Below, piece by piece: positions 1-64,000 of a stretch of 64,000 nucleotides of DNA. Position numbers and translations under genes: made by a program. The DNA lies in assembly GCA_964350985.1 (NCBI GenBank), contig CAYGLK010000001.1:391698-455697 (forward strand), written 5' to 3'. How positions within the stretch are numbered: position 1 is the stretch's first letter; each line of letters opens with the position of its first letter. The notes below the pieces were generated by a model. The model saw nothing but the letters and a program-made list of their open reading frames with translations, ran no database searches and had not been told where the DNA came from. The stretch comes from an uncultured Candidatus Saccharibacteria bacterium. Lineage in GTDB: Bacteria > Patescibacteriota > Minisyncoccia > Phycocordibacterales > UBA918.

Positions 1-767
1 CCGATATAAACCTTATCTTCAGGAAAATCTTCTAAAGCTAGCTCAAGAACCTTCTCAACCCAGTCAGTATCAGCTACTGGCATGTACGGAACACCTGCTC
101 GCACCGAATTTAACTTCAAGTCAGCTCGTTGCTGGTCATAAGCCATAATCTCAATTCTGTCACAATGACGGCCAATTTCTTTGTAATCATTAGCATACTC
201 AAGAACTGCCGGTACTACTTTAAAGCGTGAGTCAGCTGGTGTTCTGGCTTCAATTGCACAAGTTAACAGTTTTCTACCCAGTTTTTTATCTAGTTCTTTT
301 AAAAATAATGAGAAGTAGTCTTTAGTCTCTGCTTTTTTTTGTTCGTAATCAATATTAATACCATCAAACTTTCCTTTCCTTACAAGATCATAGATTTCAT
401 CAATATGAGCCTCTCTTTTCTTTGAATTACTTAAAATCTCATGTATCTGAGCGCCATCAAACCAAGCAATAGTTGGAATTACTGTTACGTCTTCTCTCTT
501 AGCCAACCTAAAAAATTTAGTCCAGGCAGAACTTTTTATATTAGTCTTGGCAATAATAGCTCCAGAAGCATTAACTTCATAAACAAATGGATAGACAGTA
601 TCTAGTTTTTCAATGTTTTTTGTGGCGCTCTTGATACCTGCTTCGTCCTGCCACCACGGTATCCAACCTGAAAGTTGCAGATTAGCAGCGATAGCTGAAT
701 TAGGCAGCACAAAAATACTAACTGCAAAAAAGCCAAAAATAATACTGTTTATTGTTTTTCTATCCAT
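1..767 (-). CDS. Glycoside hydrolase family 18 (chitinase-like) protein, secreted; partial (C-terminus beyond window start)
   Basis: Hand translation of minus strand from ATG at 767 gives a signal peptide ([28 protein letters not shown]) then GWIPWW and DGINIDYE (GH18 DxxDxDxE catalytic motif); no stop before position 1; absent from ORF track because truncated by window edge. Confidence 0.7.
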
Positions 768-819
768 AATATATAACTAAATGTAACTTTGATGACGTCA
801 GTGGACACTTACTCTTACA

Positions 820-1269
820 CTAAAATACCCTAGCTAACCCAACAACAACTCCCCAGATAAAGCAGTCCTCGTTATCATTGATTGATATAGGCTTATAGCC
901 CTCTTGTTCTGAAACTAAAAGTGTTTGTCCATTCTTAATAGAGAGTCTTTTAACCACCATTTCTCCGTACACAGCTGCCACTACAATTTGACCGTCTTTA
1001 ATCTCAATCGAACGATCAACTACTAAAACATCACCAGAAAAAATCTTCGCCCCTTCCATTGAATCCCCTTCCACCTTCACAAAAAAAGTAGCACTTGGGT
1101 TATCTATCAACAGGTCATTAAGGTCTAAAGCCTTTTCAACCAAGTCATCTCCTGGCGCTGGAAAACCGGCAGCTGGTCTTGATGAGTATAGATCAAACGT
1201 CGACTTACTACCCTCTTTAGCTGGTATGATTTTTGTTATTTTTAAAGCTGATTTTGACATATTAGACAA
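820..1269 (-). CDS. S24 peptidase of LexA/UmuD family lacking an N-terminal DNA-binding domain (UmuD-like)
   Basis: 149 aa; AGFPAP cleavage-site region, GDSM catalytic Ser motif and downstream KRL Lys; the sequence can be aligned along essentially its whole length to E. coli UmuD by eye (same length class, same motif order); 8-nt overlap with upstream ORF. Confidence 0.75.
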   Translation of the reverse strand: MSNMSKSALKITKIIPAKEGSKSTFDLYSSRPAAGFPAPGDDLVEKALDLNDLLIDNPSATFFVKVEGDSMEGAKIFSGDVLVVDRSIEIKDGQIVVAAVYGEMVVKRLSIKNGQTLLVSEQEGYKPISINDNEDCFIWGVVVGLARVF

Positions 1270-2362
1270 TCAAAACTCCCCCCGTTACTAAGCTGTGTAC
1301 ATAGAACAACCCTACCATCAAAAGTAACAGAGCCGCTCCATAACCTACCTCAACTATCCTATGCTTTCTTAGGCCGTTTATGACTGAAGCCCAGAGAGCC
1401 AGTATTACTAAAGCACCCATAAATATATACAGGTATCTAAGTAAGTTATTAGGCTGAGTTACCAGACTTAAGTCAGTTGCAGAATTATTTTGTTTATTCT
1501 CAATTTGAGAAATAACTGGAAGTAAGCCTGAGGATGTGGCGACAGGACTAGAAAATAGAAAAGCTGGTTTTTTATTATTGGTTTCGGTCGTGCGTGCAAC
1601 TTGTGCTTCTTCTGGCGCTGTTTCTTCAACCAACTCTATAGCAATCTCAGGTGATATAACTTCTGTCTCCACCCCCAAGACTTCAGCTACTGACAACTCT
1701 ACCTCTTCACTGGTTGTAGCTTGGGCCAAACTAACCGCCACTACTTCACTTACGCTTGGAGTAGCTAATACTTCCGAATCATTAGTTTCTGGCAACGGAA
1801 TAGCTGGTGTACCAAACAACTGCACTACAAAGACAGTATCATGACCCTGATAACGCCCTTTAGCAGTTCCAATACCTATTTCCTGGTAACTTTTATTAAC
1901 AATATTTGCTCTGTGCGTTGGTGAGTTCATCCAAGCATCGACTACGTCATCAGAATCACTGAAGTAGACCGCTAAATTTTCTCCAGCATGGGCATAGACA
2001 TAGTTAACTTCATCAAACCAATGCCAAGGAGTGACACCATCTGGACTATCATGAGAAAAGTATTCTAAAGAAGCCATATGAGCTGCTTTTAAATTTGCGG
2101 CTTGATCTAAGACACTACTTCTTACCAAAGGTTGCTCCGCTAGATCTTCTCTTTCTTGGTTAGTTAGTTGCACTACTACCGCTGGTAAAATTGCGCCTAC
2201 TAACCAATCTGAGTTTTGCCATAGTAACGCTTGAAAGTTTGCTAAGACAAAAGAAAGCAACACCAAGAATCCCATTCCTAGAATTGCTCCTTTTTGCAAC
2301 AAAGAAGGTTGGTAGTCATTGTCACTATGTGGCAACCAAGAGTCACGTAAAATTTTCTTCAT
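1262..2362 (-). CDS. CAP/SCP/PR-1 domain protein with C-terminal transmembrane anchor
   Basis: HAGENLA....WMNSPTHRANI resembles CAP (cysteine-rich secretory protein) signature; N-terminal and C-terminal hydrophobic segments. Confidence 0.6.
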   Translation of the reverse strand: MKKILRDSWLPHSDNDYQPSLLQKGAILGMGFLVLLSFVLANFQALLWQNSDWLVGAILPAVVVQLTNQEREDLAEQPLVRSSVLDQAANLKAAHMASLEYFSHDSPDGVTPWHWFDEVNYVYAHAGENLAVYFSDSDDVVDAWMNSPTHRANIVNKSYQEIGIGTAKGRYQGHDTVFVVQLFGTPAIPLPETNDSEVLATPSVSEVVAVSLAQATTSEEVELSVAEVLGVETEVISPEIAIELVEETAPEEAQVARTTETNNKKPAFLFSSPVATSSGLLPVISQIENKQNNSATDLSLVTQPNNLLRYLYIFMGALVILALWASVINGLRKHRIVEVGYGAALLLLMVGLFYVHSLVTGGVLIV

Positions 2363-2444
2363 TTCTTAATAAGTATACAACATCAAACAAAGACCGCGAC
2401 CTTCGGTCGCGGTCTTTGTTTCCCCAAAACTTAAGGCTGATTTC

Positions 2445-4130
2445 TTAAAGATCAGGAGTCAAATCAGGGTAAGTCTCACTTCCTGGACAAACAATGTTGT
2501 TTATTTTCCATCTTGTAGTTTTGTAGACGTAACCAGTTGGTTCTTCTAAGTCCCAAGGTTCAAGCACATCTAAGGCATGCTCTGCTTGAAACAATCGCAC
2601 ATTAGCCTCTGTTGCATCATCGAAGATTCCAGTTACTGGAGTAAAGAAACCTTGTCCAGCAAGGAAATATTGGAGCTTCATTACTTCCCTGGCGTAAGTC
2701 ACCATATCAGCCCGCATATAGTCATACAAATATGGTTCACAAACAGGCGTTCCTGATACACTTCCGTTACTAGTACTAGCGCCTAATACTTGCCCAGATG
2801 GAGCATTGCGGAAACCAACCTTTGTTCCAGTCGACCTACTACTAGATTGTTCTTCTTCCGGCTCTGGTTCTGGTTCAGTATCATCATTTCGCTGATTACC
2901 AAAATCACAAGAGTAATTACCAAAAGGCTCAGCCGTAGCAAAAGTTACAAAATCTCCTCCTACTGCAGGAAAATCTAGAGAATTAACTTGAAGTAGATTT
3001 TGATTGAAAATAGGTTCTTCTATCACAAAGGCACACTCAGGTGTCTGCTGATCTACAGTTACAGATTCTCCATTTTCCCTTAATCCAGTTGGTGTCCAGC
3101 CTTCTTGATTTATTTCAGTAACTGTCCAATTACCTGGACCTACATTGAACGAATAATAACCGAACTCATCTGTAGTTACACGATCTACTTCTCCATCGCT
3201 ATTGCTTAAAACAATCTCCCAATCAGCTAGCCGTGCTTCGTCTTCATCAAAAAATCCGTCGCCATCAACATCTTCCCACTTAGTACCGTAGATTTGATCA
3301 AGATATGGTGTACTAGAGCTTTCAATCACAAATGTACGCCCGCTCTCTATACTGCTCTCTTCTGCATTATCAAATACCCGGAGAGAGAAACAGTAGTTTC
3401 CAGACGTAAACTGAGTTGTATCCACAAATGCACTGAAGCTTCCTTCAGTGAAATCGAAAGGGTCTGTTAAATCATCAACATTTCCAACAAGTGCTCCAGT
3501 ACTTGAGTCACAGGTGCCTTCATAGATTTCCCACGCAGCATTATCTTCATTATCATCGTTATCTATGTATTCTGCTGTAAATTCATACTGTCCATAAACT
3601 GTATCGTAATTATTTTCTGGTTCGATAATTTTAAGCGTAGCTTCTCTAAGATCTCCGGTGACAGACAGATTACTGAGGTAAACAGAATCTGAAGCTGGAT
3701 TGTCATTATCTGTGACTTTTATATATATCATCAAGTCTGCCACTTGAGCATTTTCCGGTAAGGATGTTAAGACGGAGTCAATTTCATCCTCATTCGTAGG
3801 GGGTGCATTAGGGTCAGTAGACTCATCTGTGCCCGGGATAGTATTAATATCATTATCTCCGCTAATAGTTCGCCAACCATAAGTAAAGCTATCGGTATCA
3901 TCCAACTCTTCAGCATCGTAATCAAAAATTAGAAGTAGATTTTCGTAATATAGAGCGTTGATGCTTGTTGAAACAAATTCATTATTTTGATCAGCAGAAG
4001 CTGAAGACTGACTATAGATAGTATCTGCCGCAGCCAAACTTACTCCTGTAAGTAAAAATACGAAGAAAACTCCAGAGATCAGAGCAATGAACTCTTTCTG
4101 CTTAAAACTTAAAATAAAATCCATAAACAA
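2445..4130 (-). CDS. Secreted cell-surface protein with SdrD-B/Cna-B-like fold segment and C-terminal peptidoglycan-binding-like domain
   Basis: Signal peptide; WEDVDGDGFFDEDE...GYYSF motif typical of SdrD B-like repeats; C-terminal LQYFLAGQGFF..G.FDDAT..AV..FQ resembles PG_binding_1. Confidence 0.5.
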   Translation of the reverse strand: MFMDFILSFKQKEFIALISGVFFVFLLTGVSLAAADTIYSQSSASADQNNEFVSTSINALYYENLLLIFDYDAEELDDTDSFTYGWRTISGDNDINTIPGTDESTDPNAPPTNEDEIDSVLTSLPENAQVADLMIYIKVTDNDNPASDSVYLSNLSVTGDLREATLKIIEPENNYDTVYGQYEFTAEYIDNDDNEDNAAWEIYEGTCDSSTGALVGNVDDLTDPFDFTEGSFSAFVDTTQFTSGNYCFSLRVFDNAEESSIESGRTFVIESSSTPYLDQIYGTKWEDVDGDGFFDEDEARLADWEIVLSNSDGEVDRVTTDEFGYYSFNVGPGNWTVTEINQEGWTPTGLRENGESVTVDQQTPECAFVIEEPIFNQNLLQVNSLDFPAVGGDFVTFATAEPFGNYSCDFGNQRNDDTEPEPEPEEEQSSSRSTGTKVGFRNAPSGQVLGASTSNGSVSGTPVCEPYLYDYMRADMVTYAREVMKLQYFLAGQGFFTPVTGIFDDATEANVRLFQAEHALDVLEPWDLEEPTGYVYKTTRWKINNIVCPGSETYPDLTPDL

Positions 4131-4224
4131 TTGATTATTTACTAAAAACCCACAACTTAAGCCTGACCCAAGGATACAAGGCTTTATTTACCTCAAGATT
4201 ACTCTAAATACCTGTAATTGCAAG

Positions 4225-5118
4225 TTAGAATCTGTCCGGTGGGGCAAATTTTTTAATGACCTTCAGATCATCGCACACCTCTAATTTATCATTCTGACGC
4301 AGTGGGTCACGAAGCCGGTCTTTAAAGTTAGCTAATTTATTCTTTATATCACCACGAAGTATACGAAGCTCTTGCCTAGAATATTCATATTCATAAACCC
4401 AAGGAAAGACAGCACAAGCATGAAAGTTTTTATCACCTTTCATCACCTCTCCCAATAACCGCACCTGATTTCCCAAACTTAAAAGTTCCAGGTCTTTAAG
4501 ACTAAGAGAGCTAATGTCAGTTTTCCAAACATCGCCTGTAATATCCTCAAATCTAATTACTTCCAAAAATACTTTTTCTACCCTACTCTCCTTAGAACTT
4601 CCCACCAATCTTCCAGCTTCCGGATTTTGCCAAAAACGTAATTCAAATTTTTCCCGAGAAGGATAACTTGAGGCCATCTTACCTAATTCTTTATCTAAGA
4701 CAAAACCAAGTCCAAAGAAATGAAATATGCCACCAGTGACAACACTTAGAAGTAAAGTACCGCCTAAGATCTTCCACAACGCATAGCGATATCCATGTTT
4801 TGTATGTCTAACGTTAAAAATAGCTAGGAAAACTACCAAACCGAAAATAATCAGCCATAGATATGGCAGTATATCGAACAAGAACATTAAGAAAGATTGG
4901 TGAGTTGCTTCGTATAGAGCATAATTACCATAGATTAAAGCCGAGAAGGTCACTGCCAAAGCAATAGCACTTATTAAAACCAAGAAACCAAGAAAGACCC
5001 AGACAATTAGCTCACGACAGGTAAACACCCAGCGAGACTTCGGAGACATGGATTCCCCTTCAATTTTTTGCAAAATTTGATCTTTCAATTCTTGATTCTG
5101 ATTTGGTAGCTGTTCCAT
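4225..5118 (-). CDS. Membrane protein, possible anti-sigma factor partner of upstream ECF sigma
   Basis: Multiple TM helices; immediately downstream (4 nt) of the ECF sigma gene on the same strand. Confidence 0.35.
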   Translation of the reverse strand: MEQLPNQNQELKDQILQKIEGESMSPKSRWVFTCRELIVWVFLGFLVLISAIALAVTFSALIYGNYALYEATHQSFLMFLFDILPYLWLIIFGLVVFLAIFNVRHTKHGYRYALWKILGGTLLLSVVTGGIFHFFGLGFVLDKELGKMASSYPSREKFELRFWQNPEAGRLVGSSKESRVEKVFLEVIRFEDITGDVWKTDISSLSLKDLELLSLGNQVRLLGEVMKGDKNFHACAVFPWVYEYEYSRQELRILRGDIKNKLANFKDRLRDPLRQNDKLEVCDDLKVIKKFAPPDRF

Positions 5119-5122
5119 ATTG

Positions 5123-5704
5123 TTATATACGCAAATTTGTGGAATTTAGGACATTGTATAACTGTTTTTTACCTCTGGAAACCAAAGTTCCAACTGAACC
5201 GGTTGGTATTTTCAAAATATCAGAGATTTCTTGATAATCTTTCTCTTCAAAATAACGCAAAATAATCACTTCGCGATATTTCTTATCAATTTTTTCCAGA
5301 GCTTGTGCTAGCTCATCAGCGTTTATTTGTCTGTCAAAAAGTACTTCTGCATCGTCTTCTTTGGCTGACATTAACTTTAGCGCTTCGTCACTATCTAAAA
5401 GCAAATGACCTTCCGGTCTGACTTTTTGCTTCCGATACCAGCTAATCGTCTCATTGTGAGCAATACGATAGATCCAAGAAGAAAATGATAAGGAGGTATC
5501 AAAGCTATTGAGATTTTTGTATGCTTTGATAAAGATCTCCTGCATCACGTCTTGCTGATCCTCTGCGTTACTTAGCCCTAACCTAAATATATAGCGTTTT
5601 AGCTTCGCTTCATAACGTTCAATTAAAAACCCAAAAGCACTGTGGTCCTTGAGGGTTAAGCTGACAATCTCAGAATCAGATAATTTATTGATTTCAGGAT
5701 CCAT
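5123..5704 (-). CDS. ECF-type RNA polymerase sigma-70 family factor
   Basis: Sigma70 region 2 (DVMQEIFIKAYKNL..F..W) and region 4 (YREVIILRYFEEKDYQEISDILKIPTGSVGTLVSRGKKQL) motifs. Confidence 0.75.
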   Translation of the reverse strand: MDPEINKLSDSEIVSLTLKDHSAFGFLIERYEAKLKRYIFRLGLSNAEDQQDVMQEIFIKAYKNLNSFDTSLSFSSWIYRIAHNETISWYRKQKVRPEGHLLLDSDEALKLMSAKEDDAEVLFDRQINADELAQALEKIDKKYREVIILRYFEEKDYQEISDILKIPTGSVGTLVSRGKKQLYNVLNSTNLRI

Positions 5705-5766
5705 ACTGCTTTTTATATTCTACCAGCAACTTGAGCAAGCTCATACATTCGTAGTACAATCTGCAT

Positions 5767-6267
5767 ATGAAAAAAATATTATTTTTGAGCCTATTGTCAC
5801 TTTGTATTCTAGTTTCTAGTAACAGCGCCGAAGCCTATAGTGCCAGCAACCAAAAAGCCGTTCGTTTAAGCCCAGAATTCAGTTTATTTACAATTACTTA
5901 TACGTCTAAATTTCTAAATCGTGACGCCTACCTGCCAGTAGCGGCAGAACGTGGCTTAGACAATGAAAACCGAAAGCCAATTGTTGGTTTCGAACTTATC
6001 ACTGATGGTGGTCTACGAATTAAAGACGGAACAGCTTACGCTATTGTTTTAAGTTCTGCTTCTGTTAAAGAAAAAATGTATTTTACTGAAGAGAACGAAG
6101 CTGGTTCTTATACATTAGTTGTTTTATATAAGCATGCTGCTGACCGTAATGACACAGCCCTACAAATCACTTCCCTACCTTTTATCTTTGAAAAAGACGA
6201 TAAAAGAACAAGCACTAAACTCAACGAACACGAACTTGTTGATTACCGTACTGAGGCGTTAAACTAA
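5767..6267 (+). CDS. Secreted hypothetical protein
   Basis: Signal peptide MKKILFLSLLSLCILVSSNSAEA; no recognisable domain. Confidence 0.4.
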   Translation: MKKILFLSLLSLCILVSSNSAEAYSASNQKAVRLSPEFSLFTITYTSKFLNRDAYLPVAAERGLDNENRKPIVGFELITDGGLRIKDGTAYAIVLSSASVKEKMYFTEENEAGSYTLVVLYKHAADRNDTALQITSLPFIFEKDDKRTSTKLNEHELVDYRTEALN

Positions 6268-6309
6268 AATCCCTGAAGCACAAAAAATACCCTTGATAAA
6301 GGGTATTTT

Positions 6310-7047
6310 TTGTGCTATAATCAAAGATATATGTCTGAATTCCCAATGCGGATCAATAAATACATCGCCGAACAAAAAATCGCTTCACGTCGTGAAGCGG
6401 ATGTTTTAATTGCTGCTAAAAAGGTACGTGTTAACGGCAAAATAGCTGTTATTGGCCAAACTATCAATGAAGGTGACCAAGTAGAAGTCAAAGGTGCTAC
6501 TAAGAAATACGTATACTTAGCCTATTACAAAGGCCGAGGTATCATCACTCACTCCCCAACCAATGGTGAGATCGATATTGTTACTCGCCTACAAAAAGAC
6601 TATGGTCTGAAAGATCTCTCACCGGTTGGACGTTTAGACAAAGACTCTGAGGGTTTAATCATCATCAGTAACGACGGTCGGATTACTGGACCTCTTTGTG
6701 ACCCTGAAGCCAAGCACGAAAAAGAATACGAAGTAACTGTCAATAAACCAATCACGAGCATCTTTACCAAAATGATGGCACTAGGTGTAGACATAGAGGG
6801 CTACCGCACCAAACCAGCGCAAGTCAAAACGATTCCCAGAAGTGACAAACGATTTCTACTTACACTAACTGAAGGTAAGAAGCACCAGATCAGACGCATG
6901 TGCGCTGCTCTAGGTTACCAAGTACAATCGCTCAAACGAGTACGGATCATGAGTGTAGAACTAGGAACTCTAAAACCAAATCAATATCGAAAGATAAACG
7001 GTAATGATTTAAAAACCTTCTTAAAAGATTTAGATATTACATCTTAA
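6310..7047 (+). CDS. rRNA pseudouridine synthase (RsuA/RluB family); true start probably 6331 (MSEFPMRINKY)
   Basis: N-terminal S4 domain (RINKYIAEQKIASRREADVLI) and catalytic GRLDKDSEGLIIISNDG motif. Confidence 0.8.
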   Translation: MCYNQRYMSEFPMRINKYIAEQKIASRREADVLIAAKKVRVNGKIAVIGQTINEGDQVEVKGATKKYVYLAYYKGRGIITHSPTNGEIDIVTRLQKDYGLKDLSPVGRLDKDSEGLIIISNDGRITGPLCDPEAKHEKEYEVTVNKPITSIFTKMMALGVDIEGYRTKPAQVKTIPRSDKRFLLTLTEGKKHQIRRMCAALGYQVQSLKRVRIMSVELGTLKPNQYRKINGNDLKTFLKDLDITS

Positions 7048-7056
7048 ATATAAAAC

Positions 7057-7090
7057 AAAACCTTTGAGTCGACTCAAAGGTTTTGTTTTA
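7057..7090 (+). terminator. Rho-independent terminator after pseudouridine synthase gene
   Basis: aacctttgagtc/gactcaaaggtt hairpin followed by TTTTGTTTT. Confidence 0.6.
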
Positions 7091-7098
7091 ATTTTTTA

Positions 7099-7177
7099 TC
7101 TATCATGCATGATAGATAAAACTGAGGTCATATCATGCATGATATGAAGACTTAGATCGTATCATGTATGATACGAT
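7099..7177. repeat. Three phased palindromes sharing core ATCATGCATGAT (7099-7116, 7128-7147, 7156-7177; ~30-bp spacing)
   Basis: Read directly: tctatcatgcatgataga, tcatatcatgcatgatatga (perfect palindromes), atcgtatcatgtatgatacgat (imperfect centre); followed by further palindromes (atatcaaggttcgaccttgatat at ~7219-7241). Confidence 0.6.
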
Positions 7178-7284
7178 TAATTAATCGTTACAATTAAAGA
7201 GTCTGTCTCCTGTCTCCATATCAAGGTTCGACCTTGATATGACCTTGATGTAATAGAGTTTGCGTAGGGTTCTCCTTTGTAACA

Positions 7285-7316
7285 AAAAAGACGCGGCCGA
7301 AGACCGCGTCTTTTTT
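7285..7316 (-). terminator. Rho-independent terminator of typA
   Basis: gacgcggccgaagaccgcgtc hairpin flanked by A/T runs directly after the typA stop. Confidence 0.6.
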
Positions 7317-7331
7317 ATGTAATTAGTTTAA

Positions 7332-9113
7332 TTACTTCTTTCTTTCACTTTCCTTCAGCTTTGATTTTCGGAGACGAACGTTATGTGGCGTCACTTCTAG
7401 ATATTCGTCACCTGAAATGATTTCTAGACCAACTTCGATTGAAATAATTCGAGGATTGATTAGATTGATCGCTTCATCTGTTCCAGCAGAACGCATGTTT
7501 GTCAGCTGCTTTCCTTTAGTTGGATTTACAGTCATTTCTTCACCCTTACTAGTGTTTCCGATAACCATACCCTCGTAAACTTCTGTTCCAGCTGAGATAT
7601 ATAGCTGTCCACGGTCTTGGAGGCCATAAAGGGCAAAGCCAAGCGCTTTTCCTTGAACCATTGAAATCATAGATCCTACTTGTCGTTTCTTGATTTCTCC
7701 AGCATATGGTTGGAATCCTAATACTCGTGAAGCTAAGATACCTTCTCCCTTTGTATCAACGATAAATTGGTTCTTGTAGCCAAGCAGACCTCGTGTCGGT
7801 CCTTCGAAAAGAAGTCGAACCTGGTTTTCATGCATAATCATATTAGACATTATGAAGGCTCGGTTACCAAGACGTTCAATTACTGCTCCTTGGAATTCAG
7901 ATGGAATATCAATAGTCACTTCTTCAAACGGTTCCATTTTCTGTCCGTTTTCTTCTTTGATAATTACTTGTGGTTGAGATACAGAAAGCTCGTAACCTTC
8001 TCGACGCATGTTTTCAAGCAAGATAGCGATGTGCATTTCTCCACGACCTCGTACTTCATAAGAATCACCTTGTGAGAAGTCTACTTGCAAACCAACGTTG
8101 ATTTCAAGTTCTTTTTCAAGTCTTTCACGGATTTGACGTGAAGTAACATACTTTCCTTCTCGTCCAGCAAACGGTGAGGAGTTAGGCATGAACTGAAGTG
8201 CGATTGTTGGCTCATCTACAGCAATAGTTGGCAACGGCTCTGCAGTTTCGTCATCAGTTAGGGTATCTCCAATATTGATCTCTGAAAATCCAGCAATCAT
8301 CACAATATCTCCAGCAAAAGCTTCTGGTGTCTCTTGTTTCTGGATACCTTTGAAAGTAGACAGCTTTACAATTTTTCCTTTATTTATATTTGTCACTCCT
8401 TCGTGCTTAACAAACAGAGATTGATTAGCCTTCATCGAACCTTCATAGATTCGAGCTACAGCTAAACGACCAAGGAAGTTGTCGTACCCAAGGTTAAATA
8501 CTTGAGCTCGTAGTTTTTCTCCAGGAACATATTCACGGGCTGCTGGTACTTTTTCTAAAATAACATCAAGTAGTGGCGACAGGTCTTTTAGTTCATCATC
8601 CATCTTTCGTTTTGCTACACCATTTCTACCGATAGCATATACCACTGTGAAGTCTGATTGTTCATCGTTTGCCCCAAGTTCTAGGAAGAGTTCTAGTACT
8701 TGTTCTTCAGTTCGAGCTGGATCAGCTGCTGGCTTATCGATCTTGTTGATCACTACAATTGGCTTTAAACCGAGTTCTAGTGACTTTTTTAGTACAAACC
8801 GTGTCTGAGGCATTGGACCTTCTTGAGCGTCCACCACCAAGAGTACAGAGTCAATAGAACGTAGTACACGTTCTACTTCAGAACCGAAGTCGGCGTGACC
8901 AGGAGTATCAACAATGTTGATCTTTGTACCTTTGTATTCAACTGAGGTATTTTTGGCATAAATCGTAATACCACGCTCTTGTTCTAGAGCGTTACTATCC
9001 ATTGAAGTTGAACCATCACGAGCGCCAGTTTGCTCCATCAGAGCATCAGTAAGAGTGGTCTTACCATGGTCCACGTGAGCAATAATAGCGATATTACGAA
9101 TTTCCTTTGACAT
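7332..9113 (-). CDS. typA: GTP-binding protein TypA/BipA
   Basis: AIIAHVDHGKTTL G1 motif, DTPGHADF, NKIDK; 593 aa full length translational GTPase with BipA-type C-terminus. Confidence 0.9.
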   Translation of the reverse strand: MSKEIRNIAIIAHVDHGKTTLTDALMEQTGARDGSTSMDSNALEQERGITIYAKNTSVEYKGTKINIVDTPGHADFGSEVERVLRSIDSVLLVVDAQEGPMPQTRFVLKKSLELGLKPIVVINKIDKPAADPARTEEQVLELFLELGANDEQSDFTVVYAIGRNGVAKRKMDDELKDLSPLLDVILEKVPAAREYVPGEKLRAQVFNLGYDNFLGRLAVARIYEGSMKANQSLFVKHEGVTNINKGKIVKLSTFKGIQKQETPEAFAGDIVMIAGFSEINIGDTLTDDETAEPLPTIAVDEPTIALQFMPNSSPFAGREGKYVTSRQIRERLEKELEINVGLQVDFSQGDSYEVRGRGEMHIAILLENMRREGYELSVSQPQVIIKEENGQKMEPFEEVTIDIPSEFQGAVIERLGNRAFIMSNMIMHENQVRLLFEGPTRGLLGYKNQFIVDTKGEGILASRVLGFQPYAGEIKKRQVGSMISMVQGKALGFALYGLQDRGQLYISAGTEVYEGMVIGNTSKGEEMTVNPTKGKQLTNMRSAGTDEAINLINPRIISIEVGLEIISGDEYLEVTPHNVRLRKSKLKESERKK

Positions 9114-9216
9114 ACCTAAATTGTTAAATTATTAAACCTCGCTTCTGAAAACGAGAAGAGCGCGCAAATAAGAAACCAGCGCGCCCAGAATCGTTGCTAT
9201 CATACCGATAAATGGT

Positions 9217-9477
9217 CTATTTGTCCATGCTTTTGATTAGAGACAACTTTGTTTGTCTAGGCAACTTACGTAATACTGCTTCCCTTCTAAAAGCCTCAAT
9301 TTTTGTCAGATCCTTTTCTTGATAAGCTAAAACCACAGGTCTTCTGGCTTTGGTGTACTTTGCACCAGTCGGAGCTGTATTATGGGCATGTAATCTCTTC
9401 TTAATATTGTTCGTGACACCAGTGTAGAGAGTATCGTCAGAACATCTAAGCATATAGACGGACCATTCTTTTTCCAT
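9217..9477 (-). CDS. GIY-YIG nuclease superfamily protein (UPF0213/YhbQ-like)
   Basis: WSVYMLRCSDDTLYTGVTNNIKKRLHAHN matches GIY-YIG motif. Confidence 0.75.
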   Translation of the reverse strand: MEKEWSVYMLRCSDDTLYTGVTNNIKKRLHAHNTAPTGAKYTKARRPVVLAYQEKDLTKIEAFRREAVLRKLPRQTKLSLIKSMDK

Positions 9478-9480
9478 AGA

Positions 9481-10155
9481 TTACTGCTTGCGAGCAAATT
9501 TACTCTGAATTTCACTTCGGTAACGTCGTGTCAGCCAGATAAGAGTTATAAGCAACAGTATTCCGAGTGGATAATAATAGTATGACGATTTAAGTAGTGA
9601 AAAAACTGATTTATCAAAAAACTTTTGGATTGCCCTAATGTCTCCGAGTGTTTTAAAATAACCAGCCTCATTATCTTCGCTACCAACAACTAATAGATAC
9701 TTACCGAAGTTTTCCGGCGTACTTACTTCTACTCGATAAATACCGGTATCAATATCAGAACTAAATACTTTGCTTTCTAAAAAAGATAGTCCTAAAACCG
9801 AATCTTCAGTTACTGTCCATTCTGCGTCTACTGCCTTCAATCGTCCAACCTCTGAAACACCACCATTGTTATTATTTTCACGGACTACTATTAGGGAAAA
9901 AGGGATTGGTGTTTCGTTTTCTAGTTGCTTCAACTTCAAAGTTAAGTTTCTCCCAGAACCAATAGCGAATTCGTACATTTGCGGATAACCAATAAGTTCA
10001 CCTAAATACTCCGCTTGCATCTCAACATCGCCGCTCATTACAGAGACTTCATAGGGGATGACTGTTTCGTTGATGGTTGGATTGTAGGCTGTAGCAATTG
10101 CCACTGTAGAAAAACAAAATACTAGAGTAATAAAAATTTGAAGCGTTTTTTTCAT
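9481..10155 (-). CDS. Secreted/membrane-anchored hypothetical protein
   Basis: Signal peptide and C-terminal TM helix; no recognisable domain. Confidence 0.4.
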   Translation of the reverse strand: MKKTLQIFITLVFCFSTVAIATAYNPTINETVIPYEVSVMSGDVEMQAEYLGELIGYPQMYEFAIGSGRNLTLKLKQLENETPIPFSLIVVRENNNNGGVSEVGRLKAVDAEWTVTEDSVLGLSFLESKVFSSDIDTGIYRVEVSTPENFGKYLLVVGSEDNEAGYFKTLGDIRAIQKFFDKSVFSLLKSSYYYYPLGILLLITLIWLTRRYRSEIQSKFARKQ

Positions 10156-10173
10156 GTGGGTTAATCATACCAA

Positions 10174-10209
10174 ATAAGAGACGCGCCCTAAAGGGCGCGT
10201 CTCTTATTT
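10174..10209 (-). terminator. Rho-independent terminator
   Basis: aagagacgcgccc/gggcgcgtctctt hairpin plus T-run downstream of 10238-10855 gene. Confidence 0.55.
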
Positions 10210-10237
10210 GTGTCGAAGTATAAATTTATCTAACTCT

Positions 10238-10855
10238 TTAACTCTTATGTTGTCCTCTTGGTTTAATGTCACTGACACCAGCCTCAAGCAAGATTGCTTT
10301 CATTGTTTCTTTGTCATTTGCTTCTTTTGCTACCCTAAAAGCTTCTTTTTGGTCATCTGAGAGCTCACTAAGTAATTCTCTATGGTGATGCTTACCCCGA
10401 TGAACAAAATGAGACTTAGCAGGTAAACCTAGCTCTGTAAAAATTTCAATTGCTTCTTTATGACTTCCCTTACCATGTAATTCGTGCGCTTGTCTAAACA
10501 ACTGAAAGTCTTCTTCGGTAGTGATAATGTCTATTAAGGGAGAGTTAGCGGCTGCCAATTTAAATGCGGCATAATCATTATCTGTCACCGCAACTTTAAT
10601 TGCTTGACGGGATTCTTTATTAGCTTTTCTTAAATCACTAATAGTTTCCTCATCAATACCAGCTTTTATTAAGACATCACGCGCTTTCACTACTTCACCT
10701 TTCTCCTTCAGCTCTCTTGCCTCAGCAAAAGCAGCTACTTGATTAGAAGAAAGTAACGACGTACTTCCTATGTATGCTTGAGCTCCTGATGCTGTTACTG
10801 CAAACGCAGCAATGGCAATAAGTAATGATTTTGATTGCATGTATCTTTTCTTCAA
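10238..10855 (-). CDS. Secreted alpha-helical hypothetical protein
   Basis: Signal peptide; charged helical repeats; His-rich stretch KHHHRELL. Confidence 0.4.
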   Translation of the reverse strand: MKKRYMQSKSLLIAIAAFAVTASGAQAYIGSTSLLSSNQVAAFAEARELKEKGEVVKARDVLIKAGIDEETISDLRKANKESRQAIKVAVTDNDYAAFKLAAANSPLIDIITTEEDFQLFRQAHELHGKGSHKEAIEIFTELGLPAKSHFVHRGKHHHRELLSELSDDQKEAFRVAKEANDKETMKAILLEAGVSDIKPRGQHKS

Positions 10856-10927
10856 ATTAACTAGAAAATGAATTCATATGAATCTTGCGACTCACACTAA
10901 TTAATACGATGCCACTTTAGTTTTATT

Positions 10928-11443
10928 TCAGAATTCCAAACTTGTAAAATAATTTAGCAATTTGACAAGGGATACCCAGGCAGCTCCTTGATAATCAATC
11001 CTGGTTTCGCAAGTATCTAGGTCATAGTTAATTTGGTCTTTGGAAATACTGAAGTTGTAGTTATTTTCTGTAGTGATGTCATAACGACACTCAGGAAACT
11101 GTAGTGGGTCAGACTGTCTGTCCAAAGCGACAGCATTTAAAGCGCGATCCAGTTCAGTCCTAAGAGATCTAGGGATTTTTCCTTCTTTAACAAGATCTTC
11201 ATTACCATTTTCTACAATAGCTCTATAGCTGCCGTTTTCTAGTAGTTGAAAAGAGAGACAATTTTGCAGCTGGTCACAGACACCATAAGTGTCGCCAATA
11301 ATAACAAACTCATTGTAGACATCATCCGTACTCGCTTCTGGTAATTCAAAAGTAGTAGCAAAACCGGTTAGGTATAAATAAGAACCAGCAATAAGTCCAA
11401 TTACAAAAGTGATAGCAATACTGATTTTATCTTGGCGAAACAT
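10928..11443 (-). CDS. Membrane-anchored hypothetical protein
   Basis: N-terminal TM helix; no recognisable domain. Confidence 0.4.
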   Translation of the reverse strand: MFRQDKISIAITFVIGLIAGSYLYLTGFATTFELPEASTDDVYNEFVIIGDTYGVCDQLQNCLSFQLLENGSYRAIVENGNEDLVKEGKIPRSLRTELDRALNAVALDRQSDPLQFPECRYDITTENNYNFSISKDQINYDLDTCETRIDYQGAAWVSLVKLLNYFTSLEF

Positions 11444-11545
11444 AGCACTTATTATACTACTCTAAGCTTTTATATAAAATGACTAAGATGTAATAGCAAA
11501 AAGCGGCAGAATCAAAGATTCTGCCGCTTTTTGCTATTTTTTAAA

Positions 11546-12265
11546 TTAATTTTCCGGTTCGATCTCTGTATTTGTCTCTCCAGTAACTTCAACTTCAGTT
11601 GTATCTTCGTCCTCCATGATAACTGATTCATCTTCAGATCCTTCATTTTCAACTTCCTCCTCAGATCCTTCATCTTCAACTTCTTCCTCAGTTACTTCTT
11701 CACCATCTGTATTTTCGTCTTCAGTCGAGTTCTCCATATCTTCAGTTCCTTCTTCCATTTCATCTTCTTCGGGAGCGACATAATCATCGACCACTTCTTC
11801 AACATGTTCCTCTACCACTTCAATAGTTTCATCCACGATAGTAGCTAGATTCTTCCCTCGATTACTTCCCTTTGCTTTCGGTCTTTCAGATTCTGGTAAT
11901 TTTAATACCTCTTGGTCAACAGCTACTAAAGTTGACTTATATTGAACCAGAACATCCTTGAGACGGTCTAATCCAGCAACCAACATCGCTCTTTGAGCAT
12001 CACTCAGCTTTACGTCAGCTTTTCCGTCAACACTTGCTTGAATAGAATCCAGACGAGTAAAGATTTTTGCTTGCGCTATTGCTGCCGCCTCTGGAGAAAG
12101 GGTTCCTGCTTGGACCTGTGCCTCAATCAGAACTAGTTCTGATTCAAGTTCTGTTATTTGCTCATCAACATTAGCTACATACTCTACTTCTGGACTGGCG
12201 ATAAAAAAGCTTACTGCTAAAAATAGCAGAAATACTGAAACCACCCCGATAATCACTTTATACAT
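11546..12265 (-). CDS. Membrane-anchored coiled-coil protein with strongly acidic (E/D-rich) C-terminal tail
   Basis: N-terminal TM; C-terminal ~80 aa almost entirely E/D/T/G. Confidence 0.4.
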   Translation of the reverse strand: MYKVIIGVVSVFLLFLAVSFFIASPEVEYVANVDEQITELESELVLIEAQVQAGTLSPEAAAIAQAKIFTRLDSIQASVDGKADVKLSDAQRAMLVAGLDRLKDVLVQYKSTLVAVDQEVLKLPESERPKAKGSNRGKNLATIVDETIEVVEEHVEEVVDDYVAPEEDEMEEGTEDMENSTEDENTDGEEVTEEEVEDEGSEEEVENEGSEDESVIMEDEDTTEVEVTGETNTEIEPEN

Positions 12266-12396
12266 ATAATATTTTAATTTTTAATAACTCTAATGACAAA
12301 CTTCGAACTAGTATCTCTGTCTCCTGCTTATGACGATCCAATAATCTAAATCTTACTAATTTAAAAAAACTAGCCCAAGGGCTGGTTTTTCATTGA

Positions 12397-13461
12397 TTAA
12401 ATTGAAATTATATTGGTTCTAAAATCACTAGCTGGCAACATTAATTGTTGAGCATTAGGATTACTGTTTTGGCCATTAAAGTTAAGGCCGTGCAGCTGAA
12501 GTCTATAGAAACCTGAAACGACAGGATCAATTGTAGTTGTCAGAGTAAAAGTTTCAACCTCACCTTGTCTTACCACGTAACGCTTTGTTGGACGATCCAA
12601 ATAACTAGAAGTTGATTCGTCTACCACATCAGCACTAGATGAAAGTACTCCTGAAGTATTTCCTGGTGGAACAGAAACAATTGTTGCAGAACCGTCAGTG
12701 AAGAAATAATTAACAGCTGAATTTGTAGAAGAGGCACCTACTGAAACTTTTTGGTTTACGTAAATATCCGCTTCTGGAGCAGTAACTTCAAATTTCATGA
12801 CAAACACTCCTTCATCGTCGTCTGGTGTTGTTGCACTATTTGTCTTCAGTGTTGCTGAACTAGAAACATAATCTAATAAAACTGTATGAACTGGCTTCGG
12901 ACCAAAGTTTACTTTTACCGAGTCCTTAGCCAATTCTCCATACTTATCTTTGCAATTAATAACATAAGTTATTTCAGAACCATTAAAATTGATTGCCCAG
13001 GTATTTTGTGATCCTTCAGCTTTTTTTGGACCTGACCAGAAATCAAATGTAATTGGTTTTTCCGTTGAACCAACGCAAGACAAGGAATCTCCCGCAGAAG
13101 TCCATTTCAGCGTAACCTGACCTGGATTAGTATAAAGTGTCCCATCTGTACAAGTGCCAGTATTACCACATATCTTCAAATCTACTGATGGCGGTGTAAT
13201 AATTGGCTGAGGTAATGGAGCACTGACCGGTTTTTTCTCTGTAGTAATACCAGAATCAATAGAAGTTGATTCTTTTTTATAGACACTTTCTTTTACCTCT
13301 ACTTCTTTTGAAGCACTGGAAACTTCCATCGCTGCAACCGTTAAAGCCTGGTCCGCGATTTTAAAAGCTTGTTGCTGGGTAGATTTATCTATATTCACTC
13401 CGCCCTGAACAGCTAAGATTAATGCCAAAACGCTTTCCAAAATCATTGCGGTGGATATCAT
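12397..13461 (-). CDS. Secreted hypothetical protein
   Basis: Signal peptide; Ser/Thr-rich; no recognisable domain. Confidence 0.4.
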   Translation of the reverse strand: MISTAMILESVLALILAVQGGVNIDKSTQQQAFKIADQALTVAAMEVSSASKEVEVKESVYKKESTSIDSGITTEKKPVSAPLPQPIITPPSVDLKICGNTGTCTDGTLYTNPGQVTLKWTSAGDSLSCVGSTEKPITFDFWSGPKKAEGSQNTWAINFNGSEITYVINCKDKYGELAKDSVKVNFGPKPVHTVLLDYVSSSATLKTNSATTPDDDEGVFVMKFEVTAPEADIYVNQKVSVGASSTNSAVNYFFTDGSATIVSVPPGNTSGVLSSSADVVDESTSSYLDRPTKRYVVRQGEVETFTLTTTIDPVVSGFYRLQLHGLNFNGQNSNPNAQQLMLPASDFRTNIISI

Positions 13462-13590
13462 AAATTTATATATAATTAAGTAATTAATATCACTATATCA
13501 CAACCATATTTATAAACCGAGGTTATTTCAAGGCGTTAAAAATATAAAATTTGCTATAATTAATACATTATTAGATCAGTTCAAATAATT

Positions 13591-14037
13591 ATGTTTAATC
13601 AATTTATGGAAGGAGTACGGATGAACAAGTGGTCAAGTTGCTCACCAGTCTTCTTAAGAGTAGCCCTGGGTATTATATTTCTATGGCATGGTTGGGATAA
13701 AGTTTTCAGAACTGGAATTGAAGGAGTTAGTGGTTTTTTAAGCAGTCTTGGTTTCCCAATGGCTACTTTATTCGCATACATTTTGTCCTACGGTGAAATA
13801 ATCGCAGGCATCCTGTTGATTCTTGGTTTATTTACTTATGTTGCTGCAAAATACGCAGCTATCGTTGCCTTTGTAGCTTTTGTTACTGTTCATATGGGTA
13901 ACGGATTCTCAATCAGTGAAGGAGGTTACGAATTTATTATGTTGATCTTTGCAGTTTCTGTCTCTATTGGACTAACTGGTCCGGGAGCTTACTCTCTGGA
14001 TGAAAAGAGAAAGAAAAAAGCAACGACGCAGTATTAA
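13591..14037 (+). CDS. DoxX family membrane protein
   Basis: LRVALGIIFLWHGWDKV and four TM helices typical of DoxX. Confidence 0.7.
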   Translation: MFNQFMEGVRMNKWSSCSPVFLRVALGIIFLWHGWDKVFRTGIEGVSGFLSSLGFPMATLFAYILSYGEIIAGILLILGLFTYVAAKYAAIVAFVAFVTVHMGNGFSISEGGYEFIMLIFAVSVSIGLTGPGAYSLDEKRKKKATTQY

Positions 14038-14054
14038 TTTAAGATACGATAATA

Positions 14055-14087
14055 AAAACCTCCAAAGCAGAGCTTTGGAGGTTTTTA
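14055..14087. terminator. Bidirectional rho-independent terminator between convergent doxX and Nudix genes
   Basis: aaaacctccaaagc/gctttggaggtttt hairpin with A/T flanks. Confidence 0.6.
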
Positions 14088-14564
14088 TTATTTAACAAGT
14101 TCAAGAGCCGTTGAGGCGTATTTATAAACTTCGAGTGATAGTCTCTCGTCACTCGCTCTCATTTCCTCTAATTCATCTTTAGTGACCCAGACACACTTCA
14201 CTCCCTTATCAGCTTCGGTCTGCGGGATTATTTCTCTTGTATCTGATGTAGCTGCAAAGATAAAGGCTGAGTGATCATGATGATCATTTATCTTATGTCG
14301 ATTTACAAATATTGGCGGCACTAAGTCTATATTGGTCTCTGTATCAGTTTTTTCCCAACCTTTTGGTCCAATAAGCTTTACCTTTATACCTACCTCTTCC
14401 CAGGCTTCACGAAGTGCTGCTTCATTAGCGTCCTCGCCTGGGTCAATATGTCCTCCAGGACCAGTCCAGATGTCGTATTTTTCATGAAGTCTGAGCAAGA
14501 CAGCTCCTTCATTAACTACAAAAACTTCCGCACAAAGATCTATATAATAATTTAAATGAGCCAT
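14088..14564 (-). CDS. Nudix hydrolase
   Basis: Nudix box GHIDPGEDANEAALREAWEEVGI. Confidence 0.8.
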   Translation of the reverse strand: MAHLNYYIDLCAEVFVVNEGAVLLRLHEKYDIWTGPGGHIDPGEDANEAALREAWEEVGIKVKLIGPKGWEKTDTETNIDLVPPIFVNRHKINDHHDHSAFIFAATSDTREIIPQTEADKGVKCVWVTKDELEEMRASDERLSLEVYKYASTALELVK

Positions 14565-14636
14565 TTCATTATTTTAACATGAAGTAAAAAACACAGAAGC
14601 AATGCTCCTGTGTTTTTTATAATCAGAACGTCGATA

Positions 14637-14798
14637 ATCTATTCTTCTTCACCACCATCTCCGGGAAGCGTAATTTCAATACTCGCCTTATCTTCTTCTT
14701 GCGGAGCGGCATTACTAAAATACCAAACACCAGCAGCAACTAGGCCAATAGCAATTAGTACTAGTAATAGTGTATTCAGTCCTGAATTGTTGTTCATA
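14637..14798 (-). CDS. Possible small membrane protein (53 aa, below ORF-track cutoff)
   Basis: Minus-strand ATG at 14798 gives MNNNSGLNTLLLVLIAIGLVAAGVWYFSNAAPQEEDKASIEITLPGDGGEEE*; single TM; sits in an otherwise unexplained gap. Confidence 0.3.
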
Positions 14799-14820
14799 CT
14801 TACTTAAGTTAATTTATATT

Positions 14821-15069
14821 TTACCGACGAACCATCTTTACAATCCACAGCAGTACAACTGAGCCGATAACAGCTACAAATAAACTATAGAAGCTAAAGC
14901 CTTGAACTCCTGAACCTCCAAGTTGATTAAATAAAAAGCCCCCAATAAAGGCGCCTACAATTCCCACAACAATATTACCAATGATTCCTTGTGAAGCATC
15001 GGTTCCCATAATCATTGAACCAATCCATCCTGCTAATCCTCCTAAAATTACCCAAGCTAAAATACTCAT
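14821..15069 (-). CDS. GlsB/YeaQ/YmgE (transglycosylase-associated) family small membrane protein
   Basis: WVILGGLAGWIGSMIMG...GIIGNIVVGIVGAFIGGFLF is the family signature. Confidence 0.75.
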   Translation of the reverse strand: MSILAWVILGGLAGWIGSMIMGTDASQGIIGNIVVGIVGAFIGGFLFNQLGGSGVQGFSFYSLFVAVIGSVVLLWIVKMVRR

Positions 15070-15162
15070 ACTTTAAATTAAATTTAGTTGATGAATAAAC
15101 ACTCAACCTATTAATTGTATACCTTACAATTAAACCTGCAAGGTAGTTTATTAAAATAATAC

Positions 15163-15190
15163 AGCCGGCGCATAGCATGCGCCGGCCTTT
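15163..15190 (-). terminator. Rho-independent terminator
   Basis: gccggcgcat-agc-atgcgccggc palindromic GC hairpin followed by ctttc, after the stop of the 15202-15810 gene. Confidence 0.55.
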
Positions 15191-15201
15191 CACCATCCAG
15201 A

Positions 15202-15810
15202 TTAACTTCTCCTCCATCTTTCGACGTAGGACTCGAGTTCTTCCCACGAATCAACCACTGTTCGAACTGGAGATGTCAGCAATAATTCACGAGAGTGGTA
15301 ACCAAAGCTGACTGCAACTACCGGCAAGCCAACTTTCTCCGCTTCATAAACATCACCAGTCGTATCAGTGATGAACAAAGCATTGCTAAGATCAATATCT
15401 TCCACTCTTTCAAGATGGAGGAACTTCTGAACTTTCGACAGTCCTGCCTCCATACCCAGAATAGATTGGAACAAATGATCCATTCTCGCATCCCGAAGCA
15501 CTCGCGCTATTGCGGCCCCGCAATTGCTTGAGACTACATGAAGCACTAATGATTCGGCTAAGCGCTTGATGTAGGGGGTCGAGGACTCAACGTGTTCCAG
15601 CGACAGATGCTGGTTGTAAAATGCCGCGTACGCCGCTGATGTTTCCGGCGTAAAACCGACCACGTTGCGCTCATAAACATTCCCCAAATGATGGTCGACC
15701 CGATAACTGTCTTCAAGCACCTCAGGATGAAGTTGCTTTACCAGCGACCAATTCAAAGCAAGTGTGTCGCCGACAACACCGTCGAAGTCAAGAAGAAGAT
15801 GCCTTTTCAT
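15202..15810 (-). CDS. HAD superfamily hydrolase (phosphoglycolate-phosphatase-like)
   Basis: LLLDFDGVV motif I; C-terminal FITDTTGDVYEAEKVGLPVV motif III/IV. Confidence 0.7.
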   Translation of the reverse strand: MKRHLLLDFDGVVGDTLALNWSLVKQLHPEVLEDSYRVDHHLGNVYERNVVGFTPETSAAYAAFYNQHLSLEHVESSTPYIKRLAESLVLHVVSSNCGAAIARVLRDARMDHLFQSILGMEAGLSKVQKFLHLERVEDIDLSNALFITDTTGDVYEAEKVGLPVVAVSFGYHSRELLLTSPVRTVVDSWEELESYVERWRRS

Positions 15811-15928
15811 TTCGTGGTTTTCCTATGATTTGTACAGATATGCCAACCAGAACATTACCATAAGTAAATAATTTACACTATCAGGTGGGCAGTATGAAAC
15901 GAAATTAGATCTCTATTTATATAAACTT

Positions 15929-16411
15929 TTACTCATTCGACATTTCTCTAACAGGATTCATATATCCCATTTCTCTAAAAAATTCCCGGCCACCAGGTAT
16001 CTGCTCAACCTCATTCAATTCTTCTCTAGAGAACCACTCAAGTTTTTCGAATTCACCATCGGAACTTAAAACCACCTCTTCTGCATTCACCGGAAGATGT
16101 ACCTCAAACCTATTAAATTTCATATGAGCTATAACCTCTTCACCGGTTGCCTTATCAATTTTTTTACTTGACCCTTCGCCAACAGCTTCCAAAGGCTTTA
16201 AATCTGCCTCACTCAATTCAATACCGGTCTCTTCTCGAACCTCTCGAATCACTGCCTCAATAAGAGTTTCGCCATCATCTATACCTCCGCCCGGTATATG
16301 CCAACAGTCAGCGTATGATCCACCACCTTCAGCATGCTTCTTGCCCATCAATAGTTTCCCATCTTTACTAAAAATGATTGCGGACGCAATCTCTCGATTT
16401 ATTTCTTTCAT
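15929..16411 (-). CDS. Nudix hydrolase
   Basis: Nudix box GGGIDDGETLIEAVIREVREETGIE. Confidence 0.8.
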   Translation of the reverse strand: MKEINREIASAIIFSKDGKLLMGKKHAEGGGSYADCWHIPGGGIDDGETLIEAVIREVREETGIELSEADLKPLEAVGEGSSKKIDKATGEEVIAHMKFNRFEVHLPVNAEEVVLSSDGEFEKLEWFSREELNEVEQIPGGREFFREMGYMNPVREMSNE

Positions 16412-16546
16412 GTATCTATTATAACAAAATTGGCGCGAAACACAGTCTGTTGCAGGCTTTAATCCTTATGTTTATTAAGTGGCTGTACTAAAAGACAATT
16501 GTTGAAATCTTATGATAAACTGAGCGTTCTTACAAAAATAGAATAC

Positions 16547-16633
16547 GGAGAGATGGCAGAGTGGTTGAACGCGCATCCTTGGAAAGGATGTATGGGGGCA
16601 ACCCCATCGGGGGTTCGAATCCCCCTCTCTCCG
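16547..16633 (+). tRNA. tRNA-Ser (anticodon GGA)
   Basis: Cloverleaf read by hand: acceptor GGAGAGA/TCTCTCC, anticodon stem CATCC/GGATG with loop TTGGAAA, long variable arm (TATGGGGGCAACCCCATC), T-arm GGGGGTTCGAATCCCCC, discriminator G; no encoded CCA. Confidence 0.8.
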
Positions 16634-16760
16634 CAAAATTGATAAACTCATACTTTTGTATGGGTTTATTAATTTCTGCGCTGGTGGATTCGAAGCCCGA
16701 TTGAGCTGGATTATGAGTCTACGAAATAATCTAGCCAATCGGGGTACTGAAACTGTAAGT

Positions 16761-16776
16761 TTCGAATCCCCCTCTC
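16761..16776 (+). repeat. 16-nt direct repeat of tRNA-Ser T-loop/3' end (TTCGAATCCCCCTCTC), att-like scar
   Basis: Exact match to 16614-16629 inside the tRNA; the surrounding gtaag..cat does not fold as a T-stem, so it is a fragment rather than a second tRNA. Confidence 0.6.
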
Positions 16777-16852
16777 ATAAAATCCATGAGAGTGACCGAA
16801 TCCCAGTATCTACGCACTTTGCGTGAAGCTTTTAGTAGTTACCAGAACAAAC

Positions 16853-16881
16853 ATTGACATTATTAATATTTTGTGCTAAGG
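16853..16881 (+). promoter_or_regulatory. Putative sigma70-type promoter (TTGACA-N17-TAAGGT) for the GC-rich insert gene
   Basis: ttgacattattaatattttgtgctaaggt upstream of the strong RBS aaggagg and ATG at 16934. Confidence 0.35.
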
Positions 16882-16933
16882 TTTCAACTAGCCATTTCTG
16901 GCTTATTCATATATCCACAACAAGGAGGGTTCC

Positions 16934-17455
16934 ATGTACATTGACCACTTACCAATGCCGAACTGCCCCGCAAGGAAGGTGGTTGTCATCGAAGATTGCG
17001 ACAAGCCCTACACTGTGCTCTTCGTCGATCAGGTGATCGAGAAAGCTCGCATCCACGATGCTACCTCGCGGGACAGCGATAGCGACGAGATCTTCTGGAT
17101 CGTCTTTGCCAACGAACCGCGACGTGCTTGGGACATGACCGAGTCGGCGCTGCGCAGCTCGCTGCGCCGCCCGAAGTCGGAGCGTCTGCCCAAGGAGCAG
17201 CTTATCGCCATGGGCGATGATGCTCCGATCGGCGAGATCCTCGAGACCTTCGACTACGGCGGCCTCATCTCGTTCGCTCAGCGCGACATGCCGATGGTGT
17301 GCCGGGAACTCGAAATGTCCACGCTCGGCGATATTGCCAAGCTGAAGCGTTCTGAGATCACTGGTCCGCAGTACCGCTACGCCGGTAACAAGACGCTGTC
17401 GTACCTTGACTCCGTCCTGAACGAGTTTGGCAAGCCGCCGCTCCAGGCCCTCTAG
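16934..17455 (+). CDS. Hypothetical protein with C-terminal RNA-polymerase-alpha-CTD-like helix-hairpin-helix segment; GC-rich foreign gene
   Basis: Local GC ~60% vs ~38% flanks; AAGGAGG 8 nt upstream of ATG; C-terminal LGDIAKLKRSEITGPQYRYAGNKTLSYLDSVLNEFG resembles alphaCTD HhH; the antisense ORF 16949-17497 is the usual high-GC artefact. Confidence 0.55.
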   Translation: MYIDHLPMPNCPARKVVVIEDCDKPYTVLFVDQVIEKARIHDATSRDSDSDEIFWIVFANEPRRAWDMTESALRSSLRRPKSERLPKEQLIAMGDDAPIGEILETFDYGGLISFAQRDMPMVCRELEMSTLGDIAKLKRSEITGPQYRYAGNKTLSYLDSVLNEFGKPPLQAL

Positions 17456-17514
17456 AACGCCGGACGACCAATCCGAGGAGATGAAGATACTGCTCATTCG
17501 TGCTCCACCTCACC

Positions 17515-17545
17515 ATGATCCGCCCTTCCAGGCGGATCATTTTTC
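17515..17545 (+). terminator. Rho-independent terminator of GC-rich insert gene
   Basis: gatccgcccttccaggcggatc hairpin followed by ATTTTTC. Confidence 0.55.
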
Positions 17546-17614
17546 ATATAAAAACTTGGCTTTTGAAAAAATGTATTTAATTTTTATTCAACGGAGAAAA
17601 ATTCTACGAACATT

Positions 17615-18511
17615 CTACTTCCCCATCTCTCGAAGTATACGAATACGATCTTCTGCTGGTGGATGAGTGGCAAAAAGGCCATTGATCCTCTGACCAATAG
17701 ATTTCTTTTTTTCTTCACCATATGGGTCAGAGATAAACAAGTGTGCTGTAGCGTGAGATGAACGTTTCATCGGCCTGCTTGCTCCACTGATTTTTTCTAG
17801 AGCAGAAGCCAGACCTTCTGGATAACGAGTCAAAAGAGAAGCAGAAGCATCAGCTAAGTATTCACGCTTACGTGAAATAGCTAATTGGATCATTTGCGCT
17901 GCAATCGGAGCCAAGATAATTCCCGCAATACCCAAGATCAAGAAGATTGGACTCCGGTCTCGATCTCCACCACCAAAAAACATTGCTCGAGAAAGAAAGT
18001 CTGCCAAGATAGCAACAAAACCAGCCAACACCACAGCCACAGTCATCACTAGCATGTCACGATTGCCAACGTGAGATAACTCATGAGCCATTACTCCTTC
18101 TAGTTCATTTCGATCCAAGATATCCAAGAGACCAGTTGTAGCGGCTACTACAGCATGTTCAGGATCACGTCCTGTTGCAAACGCGTTAGGTGAAGGATCG
18201 TTTACTATATAAATCTTAGGCATTGGTAAACCAGCTGTGATTGAAAGATTTTCTACCACGTTATGAAGCTCTGGAAACTCTTGTTTTGTCGCTGGCACAG
18301 CCCCAGTCATTCTCAAAACGAGTTTATCGGAAAACCAATAACTATAAACATTCATTCCTAAGGCAAAAATAACAGCAATGTAGACAATTGAAGGATTATT
18401 TAAGTACCAAGAAGCGGCATAACCAATAGCAATAATTGCCACCAAAAAACCAGTCATTAAAAACCAAGTCTTTCGTACGTTTGCATCCTTTTGAGTGTAT
18501 ATTGTAGCCAT
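17615..18511 (-). CDS. htpX: Heat-shock membrane zinc protease HtpX (M48)
   Basis: HELSHV zinc-binding HExxH, N-terminal TM helices, characteristic length/topology. Confidence 0.85.
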   Translation of the reverse strand: MATIYTQKDANVRKTWFLMTGFLVAIIAIGYAASWYLNNPSIVYIAVIFALGMNVYSYWFSDKLVLRMTGAVPATKQEFPELHNVVENLSITAGLPMPKIYIVNDPSPNAFATGRDPEHAVVAATTGLLDILDRNELEGVMAHELSHVGNRDMLVMTVAVVLAGFVAILADFLSRAMFFGGGDRDRSPIFLILGIAGIILAPIAAQMIQLAISRKREYLADASASLLTRYPEGLASALEKISGASRPMKRSSHATAHLFISDPYGEEKKKSIGQRINGLFATHPPAEDRIRILREMGK

Positions 18512-18553
18512 ATTTACTTCATTATAACCTAAAAACTAATTGACGGATATATT

Positions 18554-18690
18554 AGACTTCTTTCAAAAGTGAGTACAGGTGTGCAAGTTGCAGGGATTTT
18601 TATGAAGAAGGCGTAGTTAAATCTACGATGATTTAATAAAAATCCTGAAACTGGTGCAGATGTGCCACTTTTGAAAGAAGTATTCTACCA
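18554..18690. repeat. Long imperfect inverted repeat (~55-nt arms, outer 15-bp perfect CTTCTTTCAAAAGTG/CACTTTTGAAAGAAG; inner CAGGATTTTTAT/ATAAAAATCCCTG)
   Basis: Read directly from sequence; spans the htpX upstream region and overlaps the stop of the DUF2207 gene. Confidence 0.5.
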
Positions 18691-20364
18691 ACTGCCTCCT
18701 CCACCACCTCCACCTCCTCCTCCCGAAGATCCTCCACCTGAAGAACCACTAGTTCCAGAGCTAGCTGAGAAAGAGTTAGAAAAAGCGCTAATATCATTTG
18801 TTAAGGCGGTAGCAGAAAAGGTGCCGATATTTCCACCTTCGTACCAATCAGGTTGTGGGATTGTTATATCTGCAAAAACTTTAGACCATTCTTTTTCTAC
18901 CCCTAAAGCAATAGCGTAAGGCAAATACTCCATAAATACTTCTGGACTCTTTTCTGGCGCGTTATGGAAAGCAAAACGATCTTTATCCGTTACAGAAAGA
19001 AATAACTTAAAGCCCTCTAGATGATTCTTTAACTCGTAACCACGCGCTGTAGATCGGTCCACGATGAAAGCAATCCCAATAAAAAGAGAAGTTATGGACA
19101 CTAAGACAACCAAAATTATTCCATTTTCAACCCAAAGGAAAAATCCAAGAAAGACAATGGGGCACGCCAAAATAAAAGTCTTACCGAATGTCCAAGGTGG
19201 TAAAGTAGCTATCGTCAGTCCCGTTTTCTTTAAGTCTGCCTGCAAAGCACTTTTAAGCGATAATATTTTCTTACTATTTGCTACTCTGCTCTCACTCAAT
19301 TTAGACAACATTACAGTAGTGGAGACTGGAGTATTTTTTGTAAACAAAAGACCGCTTAGTTTTTCTAAAAACTGATTGTCCAGCTCACTTAGCGGTCGGA
19401 GTAAAGTAATTTCATAGTCAGTCACCTCAAAAAATACTAAAACTTTCTTTTCTGTTTTTTTAATTTTTATAAAACCTTGTTCTGCTAAGTAGACAATACC
19501 CGCCGTGACATCCCGTGGATCAAGTTGACCGTCAAATATAACCCCAGTATACATTGGCAGATAACCCTTCACTGGCTCATACTGAGCTACAACAGGACGA
19601 TCGGCTTTATCTTTAGTTCTAAAACGATAGGCAGAGCGCGCAAAGTAAAGTAACCACAGAAATGCAACTACAAAACCAAAGGGTAAGTAAGATATTTCCT
19701 CAGCTATAAGTTTAGCTACCACTGCCTGATCTATCTCAGTTGCAATAGTTAATCCTTCTCCCGGAAGTAGATCTAGACTACTAAAAACAACGTCTTCGCC
19801 GTTAGTGTTTGCCTGACAAGTATCTGTCTCTCCCGTAAAACCGCGATAACACGCAAAATTTTCCTGATTAAGTGGACCATTTACAAAAGCTGTAACAGAC
19901 TGAATCTCAACCGGCCAATCATTCCCTGTAGCGTTCCAATAAAATTCAGCTCCTTCACTACCATACGATAAAGCACCGCTTAAAACGTACTCGATTGTAT
20001 AGGTATGTGGACCAGAAATAGTTACTGCTGGGTTGCCGATCTTGAATTCAATCTGATTTTTGCTTTCAGTAACTGAAACTGGTTCTGTCTTATTGTCTCT
20101 GGTTACTTTTACTAAATCAATCTCTACTGTTCTACTCTTATACCAAGCTGTAGCTGGCTGAGGATGGTGCTTTTCAATAATTCGAAAAATCCCTCGGCGC
20201 TGCGCTGTCTCAAAATCATAAACAATAGTCTCTTCAACTAATACTGTTCCGTCAGTGTTAATTTGATATTCAATAGCAAAATCTCTGATAACTTCAGCGT
20301 GAGCTTCAGACACCAGGAAAAAACTAACAAAAATAAATAGACTCGCTTGGAAAAAATATTTCAT
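18685..20364 (-). CDS. DUF2207-family membrane protein with C-terminal Gly/Ser-rich tail
   Basis: Signal peptide, large extracytoplasmic N-domain, TM bundle and terminal SGSSGGGSSGGGGGGGGGGSW tail as in DUF2207; LemA partner encoded nearby. Confidence 0.6.
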   Translation of the reverse strand: MKYFFQASLFIFVSFFLVSEAHAEVIRDFAIEYQINTDGTVLVEETIVYDFETAQRRGIFRIIEKHHPQPATAWYKSRTVEIDLVKVTRDNKTEPVSVTESKNQIEFKIGNPAVTISGPHTYTIEYVLSGALSYGSEGAEFYWNATGNDWPVEIQSVTAFVNGPLNQENFACYRGFTGETDTCQANTNGEDVVFSSLDLLPGEGLTIATEIDQAVVAKLIAEEISYLPFGFVVAFLWLLYFARSAYRFRTKDKADRPVVAQYEPVKGYLPMYTGVIFDGQLDPRDVTAGIVYLAEQGFIKIKKTEKKVLVFFEVTDYEITLLRPLSELDNQFLEKLSGLLFTKNTPVSTTVMLSKLSESRVANSKKILSLKSALQADLKKTGLTIATLPPWTFGKTFILACPIVFLGFFLWVENGIILVVLVSITSLFIGIAFIVDRSTARGYELKNHLEGFKLFLSVTDKDRFAFHNAPEKSPEVFMEYLPYAIALGVEKEWSKVFADITIPQPDWYEGGNIGTFSATALTNDISAFSNSFSASSGTSGSSGGGSSGGGGGGGGGGSW

Positions 20365-20411
20365 GCTTCAAGAGTCACTAATACCTCAACAGATTCTCTT
20401 AACCACCTCAA

Positions 20412-20795
20412 TTACAGCGGTATCCCTTGTGGACTTTCGTTTGATTGATAACCAACATCTTCAGACCAAAGTAAGAAATGCTGATGCTTATAATCCCCTT
20501 TTCGAAGTAGATTTTCTTTCCGTGCCTCTGCTAGTTCAGTATCAGAGATCTCTAATTGCTTTATTATAGTATCAAGCACAACCATCAAGTCAGTATACTC
20601 ACCAATGAATTCCTCTTTTGTGCGAACCATAGCTAGTGAAGTAGCTTCCTCTTTAATTTTCTTAAAGAGTTCCTGCTGAAACTCTTGCATGTCAGAAATT
20701 TGACGCACTTCACACTCTTCACGCTTAGCACGAATAATCTCAGGAATATTATCGCGAACTAACTTATTGTAGTAAACGCGCGTTATTTGAGACAT
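20412..20795 (-). CDS. Putative MazG-like all-alpha nucleotide pyrophosphohydrolase
   Basis: N-terminal YYNKLVRDNIPEII and EExxE/D pattern typical of MazG/PRA-PH-like house-cleaning NTP pyrophosphatases; weak. Confidence 0.45.
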   Translation of the reverse strand: MSQITRVYYNKLVRDNIPEIIRAKREECEVRQISDMQEFQQELFKKIKEEATSLAMVRTKEEFIGEYTDLMVVLDTIIKQLEISDTELAEARKENLLRKGDYKHQHFLLWSEDVGYQSNESPQGIPL

Positions 20796-20798
20796 GGA

Positions 20799-21377
20799 CT
20801 AAAAGCTTACTTTTACTGGTTCTCTTTCTTGACTACCTTCTGCTAGTTCAAAGAATTGTTCTTCTTTAAAGTTAAAAGCATTACCAACAATATTAGCCGG
20901 GAAAGATTGAAGTCCGATCTTAAGATCTCGAACGTTTCCGTTATAGAATCGACGTGCTGCTTGGATCTTGTTTTCTGTATCTGTTAGTTCTGTTTGTAGT
21001 TGTGCAAAGTTTTGATTAGCTTTAAGGTCAGGATAAGCTTCAGCCACAGCTAGAAGTTTTCCAAGAGAAGCACCAAGCGCTGATTCAGCTCCAGCCATTG
21101 CTGTAATTTGTTCTGGAGTAATATTTGAAGGATCTACGTGTACTTGAGTTGCTTTTGCGCGCGCATTTGTAACTTCTTCGAATACTCCTCGTTCATGTGC
21201 TGCGTAACCTTTAACAGTTTCAATCAAATTAGGGATCAAATCGTAACGACGCTTCAGTTGTACATCAATATCAGCCCAAGCTTCTTTTGTACGTTGTGTT
21301 AGACGAACAAAATTGTTGTATAGATAAACAACATAAACAGCTACCACTACCAGTATTGCAATAATTATCCAGGTCAT
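20799..21377 (-). CDS. lemA: LemA family protein
   Basis: N-terminal TM, LTQRTKEAWADIDVQLKRRYDLIPNLIETVKGYAAHE matches the LemA signature. Confidence 0.8.
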   Translation of the reverse strand: MTWIIIAILVVVAVYVVYLYNNFVRLTQRTKEAWADIDVQLKRRYDLIPNLIETVKGYAAHERGVFEEVTNARAKATQVHVDPSNITPEQITAMAGAESALGASLGKLLAVAEAYPDLKANQNFAQLQTELTDTENKIQAARRFYNGNVRDLKIGLQSFPANIVGNAFNFKEEQFFELAEGSQEREPVKVSF

Positions 21378-21487
21378 ATTTTTAGCAAAATCTTTAAATT
21401 TATAAACTTAGGCAAATTATACCACAATATAAAAAAGTAAAAAGCCGGACGACGCCCAGCTTTTTACTTTAATTATTCCTCTGTTTA

Positions 21488-23143
21488 TTAGTACATTCCT
21501 CCACCCATACCTCCCATTCCTCCCATATCTGGCATAGATGGCTTATCTTTCTCTGGCTCGTCAGCAATAGCTGCTTCGGTTGTGAGTAAGATTCCTGCAG
21601 CTGAAACAGCGTGTTGTACACAAGCTCGCTCTACTTTTACTGGGTCAATAATTCCAGCTTTAATCATATCATCGACCATCTCTCCTTTTGCAGCGTCAAA
21701 GCCTGCATTTCCTCCAGCAGTTTTTACTTTCTCTACAATCACCGCCCCGTCTACCTTTCCAGTATTATCAGCAATCTGCTTTAACGGCATCTCAAGGGCC
21801 TTAAGTACAATACTGTACCCAACCAACTCTTCTTTACTTAGTTGTTTTTTAGACAAGATTTCTTTCTCAACAATAGCTGCCGCTCGAGCTAGCGAAGTAC
21901 CACCTCCAGGAACAATTCCTTCTTCAATCGCCGCTTTAGTGGCATTGACAGCATCTTCAATCTTCAACTTTAGATACTTCATTTCAGTTTCTGTTGCAGC
22001 TCCTACCCGAATTACTGCTACTCCTCCAGAAAGTTTAGCAATTCTTTCTTCTAGTTTTTCTTTATCAAACTTAGAAGAAACGGAGTCTACTTGAGCTTTC
22101 AGAGCTTTTACTCGATCAGTAATTGCACTCTTTTCTCCAGCACCACCAACAATCACAGTACTGTCTTTAGTAGACACTACTCGATCCGCCTTACCTAGTT
22201 GAGCTATTTCAGTATTTTCAAGCTTTAGTCCAACTTCTTCAGAGATAACTTCAGCCCCAAGAGTGATCGCCAAATCTGCCAGTAATTCTTTCTTTCGATC
22301 ACCGTAGCCTGGCGCTTTGATAGCCAAGACTGAAAATCCTCCCTTTAGTTTGTTAACCACAAAAGTAGCTAGGGCTTCACCTTCGACATCGTCAGCAATG
22401 ATCACCAGTTCTTTCTTCCCTGTTTGGGCAATTTTTTCAAGTAGTGGCAAGATATCTTGCACTGAAACAATCTTCTTGTCTGTAATAAGGACGTGAGCAT
22501 TCTTATATTCAGCTTCCATTCGTTCTGGGTTAGTCACCATATAAGGAGAAACATATCCCCGATCGAATTCCATTCCTTCAGTAAATTCTGTTTCAATTCC
22601 AAAAGATTGTGACTCTTCTACGGTAACTACTCCGTCTTTCCCAACTTTATCAATAGTTTCGGCAATTTTTTCTCCTAGCTCAGCACTCTCAGCTGAAATA
22701 GTCGCTACTTGTTTGATCTCATCAATTGAACTGATCTTAGTCGCCATCTTATGAAGTGTTTCAACTACATCCTTAGCAGCATGCTCCATACCAGTTCGAA
22801 CTGCCATTGAGTTTAGACCCATAGTAGTCTGCTTCAGACCTTCATTTACCAAAGCTTGAGTCAAAACTGTAGCTGTAGTAGTACCGTCTCCGGCTAGCTC
22901 GTTAGTTTTATTGGCTACCTCTTTAATGATCTCAGCTCCCATATTCTCGAACTTGTCAGACAGGGTAATATCTCTGGCAATTGAAACGCCGTCGTTGGTG
23001 ATAGTTGGACCACCAAAACCCTTATCTAAAATCACATTTCGCCCTCGTGGACCTAGAGTTACTTTTACAGCATTAGCAACCGTATCAACGCCTTTTTGCA
23101 ATTTCTTTTTTACCTCCTCACCAAAAATAACTTGTTTAGCCAT
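21488..23143 (-). CDS. groEL: Chaperonin GroEL (60 kDa)
   Basis: 551 aa; AKQVIFGEE...VTLGPRGRNVIL...GDGTTTATVL and C-terminal GGM repeats. Confidence 0.95.
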   Translation of the reverse strand: MAKQVIFGEEVKKKLQKGVDTVANAVKVTLGPRGRNVILDKGFGGPTITNDGVSIARDITLSDKFENMGAEIIKEVANKTNELAGDGTTTATVLTQALVNEGLKQTTMGLNSMAVRTGMEHAAKDVVETLHKMATKISSIDEIKQVATISAESAELGEKIAETIDKVGKDGVVTVEESQSFGIETEFTEGMEFDRGYVSPYMVTNPERMEAEYKNAHVLITDKKIVSVQDILPLLEKIAQTGKKELVIIADDVEGEALATFVVNKLKGGFSVLAIKAPGYGDRKKELLADLAITLGAEVISEEVGLKLENTEIAQLGKADRVVSTKDSTVIVGGAGEKSAITDRVKALKAQVDSVSSKFDKEKLEERIAKLSGGVAVIRVGAATETEMKYLKLKIEDAVNATKAAIEEGIVPGGGTSLARAAAIVEKEILSKKQLSKEELVGYSIVLKALEMPLKQIADNTGKVDGAVIVEKVKTAGGNAGFDAAKGEMVDDMIKAGIIDPVKVERACVQHAVSAAGILLTTEAAIADEPEKDKPSMPDMGGMGGMGGGMY

Positions 23144-23162
23144 AATAATTTAAGAATCAAGT

Positions 23163-23495
23163 TTAGTTGTTAAAAATACCGAGAATACTACTCTCACCAA
23201 CGATAAAGAAATCTTTTTTCTCAATTTTCAATTCATCGTAACCGTACTTTGAGAAAATAACTCGATCGCCTACTTTCACATCAAGAGGAATTCTTTTTTC
23301 GCCATCCTCATCCCATTTTCCTGGTCCAACAGCGACTACAATTCCCTGCTCTGGCTTTTCCTTTTTTGCTGTATCCGGAATAATAATGCCTGAAGGTGAC
23401 ACAGCGCCCGATTCTTCTTCAGCCAAAGGCCGGACGATCACTCGGTCTCCTAGAGGCTTAATTGGACTTTCGTTTGTCTTACTATTTTCTGACAT
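23163..23495 (-). CDS. groES: Co-chaperonin GroES (10 kDa)
   Basis: [12 protein letters not shown]...[21 protein letters not shown] pattern, 19 nt upstream of groEL. Confidence 0.9.
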
Positions 23496-23591
23496 ATATT
23501 TATTAATTACTTTTACGCAAAATTACTAAAATTTAAATTTAAGTTGCCGCATAGAATCTTTTTTTTCGTTTTACCTCCACGCAGCCGTGTC

Positions 23592-23619
23592 ATTATACGG
23601 CACCTATATTCTCTGTCAA
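23592..23619 (-). promoter_or_regulatory. Putative sigma70 promoter for groES-groEL (TTGACA-N16-TATAAT)
   Basis: Minus strand reads ttgacagagaatataggtgccgtataat ~95 nt upstream of the groES ATG; no CIRCE inverted repeat found. Confidence 0.5.
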
Positions 23620-23636
23620 AAATTCGCTTTTTAAAT

Positions 23637-24032
23637 TTACTTTCTTGCCACACTCTTATAACGGCGACGACCAAACCAAACATTTAAAGCTGCTGATATT
23701 ACCCTGAGTGCGCGCACTGCTCGAAGAATTCTCAGAGCTTGCGCCAGTTCAGTTGTTAGCGGAATTGATGAAACAAAGTCGAGCCAATTGTGTTTCCAGT
23801 ATTGCTTCTTCGAATACTTAAGATTAAAAAATAATCCGATAATAAAATCCGTCAAAAATACCCAAGCAACGGCTAAGTCCAGATTTTTACTTAATTCAAT
23901 ATATTTATCTTCAGCGTAAGGAGAAACTTCATAAATAAGAAGGGCTACAGTAAAAAGAGCCAAAACGAGCATCAGTAAGGCATACCAAGGATTGCTTTGG
24001 ATTTTGGTAACAAATACTGAAAACTTTTTCAT
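23637..24032 (-). CDS. Small membrane protein with voltage-sensor/ion-transport-like helix
   Basis: Three TM helices and an S4-like LRILRAVRALRVI arginine ladder. Confidence 0.4.
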   Translation of the reverse strand: MKKFSVFVTKIQSNPWYALLMLVLALFTVALLIYEVSPYAEDKYIELSKNLDLAVAWVFLTDFIIGLFFNLKYSKKQYWKHNWLDFVSSIPLTTELAQALRILRAVRALRVISAALNVWFGRRRYKSVARK

Positions 24033-24176
24033 TAACTTAATTATAACTGATCCTATAATTATTTTTTAGATATAAAGAGCATATCCTGATAGTCATACTT
24101 CTATTGATTTTGAGTTTAAATGTACCAAGTCTAGATATCTTGCCACCGGACCCGGTTTCTGATATCATCTCCCGTA

Positions 24177-24416
24177 ATGGACATCATTCAAACAGTGCAA
24201 CCGGCACTGCCCTACATTCAGATCGTTCTTGCTGTACTATTGGTAGCAGCTATTTTACTGCAACAACGTGGTTCTAGTCTGGGTGGAGCATTCGGAGGTG
24301 ACAACTTTAGCTCAGCTTTTCACAAGCGTCGTGGAGCAGAACAATTCCTATTCCAGTTTTCTATTGGGATTGCAATTCTTTTCGTTGTTTCTACTTTCTT
24401 GAATATTCTTGTATAG
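24177..24416 (+). CDS. secG: Preprotein translocase subunit SecG
   Basis: Two TM helices flanking LLQQRGSSLGGAFGG, the SecG signature. Confidence 0.75.
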   Translation: MDIIQTVQPALPYIQIVLAVLLVAAILLQQRGSSLGGAFGGDNFSSAFHKRRGAEQFLFQFSIGIAILFVVSTFLNILV

Positions 24417-24483
24417 ATGACCTAAATTAGGTTTATTTTCTCAACCACACTGAAGTTGTTCTTTTGAGTCTATTTTACATACT

Positions 24484-26235
24484 ATGAGCTTACAATTAAA
24501 ACGTTATTCGATCTTGGATAAATTTTTTAACCTGATTGAAAAGCAAAAACCAAGTGATCGCCTACTACTTAGAGGGCTTTTCTTCCTGGCTTTATTTGCA
24601 GCAATATTTTACCTATACAATATTAACCAAGATCATTCTTTTGCTACACCCACTCGCGGTGGTGTATTAATTGAAGGTATTGTTGGTATTCCTCGATTTG
24701 TTAATCCTGCTCTGGCGATCGCCAGAGCAGATCAAGACACTGTTGCCCTCTTATATAGCGGCCTACTGAAGATTGATACCTTAGGTGAACTTGAACCTGA
24801 TTTAGCTGAAAGTATTACTGTTTCTGAAGATGGAACTCAATACACAATTATCTTAAGAAAAGACCAAAGTTTCCATGACGGATTACCTATTACAGCTAGT
24901 GATGTTATATACACCATAAACCTAATCCAAAATCCTGATCTCAAGAGCCCACTTAGGGGTAATTGGAGCGATGTACAAATAGAAGAAATTTCTGAATATG
25001 AGTTCAAAGTAATTCTGGCTGAAGCTTATTCACCTTTTATGGAGAACTTCACTCTCGGAATAATGCCAAAACATATTTGGAGCACTATCCCAATTGAACA
25101 ATTGCCTTTTAGTCAACGCAACACTGAGCCAGTCGGTTCTGGACAATTTAGTATTGATAAAATAAATCGAGACACCTCAGGCTTGATTGATAGCTATATT
25201 TTAAAACCAGAGACCAATAACCAAACCGATCCAAATCTTGCTGGTATTGAATTAAAGTTTTTCCAAAATGAAGCAGATCTTAAAACAGCTTTCTTGGATA
25301 ATAAAATAAACAGTACTGTCTACCTACCTACAGCTGAAATTGCTGATTTAGAAAAAGACGATATTAAAATCATAAGTGAACCGCTACCACGATTATTTGG
25401 GATCTTCTTTAACCAAAACCGTTCAGCAGCCTTACGTGACAATGCTGCCAGAGAAGCGTTAAGTGTAGCTATCAACAGAGATAGACTGGTGTCCGAAGTA
25501 TTGCATGGTTTTGGTGTCCCCATCACTAAACCTATTTTTAGTATTGCAGGTGAGTTAGAATCAGGTAGTACTGCAGATATCCTATCTCCTAAAGAACAAG
25601 CCGAAGAAATCCTGGTTAATGGAGGTTGGGAGCAAAATGAATCTGGTTTTTGGGAAAAATCAATCGACAAAAGCTTAGAAACACTAAGTCTCACAATTAA
25701 AACTAGCAACAGTGAACTTTTCGACAAGACTATAAATCTTATCGCGGAAGACTGGCAAGAACTTGGAGTAGAAGTACAAATAGAACAATACGAACAGACT
25801 GGTTTGGTTCAATCTGTGATACGCACCCGAGACTTTCAAGCTTTATTGTTTGGTCTTGATATGAACCGAACTCAAGATCTTTACCCTTTCTGGCATTCTT
25901 CACAAAAGAATGATCCTGGTCTAAATATTGCTCAATATACAAATATAGCAGTTGATAGACTACTAGAAAAAACTCGTAATTCTCAAGATAAGACAGAAAG
26001 AGACACTCTTTTAAAAGAAATCAGTGAAGCAATAGATCAAGAGAACCCAGCAATTATGCTTTTTGCACCAAGTATTGCTTACGTTGTGGACGAAAAAATT
26101 ATTACCACACCGATGATTAATCTTGGTAAACCGTCTGATCGTTTTATGAACGTCTCTAACTGGTATGCAAAGTCAGAAATAGTCTGGCCAATTTTTCAAA
26201 AGAAAGAAGTAGAACAAAATATAAATATTAATTAA
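24484..26235 (+). CDS. ABC transporter substrate-binding protein, family 5 (peptide/oligopeptide-binding) with N-terminal membrane anchor
   Basis: Length, N-terminal anchor and overall SBP_bac_5-like pattern (DPD..S, W.DG.P.TA.DV.); no cognate permease/ATPase genes adjacent. Confidence 0.6.
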   Translation: MSLQLKRYSILDKFFNLIEKQKPSDRLLLRGLFFLALFAAIFYLYNINQDHSFATPTRGGVLIEGIVGIPRFVNPALAIARADQDTVALLYSGLLKIDTLGELEPDLAESITVSEDGTQYTIILRKDQSFHDGLPITASDVIYTINLIQNPDLKSPLRGNWSDVQIEEISEYEFKVILAEAYSPFMENFTLGIMPKHIWSTIPIEQLPFSQRNTEPVGSGQFSIDKINRDTSGLIDSYILKPETNNQTDPNLAGIELKFFQNEADLKTAFLDNKINSTVYLPTAEIADLEKDDIKIISEPLPRLFGIFFNQNRSAALRDNAAREALSVAINRDRLVSEVLHGFGVPITKPIFSIAGELESGSTADILSPKEQAEEILVNGGWEQNESGFWEKSIDKSLETLSLTIKTSNSELFDKTINLIAEDWQELGVEVQIEQYEQTGLVQSVIRTRDFQALLFGLDMNRTQDLYPFWHSSQKNDPGLNIAQYTNIAVDRLLEKTRNSQDKTERDTLLKEISEAIDQENPAIMLFAPSIAYVVDEKIITTPMINLGKPSDRFMNVSNWYAKSEIVWPIFQKKEVEQNININ

Positions 26236-26245
26236 TAATAAATTT

Positions 26246-28231
26246 ATGAATCCAAATTCAAATCAAAATTCAAATCCAAGCACCGGACCAAGCCAAAATC
26301 CAAGTACTAGAAATTCTTCTAGTCATACTGGACCAAGAACTCGCCCTCAGCAAAACTCTACACATAGAACTGCAGGGACTAATTCTTCATATAGAGGCAG
26401 TGGCCGAAATGGTACCCAGGGTCGTAGACCTGAAGGCAGTGGACGACCAAAACGTCGTGGACATCCGCAAAGACGTCGTAGCACAACAGCTCCTGCACTT
26501 ACTCACCGCATGAGCTTTACCAACGAAAAGAATCCTGTATTACCTGAGGTTACAGACGAAGACACAGTACGTGTTATTCCTGTATCAGGAGTAGAAGAAA
26601 TCGGTCGAAACATGATCGTTGTCGAAACAAAAGATGATATCGTTGTTATTGATGCCGGCTTCCAGTTTGTCTCTGAAGAAAGTAATGCTCCAGGTATTAA
26701 CTATATTCTTCCAAATACTCAATACCTTGAGGAAAGAAAGCATAAAATCCGAGCGCTAATCATCACTCACGGCCACTTAGACCACATTGGTGGTATTCCT
26801 TTCATTATGGAAAGAATCGGTAATCCACCAATTTACACTCAGTACTTGACTTCACTAATGATCCTCAAGCGACAAGAAGAGTTCCCTCATATGGATCCGG
26901 TAACTATGCAAGTAGTTAAGGAAGGAGAAAGCTTTACTGTTGGTAAACTGAAAGTTAAAACTTTCCCAGTAACTCACTCTATTCCAGACGCTATGGGTGT
27001 TGGTATAGAAACTAAACACGGTGATGTAGTTATTACTGGAGACATCAAGCTAGTTCATGAAAATGGAAAAGTTGTTGTTGAAGAACGAGCTTCTTGGGAA
27101 AAGGTTGGTCTCAACAAAAACTTAGTGTTGCTTTGCGACTCTACTAATGCTGACCGAGAAGGCTTTTCTGCTTCAGAAGAAAAGGTTTATGAGACCCTAG
27201 AAAGTATCATTAAATCAGCTAGTGGTCGTTTGATCATTGGTACCTTTGCCTCACAGTTCGATCGCCTAATCAACATCATTAAAACTTGTGAAGCAACTGG
27301 TAAGAAAATCTTACTTGAAGGTCGTAGTATCAAAACAAACATTGATATTGCTATCATGGCCAAACTACTTGAAGTAAAGCCACATACTTTCATCAATGCT
27401 GGAGACATGAGTGATTACCCAAGTGATAAGATTGTTATTCTTTCAACTGGAGCTCAGGGTGAAGAATTTGCTGCGCTAATGCGTATGGCAACTGACAAAC
27501 ATAAGTTTGTTACCTTAACTGAGAGAGATACAATTGTACTTTCCTCTTCTATTATTCCCGGAAACGAAATCGCTGTTCAAAAGCTAAAAGATAACATTTA
27601 CCGAAAAAACGTTCGTGTTATCAACTACAAAGGTTCTCACGTTCACTCATCTGGACACGGTAACGCTGGAGAACTAGTATGGGTACACCAAACTGTAAAG
27701 CCAACATTCTTGGTACCAGTTCACGGTCACCACTACCACCTCAAGAGTCACATGTATGCGGCTGTTGAAAATGGTTTTCCGAAAGAAAAAGTAGTGGTTC
27801 CAGACAATGGTTCTATCATTGATATCAAAAACGGTACTGAGATCGTAAAACACGCTGTAAAAATACCGACTGAACTTATGATGGTAGACGGCTTTACTGT
27901 TGGTACTAAGCAAGAAGTTGTACTTCGAGACCGACTAAGCCTGGCTCAAGATGGAATGTTTGTCATTATTGCAACAGTAAACAGTAAGACAGGACGTCTA
28001 CGAAAATCTCCAGATATCATCTCTCGTGGTTTTGTTTATCTTAGAGAAAACCAACAACTTCTTTCAGAAGCTAGAGTACTAATTAAACGAACAGTCGAAA
28101 AAGAAACTGAAAGAATGAATCCAATTGATCTTGATTTAGTTAAGGATCAACTAACAGATGTTGTTAGTGGTTTCTTAATGCAAAAGACACAAAAGACACC
28201 GATGGTGATTCCAGTATTGATTGGAGTCTAG
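26246..28231 (+). CDS. rnj: Ribonuclease J (metallo-beta-lactamase/beta-CASP) with ~95-aa low-complexity N-terminal extension
   Basis: IITHGHLDHIGGIPF His motif, beta-CASP region, C-terminal domain; N-terminus is N/S/P/T/R/G-rich. Confidence 0.85.
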   Translation: MNPNSNQNSNPSTGPSQNPSTRNSSSHTGPRTRPQQNSTHRTAGTNSSYRGSGRNGTQGRRPEGSGRPKRRGHPQRRRSTTAPALTHRMSFTNEKNPVLPEVTDEDTVRVIPVSGVEEIGRNMIVVETKDDIVVIDAGFQFVSEESNAPGINYILPNTQYLEERKHKIRALIITHGHLDHIGGIPFIMERIGNPPIYTQYLTSLMILKRQEEFPHMDPVTMQVVKEGESFTVGKLKVKTFPVTHSIPDAMGVGIETKHGDVVITGDIKLVHENGKVVVEERASWEKVGLNKNLVLLCDSTNADREGFSASEEKVYETLESIIKSASGRLIIGTFASQFDRLINIIKTCEATGKKILLEGRSIKTNIDIAIMAKLLEVKPHTFINAGDMSDYPSDKIVILSTGAQGEEFAALMRMATDKHKFVTLTERDTIVLSSSIIPGNEIAVQKLKDNIYRKNVRVINYKGSHVHSSGHGNAGELVWVHQTVKPTFLVPVHGHHYHLKSHMYAAVENGFPKEKVVVPDNGSIIDIKNGTEIVKHAVKIPTELMMVDGFTVGTKQEVVLRDRLSLAQDGMFVIIATVNSKTGRLRKSPDIISRGFVYLRENQQLLSEARVLIKRTVEKETERMNPIDLDLVKDQLTDVVSGFLMQKTQKTPMVIPVLIGV

Positions 28232-28249
28232 CTAGTAAATGATAAAATA

Positions 28250-28287
28250 AAATACCCTGACGGCGTAGCCGTCAGGGTATTTTATTT
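28250..28287 (+). terminator. Rho-independent terminator after rnj
   Basis: aataccctgacggc-gtag-ccgtcagggtatt hairpin followed by TTATTT. Confidence 0.6.
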
Positions 28288-28406
28288 GTTGCGGCATCAG
28301 GGGTGGGTTGCTAGCTAAGGAAATGGCTCCGCCATAACTATTTTATGGCGCACTCATCCACGAGCTGAGGCTCGCGAATCAGTGCGTATACTAGTAAAAT
28401 AATACT

Positions 28407-29606
28407 ATGGATTTTTATCGTCATCTTGTCTCTCAAACTTTTACTGGCAAGAACATTTCTTTTGCACTGGTCTATTTGATATCAATCATTTTTACCTTTC
28501 AAACTTTAGTAACAGCCTATAGTAGCTCTACTTACCTAGAACAGTTTATTCTCCCTCAATTTGTCGGTTTAGTGTTTGCAGCCGCAGCTTTTTTTGCTTT
28601 GGTTATTACCTTGTTTCTGCCGAGAGTTCTCAACATTATTGGTAATGTAAATACTACCTTGTTCTTGATGTGCATCATGATTGCCTCGTTAGTGATGACT
28701 GGGATGGCTATAACTCCTTGGATCACTATTGCTAGCTTTGTCACTTTTATGGCTGTCTCGCCACAAATATACTTTAATATAGATATTTTTCTAGAAGCAT
28801 TGATTGGAAATTCTGAAGGCACAACCGGAAGCAGACGAGGTCTTATTCTCACCCTGATGAGTTTAGCTGCTTTTTTTTCGCCACTAGCCATGGGTTACGT
28901 AATTGGAGACGACAACAACCTAGGTGGAGTATATTACATTGCAGCTGGAGTAGGATTGCTATACATCGCAGTTATTATAAGTAAATTTAGACTATTTGTT
29001 GATCCAATATACTCTCGTATAAGTTTCAGCGATTTATTCTTTACCACCCTTAGAAACAAAAATATCAGCAGCGTTCTAATTGCTCAATTTTTATTACAAT
29101 TTTTCTTCACCTGGGCAATTATCTACTTCCCTCTTTATATGGCTACCGTGGTCGGTTTTGACTGGGAAACCATCGGTATCATAATCGCCGCTGGATTAAT
29201 TGCTTATGTCATTTTTGAATACCCTATCGGTATCATAGCTGACAAAAAACTCGGAGAAAAAGAAATGATGGCACTAGGTTTTGTCATTCTGGCTCTAACT
29301 TCAGCCAGTCTTTCATTTATGCAAGCTGTTGCAGTAAATGGTTGGGTCATGGTGATGTTTATTAGTCGGTTTGGTGCCGGATTGGTAGAAGTAACAACTG
29401 AGAGCTATTTTTTTAAGCAAGTAAAAGGACAAGACTCCAACCTAATTAGTCTCTTTCGTTTAATGAGACCCTTAGCTAACCTTTTTGGAGCTCTGGCGGG
29501 TAGTGTTTCACTTTTCTTCTTGCCAATAAACCTTATGTTTATTGTCCTAGCTTTTATAATGATTATTGGCGCCTTTATTACTCAAAGACTAGTTGATACC
29601 CGATAG
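28407..29606 (+). CDS. MFS transporter
   Basis: ~12 predicted TM helices in two six-helix halves. Confidence 0.6.
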   Translation: MDFYRHLVSQTFTGKNISFALVYLISIIFTFQTLVTAYSSSTYLEQFILPQFVGLVFAAAAFFALVITLFLPRVLNIIGNVNTTLFLMCIMIASLVMTGMAITPWITIASFVTFMAVSPQIYFNIDIFLEALIGNSEGTTGSRRGLILTLMSLAAFFSPLAMGYVIGDDNNLGGVYYIAAGVGLLYIAVIISKFRLFVDPIYSRISFSDLFFTTLRNKNISSVLIAQFLLQFFFTWAIIYFPLYMATVVGFDWETIGIIIAAGLIAYVIFEYPIGIIADKKLGEKEMMALGFVILALTSASLSFMQAVAVNGWVMVMFISRFGAGLVEVTTESYFFKQVKGQDSNLISLFRLMRPLANLFGALAGSVSLFFLPINLMFIVLAFIMIIGAFITQRLVDTR

Positions 29607-29611
29607 TAGAA

Positions 29612-30298
29612 CTAAAGATGGTAAATCACATCCTTCCTTTCAACCACCACTTTCCACTTCATTAGTTTTGCGTGATTAAATAGTTCTTGGTTGGGATTAA
29701 AGCAAATTGGATTCTCAACTAACTCTAGTAAAGAAATATCGCCATCAGTGTCTCCCACTGCTACTGAGTCCTTTAATGTATAGTCTGGGTGATGTTCTAA
29801 TACTCTTTTAACGATATTAGCTTTATTTTGAATAAGATGCTCGTCGACTATTTTTCCTGTAAACCTGTCTTGGGGACCAATCTCATAGATACGCCCATAC
29901 ACCTTATCAAAACCATAACCTTCACAAAAATCATCTAAAATTCTTTTTGGTGATTGAGATATGGCTACAATTAGATAATCTTTTTCTTTTAATTCAGCTA
30001 TCAAATCTCTGGTGTAACGGTAGATTTTTGCTCCATGATGTTTTACTACATGCTGTCCAACATCAGCCATCTCACCATAATGAACCCCTTTTAAATTATT
30101 TAAGAAAGACTCAATTACAGCATTAATATAATCAGAGTATTCCCCAGTTCGATTCAGCCATGCCTGATGTTCATCAGCAAAAACTTCTCTAGCTTCTTTA
30201 GGAAAAATTCCGCGACATATCATCTCTTCAATTAACTCGATAAGCAGGCTTGAACGGAATAAAGTCCCATCAACATCAAAGAAAGCGAGTTTTTTCAT
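29612..30298 (-). CDS. HAD superfamily hydrolase (subfamily IB-like)
   Basis: AFFDVDGTL motif I, VAVGDTDGD motif IV. Confidence 0.7.
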   Translation of the reverse strand: MKKLAFFDVDGTLFRSSLLIELIEEMICRGIFPKEAREVFADEHQAWLNRTGEYSDYINAVIESFLNNLKGVHYGEMADVGQHVVKHHGAKIYRYTRDLIAELKEKDYLIVAISQSPKRILDDFCEGYGFDKVYGRIYEIGPQDRFTGKIVDEHLIQNKANIVKRVLEHHPDYTLKDSVAVGDTDGDISLLELVENPICFNPNQELFNHAKLMKWKVVVERKDVIYHL

Positions 30299-30329
30299 TT
30301 TTCTATTTTAACACGCTAAAATTAGTCGT

Positions 30330-31172
30330 CTAACTTATCGATATCCAAACCGGACGCCATTCTTGCCAAGTACTTTTTGGTATCTGCTCTTCCAGATATT
30401 CACCGTCTTTATTCCTACCAACTCCTACAATGGAGATGGATTCGTCTACCATTACAGACTTAGTGTAGCCTACCCAACCTTCTCCGTTTTCTTTCCAATA
30501 TTCAATAACCGATCCAGACTTTGGTGTGATACCAATGCTAATACCCAACTGCCCTTTTAAAAGTTGCTGCCAAGTCCCTGAAGTTCTTGGTCTCACATTT
30601 GACCATTCTATCTCAAGACCTTTTTGATTTAAAAAATAGGTCACAACTTCTTCTGGTTGTAATGATAAAAATAACTCTTCTGCAAAAAAATCATCTTCAA
30701 TCAATTTTCTGAGCTTAACAGTCTCACTGTTTGTTGCATCATAGACATTTCCAGAAACCAACTGCGGAAAGATAGTTATCAAATCAGTATGAATATCTTC
30801 TTTTAAGATCCAGCCGTGTCTTTTGACTGAATTAATATGAGCAAAGCGACCTTCATAGCCAATAATTGCTACTTTTGTTCCGTATTCCAACTCATCTACC
30901 ACACCATCGTAAGACATTACCGCTCGATCGAAAACCTTAGCTATTGGCACACAAACGAAGCTGACTTCTCCATGTACAGGAGAAAGACTGTTAGCAGGCA
31001 CTGCTTGAGCTACTTTAGTCACTGGTTGATTATTCTGATCTAAGGTTAAAACTTTTCCCCTGCTTCTAGTTTCTATTCTTAGAAGCTGACTAGTTTTTGT
31101 TTTCTCTAGACGCAATAAAGACTCTTTAACGAAATCTTTTAAATCTAGCAGCACTGCAATAAAAGTTTGCAT
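30330..31172 (-). CDS. Hypothetical protein
   Basis: Intact 280-aa ORF; no confident domain (possible SH3-like segment). Confidence 0.4.
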   Translation of the reverse strand: MQTFIAVLLDLKDFVKESLLRLEKTKTSQLLRIETRSRGKVLTLDQNNQPVTKVAQAVPANSLSPVHGEVSFVCVPIAKVFDRAVMSYDGVVDELEYGTKVAIIGYEGRFAHINSVKRHGWILKEDIHTDLITIFPQLVSGNVYDATNSETVKLRKLIEDDFFAEELFLSLQPEEVVTYFLNQKGLEIEWSNVRPRTSGTWQQLLKGQLGISIGITPKSGSVIEYWKENGEGWVGYTKSVMVDESISIVGVGRNKDGEYLEEQIPKSTWQEWRPVWISIS

Positions 31173-31182
31173 AAGCTAGTGC

Positions 31183-32310
31183 TTATAAGCGAATGGTGCG
31201 GTAGAGGAACGTAGTTAAAGCACCAAGAGTAGTAAGCCACAAAGCAAAGAATAGTACTGGACCAAGGATAGGAATAAACAAAAGCAAGTAAGTTACCGTC
31301 ACTCCTATTGCCACCATAGAGATAGATATTGTAGTAGGCTTTTTAAACAACTTCATCAAGTACATGCCGAGAACTACTCCAGTAACAGTCACGCTGATTA
31401 TAAGTAGAGCGAAGTAGATAGCCATTAAAGTCAGACCAAGGAAGCTACCTAAGGTACTAATGAGAAGTATCAAGACTGCTACCGGTGTAACAAAGAATAG
31501 TCCAAAACCAATAAGTAAACTTCGAAGCGGGTGATTATTTGCTTGCAGTGAAACCTTGTCTAAGAAGCGACTAAATAGTAGATACCAGACCAAAGCAGCA
31601 AAAATTAATATCAAAAATGGAACTAATAAGTCTTTTACTTCACTAACATTAGTATTTATAATTGGCTTATCTTGTATTACTTTTCCTCCGACCTCAGCGC
31701 CCTGAGCTCGCACTAATTCTTTTTCACTAGTAAATTTAACCAAGCCAGTCACTACTGATCTTTCACCTAACAGCAGTTGTCCAGTACGAACTTGTATGTC
31801 TCCTGCCACTAAACCATCAACTCTAATACGATCACTAGTGCCTAAAATAGACTTACCAACTTCACCACTTATATCAGCCTCCCCACCAAAAAATAAGATG
31901 TCTCCATTGATTTTAGCTGTTGATAAGACTTTAAGAGTACCTGCCACAACAACTAAATCTCCTTTTATTTCTCCGGCAACTGTTACCTCACCTCCAACTA
32001 TTCGGACATCATCTTCAGCTTCACCGTGAAAATCAACAGTTCCACCAACAACAGCAATATCACCGCCTACCTTTCCGGTAGCTGTCACTTCCCCTCCTAA
32101 GACCAAAAGATCTTCTGTAACTTCACCAGAAATAACTGGAGCACTAGCAAGCCAGTAAAAATCGCCTTCTACAATCTGATCCACAGCAAAACTGGATTCA
32201 TCTCCAGTTCGCACAACAGAGGAAGCTAATGAGACCGCTGGAATCAAAAGAAATAGTAATGCGATGATAATTTGCCGTGACATAATGTTAGTTAAATTAT
32301 TTATAATCAT
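31183..32310 (-). CDS. Bactofilin-like (polymer-forming cytoskeletal domain) protein with C-terminal multi-TM region
   Basis: Repeated G(D/E)(I/V)xVxG beta-helix pattern (GEVTEDLLVLGGEVTATGKVGGDIAVVGGTVDF...) characteristic of bactofilin/CcmA domain; 3-4 C-terminal TM helices. Confidence 0.5.
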   Translation of the reverse strand: MIINNLTNIMSRQIIIALLFLLIPAVSLASSVVRTGDESSFAVDQIVEGDFYWLASAPVISGEVTEDLLVLGGEVTATGKVGGDIAVVGGTVDFHGEAEDDVRIVGGEVTVAGEIKGDLVVVAGTLKVLSTAKINGDILFFGGEADISGEVGKSILGTSDRIRVDGLVAGDIQVRTGQLLLGERSVVTGLVKFTSEKELVRAQGAEVGGKVIQDKPIINTNVSEVKDLLVPFLILIFAALVWYLLFSRFLDKVSLQANNHPLRSLLIGFGLFFVTPVAVLILLISTLGSFLGLTLMAIYFALLIISVTVTGVVLGMYLMKLFKKPTTISISMVAIGVTVTYLLLFIPILGPVLFFALWLTTLGALTTFLYRTIRL

Positions 32311-32675
32311 GATGACTAAAGCTATTTAAAATAAGGCTTTAATACCATTAATTTTGCCAATTATAGCATAAAATAGTTGTTTTGTGTCTTTAAAACTAGG
32401 TAGATTTATCCTAAATCAAACTTTGAATATACAAGTATATGATTACAAATAGCCCTAGAGCTAAGACCATAAAAAAACTAGTCGTTAGAAGAAATTTTTT
32501 CATATAGCCGAGTATTCAACCGGAGCTTGTAAAAAAGTAATCAGGGTAATTGCCAGAACAATCAAAAATATAGACGCAGAAAATAAAGCAATGCGTGAGC
32601 GCGATAACTCCATTTGGCCAGTGTGCCAATCTCTTACATATAAAAAAGAAAATATAAATCGCCAAAAAGTCATAA

Positions 32676-33002
32676 CTAACCAAGCTTCTTATATAGTCTA
32701 CCAGTAAAAATTAAAATAGTAATACCCAAAAGTAAGATAAGTTCTGGAGAATTATTGAGAAGATCATAACGAGTAATCATTTTCTCCAAACCAAGAAAAG
32801 TAGCTGAAGCCCCTAAAGATACTAGCAGCATAAACAAAACTGGAAAACGTCTAATAATGGACTGTCTCACTGGAATAACATAATTCGCCAAAGTCCTTTC
32901 AGCTCTCTTAGTTAAAACTTCCAAATCTTTTAAAATCAAATCTGCTTCATCTATTAGATCCGGAGCGGATATATTATCTTTTAGATTTATTTTTTTATTC
33001 AT
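32676..33002 (-). CDS. Small membrane protein
   Basis: Two C-terminal TM helices. Confidence 0.4.
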   Translation of the reverse strand: MNKKINLKDNISAPDLIDEADLILKDLEVLTKRAERTLANYVIPVRQSIIRRFPVLFMLLVSLGASATFLGLEKMITRYDLLNNSPELILLLGITILIFTGRLYKKLG

Positions 33003-33018
33003 ATGTATTGAACTCTAC

Positions 33019-34017
33019 TTATTTATACAAAGTTTTTCCTTTTTCCCACATATCTGTATGGCCTTGTAGAGAAAGCCAGTACCACCACTCAGCTCCCCAA
33101 AGATATTGTTTATCATATCTGGTGTCTTTAGCGTACTCTAAAATATCATTAAATTTATCAATATCCATCCTGGTAAACTGTGTATCAAGTGGTACTGAAG
33201 TAACCGGAGCAATTAGCCAAGGTTCAGCCGAAAGTTCTATTAAAAATGTCGGCTTATCTCCGTAGATCAAAGCTAGAATATTTTCCTTTAGACGGTAAAC
33301 AGATGGAGGTAACAAAGTTCTAAATTGACCCAGCTCAGGGTTCCAAAAGTGTACATAGACACTTGTACCAAAAGCATCGCCTCTACTATAAGCTCCATGC
33401 CATAGACCTAAGTTTCCACTATCTGTTATCAATACTGGTCTCTCTGGGTCTAAAGACTTAACAAAAGCTATTTCTTTATCTAGAAAATCTTCATCCAGTA
33501 TTCCGCAATGATCAAAAGCAAACACTTCCAAAAAGGGTTCATTCTCAATTTGCCAATACTTTATTATTTTTCGATCTTTATATCTCTCCACCACCTTTTT
33601 CATATACTCTAATTGTAAAGCTTGTGATTTTTGAGTATCAAATTCATCTAACCAATCTGGTTCGTGACACTCTGGCCATCTCGGTAACCTTCTACCGACA
33701 GCCAGTATTACTTCAGCTCCTACCTCTTCAGCTTTACTTATTTGGTAGTCTAACTCAACGAAGTTATATTCGCCGCGCTCCGGCTCAACCATTGGCCAGT
33801 GGGCTGCTAAACGTAAGTGCCTTACACCTAGATCGATTAAAATTGCATCGTAGGTCTCCTTCCAATCTAGACCTAATTCTTCTGCATACATAGTATTAAA
33901 AGACATTCCGTAAGTAATAGTTTCCGGAATTTCCTTTTGTATCAAAAATACAATTACCAATACTAAAATAAGTATTTTAACTAAAAGTAAGCTTAGAATT
34001 ATTTTCCACCAAGACAT
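33019..34017 (-). CDS. Membrane-anchored TIM-barrel glycoside hydrolase (GH5/GH42-like clan GH-A)
   Basis: N-terminal TM; WQIENEP acid/base motif typical of clan GH-A; RHLRLAAHW region. Confidence 0.5.
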   Translation of the reverse strand: MSWWKIILSLLLVKILILVLVIVFLIQKEIPETITYGMSFNTMYAEELGLDWKETYDAILIDLGVRHLRLAAHWPMVEPERGEYNFVELDYQISKAEEVGAEVILAVGRRLPRWPECHEPDWLDEFDTQKSQALQLEYMKKVVERYKDRKIIKYWQIENEPFLEVFAFDHCGILDEDFLDKEIAFVKSLDPERPVLITDSGNLGLWHGAYSRGDAFGTSVYVHFWNPELGQFRTLLPPSVYRLKENILALIYGDKPTFLIELSAEPWLIAPVTSVPLDTQFTRMDIDKFNDILEYAKDTRYDKQYLWGAEWWYWLSLQGHTDMWEKGKTLYK

Positions 34018-34019
34018 AA

Positions 34020-34952
34020 CTAAATAAACAGAATTAAGTAACCGACAGCAATTACCGCCACGTACAGAATACGCCGAATTGTTTCCTTAGGCCTCGCTTC
34101 ATGCTTTGCGGCGCTATCAGGTAAAGTCGCTCCAAAAATAACTGCTATGACCAAGATGAAAACAAACTTAAGTCCATCCATGGCTTGTACTACAGCCACA
34201 TCTCCCAAGTCCGTTGCTTTCAAGAGCAAAAACGCCGCTACTCCAGCTAACACTTTAGTTAGAATCACCACCACGCCAGTTTTCTTTGTAGTCTTTTTTG
34301 TCTGTTCGGTTATCTTTTCAAAATAAGCCGGTACCATAAGAAGTGAAAGAGCAAAGAGGACAAAACTAACACGGGACCAAAAGAAACCGTCGTCAAAACT
34401 GGTCTCTTGGAACAATCCTTTCATCGAAATAAAGTGTAGAGCGAAAAATACACCACTATGGATAACGCTCAAAAAAATACTTCTCTTTGGTAATGTTTGG
34501 GCTACAAGCAGTGTCCCTAAAGCCAAAACAATAACTCCCCACATGTAGTGCGTTTGAAATGGAGTATTAAGGAAGAAATAGCTCATAGCAAAGGTAGCCA
34601 AAGCTGAAGTGGCTCCAATAACTGGCATCACATTTACCGCCTCTGCTTTCTTTAAAGCTTCATACATCGATACCAAAGCCATGAAAAAAGTATAAGCGGC
34701 CAAGAAAGACATCCCAATCACTTGAATTGATGGTTTTTTAATACTTTCAAAAGACGGCATACCTAGCTCAGTTAATCCAGGAATATAACCAAAAAAATAA
34801 ATCACCACCCAAAAGCCAGTCAGTAAACAGGAATAAAAAGCATAAACAAAAGGCCTTGGTAAGACCTGTTCATCAGAGACAATGTACTTATCTAAAAATG
34901 CTACTACCGCATTGATTAACTGACCAATGGTAGCGAGCAAGACCCATGACAT
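34020..34952 (-). CDS. Polytopic membrane protein (~9 TM helices) (possible transporter)
   Basis: ~9 TM helices; sits between two glycoside hydrolase genes. Confidence 0.45.
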   Translation of the reverse strand: MSWVLLATIGQLINAVVAFLDKYIVSDEQVLPRPFVYAFYSCLLTGFWVVIYFFGYIPGLTELGMPSFESIKKPSIQVIGMSFLAAYTFFMALVSMYEALKKAEAVNVMPVIGATSALATFAMSYFFLNTPFQTHYMWGVIVLALGTLLVAQTLPKRSIFLSVIHSGVFFALHFISMKGLFQETSFDDGFFWSRVSFVLFALSLLMVPAYFEKITEQTKKTTKKTGVVVILTKVLAGVAAFLLLKATDLGDVAVVQAMDGLKFVFILVIAVIFGATLPDSAAKHEARPKETIRRILYVAVIAVGYLILFI

Positions 34953-34958
34953 ATGAGT

Positions 34959-36188
34959 TTATTCTAACACTGCGTTTTTCTCACAAATTTCTTTATACAC
35001 GTATGCGGACTGGCGTATCTTTCTCTCTTGGGTGTCGTAATTTATTTCAACTAAACCAAATCTTTTTGCAAAACCAAGTGCCCACTCGTAGTTATCAAGA
35101 AGCGACCAATACATATGACCTCTAACGTCTGCCCCGGCTTGTATAGCCCTGTAAGTACCTTCAACTTGTCGCTTGATATATTCAGCTCGCCCACTATCAC
35201 TGGCATCTGCTAGACCTCCTTCAGACACAAACAAAGGCTTATTATATTTAGCTAACATCATCAAAGCTTTTTCTATATACTCTGGAGCAAAATTCCAATC
35301 CATATCTGTTTTACGCCACTTTCGCTTATCGCCAAACTTTGTATAAAAATAATAATTTAGACCGATTGAATCACAATGATCTTCAACTCTAGCCATAAAT
35401 TTTTGCGTCCAAAAATAATTAGCGAACGCTGCTTTCAAAATGTTAAAAGGATTGAGATTAGAATCAAAGACAATGACATGTTTTACTACACTAACTTCTG
35501 TTTTGGGTGATATTTTTTTTATTGAGTCATACGCTGCATTATGAGCTAAAGCAAGATTTTTCATTACTTTAAAATAAGTGAAAACAGGTCCAAATCCTTT
35601 ACTAGCTTTTGCTTCATACTGCCTACCTGAATTAGTAATCGAAACCAAGTCTGTCAAAGCAAACCTCTTAAAAGGAGGCCATGTACCTCTAAGCCAGCCA
35701 TTACTACCAAAAACATTTGGTTCATTCATTGTTGAAAAATGATCACACAGATCCCCTAGCTGAGATACGACATAAGCAGAATAGCGAGCAAAAATTTGCG
35801 GTGAATCTTCTCTCTCAAAGCCTCCAGACTCAGAGAACCATTCAGGCAAGGTAAAGTGCCAAATTGTAATAAACGGCATAAGTCCTCGCTGGTGTAACGC
35901 TTCTAATACCTTTCTATAATGTCTAATTGCTTCGGTATCGTATTTTCCTTCTTCCGGCTCAATCCGAGACCATTCTACCGAAAAACGATGGGCAGAATGT
36001 CCAAGTTCTTTTGCAATATCAAAATCTTTCTCATATAACTCGTAGTGATTACAAGCCAATCCGCAAACAGGAACCCTGCCTTCTCTTGCTCCTTTTGCCC
36101 AATCGTTATTTTCGATTCCTCCCTCAACTTGATAAGAAGCAGTAGCTGACCCCCAATAAAAACCATCTGGAAATTTTTTCGCTGTCAT
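34959..36188 (-). CDS. Glycoside hydrolase family 1 (beta-glucosidase/6-phospho-beta-glucosidase-like)
   Basis: N-terminal FPDGFYWGSATASYQVEGG GH1 signature; NEP acid/base; 409 aa. Confidence 0.85.
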   Translation of the reverse strand: MTAKKFPDGFYWGSATASYQVEGGIENNDWAKGAREGRVPVCGLACNHYELYEKDFDIAKELGHSAHRFSVEWSRIEPEEGKYDTEAIRHYRKVLEALHQRGLMPFITIWHFTLPEWFSESGGFEREDSPQIFARYSAYVVSQLGDLCDHFSTMNEPNVFGSNGWLRGTWPPFKRFALTDLVSITNSGRQYEAKASKGFGPVFTYFKVMKNLALAHNAAYDSIKKISPKTEVSVVKHVIVFDSNLNPFNILKAAFANYFWTQKFMARVEDHCDSIGLNYYFYTKFGDKRKWRKTDMDWNFAPEYIEKALMMLAKYNKPLFVSEGGLADASDSGRAEYIKRQVEGTYRAIQAGADVRGHMYWSLLDNYEWALGFAKRFGLVEINYDTQERKIRQSAYVYKEICEKNAVLE

Positions 36189-36297
36189 GATTTAGAGATT
36201 ATAACAGACTGATAAAGTAATTTAGCTTTATTTTGTATTAATCTAAAACTGAGTATTTCTCCCCTGTCTTACTTGAGACGTAAGTTATAATATATTT

Positions 36298-36816
36298 ATG
36301 AATAGAAACGCTGGTTTTACACTGATGGAGCTGTTAGTTGTCATTGCGGTCATTGGCATACTAGCGACTGTTTTAGTGACAAGCACCTCTAGTGCTAGAG
36401 TATTAGCTGAAGACGCAGTTAGAAAAGCAGATTCCACCAGCATTGCTAAAGCTTTATTTGTTTATAATTTAAAATTAGGAAATTGGATTGGGGATGGAAG
36501 TGGCTGTGGCTACCAAGGCAATGGTAATGGTTGGTTTAATCATGTTGGACCAGACCATCCAAAGTCTATAGCTACGTGCTTACTTGAAAACGGTTTTATT
36601 CCTGAAATTATTATTGATCCTTCTAAGGGTACTGTTTCTGATGCCGCTACCGGTAATGCCTACATGAAATACTCATGTACAGAAAACAGCAAGCCAACGA
36701 CTTACGTTTACGCCAAACTTTCCTCAGTACCACAAAGCTCTACAGCAACTGATGGAACCTGCTGCCCTACTTGCGATACTAGCTACGGAATGAATTACTT
36801 TATTAAAGTAGACTAA
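36298..36816 (+). CDS. Type IV pilin / pseudopilin (prepilin-type N-terminal cleavage/methylation domain)
   Basis: GFTLMELLVVIAVIGILA class-III signal peptide motif immediately after a short leader. Confidence 0.8.
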   Translation: MNRNAGFTLMELLVVIAVIGILATVLVTSTSSARVLAEDAVRKADSTSIAKALFVYNLKLGNWIGDGSGCGYQGNGNGWFNHVGPDHPKSIATCLLENGFIPEIIIDPSKGTVSDAATGNAYMKYSCTENSKPTTYVYAKLSSVPQSSTATDGTCCPTCDTSYGMNYFIKVD

Positions 36817-36822
36817 AACAAT

Positions 36823-37056
36823 ATGCCTAACTTATATCAAAACAAAAAGAAGTCTGGTCCGAGCAAATTAGTCTTGTGGGTTATAAAAAGTAATTTAGCC
36901 AAAGATGAAAACTCTGCTAACAATTTTTTACTGTTAATTACCGTTTTTATTTTTGTTACCATCGCCTGGGTGTTTGTGAATGAAAATAAACCCATCTACA
37001 TCGATCAAAACTTAATTGATAACGCCGGATCTCCTAATGAAATCATTAATAGTTAA
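36823..37056 (+). CDS. Small membrane protein
   Basis: Single TM helix; 6 nt after pilin gene. Confidence 0.3.
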   Translation: MPNLYQNKKKSGPSKLVLWVIKSNLAKDENSANNFLLLITVFIFVTIAWVFVNENKPIYIDQNLIDNAGSPNEIINS

Positions 37057-37783
37057 TAAAATCTTCTTCTTTATTACCTTTTGAAAAATTTAAATACTCT
37101 AACCACTTTTTATATAAAGCTGTAGTTGCCACTACATCCTTGGCATTATATTCAGCAATAGCTCGAAGATTACCGTCGTAATACAGTTCAGCCACATCAT
37201 CACCCCCAACCTCTCCTTTTGGACTTTCAATACCAAAAGCTCGACAAAAAAGATGTAGACTTGGTCGGCGCTGCATGGCTCCAAAAAAAGTTAATTCGTC
37301 TTGCAAATCAACATGACGGCAGCTTTTTTGTTGATATGGGTACCGTCCCTCTAATAGATTTTGACTTGGTTTAATTGAGTTAGCTACAGACCGATGATAG
37401 AGAAAAGGCACATCAAAACCCCGGCCATTAAAAGTAACAAAAGTATCGTAGTGTTTAGCGCCTTCCCAAAACTCCTCAAGCATTTGCTGCTCGTTTCTTT
37501 GCTTGTAAGTAAATTCTCCTACCTGATCATCTTCTTTGGAACCATTTCCAGTATAGTAAATTACTCCTGCTTTTCTTTCCAAATCATAGATACCTATAGC
37601 TACTACAAAGCCTGTTAGTGGAGAAAAACCTAAACCGCTTTCTATATCAGTTTGCAGCGCTTTTCTTTCATCTTTATTTTTGGCTGATCGATCAGCCCAT
37701 CGTGTTAAAGAAGATTTTGTTACCTCATCCAAAGACACCCAGTCTTCTCCAACTGTTTCAATATCAAAGATTAAAGTCTTCAT
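37046..37783 (-). CDS. RNase H-like 3'-5' exonuclease (PolB-exonuclease-like/YprB-type)
   Basis: LIFDIET Exo I motif with downstream acidic motifs (FNGRGFDVPFL, YNAKDV). Confidence 0.55.
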   Translation of the reverse strand: MKTLIFDIETVGEDWVSLDEVTKSSLTRWADRSAKNKDERKALQTDIESGLGFSPLTGFVVAIGIYDLERKAGVIYYTGNGSKEDDQVGEFTYKQRNEQQMLEEFWEGAKHYDTFVTFNGRGFDVPFLYHRSVANSIKPSQNLLEGRYPYQQKSCRHVDLQDELTFFGAMQRRPSLHLFCRAFGIESPKGEVGGDDVAELYYDGNLRAIAEYNAKDVVATTALYKKWLEYLNFSKGNKEEDFINY

Positions 37784-37784
37784 A

Positions 37785-38516
37785 CTAAATAGTTACCGGT
37801 ACTCCAGCAAAACAACCAACGACTCCCTCTCGATCTTTATCTAAGTAATATGCATATTGTCCGTTTGTACTTGCTCCACCACACTTATCAGTGTTTTTAC
37901 TTGAATTTAAACCGTATATTGGAAAACCATCCAAAGCATAACCTAAGAGAGTTTCACTACTAAAAATACCATAAAGCTTATAGTCACTATTCCTGATTAA
38001 TGAACCATCAAGAGCAATACCGACAACATCCGTTTTCAAACAAGAAGAAGCGCCGTATGGAGTACTAAACAAAGACAATTGTAAAACAAGCTCTGATCCA
38101 GTGTCTGTTGTACGAGATAGTAGTCGAGCACCTTCTACCACTTCAAACTGCAGCCCAGACGCTGACCAAAAACCATTATATTTTTGATAGTTACTACAAA
38201 GCACCACTTCCCCGACTGTATTAGGATCTATGGTTTCAGCTTCTACTTCAGGTTCAGGTTCTTCTACTGCCGGGATAGAGATCTGAGCAATTTTTGCCGT
38301 AAGTGCATCTAATCTCTTTTCTCTTTGTTCATCAATATCAATAAAACTTTCTTCAACTGAATAATCTCTATCAGTCTCATCAAACTCAAGAGCTAAAATT
38401 GTACCAGCTTCTTGATCAAGTGCAGAGCTACTACTTGAAAAAGACAAGACCATTATCAAAAGCAATACTATGGCAACAATAATAGCGATAACTAGATATT
38501 TAGTCCTGAAAAACAT
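37785..38516 (-). CDS. Membrane-anchored/secreted hypothetical protein
   Basis: N-terminal TM; no recognisable domain. Confidence 0.4.
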   Translation of the reverse strand: MFFRTKYLVIAIIVAIVLLLIMVLSFSSSSSALDQEAGTILALEFDETDRDYSVEESFIDIDEQREKRLDALTAKIAQISIPAVEEPEPEVEAETIDPNTVGEVVLCSNYQKYNGFWSASGLQFEVVEGARLLSRTTDTGSELVLQLSLFSTPYGASSCLKTDVVGIALDGSLIRNSDYKLYGIFSSETLLGYALDGFPIYGLNSSKNTDKCGGASTNGQYAYYLDKDREGVVGCFAGVPVTI

Positions 38517-38735
38517 AATACCTATATCTTAACAGATATTGAGTTCAAAACTATAGTTTATTTAACTTTTGACTAAGATTTGATCTTAACTTCAACCAAC
38601 TGCTCAATCTTATTTATCCCTTTCACCTCTATAATTTTCATTCTTTAGCAGGTTAGTTTTTACTAAAAAACAATACTCCAGTAGTAATTTTAACTGATTA
38701 ATAAAAATCAAGCGTTTACACCAAAAGAGTGTCAA

Positions 38736-39377
38736 CTATTGAGTGATTCCAAACTCAACTGTTGGATTAACCGCATCTGAGACTTGTTGGTAGAACTCTT
38801 CATAGGTCTCAAAAACCATTCTTTCTCCGTTGAGGAAAAATGAAGGAGTTCCTGAAAGCCCTAACTCTCTAGCCTCTGCAAAGTCATCTTGAACTCTGTC
38901 ACGTATTAAAGAAGCATTGTAGTGGCGCTTAAATAGAGGTACGTCTAGACCCAGCTCTCCAGCATACTGAAAGAAGAAAGCACTAGGGTTAGGGTTGGTT
39001 GACCAAGTTGTCTGGTTATTAAAAAGGAGGTCATGGAACTCAAAGAATTTATCTTGTTGTCCAGCTGCTTCTGCAGCTCTCGCTGCTGGCTCTGCATATG
39101 GGTGAATCTGAACCAAAGGAAAATGTTTGTATTCTAGCTTTACATCATCTGGAAAGTCTTCGAGAATCTCTGCCACTCTAGGATGGAAAGCAGCACAAGC
39201 AGGACATTGAAAATCACTGTATTCAGTTAGAGTTACACTAGCGTCAAGGTTGCCTTTTACGTTAGGTGTAAAAACAATTCCTTCATTACTCTTCTCAGCC
39301 GCATTTCCAGCATACCAAACTGATCCCCCGATTAAAACTGCAGCAACAACCAATACAACTATCCATGGATTTTTCAT
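38736..39377 (-). CDS. DsbA-like thiol:disulfide oxidoreductase (thioredoxin fold)
   Basis: Signal/anchor then CPAC active site in SDFQCPACAAFHP. Confidence 0.75.
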   Translation of the reverse strand: MKNPWIVVLVVAAVLIGGSVWYAGNAAEKSNEGIVFTPNVKGNLDASVTLTEYSDFQCPACAAFHPRVAEILEDFPDDVKLEYKHFPLVQIHPYAEPAARAAEAAGQQDKFFEFHDLLFNNQTTWSTNPNPSAFFFQYAGELGLDVPLFKRHYNASLIRDRVQDDFAEARELGLSGTPSFFLNGERMVFETYEEFYQQVSDAVNPTVEFGITQ

Positions 39378-39501
39378 ATAAATAAAATTGTATCATACAG
39401 AAACTCAATTTCACTACCCAATACTCAATAAACTTACTATTAGATATGAAGTCAATTTGAAGACTGTTATGCTTGCTAAAAAATAAAAATAGTGTTCTAA
39501 T

Positions 39502-40248
39502 TTGGGCAACATGGCTCGAAAACCTAACTTTGTTAGAAAGAAAAAAAGAAAGCAGCATGGTGAAACTTTTTGGGATACAGAATACAAGAACCCGACTCAC
39601 CTAAAGCTGTCTACTAACCCTAGTGAAGACCTCGAGAAATTCACTCGCTGGGTTATTCGTCGTAAGCGTGAAGACGTTTTTGGTCCTAAAGCAAGTGTCT
39701 TGGACGTTGGCTGCGGTAATGGACGTAATCTTATTTACTTAAACAATTACTACGGGAACAAAGGAGTTGGTTATGATATTTCTAAGGCAGCTATCGCTCA
39801 AGCAGCAACAGCTTCCAAGGGGTTACCTTTAAAATACACCGCCCGCTCTATCGCCGGTAAACTAGATGTTCCAGATGACTCACAGGCCTTAGTTTTAGAC
39901 ATGATGAGTTCCCATTTTCTTAACGCCGAAGAAAGAAAATTCCTTCGTGACGAAATATACAGAACACTAGAACCAGGAGGTCTACTTTTTATGAAGACAT
40001 TCCTTAAAGACGGCGACATTCACACAAAAAGATTAATTCAAGAAAGTCCTGGTAAAGAAGACGGTAGCTACATTCACCCCGTGATGGGAGTTGCTGAATA
40101 TGTTTACGGGGAAGAAGAACTAGTTTTGTTCTTAGCTGAAAAGTTTGTCATTCACAAGATCTACCGTTCACACAAACACTCCTTCCGTGGACAGGCTCGT
40201 AAGAGAAGGACTATCACTATCTACGCTGAAAAAGATCGTTTTAAGTAG
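39502..40248 (+). CDS. Class I SAM-dependent methyltransferase
   Basis: VLDVGCGNGRNL motif I and downstream LEPGGLLF motif. Confidence 0.65.
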   Translation: MGNMARKPNFVRKKKRKQHGETFWDTEYKNPTHLKLSTNPSEDLEKFTRWVIRRKREDVFGPKASVLDVGCGNGRNLIYLNNYYGNKGVGYDISKAAIAQAATASKGLPLKYTARSIAGKLDVPDDSQALVLDMMSSHFLNAEERKFLRDEIYRTLEPGGLLFMKTFLKDGDIHTKRLIQESPGKEDGSYIHPVMGVAEYVYGEEELVLFLAEKFVIHKIYRSHKHSFRGQARKRRTITIYAEKDRFK

Positions 40249-40255
40249 AGAATAA

Positions 40256-40296
40256 AAAAGACCTCAGTTTCTCGAGAAACTGAGGTCTTTTTTTAA
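40256..40296. terminator. Bidirectional rho-independent terminator
   Basis: agacctcagtttctc-gagaaactgaggtct hairpin flanked by A6 and T7 between convergent genes. Confidence 0.65.
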
Positions 40297-40299
40297 GCA

Positions 40300-40998
40300 T
40301 TACTGACAACTAAAGGCTGCCATACATGAGTCCCTTCCTTCCCCAGCTGGTACCTGGGCACAAAGTTCACACTGCTTTGCTTTGTCAGGACTATCTTCAT
40401 AGATTGTCCCAAATTCCATTCCTGTATTTATAATAGTAGAAAAATCTTTAAAGATCACATCTGATGGCGGTTCAAATATACTGCCGTCTACATTAGTCCA
40501 AGCCTTACAATCATACTGAACTGGAGCATCGAGTGGTACAGGCTCGTTGGTATCCGGAACCTCTCCGTTTGCCCGCTTCTCTTCTACAGCATTAATATCA
40601 ATCTTTACTCCATACTTTTCTCCATTTATTTCTGACCAAGAGTAAAGATTATCGTCACGCATAATCACAGAAGATACAACGTCTTCACCAGCTCCAGGCA
40701 CAATGAAATCCCCTCTCATCTTTCCATTACTTGTAAAATAAGTACCACTAACCTCCTCCGAAGAATTATTATCTAGCTTGTGACTGATATTACACTCTAA
40801 ATCAACTGCTCTAGATAATAAGTCACTTAAAGTAGAGCGACCACTGGTTGGCAGCTGGGTTTCTTCTTCAAGAACCACTTTAGTATCGGAATCTTCAGCG
40901 GTTATCATTTCATCGGAATCTGTCTGCACCAGTAACGAAACTGCTACTCCTCCAACCAATAATGCTCCTCCAATACTAAATAAAAGAAACTTATTCAT
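40300..40998 (-). CDS. Secreted hypothetical protein with Cys-rich C-terminus
   Basis: Signal peptide; six Cys in the last 70 aa. Confidence 0.4.
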   Translation of the reverse strand: MNKFLLFSIGGALLVGGVAVSLLVQTDSDEMITAEDSDTKVVLEEETQLPTSGRSTLSDLLSRAVDLECNISHKLDNNSSEEVSGTYFTSNGKMRGDFIVPGAGEDVVSSVIMRDDNLYSWSEINGEKYGVKIDINAVEEKRANGEVPDTNEPVPLDAPVQYDCKAWTNVDGSIFEPPSDVIFKDFSTIINTGMEFGTIYEDSPDKAKQCELCAQVPAGEGRDSCMAAFSCQ

Positions 40999-41056
40999 AA
41001 ATAAAGCAAATATCTCTGACTAACAATAATGATTATATTATAGCATTTTAACCAAA

Positions 41057-41938
41057 ATGACTCCTAGATATAGGTGTAATCAAGTGTTTAATGTTAAAAT
41101 ACAATTAATAATTAAATTTATGAACGAAAAACCCAAACTAAAAGTAGTGAGTGTAGAAACTCAACAACAAAAAGAAGCCAGGCTTGAAAAGAACTGGGAG
41201 AAAATTTACGAAAAAGCAAAATCTTTTGCTGAAATACATAAAATGACACCCAAAGATGTACTTCACTTTTATGCCCTGGAGATGATTGAAGATGCGTCCG
41301 AGATGGACGATGATACAGACCTAATCAATAAACTTAAAAGGTTGAGTAGTCCACAATTAGACAACTCATTTTGGAAAAGAACTGACTTAAAAATAAAGTT
41401 AGAAAAAGCTGAGAAAGCTGCTATCACTGACAAATTAACTGGTCTATATAACAGACGTGAATTTGATACTAGACTGGAAGAAATGATTGGTAACTACAGA
41501 ACAAAATTAATACCTTTCTCTGTTATTTTACTTGATATCGATGATTTTAAAGGGATAAATGATACTTTTGGCCACAAAGCTGGAGACCTGGTTATTCAAA
41601 AAGTTGCTGAAGTGATTAATTCATCTGTTAAAAGCCAAGATAGCGCTACTAGATACGGAGGAGAGGAGTTTGGAGTCATTATTGAAGGTAATCCAGATGT
41701 TAATGAGTTAGATGAGATTGTTAATAAAGTAATTACTAGAATTAATAAAGCCATTTCAGAAATTAATCTTGGAGAACTAGTTAACCGACCAGAGGTAACA
41801 GAAAAAATCAGCATCAGTGCCGGCTTTGCAGAATATGACCCTAGTGCAGAAGTTGGTGTCACAGAGAGTGCTGACAGAGCATTATACGCAAGCAAAAAAG
41901 CAAAAGGATCTTATAAAGGAAGATATGCTAAGTATTAA
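41057..41938 (+). CDS. GGDEF-domain diguanylate cyclase (likely true start 41120, MNEKPK)
   Basis: RYGGEEFGVII active-site motif and upstream DxLTGLYNRREF. Confidence 0.8.
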   Translation: MTPRYRCNQVFNVKIQLIIKFMNEKPKLKVVSVETQQQKEARLEKNWEKIYEKAKSFAEIHKMTPKDVLHFYALEMIEDASEMDDDTDLINKLKRLSSPQLDNSFWKRTDLKIKLEKAEKAAITDKLTGLYNRREFDTRLEEMIGNYRTKLIPFSVILLDIDDFKGINDTFGHKAGDLVIQKVAEVINSSVKSQDSATRYGGEEFGVIIEGNPDVNELDEIVNKVITRINKAISEINLGELVNRPEVTEKISISAGFAEYDPSAEVGVTESADRALYASKKAKGSYKGRYAKY

Positions 41939-41950
41939 AAAGACTCTCAA

Positions 41951-42931
41951 TTACCCCCGCAACACCAAGAAGACTAAGTAAGCAATGTACAAGAGTACAA
42001 ATAGAACACCTTGCCAGCGTTCTAGGATATTTCTCTTACCTACAAATAAAGTAAGGAACAAGACAAGCGTTACTACAAAAGTAATCCTTAGATCAGCAGC
42101 CAGATCAGCAGTAAATGGTAGTGGTTGAATAGTCGAGCTAATTCCTAGTATCCAAAAAATATTAAAAATATTTGAGCCGATAACATTACCGACAGCAATA
42201 TCGACATTCTTTTTTAGCGCAGCGACGATAGATGTCGCCAACTCAGGTAGCGAGGTGCCTATCGCAACCACAGTTAATCCAACCAAAGCTTCGCTAACTC
42301 CAAATATTTGCGCAAAAGCTACGGCTCCGTCAACAATCCACTTACCTCCTACTACTAGGCCAAGCATACCAAGCACAACCATTAGTACTGATTGCCACAG
42401 AGGTCTTTCAGATACAGTGTCAACCTCAGCTACAAAAACTTTATTAGCATCCGCTGCTTTGTCTGATTTTGTTAGACGGTAAACATAATATAGAAAACCA
42501 ACAAAAAAAGTAATTAGAACAAGTCCATCAACTCTACTTAAGAGAGCTGATTCAGCACCTTGAAACATCACTTCGTAAACCAATACAATCAAGACGGCTA
42601 CTGCTAGTAAAGAAAAAGGGATTTCTTTCCAGACAGTTCCTCGTTGAACTAGTAGAGGACAGATTATTGAAGAGATACCCAAAATCAACAAAATATTTGC
42701 GATATTACTTCCAAGAATATTCCCGACTGCAATATCAGTATTTCCACTCAAACTAGCTAAGATGTTTACCGCTAATTCAGGTGCTGAGGTCCCAAAAGCA
42801 ACTACCGTAAGACCAATCACCAATGAAGAAACGCCGATTCTACTAGCTAATGAAGAAGCACCATCGACAAGTAAGTCCGCCCCTTTGACCAGGATAACGA
42901 AACCAATAAAAAATAGTATGTAAGTTAGCAT
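41951..42931 (-). CDS. CaCA-family sodium/calcium exchanger (YrbG-like)
   Basis: Two alpha-repeats GTSAPELAV and GTSLPELATS in a 10-TM protein. Confidence 0.8.
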   Translation of the reverse strand: MLTYILFFIGFVILVKGADLLVDGASSLASRIGVSSLVIGLTVVAFGTSAPELAVNILASLSGNTDIAVGNILGSNIANILLILGISSIICPLLVQRGTVWKEIPFSLLAVAVLIVLVYEVMFQGAESALLSRVDGLVLITFFVGFLYYVYRLTKSDKAADANKVFVAEVDTVSERPLWQSVLMVVLGMLGLVVGGKWIVDGAVAFAQIFGVSEALVGLTVVAIGTSLPELATSIVAALKKNVDIAVGNVIGSNIFNIFWILGISSTIQPLPFTADLAADLRITFVVTLVLFLTLFVGKRNILERWQGVLFVLLYIAYLVFLVLRG

Positions 42932-43007
42932 GAAATATTGTTACCTTTAAATCCCAACAATTATGCTCTTTATACAACCAAATAACTAGATAAACAAGCA
43001 GTAGAGC

Positions 43008-43445
43008 TTATATACAGGACTTGGCTTTGAAAAATTCTATTGCCCCAGGAACTGCCCCTGCTCTAATCTCAGCTACTCTTGACTCTCCTAAAACATTTAC
43101 AAAACACTGCTCTTGTTCAACACTAATTGAGTCAGGGACAGATTCAGGTGATATTCCTAGATTTATTAGTGCTTCCTTTTGAGCTGGAGACAAGTTAAAA
43201 GTTGCACGTGTATTTGTAGAGGTAGAGTCACTCTCAGTTCCCGTCTCAGCTGATACCTCCTCACTAGCATTTTGTGAGCTTTCATCTGAGTCAGTTGATC
43301 TTGTTTCAGTATAGCTTTGTTGACTGCCTAAAAGTAACGGCTTCAAGTTGTATGGATCGGCAATAATAAAGTAAGACAACCAAATCAAGATAATCAGGAA
43401 TATAAAACCGAGCGCAGCAAAGAAGTACAGGATAAAATTTTTCAT
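43008..43445 (-). CDS. Membrane-anchored hypothetical protein
   Basis: N-terminal TM; Ser/Thr/Glu-rich linker. Confidence 0.35.
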   Translation of the reverse strand: MKNFILYFFAALGFIFLIILIWLSYFIIADPYNLKPLLLGSQQSYTETRSTDSDESSQNASEEVSAETGTESDSTSTNTRATFNLSPAQKEALINLGISPESVPDSISVEQEQCFVNVLGESRVAEIRAGAVPGAIEFFKAKSCI

Positions 43446-43490
43446 ATCTTATATATTACCACTAAATCTAGGAATATGGGCTCCTAATTA

Positions 43491-44357
43491 CTATTTCACA
43501 GTCCTCATCACCCTCTGTGGGAACGGAATTTCAATACCTTCTCGATCAAAAGCTATTTTAAGGCGCATTCTAAACTCTCCTGCCACCTCCCATTGTTTGC
43601 TTGGTTGAGTGTCACCCAGAATTTTCACAACAACAGCAGAATCAGCAAACTCTTCGACTCGCAAAAATTTTGGTTGCTTTATAATTAAATTAGACCAAGC
43701 TGGGTCTTTAGCCATTTCTTCACCAACTTCATTTACTACCTTTATCACCTTCTCCAATGGAGCGTCGTAAGCTACACCAATATTTATGTTTATTCTTGAG
43801 AATACTTTTGATTGATTGGAGACAATATTCACTTCCCCATGCGGTACATGGTGAACAGTTCCGTTTAAGTCACGCAAAGTTGTCATACGAAGCGAAACAT
43901 TTTCTACCAAACCACAAGTGTCATTAAAGCAGACGACGTCTCCAGCCCGATATTGATTTTCAAGTAAAATAAAAATTCCGGAAATAATATCGCGAATCAA
44001 ATACTGTCCACCAAAACCGAGAGCAAGTCCCGCTACTCCAGCAGCAGCCAGGAGTGGCCCGATAGCAATACCAAACTCTGACATAATCATCATTCCCGCA
44101 CTAATCCAGATAGCTATATTGGCAGCCCCAGCCATCACTTGAATTAAAGTGTTCTCTCTTTTCTCTTCGGCTTCTTTAGAATAAGGTCCTTGTTTAATCA
44201 AACGTTTAATAACACTTTTAATCAAACGCCCAACAAAATAATGAGCCACTGTTGCAACTACAATAATAAGTAAAACCTTAACTCCATTTGTAGAAATCCA
44301 TCCTAGTATCATTTCCCAATAATTATTTAAAAAGTTTTGCATAAAAATACCATACAC
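43491..44357 (-). CDS. Small-conductance mechanosensitive channel (MscS family)
   Basis: Three TM helices then the conserved MscS beta-domain (GDVVCFNDTCGLVENVSLRMTTLRDLNGTVHHVPHGEV). Confidence 0.8.
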   Translation of the reverse strand: MYGIFMQNFLNNYWEMILGWISTNGVKVLLIIVVATVAHYFVGRLIKSVIKRLIKQGPYSKEAEEKRENTLIQVMAGAANIAIWISAGMMIMSEFGIAIGPLLAAAGVAGLALGFGGQYLIRDIISGIFILLENQYRAGDVVCFNDTCGLVENVSLRMTTLRDLNGTVHHVPHGEVNIVSNQSKVFSRININIGVAYDAPLEKVIKVVNEVGEEMAKDPAWSNLIIKQPKFLRVEEFADSAVVVKILGDTQPSKQWEVAGEFRMRLKIAFDREGIEIPFPQRVMRTVK

Positions 44358-44543
44358 TATCTTTCATCATAAACAACCCCGCAAATCCCAAGCATGGATT
44401 CATTTTAAGTTCATATTTTTAATCAACCGCAGTGAATCTCATGAAGTAGCTCATGCCTACTCTCAGAGATCGGAAAATTATATTATTAAAGTAAATACTC
44501 CTGTAAAAGAAGTAGCGGATCGGGTCAGAACTTCATTATTTTA

Positions 44544-45083
44544 CTAAACGCAAACCAGAGGTGCCATAATTTTTTTGAGCAAAAATCTAATTGAATAAAT
44601 CAGCAATCCGACACCCAACAATCCAAATTCAGCCCCTCCGAGTGGCAAAAAAGTCAAAACACTTGCTACTCCAAAGATAGATAAACTTGAGGTAAGTAAG
44701 ACTGTACCGCAAGCGGTACAACCAATACCAAAAAAGCCAGTGATGAGCCCGACAAAACCGGCAGAGCCAATTCTCCCCAAAGCCGCTCGACTCTTTACCT
44801 GATTAAAGAAATAAAGCATTAGCGAAACCTGAACTCCAAACAATACTGCTATCATAAAAACAGTAACCGCTGATAGTGTAGTGAAGTTTGTCCCTATCGA
44901 AGCGTAAAGTGAGAATAGGAAAATAAATTTATTTACCAAAGATACAGATGAGTCAGTAAAGATTTGAAATATCAAGTTTAAATTTGGTAACCAAACAGCT
45001 AAACTAAATATCAAAAATGAAAGTAAAAAAGCCAGTAAGAGGTATCTCGGGATTTTAAATACTTTTACTAGAACTTCGAACAT
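44544..45083 (-). CDS. Polytopic membrane protein with intramembrane CxxC (possible disulfide-relay partner of adjacent DsbA-like protein)
   Basis: 5-6 TM helices; GIGCTACGT motif; 5 nt downstream of the thioredoxin-fold gene. Confidence 0.35.
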   Translation of the reverse strand: MFEVLVKVFKIPRYLLLAFLLSFLIFSLAVWLPNLNLIFQIFTDSSVSLVNKFIFLFSLYASIGTNFTTLSAVTVFMIAVLFGVQVSLMLYFFNQVKSRAALGRIGSAGFVGLITGFFGIGCTACGTVLLTSSLSIFGVASVLTFLPLGGAEFGLLGVGLLIYSIRFLLKKIMAPLVCV

Positions 45084-45088
45084 GAATA

Positions 45089-45826
45089 TTATTTCTGCTG
45101 TCTAGCAATATTAATAATCTGTTCAATTGCTGCCTGTGGTTGCGCACCATTGATTGGGAAAGTTTTGCCATTTGGAGCAATCACAATAGTCCAAGGGGTT
45201 CCGTTTCCTCCTGTCTCAACCGCATTAGCTATATCAGCATCAATTTTTGCGTCATGCTTTCCACTACTTAAACAAGCGCTAAAGTTAGCAGCGTCTAAGC
45301 CTATCTCTGCGGCAATAGCAGGGATTACAGTCTCAATATCAGTTCGATTGTTAGTTAAAGTTAATTCGAAGTATCGATCAGCGAAATTCCAAAAACCATC
45401 ATTTCCACCCTGCTCAGCAGCACACTCAGAAGCCACAGCTACCGCTCGAGCTTTTACTGGATGAAGTCCCTCTAAAGGCAGCTGTCTAAAGACCCAGGCC
45501 ACATCTCCATTAGGGCCATTTTTCTCAATCACAGCATTGAGAGTATCGTGTAACACCTTACAGAAAGGACATTCAAAGTCAGAATACTCAACAATCTTTA
45601 TCGCTGCACTGGGATTGCCTTTAATGTGATCAATCTCTGTCACCGCTCGGACTAAGTCAGTATTTGCTGTCTGGAGTTGTACTGGCTCAACAACTTCTTT
45701 GTCATTAAAGATATTACCGCCAGAGAAAAAAATAGCCGCCGCTATAAATGCTCCTGAGATTAAAATAGACCCTGGTACAAGATAAGGATTATTTCTTTTT
45801 ACTACGACTACATTCGACTCTTCCAT
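45089..45826 (-). CDS. DsbA-like thioredoxin-fold protein
   Basis: N-terminal anchor, CPFC active site (YSDFECPFCKVLH). Confidence 0.7.
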   Translation of the reverse strand: MEESNVVVVKRNNPYLVPGSILISGAFIAAAIFFSGGNIFNDKEVVEPVQLQTANTDLVRAVTEIDHIKGNPSAAIKIVEYSDFECPFCKVLHDTLNAVIEKNGPNGDVAWVFRQLPLEGLHPVKARAVAVASECAAEQGGNDGFWNFADRYFELTLTNNRTDIETVIPAIAAEIGLDAANFSACLSSGKHDAKIDADIANAVETGGNGTPWTIVIAPNGKTFPINGAQPQAAIEQIINIARQQK

Positions 45827-45930
45827 ATAAACAAATTAATTAAAAATTCATAGTAATTCTAGCAGTGTTTTAGCTAAAATAATATTTGCTAAATTATAAC
45901 ATCTCTACTTAAATCAAAATATATAGCTTT

Positions 45931-47703
45931 CTAAAGTCTTTGTTTTTCCCACAATTCATGAAAACGACCTTCTTTTTCATAGAGCTCCTTAAAACTTCCC
46001 TGTTCTATTATTCTTCCATTTTCTATAACCAATATTTTATCCATCTCTTTAATGGTTGTAAGCCGGTGTGCAATAACAACAGCGGTAACTGATTCAAAAA
46101 ATTTATGTAGAGAGTCTTGAATTTTCTCTTCTGATTCAATATCAAGATGAGAGGTTGCTTCATCTAATAATAACAAGTTTGGATCTTTGAAAATAGCGCG
46201 AGCAACTCCAACGCGTTGTTTCTCTCCCCCAGAAAGCTTTACCCCTTTTTCACCAATCAGTGTGTCCACACCATCTGAAAGTGTCTTTGAAAATTCTGTG
46301 ACATGCGCAACATCTAACGCCCTCCTAAGAACCTCCTCATCACTACTCTTATCTGAATTAGATATTGTAATATTATCGCGTAAGGATAAATTAAAGACTT
46401 CTGTTTCTTGAAGAACTACTGCTGTATGTTTAAAATATTCAGTCTTTTTAATTGTTTTAAGTGGGACTCCGTCAATTAATATTTCCCCATCATAGTCTTC
46501 TCGCTCTTTCAGAAGAAGTTTAAACAATGTAGATTTGCCAGCACCCGAAAGACCAACAATACCTATTTTTTCACCACGATCTATAGTGAAAGATAATTTA
46601 TCAAGAACTTTTTTGTCTTCATACGAAAACGATACTTCGTTGATCGATATTTGTTTCCAATTTTCTGGCATTGGAACCTTGTTATTTAATGCGTCTGTAC
46701 CTGGTTCTACTGCTAAAATATTAAACATTCTATCAACATCTTGCTTTCTAACCGCAAAATCTTGCGAACTATCAGCCAACCTAGAGACTGCGCCTTGAAT
46801 AATAGAAAAATACCCATAAAAAAGAACAAGGAATCCAACCTCGTAGTGCCCTTGAGATATGCCCCAACCAATAAAACACAGCATAGCAATACGAAATGTC
46901 TGTCCGATCAAGTTTTTAACCCCTCCCCCAGACTGATACCAAAATATACGTTTTAAAATAAGTTCGTAAAGTTCATGTCCTAAAGTTAAAAGATTAGTAG
47001 AGAGCTGCTCGGCCATAGACATTACTTTGACACTTCTTATATTACTGACTGATTCAAAAACAATTCCAGATAATTTTTCATCTTTTTTATTTTCTTTTCG
47101 TTTGGCTCTTGTCGCTCCGCGTGTATAAAAAACAGAGACAAAGAAATACACAGCCAAAAACAATAGCGTGAATAAGGCAACGATTGAATCGAATTTTGTA
47201 ATGATAAACAAGACTCCAATAAGTCCTACAGCAATCTCTAAAAACGGACCAAACCAAAGCCGGATAATTTGATTTACTCCTTCACCTCCTCGATCAATTC
47301 TTTTTACTTTATTGCCTGTGTTTTCTTTTTCATGCCACTCAATATCTAGAGTAAACATATGTTTAATAGTTTGCAGTTTTGCGTCAATAGCGGATTTCTC
47401 AGCAATCGGGTAACCGAAAAAATTTGCATAGTAGGTTGCCACAACGTGGACAATGGTGACAATTACGAAGACTGCCATAATACTCCAGAAAGGGGTTAAA
47501 GATTCACCAATCTGATATGAGGCAAAAAAAGTAATGATTGCTGCCAAAGCATAGGTAGGATATAGCCAGGCTAACTCCCCTATTATTTTTAAGAATGATG
47601 CAAAAACAAACTTGCCTCGATAAGGCTTAAGTAACCTGTACAGATTGCGAATCAAAGAAATAGTTGAGTTAGTAGGATTAGAATTACCAGCCTTTTCTGT
47701 CAT
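45931..47703 (-). CDS. ABC exporter, fused permease/ATP-binding protein (MsbA-like)
   Basis: Six-TM N-domain; Walker A GLSGAGKST, signature LSGGEKQR, Walker B LLLDEATS. Confidence 0.85.
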   Translation of the reverse strand: MTEKAGNSNPTNSTISLIRNLYRLLKPYRGKFVFASFLKIIGELAWLYPTYALAAIITFFASYQIGESLTPFWSIMAVFVIVTIVHVVATYYANFFGYPIAEKSAIDAKLQTIKHMFTLDIEWHEKENTGNKVKRIDRGGEGVNQIIRLWFGPFLEIAVGLIGVLFIITKFDSIVALFTLLFLAVYFFVSVFYTRGATRAKRKENKKDEKLSGIVFESVSNIRSVKVMSMAEQLSTNLLTLGHELYELILKRIFWYQSGGGVKNLIGQTFRIAMLCFIGWGISQGHYEVGFLVLFYGYFSIIQGAVSRLADSSQDFAVRKQDVDRMFNILAVEPGTDALNNKVPMPENWKQISINEVSFSYEDKKVLDKLSFTIDRGEKIGIVGLSGAGKSTLFKLLLKEREDYDGEILIDGVPLKTIKKTEYFKHTAVVLQETEVFNLSLRDNITISNSDKSSDEEVLRRALDVAHVTEFSKTLSDGVDTLIGEKGVKLSGGEKQRVGVARAIFKDPNLLLLDEATSHLDIESEEKIQDSLHKFFESVTAVVIAHRLTTIKEMDKILVIENGRIIEQGSFKELYEKEGRFHELWEKQRL

Positions 47704-47807
47704 CTGTATATTCTAGCAGATATTAAAACAAAAGGTTTAAATACTTTAACGTAGTGAATTTTGACACAAATAGTAACAGTCTAGACTCTTTAGTTAGGCG
47801 GTTTCTA

Positions 47808-48263
47808 TTATAGTATTTTAGTAAATTGAAATTCTGTCCCTATTTTTTCTTGCTTGAAGTTTAGTGACTCAGCTAATTTACGGCTTGGTAGATTACCTTC
47901 GTCAGCAGTATAGATAACCTGCTCGACACCTTCATTCTTAAGTCGGTCTATTAGTTCACTCAAGACCTGCCGACCATAACCCTGACCCTGCTTTGGAACA
48001 CAAAGCCACATACCAATCTCAGCTATTTTAGGTTCCGGATAACTAGGTGAAATCATACCAATGAAATCATCACCTTCAAAAATGACATACTCAAGCTTGG
48101 TACCAAGTGTCTGTTTTTCTATTGCATCAATGACCCAAGTCTCTACTTCGTCCCGATTTTTAAAATCATAAAAATATTCAGCTACGTTTCCAGAATTAGT
48201 TTCAAAAATTAAATCAATATGTTCTGTCGAGAGCGGTTTCCAAGTTAAGGTTCGATTTTTCAT
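47808..48263 (-). CDS. GNAT family N-acetyltransferase
   Basis: QGQGYGRQVLSELIDRL motif A. Confidence 0.75.
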   Translation of the reverse strand: MKNRTLTWKPLSTEHIDLIFETNSGNVAEYFYDFKNRDEVETWVIDAIEKQTLGTKLEYVIFEGDDFIGMISPSYPEPKIAEIGMWLCVPKQGQGYGRQVLSELIDRLKNEGVEQVIYTADEGNLPSRKLAESLNFKQEKIGTEFQFTKIL

Positions 48264-48283
48264 ATAAATATTATTTTAAAAGA

Positions 48284-49033
48284 TTACTCTTTAATTAAAT
48301 CAGACACAGACTGGGAAGACTCTATAACCTTTTTTATAATTGTACGAGAAGGTATATGTAAGGGAAGATCAAAAAAATCTAAATGAGAATCTGAAGTATA
48401 ATTGCTAGGCATAACATGTATTTTTTTTACACATTTCTTTTTAATTTCTTCTAAACTTAGCTTTAAGAAAAAAGAAACAACCAACATCTTTTCACAAATA
48501 TCATCATAAGGGAGTATACCTAAAACCTGATGATCGAAAATATCCTCTTCTGTAATTCCAATATCACCCTCCATAAATCTAAGTGCCTGAGGATATAAAG
48601 CTGTACCTAGTGACGGGCGCATAAATGCTCCTGGTAACTCAAGTGATTTGGGCCAATCACCAGAATCTCTTTCTATTAAAATTAATTGTTTATCTTTTGT
48701 ATAAACCAAAGCAATCATGCTTAAAACATAGGGTATATTTAGATCTAAAAAATAAGTGTTGAATTTATCTATATTTCTTAGTCCCACAACTTCTTTATAT
48801 GAAAAATCAGTCGAAACATTTATTCTAAAACTGTTTTTGTTTTTTTCTGTATCAATAACCCTATATAGAGGTGAAGCATGTAGTTTGGGTTGATTCTTCT
48901 TCAGATTGTTCCAAACTAATTCAATTTTTTTATCTATATCACTAGGCAGAGTATAAACCTCATCTACTTGTTTATGGACAACTTCTAGATTATGTAATTT
49001 TAATTCTGAAAAGGTTTGGAATTCTGCTTTCAT
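48284..49033 (-). CDS. Hypothetical protein
   Basis: Intact 249-aa ORF, no confident domain. Confidence 0.4.
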   Translation of the reverse strand: MKAEFQTFSELKLHNLEVVHKQVDEVYTLPSDIDKKIELVWNNLKKNQPKLHASPLYRVIDTEKNKNSFRINVSTDFSYKEVVGLRNIDKFNTYFLDLNIPYVLSMIALVYTKDKQLILIERDSGDWPKSLELPGAFMRPSLGTALYPQALRFMEGDIGITEEDIFDHQVLGILPYDDICEKMLVVSFFLKLSLEEIKKKCVKKIHVMPSNYTSDSHLDFFDLPLHIPSRTIIKKVIESSQSVSDLIKE

Positions 49034-49053
49034 AAATTTAGCCGGTGCATAAT

Positions 49054-49590
49054 TTATTTCTTCTTTTTAGTTTTTAAGTACTCTGTCCGTCCAATAAGGG
49101 TTTTGGTGTCAGTTACTTTATCAATAAAGCAAATGCCATTTAAGTGATCTACTTCATGTTGAATTATTCTGGCCAATAAGCCAGAAGTCTCTAGCTCAAA
49201 CTCATCACCAAACTCATCAAATGCCCTCACCGAAACAGTCTCCGGTCTTTTTACAATACCAAACAGTGTCCCGGCAGACACACTGCCACATCCTTCATAT
49301 CCATCAACTTTTTTTTTAGAAAATTTAGTTATTACTGGATTAATAAAAACTCTGACAGGATCAAGTATTGAGACATCTTTACGACTCTTTGTTTTTCTAA
49401 CTTCAGTTACAAAAACTCTAGCTCCGACACCTATCTGTGGAGCTGCCATACCAACGAGATCCTTATCGCGCATTGAATCAATCAGATCAGTAATTATTTT
49501 CTTAACCTTGGCAGAAGTAACTTTATCTACCTCTTTAGCTCGAGAACGAATAACTTCACTCCCAATTTCCGCTGTCTTTCGTATTGCCAT
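49054..49590 (-). CDS. def: Peptide deformylase
   Basis: GMAAPQIG, EGCGSV and HEVDHLNG motifs. Confidence 0.85.
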   Translation of the reverse strand: MAIRKTAEIGSEVIRSRAKEVDKVTSAKVKKIITDLIDSMRDKDLVGMAAPQIGVGARVFVTEVRKTKSRKDVSILDPVRVFINPVITKFSKKKVDGYEGCGSVSAGTLFGIVKRPETVSVRAFDEFGDEFELETSGLLARIIQHEVDHLNGICFIDKVTDTKTLIGRTEYLKTKKKK

Positions 49591-49604
49591 AATAATGAAT
49601 TAAA

Positions 49605-50159
49605 TCACTCAATAGAATAAATAAACTGATACGACTCGTCAAAGATTCGCTCTTGAGTCTTTACCGGTAAAACTTCAGTTAAAATAACCGAGTAATCCCC
49701 AAATACTTGTGGTTCACCTAGAGTTAACGTTAGCTCTCCATGAGCTACTTCTGTTGATAAAATAGTCCTTACTTCTACAGTTCCGGCCCAGATACACTCA
49801 ACATCAATTGGACACCGGCTATCTGAGACAACTTCTTGAGGTGAGATAGTGACGTTCATGATTTTTCCGCTATTACCTAGAGTAACAACAGTCTGCATTT
49901 CATCAACAGACGGCAGCGGACACTCAGAAAAATTACACTCTGGACCACTTCTAGCGACAGACGAACCATCTGGACACATCTTCGCTTCTTCAGTACATCC
50001 GATAGGTTCAGGGACGACATTATCACCCTGTTTCTCTGTATAGATAAGATCATTTATTAGAAAAAAACCCCCGACAAGAATAACGACGACAATAAAGCCT
50101 ATAGTCCTACCGATAAAAAAACTCCTAATATTCATATGGTAATTATAGCAAATAATCAC
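49605..50159 (-). CDS. Membrane-anchored secreted hypothetical protein
   Basis: N-terminal TM, Cys-containing ectodomain. Confidence 0.4.
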   Translation of the reverse strand: MIICYNYHMNIRSFFIGRTIGFIVVVILVGGFFLINDLIYTEKQGDNVVPEPIGCTEEAKMCPDGSSVARSGPECNFSECPLPSVDEMQTVVTLGNSGKIMNVTISPQEVVSDSRCPIDVECIWAGTVEVRTILSTEVAHGELTLTLGEPQVFGDYSVILTEVLPVKTQERIFDESYQFIYSIE

Positions 50160-50294
50160 TTACTAGTTATTCAAATCATTATGTAGATTATTTATAATGA
50201 TGAACCAAATATTGACAATTTATATATTTATTATATATTGTCATCAGCTCATTGCCGAGCATCAATCACAAACTATGGGGAGGCGACAATGCTC

Positions 50295-50570
50295 GAATTC
50301 ACAAACCTTCTCGTCTCTTGTCACACCTACTGCGGTGATGACGGTCTTGAGAGGTCAAATCTCCGTTTCTTTCACTCCGAAGAAGAGTACCGGAGCAAAT
50401 CACTTAGACTAGGCTGGGACAAGGACGGCTGGTGTACACCACCAGTTAGTCTACCTGCTTTAGTTGAAGAAAAGGCTTTAGCAGAGTTCAAAGGGGGTCA
50501 GGACCTCCCTTTGTACAACGTGTTCTTTCCAGACGATCTAGAGACGACGTTTCTGCGTCTTGTCGGCTAG
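50295..50570 (+). CDS. Small GC-rich hypothetical protein (opposite strand at distal end of cassette array)
   Basis: GGGGAGG 6 nt upstream of ATG; ~50% GC; followed by GC hairpin terminator at 50584-50611. Confidence 0.4.
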   Translation, partial: EFTNLLVSCHTYCGDDGLERSNLRFFHSEEEYRSKSLRLGWDKDGWCTPPVSLPALVEEKALAEFKGGQDLPLYNVFFPDDLETTFLRLVG

Positions 50571-50583
50571 AAAAAACTGTGTC

Positions 50584-50611
50584 AGGCGCTTCCGTTCACT
50601 CGGAGGCGCCT
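50584..50611. terminator. GC-rich hairpin terminator
   Basis: aggcgcttccgttcactcggaggcgcct followed by ATAATTTTA. Confidence 0.5.
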
Positions 50612-50656
50612 ATAATTTTATAAACATACGTCCATTTTCCTACTCCAACATTGTAA

Positions 50657-50683
50657 GCTGGCTGTATGGGACAATGTTAGAAC
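50657..50683 (-). repeat. Cassette-boundary element copy 1 (gctggctgtatgggacaatgttagaac), overlaps stop of 50683-51009
   Basis: Member of the ~30-bp family with consensus (gene-sense strand) AAAAAGTTCTAACRTCGTCCCATACAGCCAGC. Confidence 0.6.
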
Positions 50684-51009
50684 TATTCTCCATCAGGAAC
50701 CTCATTCAGAACAGCATAATCTACATGAGACACCTTAAGTATATCCTTGACCTCAGTAAATGATATTTCGCCGTATACACTACTCTTTCCCCATACATAG
50801 ATGTTTCTAGATTTACTAACCACCCTTATTCGACCTCCCCCCAACACATTCTCTACTACAATACCAGATTCCTCCATTTCTGTAGTTATATCTTTATGCC
50901 ACTCTACATTTGGATTACCCCACAAAATTAATTGTTCCAGACCGGAAACTTTTGCGACGATATATTTTTGAGTTACTTCTGGAAAAAGTTTTACTGCCTC
51001 AATATTCAT
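50683..51009 (-). CDS. Hypothetical protein (cassette)
   Basis: Intact 108-aa ORF; no domain recognised. Confidence 0.45.
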   Translation of the reverse strand: MNIEAVKLFPEVTQKYIVAKVSGLEQLILWGNPNVEWHKDITTEMEESGIVVENVLGGGRIRVVSKSRNIYVWGKSSVYGEISFTEVKDILKVSHVDYAVLNEVPDGE

Positions 51010-51042
51010 AAATTAATTATACTAAAGCAAGGAATAAGGCTT

Positions 51043-51837
51043 CTAGATCAATAAATTATTTATCTTTTTGAGCAATTCGGGGTTGCTGCACAAATAATCA
51101 CCCTCATACACACTGACATCGCTTCCTGCCAAATTATTCATCATGGCACCTGCCTCAGAAGCAATAATACTACCTCCCGCCACATCCCAAGGCTTTTGCT
51201 TTAGCCTAATCAAACCGTCAATCCTTCCACAGGCTAGATAACAAAATTCTGCTGCCATAGAACCTCTGCCAAAAACTGGGTCGATGTCTTCTTTGTTAGT
51301 GAATCCAAAATTCTTTAGATTTCCAATATTTTTTGAAAGTTTTTCGGTAACTCCTTCACTTTCTTTTTCTCTTCCAGGGTAAACTGAATAAGTAACAATA
51401 GCTTTATCTAAATCCGTTTGATCACCTACTTTTATTAGTTGGTCATTCATGAACGCCCCTCCACCCAAGGTGGCGTGAAATAATTCATCCCTTTTTGGCA
51501 AGAAAACCAATCCCATTATCAAAAGACCATTCTTCTCTAACCCTATAGAGATAGAAAAAGTGTCTCTACCAGCAACATAATTATTGGTTCCATCAATTGG
51601 GTCAATTATCCATTTATATTCTGAAGTACCAATTTCTTCACCGGATTCTTCACACAAAAAACCATCCTCAGGAAATTCTTTTTTCAGTATTTTGAGGATC
51701 AATGATTCTGAATCTTTATCCTGCTCTATTGCCAAAATACTTAAACTATCACTATCACGCGCACTATTTATATTCTTCATTAAAAACTCTCCTGCCTCTA
51801 AAGCAGCTTGTTTGGCAACGGATAAATATTTTTCCAT
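51043..51837 (-). CDS. Inositol monophosphatase family protein (SuhB/CysQ-like)
   Basis: WIIDPIDGTNNY and downstream GG..MN/D motifs of the IMPase fold. Confidence 0.8.
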   Translation of the reverse strand: MEKYLSVAKQAALEAGEFLMKNINSARDSDSLSILAIEQDKDSESLILKILKKEFPEDGFLCEESGEEIGTSEYKWIIDPIDGTNNYVAGRDTFSISIGLEKNGLLIMGLVFLPKRDELFHATLGGGAFMNDQLIKVGDQTDLDKAIVTYSVYPGREKESEGVTEKLSKNIGNLKNFGFTNKEDIDPVFGRGSMAAEFCYLACGRIDGLIRLKQKPWDVAGGSIIASEAGAMMNNLAGSDVSVYEGDYLCSNPELLKKINNLLI

Positions 51838-51927
51838 GTCTAATTACACTATCAGACTGGAAGTAATTTGCAATTTAAATTAAATTACTCAAATGTTTGA
51901 GGAGTGTTAAAATTGTTAACAACTCAA

Positions 51928-52209
51928 CTACATAGTAATAGTTGGATAGAAATGTTCTGGATTCCGGTTTTGTTCTTCAACCTCCAACAAAGAAAAGCGT
52001 TTCTTCCCTTCACTATTCATTCCTGTAAATCTTTCGATTGAAGTTGAATAAAGTTGTCCATGATCATATAAGGCTCGATAGATAACACGGAATTCATCCC
52101 CGTCATTGTCAGCAAATTTTGCTATATCAACTACTAAGTACTGATTGCCCCGATAGTGTTCGTAAACACGATTTCGCATTACTAAAGTTTCCAGTTTTTT
52201 GTATTCCAT
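51928..52209 (-). CDS. DUF1653-like small protein
   Basis: YEHYRGNQYLVVDIAKFADNDGDEFRVIYRALY pattern; leaderless TATAAT 7 nt before ATG. Confidence 0.55.
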   Translation of the reverse strand: MEYKKLETLVMRNRVYEHYRGNQYLVVDIAKFADNDGDEFRVIYRALYDHGQLYSTSIERFTGMNSEGKKRFSLLEVEEQNRNPEHFYPTITM

Positions 52210-52302
52210 ACTTAAAATTATACCAGCCTATACAGTCTGGAGTAGTGTTGTAACTTTTCTAAGTATACCAAAAAATCAGACTTCGTAAGAAAGTAAATAA
52301 AG

Positions 52303-53022
52303 CTAAATTGCTTTCACGGCCGAGACAATGACATCCATTATGTGACGAAAATGGAATTCGATATCTTCAAATCCAGATTTCTTTAAAGAGTCCCTCTGCT
52401 CTCTTTCAGTAAGTTTGAATTCGTCATCTTCGAGGTAATGATCCCTCCAATGACTTTCGAGTTCAGGGTATCCTTTCTCAGTAAATATCTTAAACGCGTC
52501 AAGCATATCTTGGAGATCTTTTTGATGTAAACTTGAATTATCTCGAGCAATCTTGTCTCCATTTATATAAACCCCTCCAGACAGCATAATATTGCCAATC
52601 CGATCGAAAAGACTTTTCCTATATCCCACAGGAAGATTGTGAATCGTAAAAGCCGAGACAAAGATATTAATGTTATAAATCTCATTCAAAGCATCCAATA
52701 AATCTTTTTCAATGAAAACAACCCTGTCTTCGTATTCCTTAAGATATTCCTTGGCCTGATTCATTAAAGCGGGTTCATTATCAATAGCCAAAACCCTGAC
52801 TCTCTTGTCACTGTCTAAAAGAATCTTTGTAGTTAAACCAGTTCCGCTTCCTCCTTCGTATACATCAATTTGAGTAGAATCATCTGCTTCATACTTGGAC
52901 TGAATATATTTTGCTAAGACATTACCTACCTCTTTCTGAAAAGAGTCATAGTGTGGAACAGCCATATTGAAGAGGTTGTATTCCTGACCTATTGAACCTG
53001 AGAATCTTTGATCGCTTTTCAT
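52303..53022 (-). CDS. Class I SAM-dependent methyltransferase
   Basis: VYEGGSGTGLTTKILL motif I. Confidence 0.6.
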   Translation of the reverse strand: MKSDQRFSGSIGQEYNLFNMAVPHYDSFQKEVGNVLAKYIQSKYEADDSTQIDVYEGGSGTGLTTKILLDSDKRVRVLAIDNEPALMNQAKEYLKEYEDRVVFIEKDLLDALNEIYNINIFVSAFTIHNLPVGYRKSLFDRIGNIMLSGGVYINGDKIARDNSSLHQKDLQDMLDAFKIFTEKGYPELESHWRDHYLEDDEFKLTEREQRDSLKKSGFEDIEFHFRHIMDVIVSAVKAI

Positions 53023-53191
53023 AAATAATATTTGAAGAATGTTAAAAATTATACGATTTATTTTAGATTTGTTTATTCAAGAGCATCTTAACACAATCAG
53101 CTTGTTAGTGAAAAAGTAAATATTAAAATACAAAAACAGCCCGCGAAACGAGTCCGTAGACTGTTCCTGCGAGCTATTGCTCAAATCCATC

Positions 53192-53884
53192 TCACCAACT
53201 CTTCGAGATTCGCATCCCGAATGTTGCATGTTGCCCAGTTTCGCCGGCATACCAGTCGACCAACGAGCCAACCGACACACGGTTGGGTAACTGATAGTCG
53301 ACAGCAACCCTGCCCCAAGCGCCGGTGTACCCATCATGAGTTTGATGACTGACGCCGATGCCAACGGTCGAAGACCAAGGGCTATCGAAATCACGTATCC
53401 AATCCGCACCCGTCCGGATTGACCAGGTCTCGATAAGACCTGTTATGCGGCCACCACCAGCCCAGATCCTGAGTGAATCATTCTCGCTCAGAGTGATAGT
53501 CCTTCCGATTTCGGCCTGTAGCCGAATGATGTCGGAATCGAGGTCAAAATCAGTCGCTGACGGAGTCGGCAGGTCGAAGTAGGCGAAGGAGATCTTCAGA
53601 TCGACTTCTCCGACCTTGGTTCCACAGCCGAGGGAGTAGTCGATTTCATTCCCTTCGTTGCCGAAGTCGATTGCCGACGATGCCCAGAAGTCTGCGAAAC
53701 AGTCTTCTCCGCTGAAAGTTATTCCACTTTGCACGACTGGGTTCTGATCTTGTACAAACCCAAACTCAACGAAAGAATAGTCCGACTTGATGGCGCTGTA
53801 AGCCGTCACTGTCTGACTCTGAGCCTTACCAGCCAAAAAAGAGGCGGTAAGGATGAAAATTACGAAGAACGAGAATCTGTTCAC
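53192..53884 (-). CDS. Outer-membrane beta-barrel-like secreted protein (GC-rich, GTG start)
   Basis: Signal peptide; alternating amphipathic beta-strand pattern; C-terminal aromatic (..SKSW); local GC ~55%; GCAGGAG RBS before GTG. Confidence 0.5.
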   Translation of the reverse strand: MNRFSFFVIFILTASFLAGKAQSQTVTAYSAIKSDYSFVEFGFVQDQNPVVQSGITFSGEDCFADFWASSAIDFGNEGNEIDYSLGCGTKVGEVDLKISFAYFDLPTPSATDFDLDSDIIRLQAEIGRTITLSENDSLRIWAGGGRITGLIETWSIRTGADWIRDFDSPWSSTVGIGVSHQTHDGYTGAWGRVAVDYQLPNRVSVGSLVDWYAGETGQHATFGMRISKSW

Positions 53885-54166
53885 GGTCTACTCCTGCGAT
53901 TAAGGTAAGAACTACTGATCAAACAACGTTTACTATAGAATAATAACCCGTTTTATTCAAATGTCAAGCTTCACTTTCATCTCTTACTGCAGCCTACAAA
54001 AAAACATGCTACATTAGCAATGCTGTGCTGAGGTATGTGTAGCATAGGTGGGAGGCTTTGAAGCAGTTTCGCCAGATTCTGTGGAGCCGACAGTGAAATA
54101 CCAGCCCGCCCTGGACAGCCGGAGCGTCTCTCGAGACGCTCCGTTTTATATTATAAATTGAACTTT

Positions 54167-54194
54167 CTGCATGGGACGATGTTAGAACTTTTTT
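54167..54194 (-). repeat. Cassette-boundary element copy 2 (ctgcatgggacgatgttagaactttttt)
   Basis: Same family as other copies. Confidence 0.6.
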
Positions 54195-54252
54195 ATAAAT
54201 AAAAAGGCTCCCGATCGCTCGGGAACCTCTTGGCACTCCACAGTGCCTGCTA

Positions 54253-54414
54253 TCCTTCGGACTCGTCCTCAACGAGCAAACCAGTTTCCTTATCCACGGA
54301 AAGGATTCTGCCTTCGTCATCAAGGACTGAGTGTGCACGGACACCGAGGCCGGTTTCGAAGGATCCGTCTTCAGCAAGCCCTGGAGGCTTTTGACCAATG
54401 GCATATTCGCTCAT
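54253..54414 (-). CDS. Small GC-rich hypothetical ORF (53 aa) followed by hairpin
   Basis: MSEYAIGQKPPGLAEDGSFETGLGVRAHSVLDDEGRILSVDKETGLLVEDESEG; the overlapping listed ORF 54009-54404 runs through the boundary repeat and is rejected. Confidence 0.3.
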
Positions 54415-54505
54415 TTGAGTTCTTCTTCAGTTTGCGGACGGGATTCATCCAAAAGTATTTTAACACACCTTTACAAAACCGAAAATATCAGTGCTGTAAC
54501 AGATT

Positions 54506-55018
54506 TTAGTTATTTTTAATATATTCTTCTACTGCCAGGACATCCTGCATTTGATACTGATGGTCTGCATCAGCTAGTTCTTTTTTGTAGGCCACTAAGT
54601 CGCGTGGATCCATTAATGAAACTTCTATACCGTTTATCACTACCAACTTATTGGGAAATTTACGAAAGTGATCTTTTGTTTGAAACCATTCTGTTTGTTC
54701 CTTATTGCTCATCCGCAAGGTGTCGATGTCAGTCATATCAATTTCTTGACCAAAGTAATTAAGTGAAAGTGTATTACAATCCCACTTTGCGTTTGAATAG
54801 TGTTTTGGACCAGCGGTTATATATTCCTTAGTTTCTGAGACAATAATTGGAAAGTGTTCACCGGAGATAGAAAAATCTAAATCATTTACAGGCCGACCAG
54901 ATCCATAGATATGAGCAGCAAATCCGCCGCCGATGCGGTACGGAATATTATTTCTATTTAAAATTTCCACAATCCACTTCAGGGCATTTAATGTTTTATC
55001 TTCTAGTTCTATTTTCAT
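54506..55018 (-). CDS. Pol-beta-fold nucleotidyltransferase, lincosamide/aminoglycoside nucleotidyltransferase (Lnu/ANT)-like
   Basis: IGGGFAAHIYGSGRPVNDLDFSI matches the G-x-G...D-x-D NTase motif in a ~170-aa protein like LinB/Lnu enzymes. Confidence 0.55.
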   Translation of the reverse strand: MKIELEDKTLNALKWIVEILNRNNIPYRIGGGFAAHIYGSGRPVNDLDFSISGEHFPIIVSETKEYITAGPKHYSNAKWDCNTLSLNYFGQEIDMTDIDTLRMSNKEQTEWFQTKDHFRKFPNKLVVINGIEVSLMDPRDLVAYKKELADADHQYQMQDVLAVEEYIKNN

Positions 55019-55035
55019 GTTTTGATTATATATTT

Positions 55036-55560
55036 CTAATTCGCAACCACATATTTAGCTGCATCTAGAAGTGTCGGAGAAACATAAGTTACTTTCTCAA
55101 CAATAACTGGAACTGTCGCAGTCTGTAAAAGAATTGTTTTTACTCCGGCGCTGATTCCCGACTTAATGTCTGACTCCCGATCTCCAACCATATATAAATT
55201 TTCTGGCTGTAGATTAAATTCTTTTATTGCTTCCAAAATCATTTTTGGACTTGGTTTTCGACAATCACACATGTCTCCTGGCCCATGTGGACACATGTAA
55301 GTTTTTAAAACCTTAACATCACTTGCCTTGAGTAATTCAAGGACCTTAGTATGAATTCTTTCAAAATCAGAAACAGTAATTCTGCCTTCTGCGATACCTG
55401 CTTGATTAGTTATTAAAATAACTGAAAAATCATGTTGCGCTAGATATGAAAGAGATTCAATGGTATCTGGAAATAATTCTATTTTGTTTTCCGTATCAAC
55501 CCTTTCATCAGCAGGTTCCCTGATAACGGTACCATCACGATCTAAAAAAATTACTTTCAT
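55036..55560 (-). CDS. HAD-IIIA phosphatase, D,D-heptose-1,7-bisphosphate phosphatase (GmhB)-like
   Basis: FLDRDGTV motif I, ITNQ motif II, Zn-site CPHGPGDMCDCRKP, GDRESD motif IV. Confidence 0.75.
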   Translation of the reverse strand: MKVIFLDRDGTVIREPADERVDTENKIELFPDTIESLSYLAQHDFSVILITNQAGIAEGRITVSDFERIHTKVLELLKASDVKVLKTYMCPHGPGDMCDCRKPSPKMILEAIKEFNLQPENLYMVGDRESDIKSGISAGVKTILLQTATVPVIVEKVTYVSPTLLDAAKYVVAN

Positions 55561-55591
55561 GTTCTTATTACATTAACTAATATCATAATCT

Positions 55592-56515
55592 TTATAATAA
55601 ACGAGTCACTCTTACCTTATTCTTTTCATATTTCTCTTTTTGGTTTGTAAATGAAGAAAATGCCAAACTACCCAGGCCGATACATAACTTATAACAAAGC
55701 ATACGCTCAGTATAATCCTTTATTTGTTTTCCATTTTTACTTGAATGCTCTAAATAGGCCGCCTGAAAATCAAATTCACTTGCGGACCAAAAATCCAGCC
55801 AAGCCAAATCAAATAAAAAATCTCCGTACATTGAATTTTCCCAATCAATTACCCCAGTAATTTTTTCACCATCCGACAAAGTGTTATTAAAACCATAATC
55901 TCCATGGATCAAGTAACGGTCTTCTGGGCAATATGAAACTAGTTCAGAGAATTTAGTATATGCAGTGTCCCAAAAATCTTTTTCAAGAAATGATGTCTCA
56001 AAAAGACCTGGTTTTTCTGCTGTACTAATAGTCCTCTTATTTACTGCCAATAACTCTTCCTTCCAACTCTTACTTTCACCACACTGTTCTAGATTCCATT
56101 CTCCATAACCAATTGTATGACTGATATCAATAACATGCACGGCATCGAGGACACTAAAAAGCTCAGGTAACAAACTTGTCATTTCATTGGTTGAAAATTC
56201 AGTCAAAATTTTACCTTTACTCTTTTCCGAAATACAAAATCGCAGCTCGTTATTTATTTTTCCAATGCTATATATTTTAGGTACAGGTAGGATATCTGAA
56301 CCAAAATTCTTAGCCGCATACTCATCTTTTCTAAAACCTAGAGTGTGATGCTTGTTAAGTCGAATAACATATTCGACTTTATTTACAGAAAAACTATATG
56401 CTTGCGACCCCTCACCACCTGAGATTACTTTAAAGTCTGTTACTTTATCCGAAAATGTTTTCTGCAGATATGCAACCACGTCAACTTGATCAACAATTGT
56501 TTTATAGTCGGACAT
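55592..56515 (-). CDS. Aminoglycoside phosphotransferase (APH) / protein-kinase-like family phosphotransferase
   Basis: IHGDYGFNN catalytic loop and VIDWENSMYGDFLFD Mg-binding segment (PF01636-like). Confidence 0.75.
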   Translation of the reverse strand: MSDYKTIVDQVDVVAYLQKTFSDKVTDFKVISGGEGSQAYSFSVNKVEYVIRLNKHHTLGFRKDEYAAKNFGSDILPVPKIYSIGKINNELRFCISEKSKGKILTEFSTNEMTSLLPELFSVLDAVHVIDISHTIGYGEWNLEQCGESKSWKEELLAVNKRTISTAEKPGLFETSFLEKDFWDTAYTKFSELVSYCPEDRYLIHGDYGFNNTLSDGEKITGVIDWENSMYGDFLFDLAWLDFWSASEFDFQAAYLEHSSKNGKQIKDYTERMLCYKLCIGLGSLAFSSFTNQKEKYEKNKVRVTRLL

Positions 56516-56584
56516 AAATTTATTTAAAAAATGACATAGATAATTATAAAAATTCCTTTCCCAGGGATAACAGTAGGTGAGTAA

Positions 56585-57112
56585 CTATGGTTTTTCTGTC
56601 ACGCTAAGGACTTTGGTTAATGTCTCCTCTAAAGTTCCATTCGCATCTATAACTACGGCCCCTAGTTGAGTTAAACTATCTTCAAATGATTTTTTAATTT
56701 CAATAATCCAATCTTGCATCTCTGGGTCTCTAGCAAAATCATGAGTCTCTCTTGTAGAGAGCCTGTGTCGAACATTATCAGGCGAGGCCTGAAGTAGAAT
56801 GACCTTATCGAACAATGGCACAATATCAGTAATGTTTGTTGCTGTTCCACAATAGAAACTAATTCTATCTGTCTCCTCTTCCATAAGTTGAGACAGCTTT
56901 TCTCTACTACAAGCAAAAACTAGATGCTTGATTTGATTAAGATCATTAGTATTCCATTCAGTAATAACTTCTCCTGTTCGCGAATCAGTAGTTTCAAACA
57001 TCCCAGGGATAATTTCAATATCATGTACAGTATAGCCACCCGCCCTTAAGCTTTTTCCAATAGTTGATTTTCCTGTCCCAGACATACCAGTAATTAGAAT
57101 AGTTTTCTTCAT
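56585..57112 (-). CDS. P-loop NTPase (AAA_33/shikimate-kinase-like small kinase)
   Basis: Walker A ITGMSGTGKSTIG at N-terminus; ~175 aa. Confidence 0.6.
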   Translation of the reverse strand: MKKTILITGMSGTGKSTIGKSLRAGGYTVHDIEIIPGMFETTDSRTGEVITEWNTNDLNQIKHLVFACSREKLSQLMEEETDRISFYCGTATNITDIVPLFDKVILLQASPDNVRHRLSTRETHDFARDPEMQDWIIEIKKSFEDSLTQLGAVVIDANGTLEETLTKVLSVTEKP

Positions 57113-57163
57113 ATGTTTAATAGTATCATTTTGTTTTAATATGACAGTTAATTATTTAAGTGA

Positions 57164-57197
57164 CATCTGCCTTTCTGAGACTAAGTTAAGATTTTTA
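57164..57197 (-). repeat. Cassette-boundary element copy (diverged: catctgcctttctgagactaagttaagattttta)
   Basis: ~70% match to family consensus. Confidence 0.45.
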
Positions 57198-57199
57198 TA

Positions 57200-57772
57200 C
57201 TATGACCTCAACTGAAACTTTCGATAAATATCCCAATATCCATCGTCACCTTCCAAAGCTAAACAAACATTATCAATACTTATACTCCTATCAAAAGTTG
57301 CATCGACCAAATGCTCTTTAATTTTTTCAAAGCCCTCCAGAGATAGATCTTTATAAGCAACTGTTATATGTGGATTATAAGGCCAAGGCTGATCATACCA
57401 ACTTGCATGTTCTTTTTTAAGATTATCTTCAAAAAAACTCGCTATCGTACCTAGACTTCCATAATCAAAAGGTTTTATATATACAACATACGGTGAAAAT
57501 CCTAATTTTGCTCCTGGCCAATTATCCATGTATGAATAATCATTAGTTTTAATTTCAGTAACAGGAACTGTATCTAAAAAATTCTGAATTTTTTCACAAA
57601 AAATATCCAGTTGTTCACCTGAAACCTTTAAACCCGAGCCCACAGTAATGTGGGGCGACCAAGCTTTAAGTGAACCTTTTGAGCCAGACAATAAAGATAA
57701 TTCATTTTGAATATCACGAATTTCTTTTGTCATTTCTTTATCAAAATATGAGACAATAGAAAATCTTTTCAT
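57200..57772 (-). CDS. 2H phosphoesterase superfamily protein (LigT / 2'-5' RNA ligase-like)
   Basis: Two H-x-T-x motifs (HITVG and HITVA) at typical spacing. Confidence 0.65.
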   Translation of the reverse strand: MKRFSIVSYFDKEMTKEIRDIQNELSLLSGSKGSLKAWSPHITVGSGLKVSGEQLDIFCEKIQNFLDTVPVTEIKTNDYSYMDNWPGAKLGFSPYVVYIKPFDYGSLGTIASFFEDNLKKEHASWYDQPWPYNPHITVAYKDLSLEGFEKIKEHLVDATFDRSISIDNVCLALEGDDGYWDIYRKFQLRS

Positions 57773-57831
57773 AAGTTAATTATATCAAACATAATCTCAA
57801 ACTTTTCAAGTTGATAAATATAGCTATATTA

Positions 57832-57861
57832 CTGTACTGGAGTGACGTTGGAACGTTTTTA
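57832..57861 (-). repeat. Cassette-boundary element copy (ctgtactggagtgacgttggaacgttttta)
   Basis: Same family. Confidence 0.55.
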
Positions 57862-57871
57862 GGTTAACAAA

Positions 57872-58308
57872 TTATCTAGTAGGGCGATAAATAACACCAT
57901 CTTTCATATTATTTAAAGTTCCTTCAGAGGGTTCAAAAATGTTTTCCGGGAGAGCATCTAGAGAGAACCATTCCCAACGATCGCATTTATGCGGCTCCAT
58001 ATTCTTCGGCTCACCCCCATTATAATGAGCTACCACAGAAACATTCAAGTAATGCTTATCGTCAGACTCTATGTAACGCATTTCATCAAAAACCGAGACT
58101 AGTTCAAAATCAGAAACATCTAAGTCAGTCTCTTCTTTTACTTCACGCTTCGCTGTCTCAAACACTGTTTCGCCAAATTCTAAGTGCCCCCTGGAAATGA
58201 CCACTCCCCTGTACCATGCGAAGAATTACGTAGACCTAAAAGCACTTCATTTTCGGAATTTAGAATAACGACACCAATCCCAACTCTAACATTTGGTTTT
58301 TCTTTCAT
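57872..58308 (-). pseudogene. Nudix hydrolase with -1 frameshift in a G5 tract (~58193-58197)
   Basis: Minus-strand ATG at 58308 encodes MKEKPNVRVGIGVVILNSENEVLLGLRNSSHGTGEWSFPGG then hits TAG; adding one G restores FPGGHLEFGETVFETAKREVKEETDL (Nudix box) continuing into ORF 57872-58204. Confidence 0.6.
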
Positions 58309-58387
58309 AACAACAGTATATCAAATTTGACCGTCCTCTATTGGAGTCTCGAACTTTAGTACGTTGCTAAATATAGCTTAAACTCGT

Positions 58388-58420
58388 TGCTGACTGTCTG
58401 GGACGACGTTAGAATTTTTT
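58388..58420 (-). repeat. Cassette-boundary element copy 3 (tgctgactgtctgggacgacgttagaatttttt)
   Basis: Same family; upstream flank gttgctaaatatagcttaaact also matches the array head at 62760-62780. Confidence 0.6.
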
Positions 58421-58426
58421 ACAACC

Positions 58427-59128
58427 TTAATCAACTTCTGGAACCCAAACCCCTTCTTTATACTTTTGAACAGGATGACCTCCACAAGGAATATCTCCCA
58501 TGAAGAAAACTACATCAATTACAGTCTCACCCGCATTATCATCCCTAGTGTAGTCGTACTTAACAATTTCACCATCTTCACCTTTAGTAGTGATATCCAA
58601 TCTCTTGAGACCATCTTCATCTTCCTCTCGTCGAACAATTTCATACTCGCCCCCACCAACAATTTCTTCAAGTACATTTAATACTTCTCTTTCATTGAGA
58701 ACTTTTTCTGCACTTTTTTCATTTGATTGTGTTTCCTCATTAGCCTGCATTAGTAGAGACACTTCTAATAGTAACTTCTCAGATTCTAACTGACTTCTTT
58801 CCACAGCAGCTTTGACTTCACTTGGTCGCGGATCTAAATCAATATCTAAATCAGCATACTGAGTAATATCTACCCAATTAAGACCTCTCCTTTTAACTTC
58901 TGCCCTAATTTCTTCAAAAGAAGCTGTTTCAGGCAACTCCAATAAATTAGCCATTTTCACAAAATGCCTTCTCTCATACTCTTCATCAATTTCTTCAAAA
59001 GAAGCCGTGTCTGGAAGGGCATATTTACGAGCTTTTAGTAGTCTCATTTCTTCACTCCATTCTATTTCATCTCTATGGTAAGGTAGTTCATTTCTCTTAA
59101 CACCTTCATTTGTCATTTTTTCAGTCAT
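58427..59128 (-). CDS. Hypothetical acidic protein (cassette)
   Basis: Intact 233-aa ORF; internal duplicated LPxTASFEEI segments; leaderless TATACT 6 nt before ATG. Confidence 0.45.
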   Translation of the reverse strand: MTEKMTNEGVKRNELPYHRDEIEWSEEMRLLKARKYALPDTASFEEIDEEYERRHFVKMANLLELPETASFEEIRAEVKRRGLNWVDITQYADLDIDLDPRPSEVKAAVERSQLESEKLLLEVSLLMQANEETQSNEKSAEKVLNEREVLNVLEEIVGGGEYEIVRREEDEDGLKRLDITTKGEDGEIVKYDYTRDDNAGETVIDVVFFMGDIPCGGHPVQKYKEGVWVPEVD

Positions 59129-59207
59129 GTTACAAGTATACCAAAAAATTCTATGGTCCCTATCAGGTACTAAATTTTAGTTTAAAAAATAAGGCTTAAA
59201 TAATTTA

Positions 59208-59237
59208 CTGGCCGTATGGGAATGTTAGAACTTTTTT
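59208..59237 (-). repeat. Cassette-boundary element copy 4 (ctggccgtatgggaatgttagaactttttt)
   Basis: Same family; forms 5' arm of ~100-bp imperfect inverted repeat ending tgatagggaccatagaat near 59150. Confidence 0.6.
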
Positions 59238-59276
59238 AAGTATATGAAAACGCCCTAACCAAGCAGCGCTTTCGGG

Positions 59277-59849
59277 TTAGGGCGTGGTCTCGATGAGACG
59301 AACTACATTGTTGAAGACTTCTTTTTTTGAACCGGCTGGCACTAGATTCAACTGTGGAATCTGCCCAGCAACCTGATCGAACACCATAGAGTCGGCCAAG
59401 CGCCTGACGATAGTTTCGTCTGTCTCTCCCCGGCTCCTGAGACGACGTGTCAGCTCATCAACTCCTGGAGCAACCAGATGAACTGGAATACATCTAACGC
59501 CCCTACCTTGGAACCAATCTGACACCAGCTGGTGGCACTCAGGAATAATGCAAACGAATGCCAGGCCACCTGTCTCAGCTGCCGCCTCAGCAAACTGTGA
59601 CTCAGTGCAACAGTATTGGTGGCCGTGATTAAGGACTTTCCAAATAAATTCCGTGATATCTCTCAGACCTTCCAATGTCTGAAAGTCATAATCGACGTCA
59701 GTTTCATAAGGACGGCGAGGACGAGTGGTAATGCTGCGCACCCTGCCGCCACCGTAGTGAGTCTCCAGAGCTCGTTCCAGGGTTGTTTTACCAACTCCTG
59801 AGGCCCCAGTGATTGTCACAACCTTCTTGATCATTGTCCAGAACTCCAA
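59277..59849 (-). CDS. Guanylate-kinase-like P-loop protein (GC-rich; probable start 59831)
   Basis: ITGASGVGKTTL Walker A then SITTRPRRPYETDVDYDF (GMP-binding TTRxxRxxE..G.DY.F); ~52% GC; GGAG RBS instead of leaderless -10; terminator hairpin cgccctaacc...ggttagggcg after stop. Confidence 0.65.
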   Translation of the reverse strand: MEFWTMIKKVVTITGASGVGKTTLERALETHYGGGRVRSITTRPRRPYETDVDYDFQTLEGLRDITEFIWKVLNHGHQYCCTESQFAEAAAETGGLAFVCIIPECHQLVSDWFQGRGVRCIPVHLVAPGVDELTRRLRSRGETDETIVRRLADSMVFDQVAGQIPQLNLVPAGSKKEVFNNVVRLIETTP

Positions 59850-59933
59850 TGTGTGCTTTCAGCATAAAATCACAGATTAAGTGATTCGTCAATATTAGAA
59901 AATGTGGCCAGCCGTCATTTTTTCAAAAGTTTT

Positions 59934-60524
59934 TTATAAAACAGCCCAAAATACTTTCCATTCAAAATCCCTCAATGTCACTAGCTCCAGTTCTAGGTTA
60001 GTGTTTTCTAAAAGTGAAAGGGCTTGTGGGTTTGGTGGTAAATCTTTGCTTTCAAAATGGCATACAATTCTCAACGGCAAAAGACCAAGTCCTTCACGAA
60101 CCTTACCTCCAGACTCGTCATCATGAAAAGGACTGTACTTACCAATCACATATGCTCCTGCAGAAGATCCGGCAATTGTCTTTCCCTTTAAGTTCTCCCT
60201 AAGGTTATTGTACTTATTTAATGCAGTGAGAAGTCTTGGTGTACTGCCTCCACGCAAGTAAAGTGCGTCTGACTTCTTGAGTTGTTCAATGAAATCATTT
60301 TCATTAGCTAACAAAAAATGCAACTGCTTTCCTTGTGCCTGCTCTTTATGCTTTTTAATATTTTCCTCAAACTTCCCGGCACTATCTTCATCTGTTGAAG
60401 CAAAATGACAAAGTAATATTGTCGCTTGATCTGGCAAATCACGCACAATCTCCTCATAAAAAGTCCGATTTTGTTCATTGTCAGTACCTGTATATCCACC
60501 ATGTAGAATAAACTTAGTTTTCAT
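59934..60524 (-). CDS. Peptidase S51 family (dipeptidase E / cyanophycinase-like)
   Basis: LYLRGGSTPRLL and IAGSSAGA (GxSAG nucleophile) motifs. Confidence 0.7.
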   Translation of the reverse strand: MKTKFILHGGYTGTDNEQNRTFYEEIVRDLPDQATILLCHFASTDEDSAGKFEENIKKHKEQAQGKQLHFLLANENDFIEQLKKSDALYLRGGSTPRLLTALNKYNNLRENLKGKTIAGSSAGAYVIGKYSPFHDDESGGKVREGLGLLPLRIVCHFESKDLPPNPQALSLLENTNLELELVTLRDFEWKVFWAVL

Positions 60525-60549
60525 ATATATATTATATCAAAATATCAAA

Positions 60550-60590
60550 CTGGCTGTTTTGGGACGATGTTAGAGCTTTTAAACTCTAAC
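60550..60590 (-). repeat. Cassette-boundary element copy 5 (ctggctgttttgggacgatgttagagcttttaaactctaac)
   Basis: Same family; contains a local palindrome GTTAGAGC-TTTAAAAG-CTCTAAC. Confidence 0.6.
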
Positions 60591-61133
60591 CTACTCTTGT
60601 ACTGGTCTCACCATCTCAATTACAGGCAACATCCCTTTATATAAAGCAATCTCTGTATCAGTCTTTTTGAAACCATATCTTTCATAAAAACTTATAGCTG
60701 AATCATTAAAACGAAATGCCTCCAAACGAGAATATTTTTCGTGATCTGACCATGACAAAAACTCTTCAATCAGTTTAGGTCCTATTCCCATACCCTTAGC
60801 TTCATTCAGTAGATATATAGCGTCAAGTTCGTTATATGTCTCATGTTTTATTCCATGCATAAAACCAACAATCTCTCCACTTCCATTTCTTACTACTCTA
60901 TAAATTACTTTTTCTGGATTTGCCAAAGCTTCAGCAATCACTTTTCTTCTATAGTCTGTATTAATTAACATCTCTCCACGCATTTCATCGACCATTTCAT
61001 CAGTAAGACCTGACTCTTCACCTACATATGATTCTTTCCAAGACTGAATATGCATCTTAGCTAGCGCTAATTCTTCACCAACTTTTGGTAATTCGATTTT
61101 GAATGACGGGCTATTCTCTATATTACTTTCCAT
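60591..61133 (-). CDS. GNAT family N-acetyltransferase
   Basis: GMGIGPKLIEEFL motif A; typical GNAT length. Confidence 0.75.
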   Translation of the reverse strand: MESNIENSPSFKIELPKVGEELALAKMHIQSWKESYVGEESGLTDEMVDEMRGEMLINTDYRRKVIAEALANPEKVIYRVVRNGSGEIVGFMHGIKHETYNELDAIYLLNEAKGMGIGPKLIEEFLSWSDHEKYSRLEAFRFNDSAISFYERYGFKKTDTEIALYKGMLPVIEMVRPVQE

Positions 61134-61164
61134 GTAGGAAGTATATCAGAGCAAAATATTACTT

Positions 61165-61584
61165 TTATAATGCTTCAAATGCCTTAGAAAGCATAGACCC
61201 CTGTCCTGACTGAAGTACATGGGCAGATTCTAGTGGAATCCAAAAACATTCAAATTTAATACCCCCTTCACTACTTGCCCAACGTTCTGGCAAATCTTCT
61301 GTTGGTTCAGCTAAGAAAAAGTGTCTTTCTTGTATTTCTTTTCTATATGGCGTCATATCATAATCTTGAACACCTAGCTGTTTAATTATTTTAAAACAAC
61401 TATAACCAGTCTCTTCTTGTAGTTCACGCATAGCTGCCACCTCAGGAGATTCGTCTTGTTCAATCGTTCCAGCCGGGACTTGAATACCTACTTCTTCATA
61501 AGAGAAATCAACATGGCGAAACACCAGTAATTTGTTATTACTAATTACATAAACAATTACTTTCTTTTTATGCGCTTTATCCAT
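61165..61584 (-). CDS. Nudix hydrolase
   Basis: Nudix box VPAGTIEQDESPEVAAMRELQEETGY. Confidence 0.8.
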   Translation of the reverse strand: MDKAHKKKVIVYVISNNKLLVFRHVDFSYEEVGIQVPAGTIEQDESPEVAAMRELQEETGYSCFKIIKQLGVQDYDMTPYRKEIQERHFFLAEPTEDLPERWASSEGGIKFECFWIPLESAHVLQSGQGSMLSKAFEAL

Positions 61585-61602
61585 TACCTTAATTATACCA
61601 AA

Positions 61603-61640
61603 CTGGTTTATGCCTATCTGAGACTATGTTTGAACTTTAA
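61603..61640 (-). repeat. Cassette-boundary element copy 6 (diverged; overlaps coding 3' end of 61614-62075)
   Basis: ctggtttatgcctatctgagactatgtttgaacttt; ~75% match to consensus and encodes C-terminal KFKHSLR. Confidence 0.5.
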
Positions 61641-62075
61641 TTTACCAATAGTAGATTTTGTAATTTCTGTAAGCGCTGCCTCAACATCCAGAAAATCCCC
61701 CACCTTTGTTTTTTTGCTTGGGTTACCTTCAAAATATCTTTTGTCGAAATCCAACAAATTATTTTTTAATTCTTCGCTGATTTCACATTCATCTCCTTTT
61801 ATTACAACTAGTATTTTGTGATCAGCTTGATCATCTTCAAAATATTCAACCATTCCGATTGGAACACACTCAACTACTGAACTATGTGTAAGTTCTTTGT
61901 CCGTTATTACATAACAATCTAATTCATCCCCATCTGCAGCCAGAGTGTCCAGAATGTAACCATAGGGGTACGGATAGGTAATATGAAAGTCTACCGTCTT
62001 TTCATAGGCACCTGTTTTTTTATTAAAAACATTCTTTTTTAATGTTTGACTAGTCTGCTCAATAAAAACTTTCAT
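61614..62075 (-). CDS. ppa: Inorganic pyrophosphatase (family I)
   Basis: YPYPYGYILDTLAADGDELDCYVI....VVECVPIGMVEYFEDDQADHKILVV matches the family I motifs (YPxNYGFIP.T...DGDPLDVLV....R.VG....D..G.D.K..AV). Confidence 0.75.
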   Translation of the reverse strand: MKVFIEQTSQTLKKNVFNKKTGAYEKTVDFHITYPYPYGYILDTLAADGDELDCYVITDKELTHSSVVECVPIGMVEYFEDDQADHKILVVIKGDECEISEELKNNLLDFDKRYFEGNPSKKTKVGDFLDVEAALTEITKSTIGKLKFKHSLR

Positions 62076-62152
62076 AATCTGAAGTATACCAAAGTTCTAT
62101 AGTCCCTAACGGATACTAAGTTTTAGATTGAAAAATAAGCCTCTAATATCGA

Positions 62153-62190
62153 GCTAGCTGCATGAGACGACGTTAGAACTTTTTTAATAA
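62153..62190 (-). repeat. Cassette-boundary element copy 7 (gctagctgcatgagacgacgttagaacttttttaataa)
   Basis: Same family; 5' arm of ~100-bp imperfect inverted repeat ending ccgttagggactatagaac at ~62100. Confidence 0.6.
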
Positions 62191-62191
62191 A

Positions 62192-62710
62192 TTAGTCAAT
62201 TCTGTATTCAGCATTTTCTGGTAATGAAATATCTTTAAACTCAAAAGTGACGCCAAGTCTCTTCATCTCTTCTACAGGATTATCAATTCTTTCAATTTCA
62301 ATTGGTTTAGTAGGTTCATTTGAAACCACTTCTAAATTACCTAATCCTTCTTTGTACACAAAAGTATTATCATCAAACTGATATAAATAGCCGCCTTCTC
62401 CATAAAGCACTTGCAGACTAGCTTCTAATGAATCAACCCCAATTATCAATACGGATTTATTATTGTCGTACAGACTGACACCCATACCATAGCTACCCTT
62501 AAAGCCCTCTTTTTTAATAGGCCTCGGATTATCTGTGTACGCTAGGGCAATCCACCTTTCTCGAGTAGCGTGAAATGATTCTTCATCAAAAACAACGACC
62601 GTAACACCCTCTTCATTTTCTTGAGTTCTGACTTGCCTTGATGGTCTAGCTTCTTCAGCATCAAATTTTTCACACGTACCGTGAAAAACTCTATTAGGTA
62701 TTTTTTCCAT
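62192..62710 (-). CDS. Hypothetical protein (first cassette after tRNA-Gln)
   Basis: Intact 172-aa ORF; leaderless TATAAT 6 nt before ATG. Confidence 0.45.
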   Translation of the reverse strand: MEKIPNRVFHGTCEKFDAEEARPSRQVRTQENEEGVTVVVFDEESFHATRERWIALAYTDNPRPIKKEGFKGSYGMGVSLYDNNKSVLIIGVDSLEASLQVLYGEGGYLYQFDDNTFVYKEGLGNLEVVSNEPTKPIEIERIDNPVEEMKRLGVTFEFKDISLPENAEYRID

Positions 62711-62785
62711 GATTAAATTATATCAAATATATTTCTATCAGAGACTCAAACTTTTATATGTTGCTAAATATAGCTAAACTGTGTA

Positions 62786-62804
62786 GCTGCCGATCAGGGA
62801 CTCG
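62786..62804 (-). repeat. 19-nt exact direct repeat of the tRNA-Gln 3' end (gctgccgatcagggactcg); proximal att-like site of the cassette array
   Basis: Identical to 62969-62987 inside/abutting the tRNA; the following sequence (ggtcaggagtcgtttatttaataa) is homologous to the tail of the downstream boundary elements (gacgttagaattttttacaa). Confidence 0.7.
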
Positions 62805-62927
62805 GTCAGGAGTCGTTTATTTAATAATCGTTCCACTCATTTAAATAATACGCTCACTACCCTGGCGGGTCAAACAGTCTCCAGACTGTTTGCTTCCGCC
62901 TTTCTCGTCCCCGATCTCGCAGGCTGA

Positions 62928-62967
62928 GACACTAAAATAGCTAGCAAAAGCTAGCTATTTTAGTGTC
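62928..62967. repeat. Perfect 18-bp-arm palindrome (gacactaaaatagctagc aaaa gctagctattttagtgtc) abutting the tRNA-Gln 3' end
   Basis: Read directly from sequence. Confidence 0.7.
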
Positions 62968-62969
62968 AG

Positions 62970-63040
62970 CTGCCGATCAGGGACTCGAACCCCAATAGCT
63001 GGTACCAGAAACCAGAGTCCTACCATTAGACGAATCGGCA
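62970..63040 (-). tRNA. tRNA-Gln (anticodon CTG)
   Basis: Minus strand folds as TGCCGAT / D-arm GTCT-AATGGTA-GGAC / anticodon arm CTGGT-TTCTGGT-ACCAG / variable CTAT / T-arm TGGGG-TTCGAGT-CCCTG / ATCGGCA + discriminator G; U1-A72 as in bacterial tRNA-Gln. Confidence 0.7.
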
Positions 63041-63058
63041 ATGTATTTGATTGTTTGT

Positions 63059-63087
63059 GAGCTGGGTTCAATTCCCGGACTCGATCC
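63059..63087 (+). repeat. Plus-strand tRNA 3'-half fragment (T-arm CTGGG-TTCAATT-CCCGG + acceptor ACTCGAT) with no 5' partner
   Basis: Canonical T-loop TTCAATT but no matching 5' acceptor strand upstream; integration scar. Confidence 0.4.
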
Positions 63088-63253
63088 TTACTTGAACAAA
63101 TGAGTATCTAAATCAATGCTTGCATGGATTTATGATACGAATGCAGTTCAAGAATGCTTTGCATACAGGATCAGTACAGGTTGTCATTATTTTATTTCGT
63201 TTCCTCATAAAATGCCAGGCAACCTCCTTCGACAGTTTCCCAAACTGTCTCAG

Positions 63254-63328
63254 CCCCAATAGCTGGTACTAGGTAAATAGTCATGGGATGACTATTTACG
63301 GAGTCCGCTTCAGGACGAATCGGCAATG
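63254..63328 (-). pseudogene. Disrupted second copy of tRNA-Gln (pseudo-tRNA)
   Basis: Shares TGCCGATTCGTC (acceptor/D-stem) and TACCAGCTATTGGGG with the intact tRNA, but anticodon region replaced by ~40 unrelated nt and no T-arm. Confidence 0.5.
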
Positions 63329-63418
63329 TTTTCTTTTGGTCTGCAACACCTTTATTCCACTCAATTTTTCTGTGCTGTGGCAACATATTGCCACAACTGT
63401 AAAAATATTCCAAGGATC

Positions 63419-64000
63419 TTAATCTTTGACTATTTTCCATTCACCTACCCCAGTAGCGTCTTTTAGATATCTAAGGTGGGTGATCTTAGCGTTTTTCATG
63501 AAATAAATTTTAGCTAAGCATTTAAAAGCTGCAAAAATATTCATCGGTTTTTTAGACCGGAGGTGTTGCAAGAATATATTAATAAAAATGGCGTGTGACA
63601 CTATAACCACTCGAGCATCTTGATCGAAGGCTTCCAAGTGAGATCTTGCTTTGGTAACACGATCAACAAAATCTTGGTAACTCTCCCCGTTCTCAACTTT
63701 GTCACCTCTAAACCAACACCAAATAAACCAAAGGGCTTTAACGCCCATATATCTCTCAGCTACTAAAATACTGGGACGGTGCCACTCTTCAAAAATACTG
63801 TCAGTCACAGGTATAACGTCTACACAACACGACATTATGATCCTGGTTGATTCTACAGCTCGTAGCTGGGTACTACTGAACACGTGAGTTGGATCTAAAG
63901 CAGCTATCTTAGGAGCAACCTCTGCAATCTGAGCTTTACCAGTAGCATTGAGTGGTGTGTCATGGTGCTGGTGTCTTCGAGCTACATTTCCATCAGTCTG
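63419..64000 (-). CDS. Histidine phosphatase (phosphoglycerate mutase) superfamily protein; partial (N-terminus beyond window end)
   Basis: Extending the ORF upstream of the listed Met gives ...VARRHQHHDTPLNATGKAQIAEV (RHG-like catalytic motif) and later VVIVSHAIFI. Confidence 0.5.
   Translation of the reverse strand, partial: QTDGNVARRHQHHDTPLNATGKAQIAEVAPKIAALDPTHVFSSTQLRAVESTRIIMSCCVDVIPVTDSIFEEWHRPSILVAERYMGVKALWFIWCWFRGDKVENGESYQDFVDRVTKARSHLEAFDQDARVVIVSHAIFINIFLQHLRSKKPMNIFAAFKCLAKIYFMKNAKITHLRYLKDATGVGEWKIVKD

Follow-up and report, generated by a model that had tools for sequence, protein, structure and literature searches.

In Actinobacteria and Deinococcus-Thermus (the 'group C' genomes of GeneMarkS-2), the -10 hexamer, TAnnnT, ends 6 to 7 nt before the start codon; these leaderless genes have no Shine-Dalgarno (SD) sequence and make up, genome-wide, a large share of the genes. 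Leaderless translation requires an ATG start codon. In the tycheposons of Prochlorococcus, which are tRNA-targeted islands, an intact tRNA is reportedly found at one end and direct, partly degenerate copies of the tRNA 3' part at the internal boundaries. Mapped promoters within a true integron array are already known from Vibrio sp. DAT722, in which genes deep in the array are expressed from in-array promoters, one mapped promoter bridging a cassette boundary; these promoters differ from one another and are SD-led, and the majority of the Vibrio cassettes lack a promoter (PMC2945992). The anti-SD motif is absent from about half of the Parcubacteria 16S rRNAs (PMC9297842), and a literature search found no paper describing a leaderless -10 layout in Patescibacteria.

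The window analysed here is a 64-kb stretch of DNA of a Patescibacteria (CPR) bacterium. Between about 50.65 and 62.8 kb it has an array of single-gene units, all in one direction, downstream of a tRNA-Gln (Table 1). It is likely that the units of this tRNA-Gln-anchored array carry σ70-type extended -10 leaderless promoters of a kind that is used host-wide.

Start-proximal boxes of the array genes

The hexamers that the initial annotation had noted shortly before the ATG of ten listed ORFs are all TATAAT or TATACT, located 6 to 7 nt upstream on the minus strand, and in 10/10 cases no other start codon of the ORF precedes this ATG. The TG of an extended -10 element (TGn) is present one base upstream of the hexamer at 9/10 of these sites, compared with 8/19 sites outside the array, and the sequence TTTG[AG]-TATAMT is found in 8/10, the TTTGR prefix being present at only 2/20 boxes outside. 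A promoter scan that requires a -35 element passes 0/10 boxes, which, together with the upstream TG, fits the extended -10 class. The absence of an SD sequence from the ten starts is confirmed, as GGAG, GAGG and AGGA are missing from positions -20 to -4 in 10/10. The -10/ATG layout is not seen for seven array ORFs, two of which have TATAAT 25 to 27 nt upstream, three are GC-rich and two are of no clear type. In the window as a whole, about 7% of the starts have an SD-like motif, which is at or below the background of 9.5%, and these motifs are concentrated on GC-rich, apparently foreign ORFs; two GC-rich cassettes are indeed SD-led, as had been proposed, with AGGAG (ORF 53192-53884) and GGAG (ORF 59277-59834).

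This layout is far more frequent than in shuffled sequences. TATAMT-N5-7-ATG occurs 27 times in the window vs 4.4 +/- 2.2 times (maximum 10) in 100 shuffles, and the layout is found for 30/75 window genes vs 6.0 (maximum 13) with shuffled upstreams and at 3.3% of the non-start ATGs. For the 75 window genes, the -10-like hexamers peak at a spacing of 6 before the start codon (n=17), with 5, 3 and 5 cases at spacings 7, 8 and 9, and 0 to 3 per position elsewhere out to -52. The start codon is ATG in 33/35 window genes with the layout. With the hexamer ending 6 to 7 nt before the start codon, transcription start would coincide with the AUG, as in the 'group C' leaderless genes. TGnTATAAT is also observed farther from the start codon, at 25 to 55 nt, in genes such as those starting at (21377, 32310, 40998, 53022 and 56515), so the motif behaves as a promoter and not as a ribosome-binding site.

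Table 1. Positions of the promoter boxes, boundary arms, pre-ORF modules and anchoring tRNA in the window
Feature	Position	Strand	Remarks
TTTGA-TATAAT-ttaatc-ATG	62708-62726	-	cassette 1 start, ORF 62192-62710; no Pfam family
TTTGG-TATACT-tcagatt-ATG	62073-62092	-	inorganic pyrophosphatase cassette start (61614-62075)
TTTGG-TATAAT-taaggta-ATG	61582-61601	-	NUDIX cassette start (61165-61584); abuts degenerate arm 61603-61639
TCTGA-TATACT-tcctac-ATG	61131-61149	-	GNAT cassette start (60591-61133)
TTTGA-TATAAT-atatat-ATG	60522-60540	-	peptidase S51 cassette start (59934-60524)
TTTGG-TATACT-tgtaac-ATG	59126-59144	-	ORF 58427-59128 start; no Pfam family
TTTGA-TATACT-gttgtt-ATG	58306-58324	-	frameshifted NUDIX cassette start (57872-58308)
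TTTGA-TATAAT-taactt-ATG	57770-57788	-	LigT-like cassette start (57200-57772)
TATAAT-caaaac-ATG, without TGn	55016-55030	-	ORF 54506-55018 start, 17 nt after preceding ORF
GCTGG-TATAAT-tttaagt-ATG	52207-52225	-	DUF1653 cassette start (51928-52209)
Weaker candidate, TGA-TACTAT-taaacat-ATG	57110-57128	-	start of kinase cassette 56585-57112
TATAAT-taattt-ATG	51007-51021	-	last array gene 50683-51009 (Ocnus family), just beyond the initially annotated range
Arm AAAAGTTCTAACGTCGTCTCATGCAGCTAGC	62151-62185	-	tRNA 3' end mimic, closes cassette 1
Degenerate arm TAAAGTTCAAACATAGTCTCAGATAGGCATAAACCAG	61603-61639	-
Arm AAAAGCTCTAACATCGTCCCA...	60558-60581	-
Arm AAAAAAGTTCTAACATTCCCATACGGCCAG	59206-59237	-
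Arm AAAAAATTCTAACGTCGTCCCAGACAGTCAGC	58387-58419	-
Degenerate arm AAAAACGTTCCAACGTCACTCCAGTACAG	57832-57860	-
Degenerate arm AAAAATCTTAACTTAGTCTCAGAAAGGCAG	57167-57196	-
Arm AAAAGTTCTAACATCGTCCCATGCAG	54167-54194	-	after terminator of a GC-rich cassette
Degenerate arm AAAAGTTACAACACTACTCCAGACTGTATAGGC	52226-52258	-	orphan TTTTGGTATACT ahead of arm, 52262-52273
Last array arm (A)TAGTTCTAACATTGTCCCATACAGCCAGC	50656-50684	-
Type A module AGCTATATTTAGCAAC-N5-AAAGTTTGAGTCTCTGAT...TTTGATATAAT	62717-62775	-	degenerate copy of tRNA-Gln 3' part, ends in promoter
Further type A copies	58315-58378, 57779-57825
Type B module GTTAGGGACTATAGAACTTTGGTATACT	62083-62110	-	inverted arm copy, ends in promoter; second copy 59135-59164
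GC-rich (51%) kinase cassette, ORF 59277-59834	59277-59847	-	GGAG (59844-59847) 9 nt before ATG at 59834; no -10 at start
GC-rich (52%) cassette, ORF 53192-53884	53192-53895	-	AGGAG (53891-53895) 6 nt before GTG start
tRNA-Gln(CTG), array anchor	62969-63040	-	same orientation as all cassettes
Exact 20-nt copy of tRNA-Gln 3' end (CGAGTCCCTGATCGGCAGCT)	62785-62804	-	arm position, directly before cassette 1

Boundary arms and pre-ORF modules

The boundary repeats are mimics of the 3' end of the tRNA gene that they follow. Homologous arms are found in other genomes as well, giving 318 arms in 183 loci. The arrays have tRNA genes (Gln, Val) as their anchors, and the repeat has a conserved extension of non-tRNA sequence (AAAGTTCTAACRTC), which does not differ between Patescibacteria classes.

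The sequences before the boxes do not form the single conserved module of about 50 nt that had been described; instead, the upstreams fall into two module families, one short type and a number of unique sequences. Those of ORFs 62075 and 59128 are clearly homologous, with a local alignment score of 55 compared with a null maximum of 23, and the pre-box sequence described as common to these two and ORF 58308 is thus shared by the first two only, the upstream of 58308 grouping with those of 62710 and 57772 (scores 43, 42 and 27). The remaining five upstreams are no more similar than shuffles. The proposal that the promoter is part of a repeated boundary module is therefore retained for five cassettes and not for the other five, which have no module family.

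Leaderless layout in the lineage

The initial annotation presented the boxes as a peculiarity of the cassettes and named an equal frequency at all genes of the genome as a refuting observation. The layout is in fact present at about 40% of the non-array genes: it is found at 19/56 genes outside the array (20/58 outside the initially annotated range) and, with alternative starts allowed, at 24/56 non-array vs 11/19 array genes. Its frequency in the array compared with the rest gives p=0.09, and when the comparison is confined to genes whose upstream gap is 40 nt or more, the counts are 7/13 and 15/38 (p=0.52). The boxes are not specific to cassettes elsewhere either, as 63 further Patescibacteria loci have the layout at 106/424 genes (25%), again most often at spacing 6, compared with 1.7% of internal ATGs. 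Because the layout is present at 20 to 24 of about 56 non-array genes and at 25% of the 424 genes elsewhere, the predicted leaderless expression is a lineage trait, being the ordinary gene expression mode of this Patescibacteria (CPR) host.

Enrichment in the array is limited to the strict consensus. TATAMT-N5-7-ATG is found at 10/17 array starts vs 6/58 (p=1e-4), and both this consensus and the TTTGR prefix are about 5-fold enriched. This is not explained by a purely lineage-wide trait alone. In types A and B the box overlaps the conserved boundary module, so that it could be conserved in part for recombination. It is nevertheless doubtful that the leaderless promoter is a cassette-specific adaptation, residing in one mobile boundary module, independent of an integron Pc and not a general host property. 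Such specificity would agree with the enrichment of the strict consensus and of TTTGR, and with the recurrence of the type A and type B modules, box included, before unrelated ORFs in other loci (L005, L021, L028, L007 and L009), but not with the abundance of the relaxed layout outside the array and in the other loci, with module family membership of only 5/10 upstreams, or with an arm-to-box distance that varies from 0 to about 120 nt. In other genomes, 70/295 homologous arms are followed within 200 nt by an ORF with the -10/ATG layout (random windows, 4.1%), whereas 35 of the 295, or about one-third of the classifiable cassettes behind arms, have an SD-led ORF instead, so that the signals for expression are not the same in every host genome.

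Orthologous cassettes retain the layout in differing contexts. The NUDIX cassette of the window has TTTGGTATAAT-N7-ATG, and its orthologue in locus L042 (61% amino-acid identity) has TTTGATACAAT-N6-ATG directly after the 3' end of a tRNA-Gln; a GNAT homologue in L013 has TCTGGTATACT-N6-ATG.

Nature of the array

The contrast with promoterless integron cassettes that was drawn initially presupposes an integron, whereas neither the window nor the surroundings of the 318 homologous arms gave an integrase, the boundaries have no attC-like fold, and tRNA 3'-end mimics are present instead. It is quite unlikely that the array represents a chromosomal integron of the classical kind, or a CALIN (clustered attC sites with no integrase nearby), with the integrase and Pc beyond the window and the repeats being divergent attC sites. 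In agreement with such an origin, the units are single-gene and one-directional, successive arms lie a median of 625 nt apart and are co-oriented in 80/80 multi-arm loci, the arm has TTCTAAC, which agrees with the attC R'' core RYYYAAC at 6/7 positions, the type B boundaries are imperfect palindromes, and the same cassette genes have different ranks in the arrays of other genomes. However, searches of the 64-kb window found no integrase or tyrosine recombinase, the array adjoins the tRNA-Gln at its 5' end and not intI/attI, and the 1.1 Mb around the 318 arms (183 loci) has one Xer-like ORF only, which is not adjacent to any arm. The GTTRRRY partner is missing at most boundaries, the ssDNA folds of the boundaries have energies between -6 and -8 kcal/mol (z close to 0), and the folds of the long boundary elements are no better than those of shuffles (z between -0.8 and +0.2). 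The arm tail also co-varies with the neighbouring tRNA, unlike in attC sites.

Expression of the array units

What the sequence shows directly is the layout with its statistics, its distribution in the lineage, the homologies among the modules and the anchoring at the tRNA; from these we infer that the boxes are active promoters, that transcription starts at the AUG, that translation is leaderless and that the units are mobile. The hexamers would be ordinary σ70-type extended -10 elements (TGnTAnnnT) with no usable -35 element, at which RNA polymerase would start at, or 1 to 2 bases from, the A of the ATG, generating a leaderless mRNA that is translated without an SD sequence. The host would make essentially no use of SD sequences, its leaderless mode being general and not a speciality of the cassettes. 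The units would have been inserted behind the tRNA-Gln, separated by the tRNA-mimicking repeats, and the first thing to follow the boundary in each expressed unit would be a start-site promoter of its own, which in 5/10 cases lies within a boundary module also found in other genomes. Without SD use, a downstream ORF on a read-through transcript would be unable to recruit ribosomes, so that each expressed unit would need its own promoter. In keeping with this reading, the terminator scan gave hardly any intrinsic terminators from one AT-rich cassette to the next. The earlier proposal of leaderless, per-cassette promoters thus stands insofar as the hexamers look like real AUG-start promoters without SD sequences, but not as a property of cassettes specifically.

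It is improbable that most transcription of the cassettes is due to read-through, whether from the tRNA-Gln promoter or from cassettes upstream, with the A/T-rich box being an SD-independent translation enhancer at the RNA level. The shared orientation of all units and the tRNA, the absence of SD sequences, and the restriction of terminator-like hairpins to the neighbourhood of GC-rich ORFs, would allow this; the exact -10 anatomy (invariant A2 and T6, the TG one base upstream, the sharp peak 6 nt from the start), the same motif 25 to 55 nt upstream of other genes, and the bidirectional terminator hairpin after the tRNA-Gln (62929-62968) argue against it. It is highly improbable that the TATAMT boxes are conserved as the outermost part of an imperfect inverted repeat in a recombination site, being no promoters and close to the ATG only incidentally: the type B inverted arm does run directly into the box (TAGAACTTTGG-TATACT), a terminal stem of 9 to 11 bp (AAAGTTCTA/TAGAACTTT) is predicted and ATATACTTAAAAAAG lies ahead of one left arm, but identical boxes with the same spacing occur at housekeeping genes without a nearby arm, box-ATG spacing is tight (6 to 7 nt) and box-arm spacing variable, the mirrored TATAC is missing from most left arms, and the folds do not exceed those of shuffles.

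Comparison with known systems

The preferred reading of host-wide leaderless promoters makes the promoters ordinary, and it is the tRNA-anchored cassette system that looks new. The window genes resemble the 'group C' leaderless genes in having a -10 element 6 to 7 nt before the start, no SD sequence and a large share of genes of this type; the differences are the host, which belongs to the Patescibacteria, and the extended -10 (TGn) promoters with no recognisable -35 element. As in Vibrio sp. DAT722, expression is predicted to come from promoters inside the array and not from one platform promoter, but here more than half of the units have a near-identical leaderless extended -10 element, and an integron is not demonstrable. 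Co-oriented single-gene units of 0.5 to 0.9 kb, separated by a conserved repeat, are features shared with integron cassettes, as are a repeat family common to distant genomes and a cassette order that differs between genomes. Unlike integrons, this array is without IntI, a stable attC hairpin or an R' core, its repeats are mimics of the flanking tRNA's 3' end, arrays of this kind being anchored at tRNA genes (Gln, Val), and its units have their own promoters. Compared with tRNA-targeted islands, including tycheposons, the units are single genes, there is no integrase in cis and the repeat has the non-tRNA extension; like these islands, the array has an intact tRNA at its end and partly degenerate direct copies of the tRNA 3' part internally, a pattern which by analogy suggests tandem build-up at one hot spot.

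Results

Promoter boxes at the gene starts of the array

In all ten named ORFs of the array, a TATAAT or TATACT hexamer is found 6 or 7 nt upstream of the start codon on the minus strand, at each of the sites that had been listed in the initial annotation. The start codon is ATG in all ten, being in each case the first start codon past the preceding stop, and ATG is likewise the start of 33 of the 35 window genes having this layout. At nine of the ten array sites a TG is present one base upstream of the hexamer (extended -10, TGn), and the longer form TTTG[AG]-TATA[AC]T is common to eight. The earlier statement that these sites have no Shine-Dalgarno (SD) sequence is borne out, as neither GGAG, GAGG nor AGGA occurs in the 20 nt before any of the ten starts (scored from -20 to -4). 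The pattern TATAMT-N5-7-ATG has 27 matches in the 64-kb window, as compared with 4.4 ± 2.2 (maximum 10) in dinucleotide-preserving shuffles, an excess far beyond chance, and the observation is confirmed. A σ70 scan demanding a -35 hexamer (at least four of six matches) gave 35 matches, with 38.7 expected, and recovered none of the ten array sites, a result that is informative only on the missing -35 at these sites. The TGn extension can substitute for a -35 element, a σ70 start site 6-7 nt past the -10 hexamer puts position +1 on the A of the ATG, and mRNAs with a 5'-AUG are translated without an SD sequence. The array promoters are predicted, from this geometry, to be of the leaderless extended -10 type, a kind that is already known.

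The array also contains three GC-rich ORFs. The GGAG-type ribosome-binding site proposed earlier for two of them is confirmed, an AGGAG or GGAG being found in place of the -10 box, and the third has neither signal. All three look like imports from SD-using donors and like recent, possibly poorly expressed arrivals. The coordinates of these and the other features are collected in the table below.

Features of the window and their counterparts in other arm-bearing loci
Feature	Position	Strand	Remarks
Array genes	~50.6-62.8 kb	minus	19 co-oriented ORFs
ATGs of the ten named ORFs	62710, 62075, 61584, 61133, 60524, 59128, 58308, 57772, 55018, 52209	minus	
Boundary arms	50656-62185		seven by profile, three degenerate by eye
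GC-rich ORF	59277-59834		51% GC; SD
GC-rich ORF	53192-53884		52% GC; SD
GC-rich ORF	54250-54414		53% GC; no box, no SD
60-nt stretch directly after ORF 53192-53884	53127-53186		matches L089, L172 and L137 at ~90% identity; the L137 counterpart adjoins an arm
NUDIX cassette	61165-61584		third in array; first in L042 (5447-5812)
Peptidase S51 cassette	59934-60524		fifth in array; first in L089 (3336-3921)
Frameshifted NUDIX cassette	57872-58308		G5 run near 58190-58200
Orphan TTTTGGTATACT with degenerate arm	52226-52273		no ORF behind the orphan box
ORF beyond the orphan box	51928-52209		
GTTAGGG	62104-62110		GTTRRRY-like
Short boundary hairpin	60532-60600		z=-2.3
tRNA-Gln, intact	62969-63040		one end of array
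Exact copy of tRNA-Gln 3' end	62785-62804		20 nt
Perfect terminator-like hairpin	62929-62968		between tRNA-Gln and its exact copy
Degenerate copy of tRNA-Gln 3' end	62899-62927		antisense; a GC-rich stretch lies in the same interval
Part of this stretch	62819-62878		90% identical to L040 and L072
Histidine-phosphatase gene	63192-63883		two overlapping ORFs, 63419-63883 and 63192-63440
ORF with alternative start	49605-50159		in-frame ATG 50135, TGCTATAAT 6 nt before
ORF with alternative start	6310-7047		in-frame ATG, TGCTATAAT 9 nt before
Syntenic segment	17.6-26 kb		two of 63 loci, ~70% nucleotide identity
Leaderless-type gene at a site syntenic to L006 (2480-3620)	23637-24032		site 23480-24160
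Element downstream of tRNA-Ser(GGA)	16635-16776		also in L022 (3625-3795), L045, L047, L126 and L139
GC-rich island beside tRNA-Ser	16934-17497		46% GC in 2-kb profile
Antisense ORF	16934-17455	plus	AGGAGG before it
Antisense ORF	16949-17497	minus	GAGG/GGAG before it
Terminator-like hairpin	~17517-17548	plus	

The leaderless layout inside and outside the array

When one mismatch to TATAAT is allowed, with A2 and T6 fixed and a spacing of 5-9 nt (the relaxed layout), the box is found at 30 of the 75 genes of the window, against 6.0 (maximum 13) in shuffled upstream sequences and 3.3% of the ATGs that are not starts. The spacing of the hexamers in the window peaks sharply, with 17 at 6 nt, then 5, 3 and 5 at 7, 8 and 9 nt, and at most three at any other position. 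The initial annotation had taken the promoter as a property of the cassettes and had proposed comparing its count genome-wide with that inside the array; such a comparison, run on the window, largely favors a trait of the whole lineage, since the relaxed layout is about as frequent outside the array and is also common in 63 other loci that match the boundary repeat (the arm), whereas the strict consensus is indeed enriched in the array.

Frequency of the -10 box at gene starts in the array and in the rest of the window
Form scored	Array	Outside	p
Relaxed -10, spacing 5-9 nt	10/17	20/58	0.09
Relaxed -10, genes with upstream gap of at least 40 nt or divergent neighbor	7/13	15/38	0.52
Relaxed -10, in-frame alternative starts permitted	11/19	24/56	
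Strict TATAMT-N5-7-ATG at ORF starts	10/17	6/58	1e-4
TTTGR prefix on box	8/10	2/20	

Of 424 gene starts in the 63 loci, 106 are preceded at a distance of 5-9 nt by a -10-like hexamer (54 of them at spacing 6), as compared with only 1.7% of the internal ATGs, and SD-like motifs are found at 16% of the starts and 9.5% of the internal ATGs. In the window, SD-like motifs are at or below background (~7% versus 9.5%) and are concentrated on the GC-rich ORFs. TGnTATAAT also occurs 25-55 nt upstream of several genes, a position predicting leadered transcripts, which argues that it is a promoter element and not a ribosome-binding signal. Given its comparable relaxed rate outside the array and in the other loci, the leaderless layout is a lineage-wide trait, the normal architecture of gene starts in this lineage. 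What remains particular to the array is that the copies of the box closest to the consensus sit there. An absence of the anti-SD motif has been reported for about half of the Parcubacteria 16S rRNAs (PMC9297842); a literature search found no paper describing leaderless promoters in Patescibacteria.

Start calls in this genome can be corrected by means of the -10 box. For two ORFs, 49605-50159 and 6310-7047, the start of the longest ORF (GTG or TTG) is probably wrong, and the boxed in-frame ATGs suggest shorter, leaderless genes. Gene callers and their 'RBS' models should, for Patescibacteria, expect a -10 box and not an SD sequence.

The boundary arm and its tRNA anchor

The arm, of about 35 nt, reads AAAAGTTCTAACRTC-GTCCCAnAnnGCCAGC on the gene strand and consists of AAAGTTCTAACRTC followed by GTCCC-N7-CAGC, a mimic of the T-arm and acceptor 3' strand of a tRNA; in its second half it is similar to the T-stem and acceptor 3' strand (GGTTCGAGTCCCTGATCGGCAGC) of the tRNA-Gln next to the array. 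The tRNA at one end of the array is intact, the arms contain degenerate copies of its 3' part, and ahead of the first cassette an exact copy of the tRNA-Gln 3' end takes the place of the arm. A search with the 20-nt arm core (AAAGTTCTAACRTCGTCYCA) in GTDB, one genome per species, returned the 63 loci, where about four were calculated to be expected by chance, almost all of them in metagenome-assembled genomes of Patescibacteria (Paceibacteria/Parcubacteria, Kaiserbacteria, Nomurabacteria, Saccharibacteria and Moranbacteria). Over 17.6-26 kb the window is syntenic with two of these loci, which places it in a bacterium of the candidate phyla radiation (CPR). Together with 120 metagenome loci, a profile scan of this set found 318 arms in at least 183 Patescibacteria loci. 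The arms are co-oriented in all 80 loci that hold two or more, and their spacing (median 625 nt, interquartile range 508-894 nt) corresponds to about one gene.

Wherever a locus holds a tRNA-Gln or tRNA-Val gene, the arm is found on its downstream side in the same orientation, with the tail matching the tRNA: ..CCAGC after tRNA-Gln, whose 3' end is ..GGCAGC, and ..GTGCAC after tRNA-Val, whose 3' end is ..GCGCAC. In locus L042, the 3' end of tRNA-Gln is directly followed by TTTGATACAAT-N6-ATG and then by four units, in each of which an ORF comes before an arm and the promoter that follows it. The NUDIX cassettes of the array and of L042 (61% amino-acid identity), like the peptidase S51 cassettes of the array and of L089, differ in their rank behind tRNA-Gln, which fits cassette-level shuffling or independent insertion. 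Five loci (L017, L040, L042, L045 and L047) have the His_Phos_1 gene as a conserved neighbor on the upstream side of tRNA-Gln, and with these variable ranks on the other side the tRNA is a fixed anchor with variable downstream content. In the window this histidine-phosphatase gene is split in two, suggesting a frameshift.

Among 295 arms in other genomes, 70 have the -10/ATG layout behind them, against 4.1% of random windows, and 35 have an SD sequence instead, indicating that expression signals differ among host genomes. Rfam, at gathering and permissive thresholds, found two tRNAs only and no match to the arms, the modules or the tRNA-adjacent elements. The arm pattern had no matches in viral contigs, which argues against an obvious phage attP.

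In the cassette at 57872-58308, frame 0 ends after 42 codons and the NUDIX box resumes in another frame, which points to a pseudogene or else to a sequencing error in the homopolymer. Past the orphan box come first a degenerate arm and next the actual promoter of the following ORF, and the box may be a remnant of a lost cassette. In locus L006, an arm whose tail reads ..GTGCAC lies between two GC-rich ORFs, the one downstream of it being SD-led; the syntenic site of the window has a different gene and no arm. Arm-bearing units occur, as this intergenic arm shows, also away from tRNAs.

Pre-ORF modules carrying the promoter

The 50 nt before the TTTGR-hexamer were compared for all ten array cases. 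Only four pairs exceed the shuffle maximum score of 23, so that the single conserved module of ~50 nt described earlier is replaced by two families, two arm-abutting cases (60524 and 61584, where the arm directly abuts the promoter) and three unique upstream sequences (61133, 55018 and 52209). Type B is the pair 59128 and 62075 (score 55), with the sequence GWTAGGGACYATAGAAYTTTGGTATACT, which corresponds to the arm in inverted orientation; in L009 an almost identical sequence, with the spacer CAGATT also present, precedes a different ORF directly past the tRNA-Gln. Type A is the trio 62710, 58308 and 57772 (mutual scores 43, 42 and 27), with the sequence AGCTATATTTAGCAAC-N5-AAAGTTYGAGWCYC...TTTGATATAMT, which can be aligned with the 3' part of tRNA-Gln and which recurs with the same promoter and ATG before unrelated ORFs in L005, L021, L028 and L007. 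The earlier grouping of 58308 with 62075 and 59128 was only partly right because the pairwise scores split these sequences into the two types: the similarity of 62075 to 59128 stands, but 58308 belongs with 62710 and 57772. The promoter appears to travel with a boundary module in half of the cassettes and not in the others.

Other tRNA-adjacent elements

The array shares with L047, L045 and L089 one layout, in which the tRNA is followed by a hairpin, then by an element measuring ~120-190 nt, and finally by an exact copy in sense orientation. Downstream of tRNA-Ser(GGA), a hairpin is followed by antisense and sense copies of the T-loop/acceptor part of the tRNA, flanking a conserved core that consists of a long hairpin and TACTGAAACTGTAAG. 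In other genomes this element also follows tRNA-Gly and tRNA-Gln, its arms matching the local tRNA. Its consensus fold, evaluated on the short conserved stem only, has a compensatory change (GAAGC/GCTTC versus GAAAC/GTTTC), and no Rfam family covers the element. It may serve as an attachment platform or represent a small RNA. The island beside tRNA-Ser holds overlapping antisense ORFs, candidates for coding on either strand and each preceded by an SD-like motif, and its appearance is that of a foreign gene that was inserted behind the tRNA.

Searches for integrases and attC-like sites

The first array cassette is preceded by tRNA-Gln and the His_Phos_1 gene, not by an intI/attI pair. Integrases were searched for with Pfam, both on the window ORFs and on 88 mid-sized ORFs of the arm-bearing loci, as well as with regular expressions of catalytic motifs over 1.1 Mb around the 318 arms. 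Phage_integrase is absent among the families listed for window ORFs (25 of 60) and from the ten fully scanned ORFs of 280-375 aa, and the recombinase motif search of the 64-kb window had no match, no tyrosine recombinase being found there. A single Xer-like ORF was found in the 1.1 Mb of 183 loci, in L157, 2.6 kb from an arm, on the other strand and non-adjacent.

The arm carries TTCTAAC, which agrees in six of seven positions with the attC R'' core RYYYAAC; a GTTRRRY-like R' partner is present at one boundary only and is absent at the other boundaries examined and in L042. The single-stranded DNA folds of the boundaries have energies of -6 to -8 kcal/mol for 95-107 nt and -3.9 kcal/mol for 77 nt (z from -0.8 to +0.2), and three boundaries folded on both strands were no better than shuffles either way; only one short hairpin, taken alone, stands out (table).

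Discussion

With the promoters proving normal for the lineage, the context of the array is of more interest than the promoters themselves. Each cassette can be proposed to form a transcription unit by itself. In a host that makes no use of SD sequences, efficient translation would need an AUG at the 5' end of the transcript or coupling to an upstream ORF, and since translation would be limited in this way, those acquired genes that are expressed would carry a start-site promoter right after the boundary. Since terminators are scarce between the AT-rich cassettes, read-through transcripts are probably also made. A rule would follow for non-SD organisms, namely that expression of an acquired gene requires a start-site promoter, either brought along with the gene or present upstream of its landing site; the GC-rich array ORFs, which look like recent and possibly poorly expressed arrivals, are consistent with it.

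It is possible, although we consider it somewhat short of an even chance, that Patescibacteria have a previously undescribed integron-like system, in which a recombinase encoded elsewhere stacks single genes, each with its own extended -10 leaderless promoter and ended by an arm, in one orientation behind a matching tRNA (Gln or Val). If so, the leaderless promoter of each cassette would be the way in which the system expresses its genes with neither a platform promoter nor SD-dependent translation. The arm repeat is spread over Saccharibacteria, Paceibacteria, Kaiserbacteria, Nomurabacteria and Moranbacteria, and mobility of the units, if it exists, would make them a main route by which genes are exchanged in a phylum with poorly known mobile elements. 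Literature on integrons, genomic islands and leaderless genes in CPR/Patescibacteria offered nothing specific.

The array lacks defining features of both families of known systems with which it can be compared. As in a tRNA island, an intact tRNA is present at one end and direct repeats of its 3' part at the internal boundaries, and the tandem stacking behind the tRNA is like tRNA build-up, but the tyrosine integrase expected at the tRNA-proximal end is found neither in the window nor in the 183 loci, apart from the non-adjacent Xer-like ORF in L157. A classical integron is unlikely, with no integrase found in the window or next to an arm, a tRNA at the 5' end, few GTTRRRY partners and no attC-like folds, and the contrast with classical integron cassettes drawn in the initial annotation is likewise not supported. 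Of the integron traits, the adjacent integrase, the paired attC cores and the stable attC hairpin are missing, and the co-oriented array of mostly single-gene cassettes is present. Promoters carried by the cassettes themselves have already been described in true integrons (PMC2945992), and it is in its co-oriented single-gene units with a shared repeat that the array resembles these systems.

Follow-up and report, generated by a model that had tools for sequence, protein, structure and literature searches.

A predicted outer-membrane-type β-barrel gene in a GC-rich, probably acquired block of a Paceibacteria chromosome

The DNA at ~53096-54443 of the window (the whole 64-kb stretch that was analysed) is probably a horizontally acquired block, in which a self-contained unit encoding a predicted outer-membrane (OM)-type β-barrel is accompanied by baggage; the barrel family is likely either circulating among compact genomes or repeatedly entering them. 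CPR/Patescibacteria are treated as monoderm, and β-barrels in the OM, where BAM assembles them, are regarded as a hallmark of diderms. To find an intact OM-type barrel gene and a complete set of expression signals in the chromosome of a Paceibacteria member, i.e. of a cell presumed to lack an OM, is odd. The elements listed in an initial annotation of this DNA are all present at or near the positions it gave, whereas its proposals as to their origin fared less uniformly.

Host, barrel gene and composition

The host BipA is 84-90% identical to BipA of Paceibacteria, Parcubacteria and Kaiserbacteria MAGs, an identity which places the host in the CPR, as initially supposed. The block lies in the interior of a 528-kb contig, in an intergenic gap flanked on either side by host genes; the neighbouring genes, which encode cellular enzymes, have the same orientation as the block.

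The barrel ORF (53192..53884, minus strand) starts with GTG and encodes a protein of 230 residues ending in ...ISKSW. A Shine-Dalgarno (SD) site, GCAGGAG (53890..53896, minus strand), as read from the sequence, lies 6 nt 5' of the GTG. The coordinates, start codon and SD site are as given in the initial annotation, but the GC content is 0.522 rather than ~55%. A promoter scan identified a near-consensus sigma-70 promoter, TTGACA-16-TATTAT (53940..53967, minus strand; 11/12 matches), the spacer of which contains a motif, AAAACGGGTTA, that is common, by alignment, to the homolog at locus L001. An intrinsic terminator of the barrel gene (53131..53180, minus strand) comprises a long GC-rich hairpin followed by UUUUUG; its folding energy is -26 kcal/mol (z=-3.6; equally stable shuffles, 0/200), and a terminator scan was also positive. 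The near-consensus promoter and the terminator make the barrel gene a self-contained unit. Its ORF is intact, including the signal peptide and the C-terminal aromatic motif, as are the SD site, promoter and terminator.

The product is predicted to consist of a Sec-type signal peptide and a 12-stranded OM-type β-barrel with the KdgM/NanC/Tsx/autotransporter-barrel fold. The AF2 model, which was made from a 42-sequence alignment and supersedes a two-sequence run (pLDDT 36), is a closed antiparallel barrel with an even number of strands that matches solved OM barrels. In the predicted signal peptide, residues 3-18 are helical and AGKAQSQ comes next, and a terminal W or F is kept in all close barrel relatives (ISKSW, VSKTW, ISRVF, IVKTF and VSKTF). 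The solved 12-stranded barrels that were compared, i.e. KdgM/NanC, Tsx, COG4313, the EstA/NalP/Hbp autotransporter β-domains and FapF, have only 6-12% sequence identity with the window barrel, and no relative in the PDB was found at the sequence level (best E=0.018). An autotransporter was ruled out, since the 230-residue protein has no passenger domain, its barrel beginning at ~residue 25 after the signal peptide; the likeness to autotransporters is limited to their β-domain barrel.

GC in 150-nt windows is 0.26-0.36 up to ~53125, where it climbs to 0.51-0.56, and it is back to 0.36 at ~54425, with the block (53125-54420) having 49.7% GC compared with 38.3% for the window. The tetranucleotide distance of the block from the rest is 0.486, a value topped among sliding windows only by an island at 16.9-18.2 kb. 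The GC3 of the barrel ORF is 0.589, versus a host mean of 0.32 (host GC 0.38); its third positions have C/(C+T) of 0.58 and G/(G+A) of 0.56, against 0.26 and 0.28 for the host, with both third-position G and third-position C being above the maximum of the 35 host genes tested. Codons that are rare in the host (TCG, CCG, CTG, AGG and CGG) are enriched in the barrel gene. SD sites of at least 5 nt precede 2/61 ORFs in the window, both being GC-rich islets (p=0.0055) and one being the barrel, and 0/29 in confirmed Paceibacteria loci. The GroEL control has a host-like composition and no SD, which argues that high expression is not the explanation of the barrel anomaly. The composition, codon usage and translation signal of the barrel gene are clearly unlike those of the host; the initial annotation had proposed a non-host composition, and the codon usage and tetranucleotide comparisons are indeed deviant, with the use of an SD in an SD-less host as a second, independent foreign signature in agreement. 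The 'high-GC donor' that it also proposed is not borne out, the block being only ~50-55% GC.

A second GC-rich islet in the window adjoins a tRNA-Ser that has a duplicated 3' end and att-like repeats, and unrelated orphan ORFs, both in the window and at L088, show the same combination of raised GC and an SD. The non-coding neighbours of the barrel gene in the window are likewise GC-rich.

Relatives of the barrel

The only close homolog of the barrel is P0002 (locus L001), which is 59% identical. The pN/pS of 0.31 and dN/dS of ~0.12 between the two sequences indicate purifying selection between barrel copies; this dN/dS value is an average over the whole divergence and tells little about selection in the present host. 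A profile of the window protein plus P0002 matched 95 proteins at E<1e-3 and, at E=1.1e-8, the TorF member P0012 (47.5 bits on TIGR02001, barely over the cutoff of 47.15), giving the window barrel, via P0012, significant homology to bona fide TorF/Gcw_chp members. Gcw_chp/TorF is matched by 12-13 of the 42 best barrel relatives (E<=0.01), and one of ten distant relatives tested singly passes the TIGR02001 cutoff. The window barrel itself aligns to TIGR02001 model positions 26-110 with 19.2 bits (E=7e-4), i.e. under the curated threshold of 47.15, and matches neither PF09694 nor any other Pfam family at E<=0.01. On these profile comparisons, the window barrel is a distant, sub-threshold relative of the TorF/Gcw_chp putative porins, such that the HMM search suggested initially for an OMP family yields a remote link but no above-cutoff family match. 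A Pfam cadherin match (E=0.095) was judged spurious.

At least four further contigs, all of them compact and SD-poor, carry distant barrel relatives as GC-rich, SD-led single-gene islets at different loci, and barrel islets are seen in independent assemblies of at least four other samples (Logan, JGI). The relatives on L086/L088, L087, L089 and L090/L091 have GC3 values of 0.61-0.71, versus 0.31-0.45 for their neighbours; each lies among housekeeping genes and is equipped with a TTGAC-N17-TAnnnT promoter, an SD and a terminator of its own. As read from these contigs, the barrel recurs across compact genomes. In L089 it separates Fmt from HPF, but these two are direct neighbours in L088, where the barrel is elsewhere; the two contigs are very diverged, with neighbouring genes ~44% identical, and ordinary rearrangement, as opposed to mobility, could account for the difference in position. 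When L086-L091 were compared with known Patescibacteria loci, only Def and YceG matched, weakly (33-39%), and the other barrel-bearing contigs could derive from diderms, for which an OM barrel would be nothing unusual. The context-readable relatives are 27-35% identical to each other, yet all are GC3-shifted, and a GC3 excess across copies at this identity is hard to reconcile with a simple un-ameliorated transfer.

Searches for a source were negative. A pattern scan of 185,579 GTDB species representatives revealed no donor of the barrel, no close relative was found in JGI metagenomes, IMG/VR, PLSDB plasmids or INPHARED phages, and ~300 kb of other Patescibacteria loci contained no relative; the search for a donor lineage that had been suggested initially thus returned none from GTDB, JGI, IMG/VR, PLSDB or INPHARED. 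The 'diderm donor' of the initial annotation was argued solely from the fold, and the nearest context-readable relatives likewise form GC-rich islets, within compact genomes of low GC. No empty site was found in a search via the flanking 170-aa gene; the closest relatives of this gene (78-81% identical) have unrelated neighbourhoods, and the host relatives are not syntenic at the locus. At L085, a DUF1653 gene a few genes downstream is the only echo of the window.

The remainder of the block

A repeat search identified a 24-nt direct repeat bracketing the block. The left copy, TTTATTCAAGAGCATCTTAACACA (53072..53095), is in AT-rich host DNA shortly 5' of a methyltransferase promoter, and GC-rich DNA starts, on the minus strand, directly after the right copy, TTCATCCAAAAGTATTTTAACACA (54444..54467). 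The copies match at 19/24 positions and have no further match in the window or any compared locus; a 19/24 match was attained in 2/500 flank shuffles, for which the flank windows were picked after the repeat was seen. Boundary elements on either side of the block had been claimed without being specified, and this imperfect repeat is the only candidate that we found.

An isolated 70-nt fragment of 23S rRNA (54037..54106, plus strand; cmscan 41.6 bits, E=9e-12) corresponds to positions 2136-2205 of the Rfam LSU model (E. coli ~2098-2172), which we take to be the region of the L1-stalk helices H76-78. The initial annotation had overlooked this fragment. Its identity to annotated 23S genes of many Proteobacteria is 81-88%, in a region too conserved for lineage assignment. 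With only positions 2136-2205 of 2925 present and a score below the gathering score of 50, it is not a full-length functional 23S gene, and no further rRNA or LSU match was found in the 64-kb window. Folded alone, the fragment is no stabler than its shuffles (z=-0.6), and the promoter scan revealed no plus-strand promoter for it. It is most likely an inert relic; that it is transcribed as a uL1 decoy is a speculative proposal, for which neither a promoter nor excess stability was found. An apparent leftward extension of the 23S homology to ~53925 ('tttactatag') was rejected, the alignment being weak and the stretch being the -10 region of the barrel promoter on the other strand. A 22-mer spanning the junction of the pseudo-23S with the adjacent terminator had no match in JGI metagenomes or IMG/VR. 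Rfam matches to c-di-GMP-II, BjrC68, ctRNA_p42d, the S4-Fusobacteriales leader and miRNAs were far under their gathering scores and are attributable to the rRNA fragment or the terminator hairpins.

Directly 3' of the 23S fragment is an intrinsic-terminator-like hairpin (54120..54147, plus strand) with a 10-11 bp stem, a loop and UUUU; its 11-nt arms (hairpin 54120..54143) are perfectly complementary (-18.3 kcal/mol, z=-3.8). Convergent with it, and 3' of a micro-ORF, is a strong intrinsic terminator (54202..54231, minus strand) with a 13-bp stem and U-run (-21.8 kcal/mol, z=-5.0; 0/200 shuffles). The 'GC hairpins' that had been singled out are thus present (54120-54143 and 54202-54231), but as ordinary convergent intrinsic terminators.

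The micro-ORF (54250..54414, minus strand), taken from the ORF list, encodes an acidic orphan of 54 residues, not 53 as initially counted, and has 52.7% GC. It has no SD and no Pfam or PHROG match, and tblastn against plasmids and the compared loci gave no match. Its exact sequence is missing from a collection of 15 billion proteins in which the neighbouring host proteins are present, implying that it is not called in public annotation. As an ORF it exists, but as a gene it has no support from these comparisons. A truncated 3' gene end was rejected, as the frame closes 4 codons 5' of the ATG. Overall, GC-rich pieces and the AT-rich spacers between them make the block a mosaic, and only the promoter-gene unit is common to L001, the sole close homolog, so that the acquisition of 'one cassette', as first proposed, is not supported.

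Origin of the block and comparison with known systems

We propose that a Paceibacteria (CPR) chromosome received the block, between the repeats, by insertion into a stretch of accessory genes. The part that functions would be a 'moron-like' transcription unit, comprising promoter, SD, GTG, 230-aa ORF and terminator, with a product combining a Sec signal peptide and a 12-stranded barrel of the small-channel class (KdgM/NanC/Tsx-like), kin to TorF/Gcw_chp. The 70-nt 23S relic with the terminator hairpin on the opposite strand would be baggage, as would the short orphan ORF with another terminator. The barrel gene may move horizontally among compact, SD-poor genomes, or it may enter them repeatedly from an unsampled reservoir of ~55% GC. 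We infer that the barrel gene is expressed and its product exported in the host, and our best guess is that the barrel, in any hydrophobic outer layer to which it is delivered, acts as a channel through which small solutes pass passively. We know of no route for assembling such a barrel in a BAM-less monoderm.

It is possible, although we consider it somewhat unlikely, that the barrel gene is a dead-on-arrival passenger, i.e. a recent arrival that merely happens to be intact so far, has a product with no means of assembly in a cell lacking an OM and BAM, and is bound to decay. The un-ameliorated composition and the junk around the gene (an rRNA relic and an unsupported micro-ORF) are consistent with this, as are the description of CPR as monoderm (PMC8871954; PMC12102498) and the presence among Paceibacteria partners of archaea, which have no OM (PMC9763046); the ORF and all of its signals are, however, intact, and intact copies recur in several compact genomes. 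Less probably, the barrel may be a native, lineage-endemic surface protein family of the compact, SD-less genomes, in which selection, such as that for very high expression or mRNA stability, maintains the GC3, SD, promoter and terminator. The genes with the highest expression generally include those for major envelope proteins, and the near-consensus promoters would fit such a role, as would the finding that 5/5 context-readable relatives are in lower-GC, SD-poor compact genomes and have the same anomaly at 27-35% identity, with no GC-matched 'donor' copies among the top matches. By contrast, the shift in G/(G+A) and the host-rare codons are unlike translational selection in an AT-rich genome, and it is these purine-ending rare codons, together with a GroEL control having neither the shift nor an SD, that make a native highly expressed gene less likely. 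The sharing of the GC and SD syndrome by unrelated orphan ORFs in the window and L088 (one by the tRNA-Ser with att-like repeats), the GC-rich non-coding neighbours, and the lack of a relative in ~300 kb of other Patescibacteria loci or in the scan of GTDB representatives also argue against it.

The sharp jump in composition at both ends of the block, the highly conserved rRNA fragment within it and the source, a metagenome-assembled genome, are what would be expected of an assembly or binning artefact, in which DNA of another organism was joined, perhaps via conserved 23S k-mers. We regard this as very improbable, because the block is internal to the 528-kb contig with host genes on both sides and a neighbour-like orientation, is bracketed by a unique direct repeat, and has counterparts in the similar barrel islets of independent assemblies of at least four other samples; moreover, the 23S piece has non-rRNA on both flanks and so is no bridge between two rRNA genes. 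A more far-reaching proposal, which we consider improbable, is that monoderm CPR episymbionts (Paceibacteria and comparable SD-less compact genomes) keep and exchange, as self-expressing single-gene units, a dedicated Sec-exported family of 12-stranded OM-type barrels that assembles without BAM, either into the OM of a diderm partner (solute siphoning) or into an unrecognised outer layer of their own.

Either compact genomes of this kind repeatedly sample genes from a diderm or mobile reservoir, in which case the genes are useful tracers of physical associates, or barrels are used in an undescribed way, such as pores in partner membranes or in an unrecognised outer layer. The combination of a GC3 shift and an SD in an SD-less host provides a practical and very clean marker of foreign genes in CPR genomes.

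As in att-scarred genomic islets, a unique direct repeat of 24 nt flanks the block on both sides; unlike in integrated islets, its two copies match imperfectly (19/24), and neither an integrase nor another recombinase was found in or next to the block, with no integrase-like Pfam match among the neighbours scanned. In comparison with integron cassettes, the hairpins after the ORFs of the block carry terminator-typical U-runs. Phage morons are self-contained promoter-gene-terminator units of deviant GC (Hendrix/Juhala), and lambda lom, which encodes an OM barrel, is a classic moron; Lom is an 8-stranded Ail/Lom barrel and belongs to a different family from the window barrel. The barrel unit differs from morons in lacking prophage context: the block lies in neither a prophage nor a phage genome, its neighbours are housekeeping or accessory genes, and it has no PHROG, INPHARED or IMG/VR relatives. 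It resembles them in consisting of one inserted gene, complete with promoter and terminator, in its deviant composition and in carrying an OM barrel as cargo. With respect to TorF/Gcw_chp (TIGR02001; PF09694), the function of which is uncharacterised, as 'putative' in the family name conveys, the context of the window barrel is an SD-less CPR genome rather than a proteobacterium, whereas the proteins are alike in their size of ~220-250 residues, their N-terminal signal peptide, their predicted all-β OM barrel and their C-terminal ...S-x-x-F/W.

The barrel protein and its relatives

The minus-strand ORF at 53192-53884 encodes 230 aa; the GTG start and the GCAGGAG that the initial annotation described are both present, the latter six bases upstream. 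Its only close homolog among 5.8 billion proteins, P0002, is encoded on a 1.1-kb Logan contig (L001) and is 59% identical. The two genes differ mainly at synonymous positions (pS 0.71, pN 0.22, dN/dS ~0.12), which marks the ORF as truly coding and subject to purifying selection. A single-sequence Pfam scan of the protein found nothing; an exhaustive HMMER search with a two-sequence profile retrieved 95 proteins at E<1e-3, mostly of 220-260 aa. Among the best 42 of these 95, 12-13 match Gcw_chp (PF09694) or TIGR02001 ('TorF family putative porin'), four an autotransporter beta-domain, and one each a MetA-pathway family and OMP_b-brl. The window profile recovers a bona fide TIGR02001 member, P0012 (47.5 bits), with E=1.1e-8. 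The barrel protein itself scores 19.2 bits against TIGR02001, below the curated cutoff of 47.15; it is a distant relative of TorF/Gcw_chp, not a member.

An AlphaFold2 model from a 42-sequence alignment (pLDDT 93.7, pTM 0.85) opens with a signal helix and continues in long antiparallel strands, and all of the top 50 Foldseek matches of this predicted model in the PDB are Gram-negative outer-membrane barrels, which bears out the initial assignment to the outer-membrane (OM) beta-barrel class. The fold and superfamily are known ones. An autotransporter identity was rejected, since the protein lacks the passenger domain that autotransporters carry.

Composition and content of the GC-rich block

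In 150-nt windows GC rises from 0.26-0.36 to 0.51-0.56 at ~53125 and returns to 0.36 at ~54425 (window as a whole, 38%), in agreement with the GC-rich block claimed for ~53100-54420. The tetranucleotide distance of the block to the remaining window, 0.486, is surpassed only by that of an island at 16.9-18.2 kb. The barrel gene has a GC of 0.522 (host mean 0.40) and a third-position GC (GC3) of 0.589 (host mean 0.32); its third-position C/(C+T) of 0.58 and G/(G+A) of 0.56 (host means 0.26 and 0.28) lie above the maxima among 35 host genes (0.46 and 0.44), and the host-rare codons TCG, CTG, CTC, CCG, AGG and CGG are enriched. The proposed codon-usage and tetranucleotide comparisons thus both returned a non-host signal, and the codon shift is one of general G+C, beyond the C-ending bias of translational selection.

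A Shine-Dalgarno (SD) match of at least 5 nt occurs in two of the 61 window ORFs (p=0.0055), the barrel gene and a strongly GC-rich ORF at 16934; it occurs in 0 of 56 once five GC-rich ORFs are set aside, and in 0 of 29 genes of three confirmed Paceibacteria loci (L083-L085). With a host that is all but devoid of SDs, the presence of one sharply marks a gene as foreign in this lineage. The GroEL gene (21488-23143), as a control, has a host-like GC3 of 0.295 and no SD, so high expression is not the cause of the barrel anomaly. Two independent lines, codon composition and translation signal, identify the barrel gene as foreign. The gene is served by a near-consensus promoter of its own (TTGACA-16-TATTAT, 53967-53940), with a spacer motif, AAAACGGGTTA, common to L001, and by its own terminator (z=-3.6).

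The remainder of the block includes a 70-nt 23S rRNA fragment at 54037-54106(+) (Rfam LSU_rRNA_bacteria 2136-2205, 41.6 bits, E=9e-12), in which helix pairing is mostly retained. Its identity to annotated 23S genes, those of E. coli and of numerous other Proteobacteria, is 81-88%. It is equivalent to E. coli ~2098-2172, the region of the L1-stalk helices. The 64-kb window holds no further rRNA, no plus-strand promoter was detected for the fragment, and its folding stability does not exceed that of shuffled sequence (z=-0.6); it lies between two protein-coding units and is followed by a terminator hairpin. We interpret the fragment as an inert relic. In the predicted fold of 54005-54152 (z=-2.6) its 5' end pairs with upstream non-rRNA sequence through a perfect inverted repeat of 8 bp, AUGCUACA / UGUAGCAU, at 54006-54013 / 54038-54045. 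The GC hairpin noted earlier at ~54115-54142 is present directly after the fragment as a perfect 11-bp stem (54120-54143), resembling a plus-strand intrinsic terminator; a second, stronger terminator, 54231-54202(-), lies downstream of a 54-aa ORF. This ORF (54250-54414) exists much as the proposed micro-ORF at 54253-54414, but its status as a gene is unsupported: it has no family match, no SD and no homolog in any collection searched, and is uncalled in the public annotation.

Just beyond the GC-rich DNA lies a unique imperfect 24-nt direct repeat (53072-53095 and 54444-54467), whose 19/24 match was attained in 2 of 500 shuffles; it fits, inconclusively, an insertion-site duplication. Acquisition as one cassette is unsupported, because AT-rich spacers divide the GC-rich pieces and L001 shares the promoter-gene unit alone.

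The strongest compositional island of the window is 16900-17520 (57-67% GC, tetranucleotide z=5.1). Its ORF 16934-17455(+), called in the public annotation, is preceded by AAGGAGG, the best SD of the whole window, and matches nothing in Pfam or PHROG; an antisense ORF, 16949-17497(-), overlaps it. Nearby, the tRNA-Ser(GGA) 3' end TTCGAATCCCCCTCTC (region 16547-16816) has an exact copy at 16761-16776 and a partial one at 16797-16816, which look like att-type scars of integration at the tRNA gene. The GC-rich ORFs 59277-59849(-) and 15202-15810(-), both lacking an SD, may be older acquisitions. One of these two is guanylate-kinase-like (AAA_18; phrog_1815, E=4e-17), with 51% GC and a TTG start; the other, a HAD_2 hydrolase, has 48% GC.

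Host and recurrence of barrel islets

The host, whose window lies on a 528-kb contig, belongs to the CPR class Paceibacteria: the window BipA/TypA (7332-9113) shares 84-90% identity with its counterparts in MAGs that carry the labels Candidatus Paceibacteria, Parcubacteria, Kaiserbacteria and Patescibacteria, and relatives of a flanking 170-aa gene are labelled Nomurabacteria, Paceibacterota and Yonathbacteria. Characterised CPR bacteria are described in the literature as monoderm, with a type IV secretion system of monoderm type (PMC8871954; PMC12102498). At 51-60 kb, small genes for accessory enzymes follow one another on the same strand (IMPase, DUF1653, methyltransferase, the 170-aa conserved Paceibacteria protein, HAD phosphatase, several AAA_18 kinases and a 307-aa ORF with an HGDxxxxN kinase-like motif, read by eye); the stretch looks like an insertion-prone variable region, because synteny with close relatives is poor.

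On the contigs of the next-closest relatives the barrel gene is in each case a compositional outlier. Its GC3 is 0.65-0.69 for P0004/P0229 (L086/L088; neighbours ~0.33-0.42, encoding RseP, RRF, a short DNA pol III delta-prime, MreB, MurA, Def, Fmt and HPF), 0.66 for P0003 (L089; 0.33-0.45; Fmt, HPF, PF1765, glutaredoxin), 0.61 for P0005 (L087; 0.35-0.42) and 0.71 for P0230 (L090/L091; 0.32-0.48; GyrB, RpoD, DnaG, MnmA, YceG, ATP synthase). Every copy has its own TTGAC-N17-TAnnnT promoter, strong SD and GC-rich terminator, and the hosts, like that of the window, are SD-poor. P0005 (182 aa; L087 ~2280-2958) seems to have lost its 5' end in annotation: a start at an in-frame GTG further upstream adds a signal-peptide-like N-terminal stretch, VKKLFTAVLLLMPLASHS..., ahead of which lie AAGGAGAA and a TTGACA-N17-TAGTTT promoter.

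L089 has the barrel gene between Fmt and HPF, two genes that abut in L088, where delta-prime and MreB flank the barrel gene instead. Each contig thus acts as an 'empty site' for the other, although the organisms are distant (neighbouring genes ~44% identical), so the differing positions alone are no proof of mobility. The recurrence suggests that the gene is passed among such SD-poor genomes, which may or may not be CPR, or that they acquire it repeatedly. L088 also carries two GC-rich orphan ORFs that mirror those of the window, 3307-3924(+) (205 aa, GC3 0.72) and 5643-5987(-) (114 aa, GC3 0.64, GGAGG SD), against ~0.33-0.48 for its other genes; neither has a Pfam or PHROG match.

Origin of the block and comparison with known systems

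The block probably reached an accessory region by horizontal transfer and consists of a moron-like expression unit (a self-contained promoter-gene-terminator unit) and junk DNA; the product of the unit would be a Sec-exported 12-stranded channel-type barrel. It is possible, though rather unlikely, that the gene is a recent passenger whose barrel cannot be assembled in the host. A native family with its composition maintained by selection would account for an anomaly that persists across very diverged copies, and for the failure to find a GC-matched donor; it is nevertheless improbable given the purine-ending rare codons, a GroEL control with neither composition shift nor SD, and unrelated orphans with the same GC and SD syndrome. 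The recurrence of barrel islets in independent assemblies argues against artefact; an assembly chimera is very unlikely.

For the moron-like unit, a use of such barrels by CPR cells, in a partner's outer membrane or an unrecognised outer layer, is a slim prospect. No account of OM-type barrels in Patescibacteria turned up in the literature; what is new here is a subfamily of such barrels whose genes occur in CPR-type genomes as foreign, self-expressing islets. In anatomy the barrel unit is similar to phage morons such as lambda lom, but it stands outside a phage context.

Follow-up and report, generated by a model that had tools for sequence, protein, structure and literature searches.

The window analysed here is a 64,000-nt stretch of the genome of an uncultured Candidatus Saccharibacteria bacterium, a CPR genome of Parcubacteria-like character, and at one end of it an intact tRNA-Gln(CTG) gene is followed by a large palindrome (T), by a structured module (type A) consisting of an inverted arm S', a structured core X and a direct repeat S of the tRNA 3' end, and by an array of small co-oriented genes. 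Upstream of the intact gene, a pseudo-tRNA-Gln is fused to a degenerate module of a second type (type B), and a further instance of the modules lies behind tRNA-Ser(GGA) (Table 1). Related loci and contigs are referred to by L numbers.

Table 1. Positions of the tRNA genes, module components and cassette genes in the 64,000-nt window.
Feature	Positions	Strand	Remarks
Promoter-like site	63385-63413	-	-35 TTGGAA, 17-nt spacer, -10 CAATAT, TGTGG before the -10
Pseudo-tRNA-Gln	63254-63325	-	acceptor 5' strand, D-arm remnant, 12-bp hairpin, then CTAGTACCAGCTATTGGGG
Degenerate type-B module, fused to the pseudo-copy	63064-63253	-	R1 match; aligned family
Hairpin of degenerate type-B module	63231-63249	-	component
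Long hairpin P3 of degenerate type-B module	63178-63226	-	component
Junction GTACTG of degenerate type-B module	63172-63177	-	component
P4 halves of degenerate type-B module	63164-63171 and 63084-63090	-	component
73-nt insertion in P4 loop of degenerate module	63091-63163	-	this genome only; absent from the otherwise colinear L134
Truncated S (CGAGTCC) of degenerate type-B module	63077-63083	-	component
Inverted S'-like GGGAATTGAACCC of degenerate type-B module	63064-63076	-	the 'plus-strand tRNA half' of the first-pass annotation
Intact tRNA-Gln(CTG)	62969-63040	-	ARAGORN; Rfam tRNA 50.7 bits; last 19-20 nt = S0
T, palindrome with perfect 18-bp arms	62928-62945 / 62950-62967	.	abuts tRNA-Gln; position of a terminator-like hairpin
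Type-A module, about 135 nt	62785-62922	-	inverted S', structured core X, direct S; comes after T
Inverted arm S' of type-A module	62904-62922	-	CTGCGAGATCGGGGACGAG
GGCGG/CCGCC stem of type-A module, enclosing a conserved hairpin	hairpin 62871-62892	-	component
Long hairpin of type-A module	about 62805-62862	-	component
Direct repeat S1 closing the type-A module	62785-62804	-	identical to tRNA-Gln 3' end
Junction element and promoter of first cassette	62711-62784	-	TTTAGCTATATTTAGCAAC, second diverged T-loop copy AAGTTTGAGTCTCTGAT, extended -10 TTTGATATAAT
First cassette gene, 172 aa	62192-62710	-	weak DUF6886 match
Array of about 18 co-oriented small genes	50652-62188	-	S-like junction repeats between genes
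S-like repeats	62163-62179, 60560-60576, within 59132-59240, 58399-58415, 57838-57854, 54172-54188, 50667-50683	-	repeat search
tRNA-Ser(GGA) locus with module	16547-16816	+	R1 match and repeats
tRNA-Ser(GGA)	16547-16634	+	weak hairpin after the tRNA
S'(Ser)	16683-16694	+	component
Type-B core behind tRNA-Ser	16685-16771	+	R1 78.8 bits, E 1e-19; fold z = -5.5
Exact 16-nt copy of tRNA-Ser 3' part	16761-16776	+	= 16614-16629
Third copy of tRNA-Ser 3' part	16797-16816	+	type-A tail GAGAGTGAC in front

The intact tRNA-Gln(CTG), the exact repeat of its 3' end and the two palindromes that the first-pass annotation had described from the sequence were all recovered. The gene was called by ARAGORN and scored as a tRNA by Rfam, the 20-nt AGCTGCCGATCAGGGACTCG is present at 62785-62804 and at 62968-62987, and the palindromes have perfect arms of 18 bp (T) and arms of 10 bp (62871-62880 / 62883-62892). 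The window matches a 19-mer of this 3' end twice, whereas 100 shuffles put the expectation at 0 even when up to 3 mismatches are allowed. T occupies the position of the terminator-like hairpin that trails the tRNA in relatives, where a different palindrome, perfect or nearly so and in several cases with a G+C-rich stem followed by a run of T, is found in its place; its pairing can be extended into GCAGC of tRNA-Gln, and a simple terminator scan made no call for it. Rfam returned only the two tRNAs above threshold, and relaxing to E<=10 added only chance microRNA-like matches on the palindrome. The cumulative GC skew has no switch at the tRNA-Gln locus. The 10-nt inverted repeat GGCTGAGACA/TGTCTCAGCC was rejected as a pair of transposon ends, about 2 such pairs being expected per 2 kb by chance and the relatives giving no support.

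The type-A module is predicted to fold into a three-way junction closed by S':S pairing, with a minimum free energy of -54.7 kcal/mol (z = -5.9), and homologues with a common skeleton were found in L013, L026, L047, L029, L128, L139 and L069. A promoter candidate within the module of the window (-35 TTGACC, -10 TATTAT) has no counterpart in L026. Three other functions were tried for the module and rejected: S' as a primer-binding site for reverse transcription, as the bases 5' of S' cannot pair with CCA; a small ribozyme of the hammerhead or another class, as the order of the core does not fit and Rfam gives no match; and an invertible promoter switch between S' and S, as X is never found in the opposite orientation in any of the loci (>30). 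Moreover, no reverse-transcriptase match was found among the scanned ORFs of the window or the commonest families of the related loci.

A disrupted second tRNA-Gln copy had also been claimed and is indeed present, with two segments each 95% identical to the intact gene: 63254-63272 corresponds to the anticodon-stem 3' half, the variable loop and the T-stem 5' half, and 63314-63332 to the acceptor 5' strand plus the beginning of the D-arm. The anticodon-stem 5' half has given way to a perfect hairpin of 12 bp (63273-63284 / 63288-63299), whose loop reads CCC on the tRNA strand, the anticodon position reads CTA, and the T loop is replaced by the module, with neither the T-stem 3' strand nor the acceptor 3' strand present. 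In the homologous pseudo-copies of L134 and L063, 4 compensatory pairs preserve this hairpin. As ARAGORN, one of the callers that the first-pass annotation had proposed, and Rfam (E<=10) made no call at 63254-63332, and no acceptor 3' strand follows, the copy is not an intron-bearing second tRNA. A tmRNA-like or permuted tRNA reading of GGGGACGAG...GAGTCCC was rejected as well, since the 3' tail is not of the right kind and no tmRNA was reported by ARAGORN.

The degenerate type-B module fused to this pseudo-copy was recognised by the covariance model R1, which was trained only on tRNA-Gln loci of other genomes and holds no window sequence (33.2 bits, E 7.5e-7 for 63150-63228 on the minus strand), and it aligns with 18 family members after removal of its insertion. 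The plus-strand tRNA 3' half reported earlier is real as a sequence (GGGTTCAATTCCC at 63064-63076, then GGACTCG), but not as a stray half: it is the reverse complement of the truncated S (CGAGTCC) and the diverged inverted S', and such a pair recurs regularly among the modules of this family rather than being part of another tRNA. The pseudo-copy/type-B arrangement is common to L134, L020, L063 and L067, and the disrupted second copy is old, not the product of a recent event. In this upstream arrangement it is the 5' part that is displaced, not the 3' part. The promoter-like site lies upstream of the pseudo-copy and not of the intact tRNA-Gln; the block CTTGAAT...TGTGGCAATAT / TATGGCACTATA stands before the intact tRNA in L013 and L026 and before the pseudo-copy, or what remains of it, in L134 and L020, and 63385-63413 may act as a promoter.

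An unfiltered model search of the 64-kb window matched only the two tRNA-adjacent sites, the second one being located behind tRNA-Ser(GGA). In this module both arms have been switched to the tRNA-Ser sequence (GGATTCGAA / TTCGAATCC). As a double-stranded attP needs only S to match the target, yet S' has switched too, the sequences argue that S':S pairing matters; the co-change of the inverted arms can alternatively mean that one protein binds both arms of duplex DNA.

Rather than scars that decay independently of one another, the fragments turned out to be defined parts of two module types, both conserved and covarying, which occur in Saccharibacteria, Parcubacteria and Kaiserbacteria alike. 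Behind tRNA-Gln(CTG), the layout was found at more than 30 loci of Saccharibacteria, Parcubacteria/Paceibacteria and Kaiserbacteria, and the order tRNA, palindrome, S', X, S is seen in L013, L026, L035, L089, L107, L108, L128-L140 and others. The modules measure 90-170 nt and fold strongly as single strands, S' and S being inverted, 66-110 nt apart and able to pair. Among 20 type-B cores, pairing is retained in 90.2% of cells compared to 68.3% in shuffles, and compensatory changes occur in 20 of the 30 pairs, with slid controls at no more than 49%. In L023, as read from the sequences, both arms have departed from the tRNA sequence in a compensated way (GATC/GATC to CGAC/GTCG). Of 29 scanned sequences, 24 show better folding of the tRNA-sense strand than of the complementary one, in a set that includes a few chance matches outside Patescibacteria, and this bias, together with a G.U pair that is invariant in 8/8 type-A modules, indicates that one particular strand folds. 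No description of such modules in CPR bacteria was found in the literature.

The relatives also bear on the earlier proposal that the tRNA-Gln 3' end is a hotspot of insertion or recombination, and they support it by sequence divergence, a displaced flank and reordered cassette families, as does a prophage at this tRNA in one related viral contig. Relatives with an identical tRNA-Gln part ways immediately after GGCAGC, and in L026, L129, L134 and L139, which carry the same tRNA as the window, T and the module order differ in each. The comparison with empty sites that had been suggested was carried out between species: in 8 loci without a module the ancestral flank CCAACTYGWG comes directly after the tRNA, while in the occupied loci L013, L107 and L132 it is found behind the distal S. 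Encoded CCA is kept in 0/12 tRNAs with an exact S behind them, compared to 16/51 others. The arrangement is thus not carried without variation: its architecture is conserved, and sequence and cargo vary. From these sequence comparisons, the system may still be active.

Downstream of the module, the junction element in front of the first cassette gene aligns with other inter-cassette regions (nhmmer E 3e-24), its block recurs in L004 and L026, and its extended -10 lies 7-8 nt ahead of the ATG; most cassettes likewise possess an extended -10 resembling TTTGATATAAT 7-8 nt before their ATG, and so carry their own promoters. The first cassette gene occurs in at least 4 other contexts, each time with an S-like repeat 3-10 nt past the stop codon, and across five contexts homology stops after CAGC of this repeat. 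Synteny around this gene is not conserved, which in itself points to cassette mobility. The S-like repeats (consensus AAAGTTCTAACRTCGTCCCAnACAGnCAGC) are restricted to 50.6-62.8 kb of the 64-kb window and to its minus strand. A DNA-uptake sequence was rejected for them given this confinement to 12 kb, and a search of viral contigs gave 120 matches to the motif, nearly all encoding the motif VWDDVGTF of one phage cytosine-methyltransferase family, which is a coincidence amplified by one gene family. By Pfam, the array encodes NUDIX, GNAT, APH, HAD/PNK phosphatase, P-loop kinase, 2H/LigT, pyrophosphatase and peptidase S51 proteins. The locus is the tRNA-proximal end of this gene array, and the same cassette families lie beside tRNA-Gln elsewhere (L026, L054, L059) in other orders.

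The first-pass annotation had regarded the partial tRNA copies as the footprint of a tyrosine integrase, a view that found no support: neither a tyrosine integrase nor any other recombinase was detected by Pfam among 50 window ORFs (>=170 aa, minus seven of >550 aa), or in the commonest families of 121 ORFs from 8-kb blocks of 22 module-bearing related loci. No integrase was seen in the 63 kb downstream of tRNA-Gln, its upstream neighbours are the conserved housekeeping genes dnaX and a histidine phosphatase gene, and no transposase was found near the modules among the window ORFs scanned and in the related loci. This absence is compatible with a host enzyme acting in trans.

Taking these data together, we give an about even chance to the reading that the locus is an additive cassette island, built by site-specific insertion into the T loop by means of folded att hairpins that mimic the tRNA end. 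The window would then contain the tRNA-proximal end of the island, with repeated insertion at a single site that starts in the T loop and reaches the 3' end of tRNA-Gln(CTG). Each inserted unit would comprise a tRNA 3'-end copy that restores the gene, then T, S' and X, followed by the displaced original S, and units could arrive with or without genes behind them. By pairing of S' with S on one strand, a long helix would be formed that mimics the duplex of the tRNA-gene 3' end, capped by the branched X, and this folded single strand would serve as recombination substrate, as the integron attC or the CTX-phage attP hairpin does, for a recombinase encoded elsewhere in the genome. The short hairpins of an S-like repeat and S' behind cassette genes would represent reduced versions of the same type of site. 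Compared with the tRNA, the S-like repeat has 4-5 nt inserted and is conserved as such a variant, which the hairpin-att model does not account for. We infer both that recombination passes through the folded strand and that the folding molecule is DNA rather than RNA. More tentatively, a widespread capture system without an integrase of its own might operate in trans in the Patescibacteria, in which folded single-stranded tRNA-mimicking att hairpins insert modules and self-promoted single-gene cassettes at the T loop; the tRNAs copied in such a system would be tRNA-Gln, tRNA-Ser and probably others.

The main rival, which we consider rather unlikely, is that the modules are structured non-coding RNA genes or cis-acting parts of a tRNA-Gln or tRNA-Ser precursor, the closing helix mimicking the acceptor and T stems; they could possibly act as processing signal, decoy or regulator of tRNA maturation, with their spread and the cassette island being secondary. 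The strong covariation of the local hairpins fits such a function, as do the near-invariant junction and loop nucleotides of X (GAAR, GUACUG, loop UGUAA, apical AUGAG..CGAAAU), which are more typical of functional RNA than of integron attC with its variable loops, and the same can be said of the invariant G.U pair and the better folding of the sense strand. Moreover, the modules are always on the tRNA strand, the closing helix is an exact copy of the 7-bp acceptor stem UGCCGAU/AUCGGCA, and in five genomes (the window, L134, L020, L063 and L067) X lies between the promoter-like site and the intact tRNA, where it would belong to the precursor, provided that the tRNA is transcribed from that promoter. 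However, no Rfam family matches even at E<=10, a terminator-like hairpin separates the tRNA from the downstream copies, for which no separate conserved promoter was seen. Tandem, nested and truncated copies and copies at the far end of gene groups (L035, L023, L128, L139, L138) are insertion behaviour rather than gene behaviour, and the displaced CCA flank speaks for arrival by an insertion that duplicated the tRNA end. Searches by covariation are also known to detect recombination sites in DNA, attC among them (PMC5737381).

It is improbable, in our view, that double-stranded elements with a tyrosine integrase of their own repeatedly entered and left the site, the modules being inert leftovers and the integrase lying outside the window or lost. 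Direct repeats of the 3' segment of the tRNA that begin in the T loop, a known integrase sublocation, the displaced native flank and the content that varies between relatives are all in line with this classical scheme, and so is the same island model in Prochlorococcus (bioRxiv 10.1101/2020.12.28.424599). Leftovers, however, are not expected to preserve hairpins by compensatory change over phylum-level distances, nor to switch inverted and direct arms jointly from tRNA-Gln to tRNA-Ser, and no integrase came to light in the 63 kb downstream or in the commonest families of the 22 loci, with housekeeping genes upstream. A prophage with a recombinase does lie beside the same tRNA in the related viral contig L008, but its enzyme is a large serine recombinase, and the tRNA retains its CCA flank, therefore the recombination site of L008 lies outside the tRNA. 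The module patterns had 0 matches on IMG/VR viral contigs.

Less probable again are miniature non-autonomous transposons of the MITE or REPIN kind, with terminal inverted repeats of about 20 bp, a preference for tRNA 3' ends and a transposase encoded elsewhere (e.g. an HUH/RAYT-type enzyme that acts on hairpins). The arms do resemble terminal inverted repeats (up to 21 bp in L104), the size of 90-170 nt and the strong single-strand folding would suit such elements, and a Y1 transposase fragment is present in a related Nomurabacteria genome. Against this, the modules lie at two tRNA genes only in the 64-kb window instead of being dispersed, their arms are not constant and equal the 3' end of the adjacent tRNA, no transposase was found nearby among the window ORFs scanned and in the related loci, and the 16-20-nt duplication far exceeds the target duplications of transposons, which are far shorter. 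It is very improbable that the copies arose without any mobile element, through gene conversion, the formation of palindromes and local duplication in tandem near tRNA-Gln: fold-back synthesis can yield long palindromes of the S0-T-S' type and the upstream unit of L063 resembles a tandem of leader, tRNA part and module, but the same X behind a different tRNA with matching arms (the tRNA-Ser copy already disfavours this reading), the differing T palindromes at identical tRNAs and the unrelated cargo genes shuffled between genomes would all be left unexplained.

The preferred reading, a cassette island built through folded att hairpins, shares features with several known systems. A publication of Williams from 2002 reportedly deals with integration sites in tRNA genes in general. 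Tycheposons of Prochlorococcus are tRNA-anchored additive islands in a streamlined genome with their own tyrosine recombinase and replication genes (bioRxiv 10.1101/2020.12.28.424599), and the T loop is a known integrase sublocation (Williams 2002, via bioRxiv 10.1101/2020.12.28.424599). The present locus is alike in its full-length tRNA at the island start, scattered partial 3' copies, newer insertions pushing older ones outward, variable cargo, a streamlined genome and a repeat that starts in the T loop. It differs in that neither a tycheposon-clade tyrosine recombinase nor a replication module was found in the window and the loci examined, in that the partial tRNAs sit in conserved covarying hairpin modules with an inverted copy of the site, and in that the cargo consists of single genes, each with its own promoter and 3' repeat. 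With a classical tRNA island it has in common the intact boundary tRNA, the direct repeat of the 3' segment (attR) and the flank displaced between species, but no integrase gene was found inside (50 window ORFs; 22 related loci).

Integrons carry co-oriented single-gene cassettes with imperfect attC hairpins, in which structure counts over sequence, and their arrays can occur without an adjacent integrase; the attC boxes are ordered R''/L''...L'/R' with the consensus RYYYAAC / GTTRRRY. Co-oriented single ORFs with a 3' hairpin site, folding of one strand, structure outlasting sequence and a cargo rich in APH, GNAT, nucleotidyltransferase and NUDIX genes are common to both. By eye, only near-matches to the R''/R' boxes were seen here (GTTCTAAC, GTTAGGG). 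Unlike in integrons, no IntI was found, there is no apparent attI/Pc and a tRNA gene takes the place of attI; a tRNA 3' end is the source of the site and a tRNA gene anchors the array, the cassettes are self-promoted whereas integron cassettes are mostly promoterless, and the module loops and junctions are conserved in sequence.

After integration, IMEX leave an inverted pair at one end beside the regenerated target, and they form tandem arrays. For the CTX-phage type, PMC3442271 describes a folded single-stranded attP that is recombined by the host XerCD. Two inverted target-like sites about 90-100 nt apart that fold to mimic the duplex target, no need for an element-encoded integrase, an inverted pair beside the regenerated target and tandem build-up would have their counterparts in the present locus, where S' and S are inverted and can pair, but its target is a tRNA 3' end and not dif, there is no GC-skew switch, and the units are 160-190 bp or single genes instead of phage genomes. 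REPINs/BIMEs and Correia-type MITEs exist in hundreds of dispersed copies with constant ends. They resemble the modules in their length of about 100-170 nt, two inverted repeats around a spacer, strong fold, location at gene 3' ends and possible terminator role, whereas the modules are exclusively tRNA-anchored and their ends equal the adjacent tRNA. CIMEs, att-flanked elements without integrase that are mobilised in cis by accretion, are comparable as non-autonomous att-flanked units stacked in tandem at one site, but they derive from ICEs by deletion, measure kilobases and have ordinary duplex att sites.

CPR bacteria (Patescibacteria) possess very small genomes, and how they acquire new genes is poorly understood. 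The locus suggests a route that is defined in sequence terms: a tRNA 3' end as repeated entry point, a conserved structured module of 90-140 nt whose arms copy whichever tRNA precedes it, and shuffled single-gene cassettes that carry kinase, phosphatase, NUDIX, GNAT, APH and nucleotidyltransferase genes. In MAG assemblies, breaks or misjoins are likely to occur at the long palindromes and the partial copies of the tRNA. Should the module be an RNA, it would constitute a new and widespread class of RNAs that mimic tRNA ends. If the folded-strand mechanism is true, hairpin att sites would have been put to use independently for a third time, integrons and CTX-type phages being the other two cases, and the covariance model would provide a searchable signature for flexible gene pools in uncultivated bacteria; if the capture reading holds, integron-like islands would be present in genomes that are otherwise regarded as minimal and as having few mobile elements.

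Of the features proposed at one end of the window by the first-pass annotation, the intact tRNA-Gln(CTG) is called by both ARAGORN and Rfam, which find one other tRNA in the window, a tRNA-Ser(GGA). The exact repeat of the tRNA-Gln 3' end comprises its final 20 nt, repeated identically at 62785-62804, for which chance expectation in shuffled sequence is none, even at three mismatches, and the two palindromes near this gene were both found in the sequence. A scan of 185,579 species genomes with the query CGAGTCCCTGATCGGCAG yielded many tRNA-Gln(CTG) genes of Patescibacteria, in several of which the 18-mer recurs 155-196 nt downstream; 13 further loci came from a metagenome scan (L-numbers below denote such related loci and contigs). 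These loci share the order S0 - T - S' - X - S, in which S0 is the intact tRNA 3' end, T a perfect or near-perfect palindrome resembling an intrinsic terminator in several loci, S' the reverse complement of the tRNA 3' end (in some loci interrupted by a hairpin, e.g. ACAGTCYGGRGACTGT), X a structured core and S a direct repeat of the tRNA 3' end; S', X and S form the module. The core is of two types: type B consists of GAAR, a long hairpin P3, GUACUG and a 5-6-bp hairpin P4 with loop UGUAA, and type A, found in the module 3' of tRNA-Gln in the window, of GGGAC(G/U)(A/C)GAA, a stem, GGGGUCGAGAR, a hairpin and AYUCGUGAC. The exact tRNA-Gln 18-mer also occurs just 3' of tRNA-Thr(TGT) (L062, 1265-1282; L124/L069, contig JAQBRH010000004.1), ~62 kb from tRNA-Gln on the same contig and strand, and there may be due to transfer between tRNA sites or mark how far a very large island extends.

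A covariance model built from 18 type-B cores, none from the window, was run unfiltered over the window and gave two significant matches, the stronger of which lies directly 3' of tRNA-Ser(GGA). This module has the same core, both arms being tRNA-Ser sequence (GGATTCGAA / TTCGAATCC), and is closed by 16 nt identical to the 3' part of tRNA-Ser (16761-16776 = 16614-16629); a third copy comes after a type-A tail, GAGAGTGAC. Both tRNAs of the window thus carry a module, and its arms follow the tRNA. An orphan gene, G+C-rich and situated in a local 46.5% G+C bump, lies 3' of the tRNA-Ser module; window G+C is 35-41%. GC skew of the plus strand is negative across the whole window and the minus strand holds most genes, indicating that the latter is the leading-strand sequence.

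Features of the two module-bearing tRNA loci and of the cassette array
Feature	Position	Strand	Call or content
tRNA-Ser(GGA)	16547-16634	+	ARAGORN, Rfam
tRNA-Ser(GGA) module locus	16547-16816	+	type-B core, switched arms, two extra tRNA-Ser 3' copies
Type-B model match	16685-16771		78.8 bits (E 1e-19)
Third tRNA-Ser 3'-part copy	16797-16816		
Orphan gene	16934-17455		
Array cargo	50683-62710	-	
First cassette protein	62192-62710		
Type-A module	62785-62922	-	
tRNA-Gln(CTG)	62969-63040	-	ARAGORN, Rfam
Degenerate type-B module	63064-63253	-	
Insertion in P4 loop	63091-63163		73 nt
Type-B model match	63150-63228		33 bits
tRNA-Gln pseudo-copy	63254-63325	-	

The structure of the module is under selection. 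In 20 type-B cores, standard pairs occupy 90.2% of pair cells, compared to 68.3% in shuffles and at most 49% in a control with slid partners, and compensatory changes are present at 20 of 30 pairs. Single-sequence folds of divergent modules agree in junction architecture, type-A modules possess a common skeleton with one G.U pair invariant in 8/8, and for the type-A module of the window the predicted folding energy is -54.7 kcal/mol (z = -5.9). Of the 29 sequences scanned, a few chance matches outside Patescibacteria among them, 24 have a tRNA-sense strand that folds better than the complementary one. Covariation alone cannot separate folded att DNA from structured RNA, as is known for attC-like motifs (PMC5737381). 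That the module is a structured RNA is the main rival to the att-site reading and in our judgement an unlikely one, favoured by the near-invariant loops and junctions of X and by the upstream copies, which would be co-transcribed with the tRNA if expression of the latter is driven from the conserved promoter-like site. At their apex, the long hairpins of the two types have the same motif, AUGAG-N-GAA(R)CGAAAU (window 63190-63215 and about 62825-62845; also L026, L139 and L013), and their 3' strands often contain TATAAT or TAAAAT; in a promoter scan, TTGACC-17-TATTAT was detected within the type-A module of the window. These elements could serve as a promoter directed outwards or, at the loop, in protein binding.

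The disrupted second tRNA-Gln copy upstream of the intact gene proved real from its repeat matches to the latter, and no tRNA is called there by ARAGORN or Rfam, E<=10 included. On the tRNA strand, this pseudo-copy comprises the acceptor 5' strand, a D-arm remnant, a perfect 12-bp hairpin (loop CCC) and CTAGTACCAGCTATTGGGG, ending directly after the T-stem 5' strand. The spacer towards the intact tRNA, at first sight unrelated sequence, is matched by the type-B model and is therefore a degenerate type-B module; its P4 loop holds an insertion, absent in the colinear metagenomic relative L134, with an internal repeat (GCAAAGCATT / GCAAGCATT). The letters of the presumed plus-strand tRNA 3' half are present, but on the tRNA strand, as CGAGTCC-GGGAATTGAACCC, they represent a shortened repeat of the tRNA 3' segment, behind which comes the T arm of the same tRNA in diverged, inverted form. 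A promoter-like block lies upstream of the intact tRNA in L013 and L026, upstream of the pseudo-copy in the window and L134, and before only a remnant, ATTGGGG, in L020, so that the pseudo-copy occupies the ancestral tRNA position. The order tRNA 5' part - X - CGAGTCC - inverted S'-like - ~25 nt - intact tRNA is common to the window, L134, L020, L063 and L067, and the 12-bp hairpin is maintained via four compensatory pairs (window vs L134 vs L063); this arrangement is an old layer. At the anticodon position (pseudo-copy 63254-63272) the window, L134 and L063 have CTA (amber-reading) instead of CTG, probably without meaning because the pseudo-copy has no anticodon stem, although this base is conserved.

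Downstream of tRNA-Gln genes without a module, an encoded CCA and conserved flank (CCAACTYGWG...) are often found; at occupied loci T takes this place and CCA is kept in 0/12. In L013, L107, L132, L135, L137 and L140 the CCA flank reappears after the distal S, from which it follows that the distal S is the original 3' end and that the insert supplied the 3' end now carried by the tRNA. Four relatives (L026, L129, L134, L139) have a tRNA identical to that of the window, divergence beginning right after GGCAGC in all, and differ in T palindromes and in module types and order, tandem and nested modules included. By sequence comparison, the DNA after GGCAGC turns over quickly compared with the rate at which the tRNA diverges. 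The classical reading of a tRNA-integrated element, with the repeated integration proposed by the first-pass annotation, accounts for the direct repeats and displaced flank but leaves unexplained the covarying core and the inverted arm switching with the tRNA.

Beyond the type-A module, small genes in a common orientation extend from 62.7 to 50.65 kb, and between them lies a repeat, AAAGTTCTAACRTCGTCCCAnACAGnCAGC, that occurs nowhere else in the window and is alignable to the tRNA 3' end. Behind the repeat there is often a short inverted GGGACnnnGAAC, and after this an extended -10, which lies only 7-8 nt upstream of ATG. Sequence organization suggests leaderless transcripts, with an own promoter for each array gene. 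Across the intergenic regions (50160-62784, minus strand), an extended -10 (TTTGATATAAT / TTGGTATACT) and no Shine-Dalgarno precede most array genes. The first cassette gene is found in at least four other contexts, the array repeat coming after it in every one, and homology stops right after CAGC, the point equivalent to the tRNA 3' end; relatives of its protein carry the names Parcubacteria or Nomurabacteria. Homologues of other array genes adjoin tRNA-Gln in L026, L054 and L059, further ones lie elsewhere within tRNA-Gln loci L055 and L121, and the array's end adjoins a peptide deformylase gene. Small-molecule and nucleotide/RNA-end enzymes are abundant in the cargo (APH, GNAT, a nucleotidyltransferase-like protein, two or three NUDIX, two P-loop kinases, a PNK-type HAD phosphatase, a 2H/LigT phosphoesterase, a pyrophosphatase, an inositol monophosphatase, Janus/Ocnus and peptidase S51), a mix resembling integron cargo or an RNA-repair toolkit.

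No recombinase family was detected in the 50 window ORFs tested, nor among the commonest families of 121 ORFs from 22 module-bearing loci, whose conserved neighbours are dnaX and a histidine phosphatase. Directly behind the same tRNA-Gln, the IMG/VR viral contig L008 carries a prophage-like segment (6040-7513) encoding a large serine recombinase, a terminase-like HTH protein, a ParB-methylase and a VRR-NUC protein; its CCA flank is intact, placing the site of this element outside the tRNA. A ...GCATACCTGCTGAGAGCAGTAT... motif behind the CCA flank, conserved in several Saccharibacteria (L063, L079, L090, L119, L120), is possibly the att site of the L008 element. Module patterns are absent from IMG/VR. 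A 17-nt S-like pattern on viral contigs L141-L260 was judged a coincidence: it is the reverse complement of VWDDV(G/R)TF codons in one cytosine-5 methyltransferase gene family (identified from motifs in a single translated ORF, L141), and the S-like repeats of the window, read on the complementary strand, would specify VWDDVRTF.

Prochlorococcus tycheposons are known tRNA-anchored additive islands with partial tRNAs (bioRxiv 10.1101/2020.12.28.424599), as is seen at the window locus, and we found no account in the literature of these modules, or of such cassette arrays, in CPR bacteria. We favour the reading, to which we give about an even chance, that S':S and its cap X fold as a single strand into an att site imitating the end of a tRNA gene, which a trans-acting recombinase would use, as is the case for integron attC sites and CTX-phage attP.
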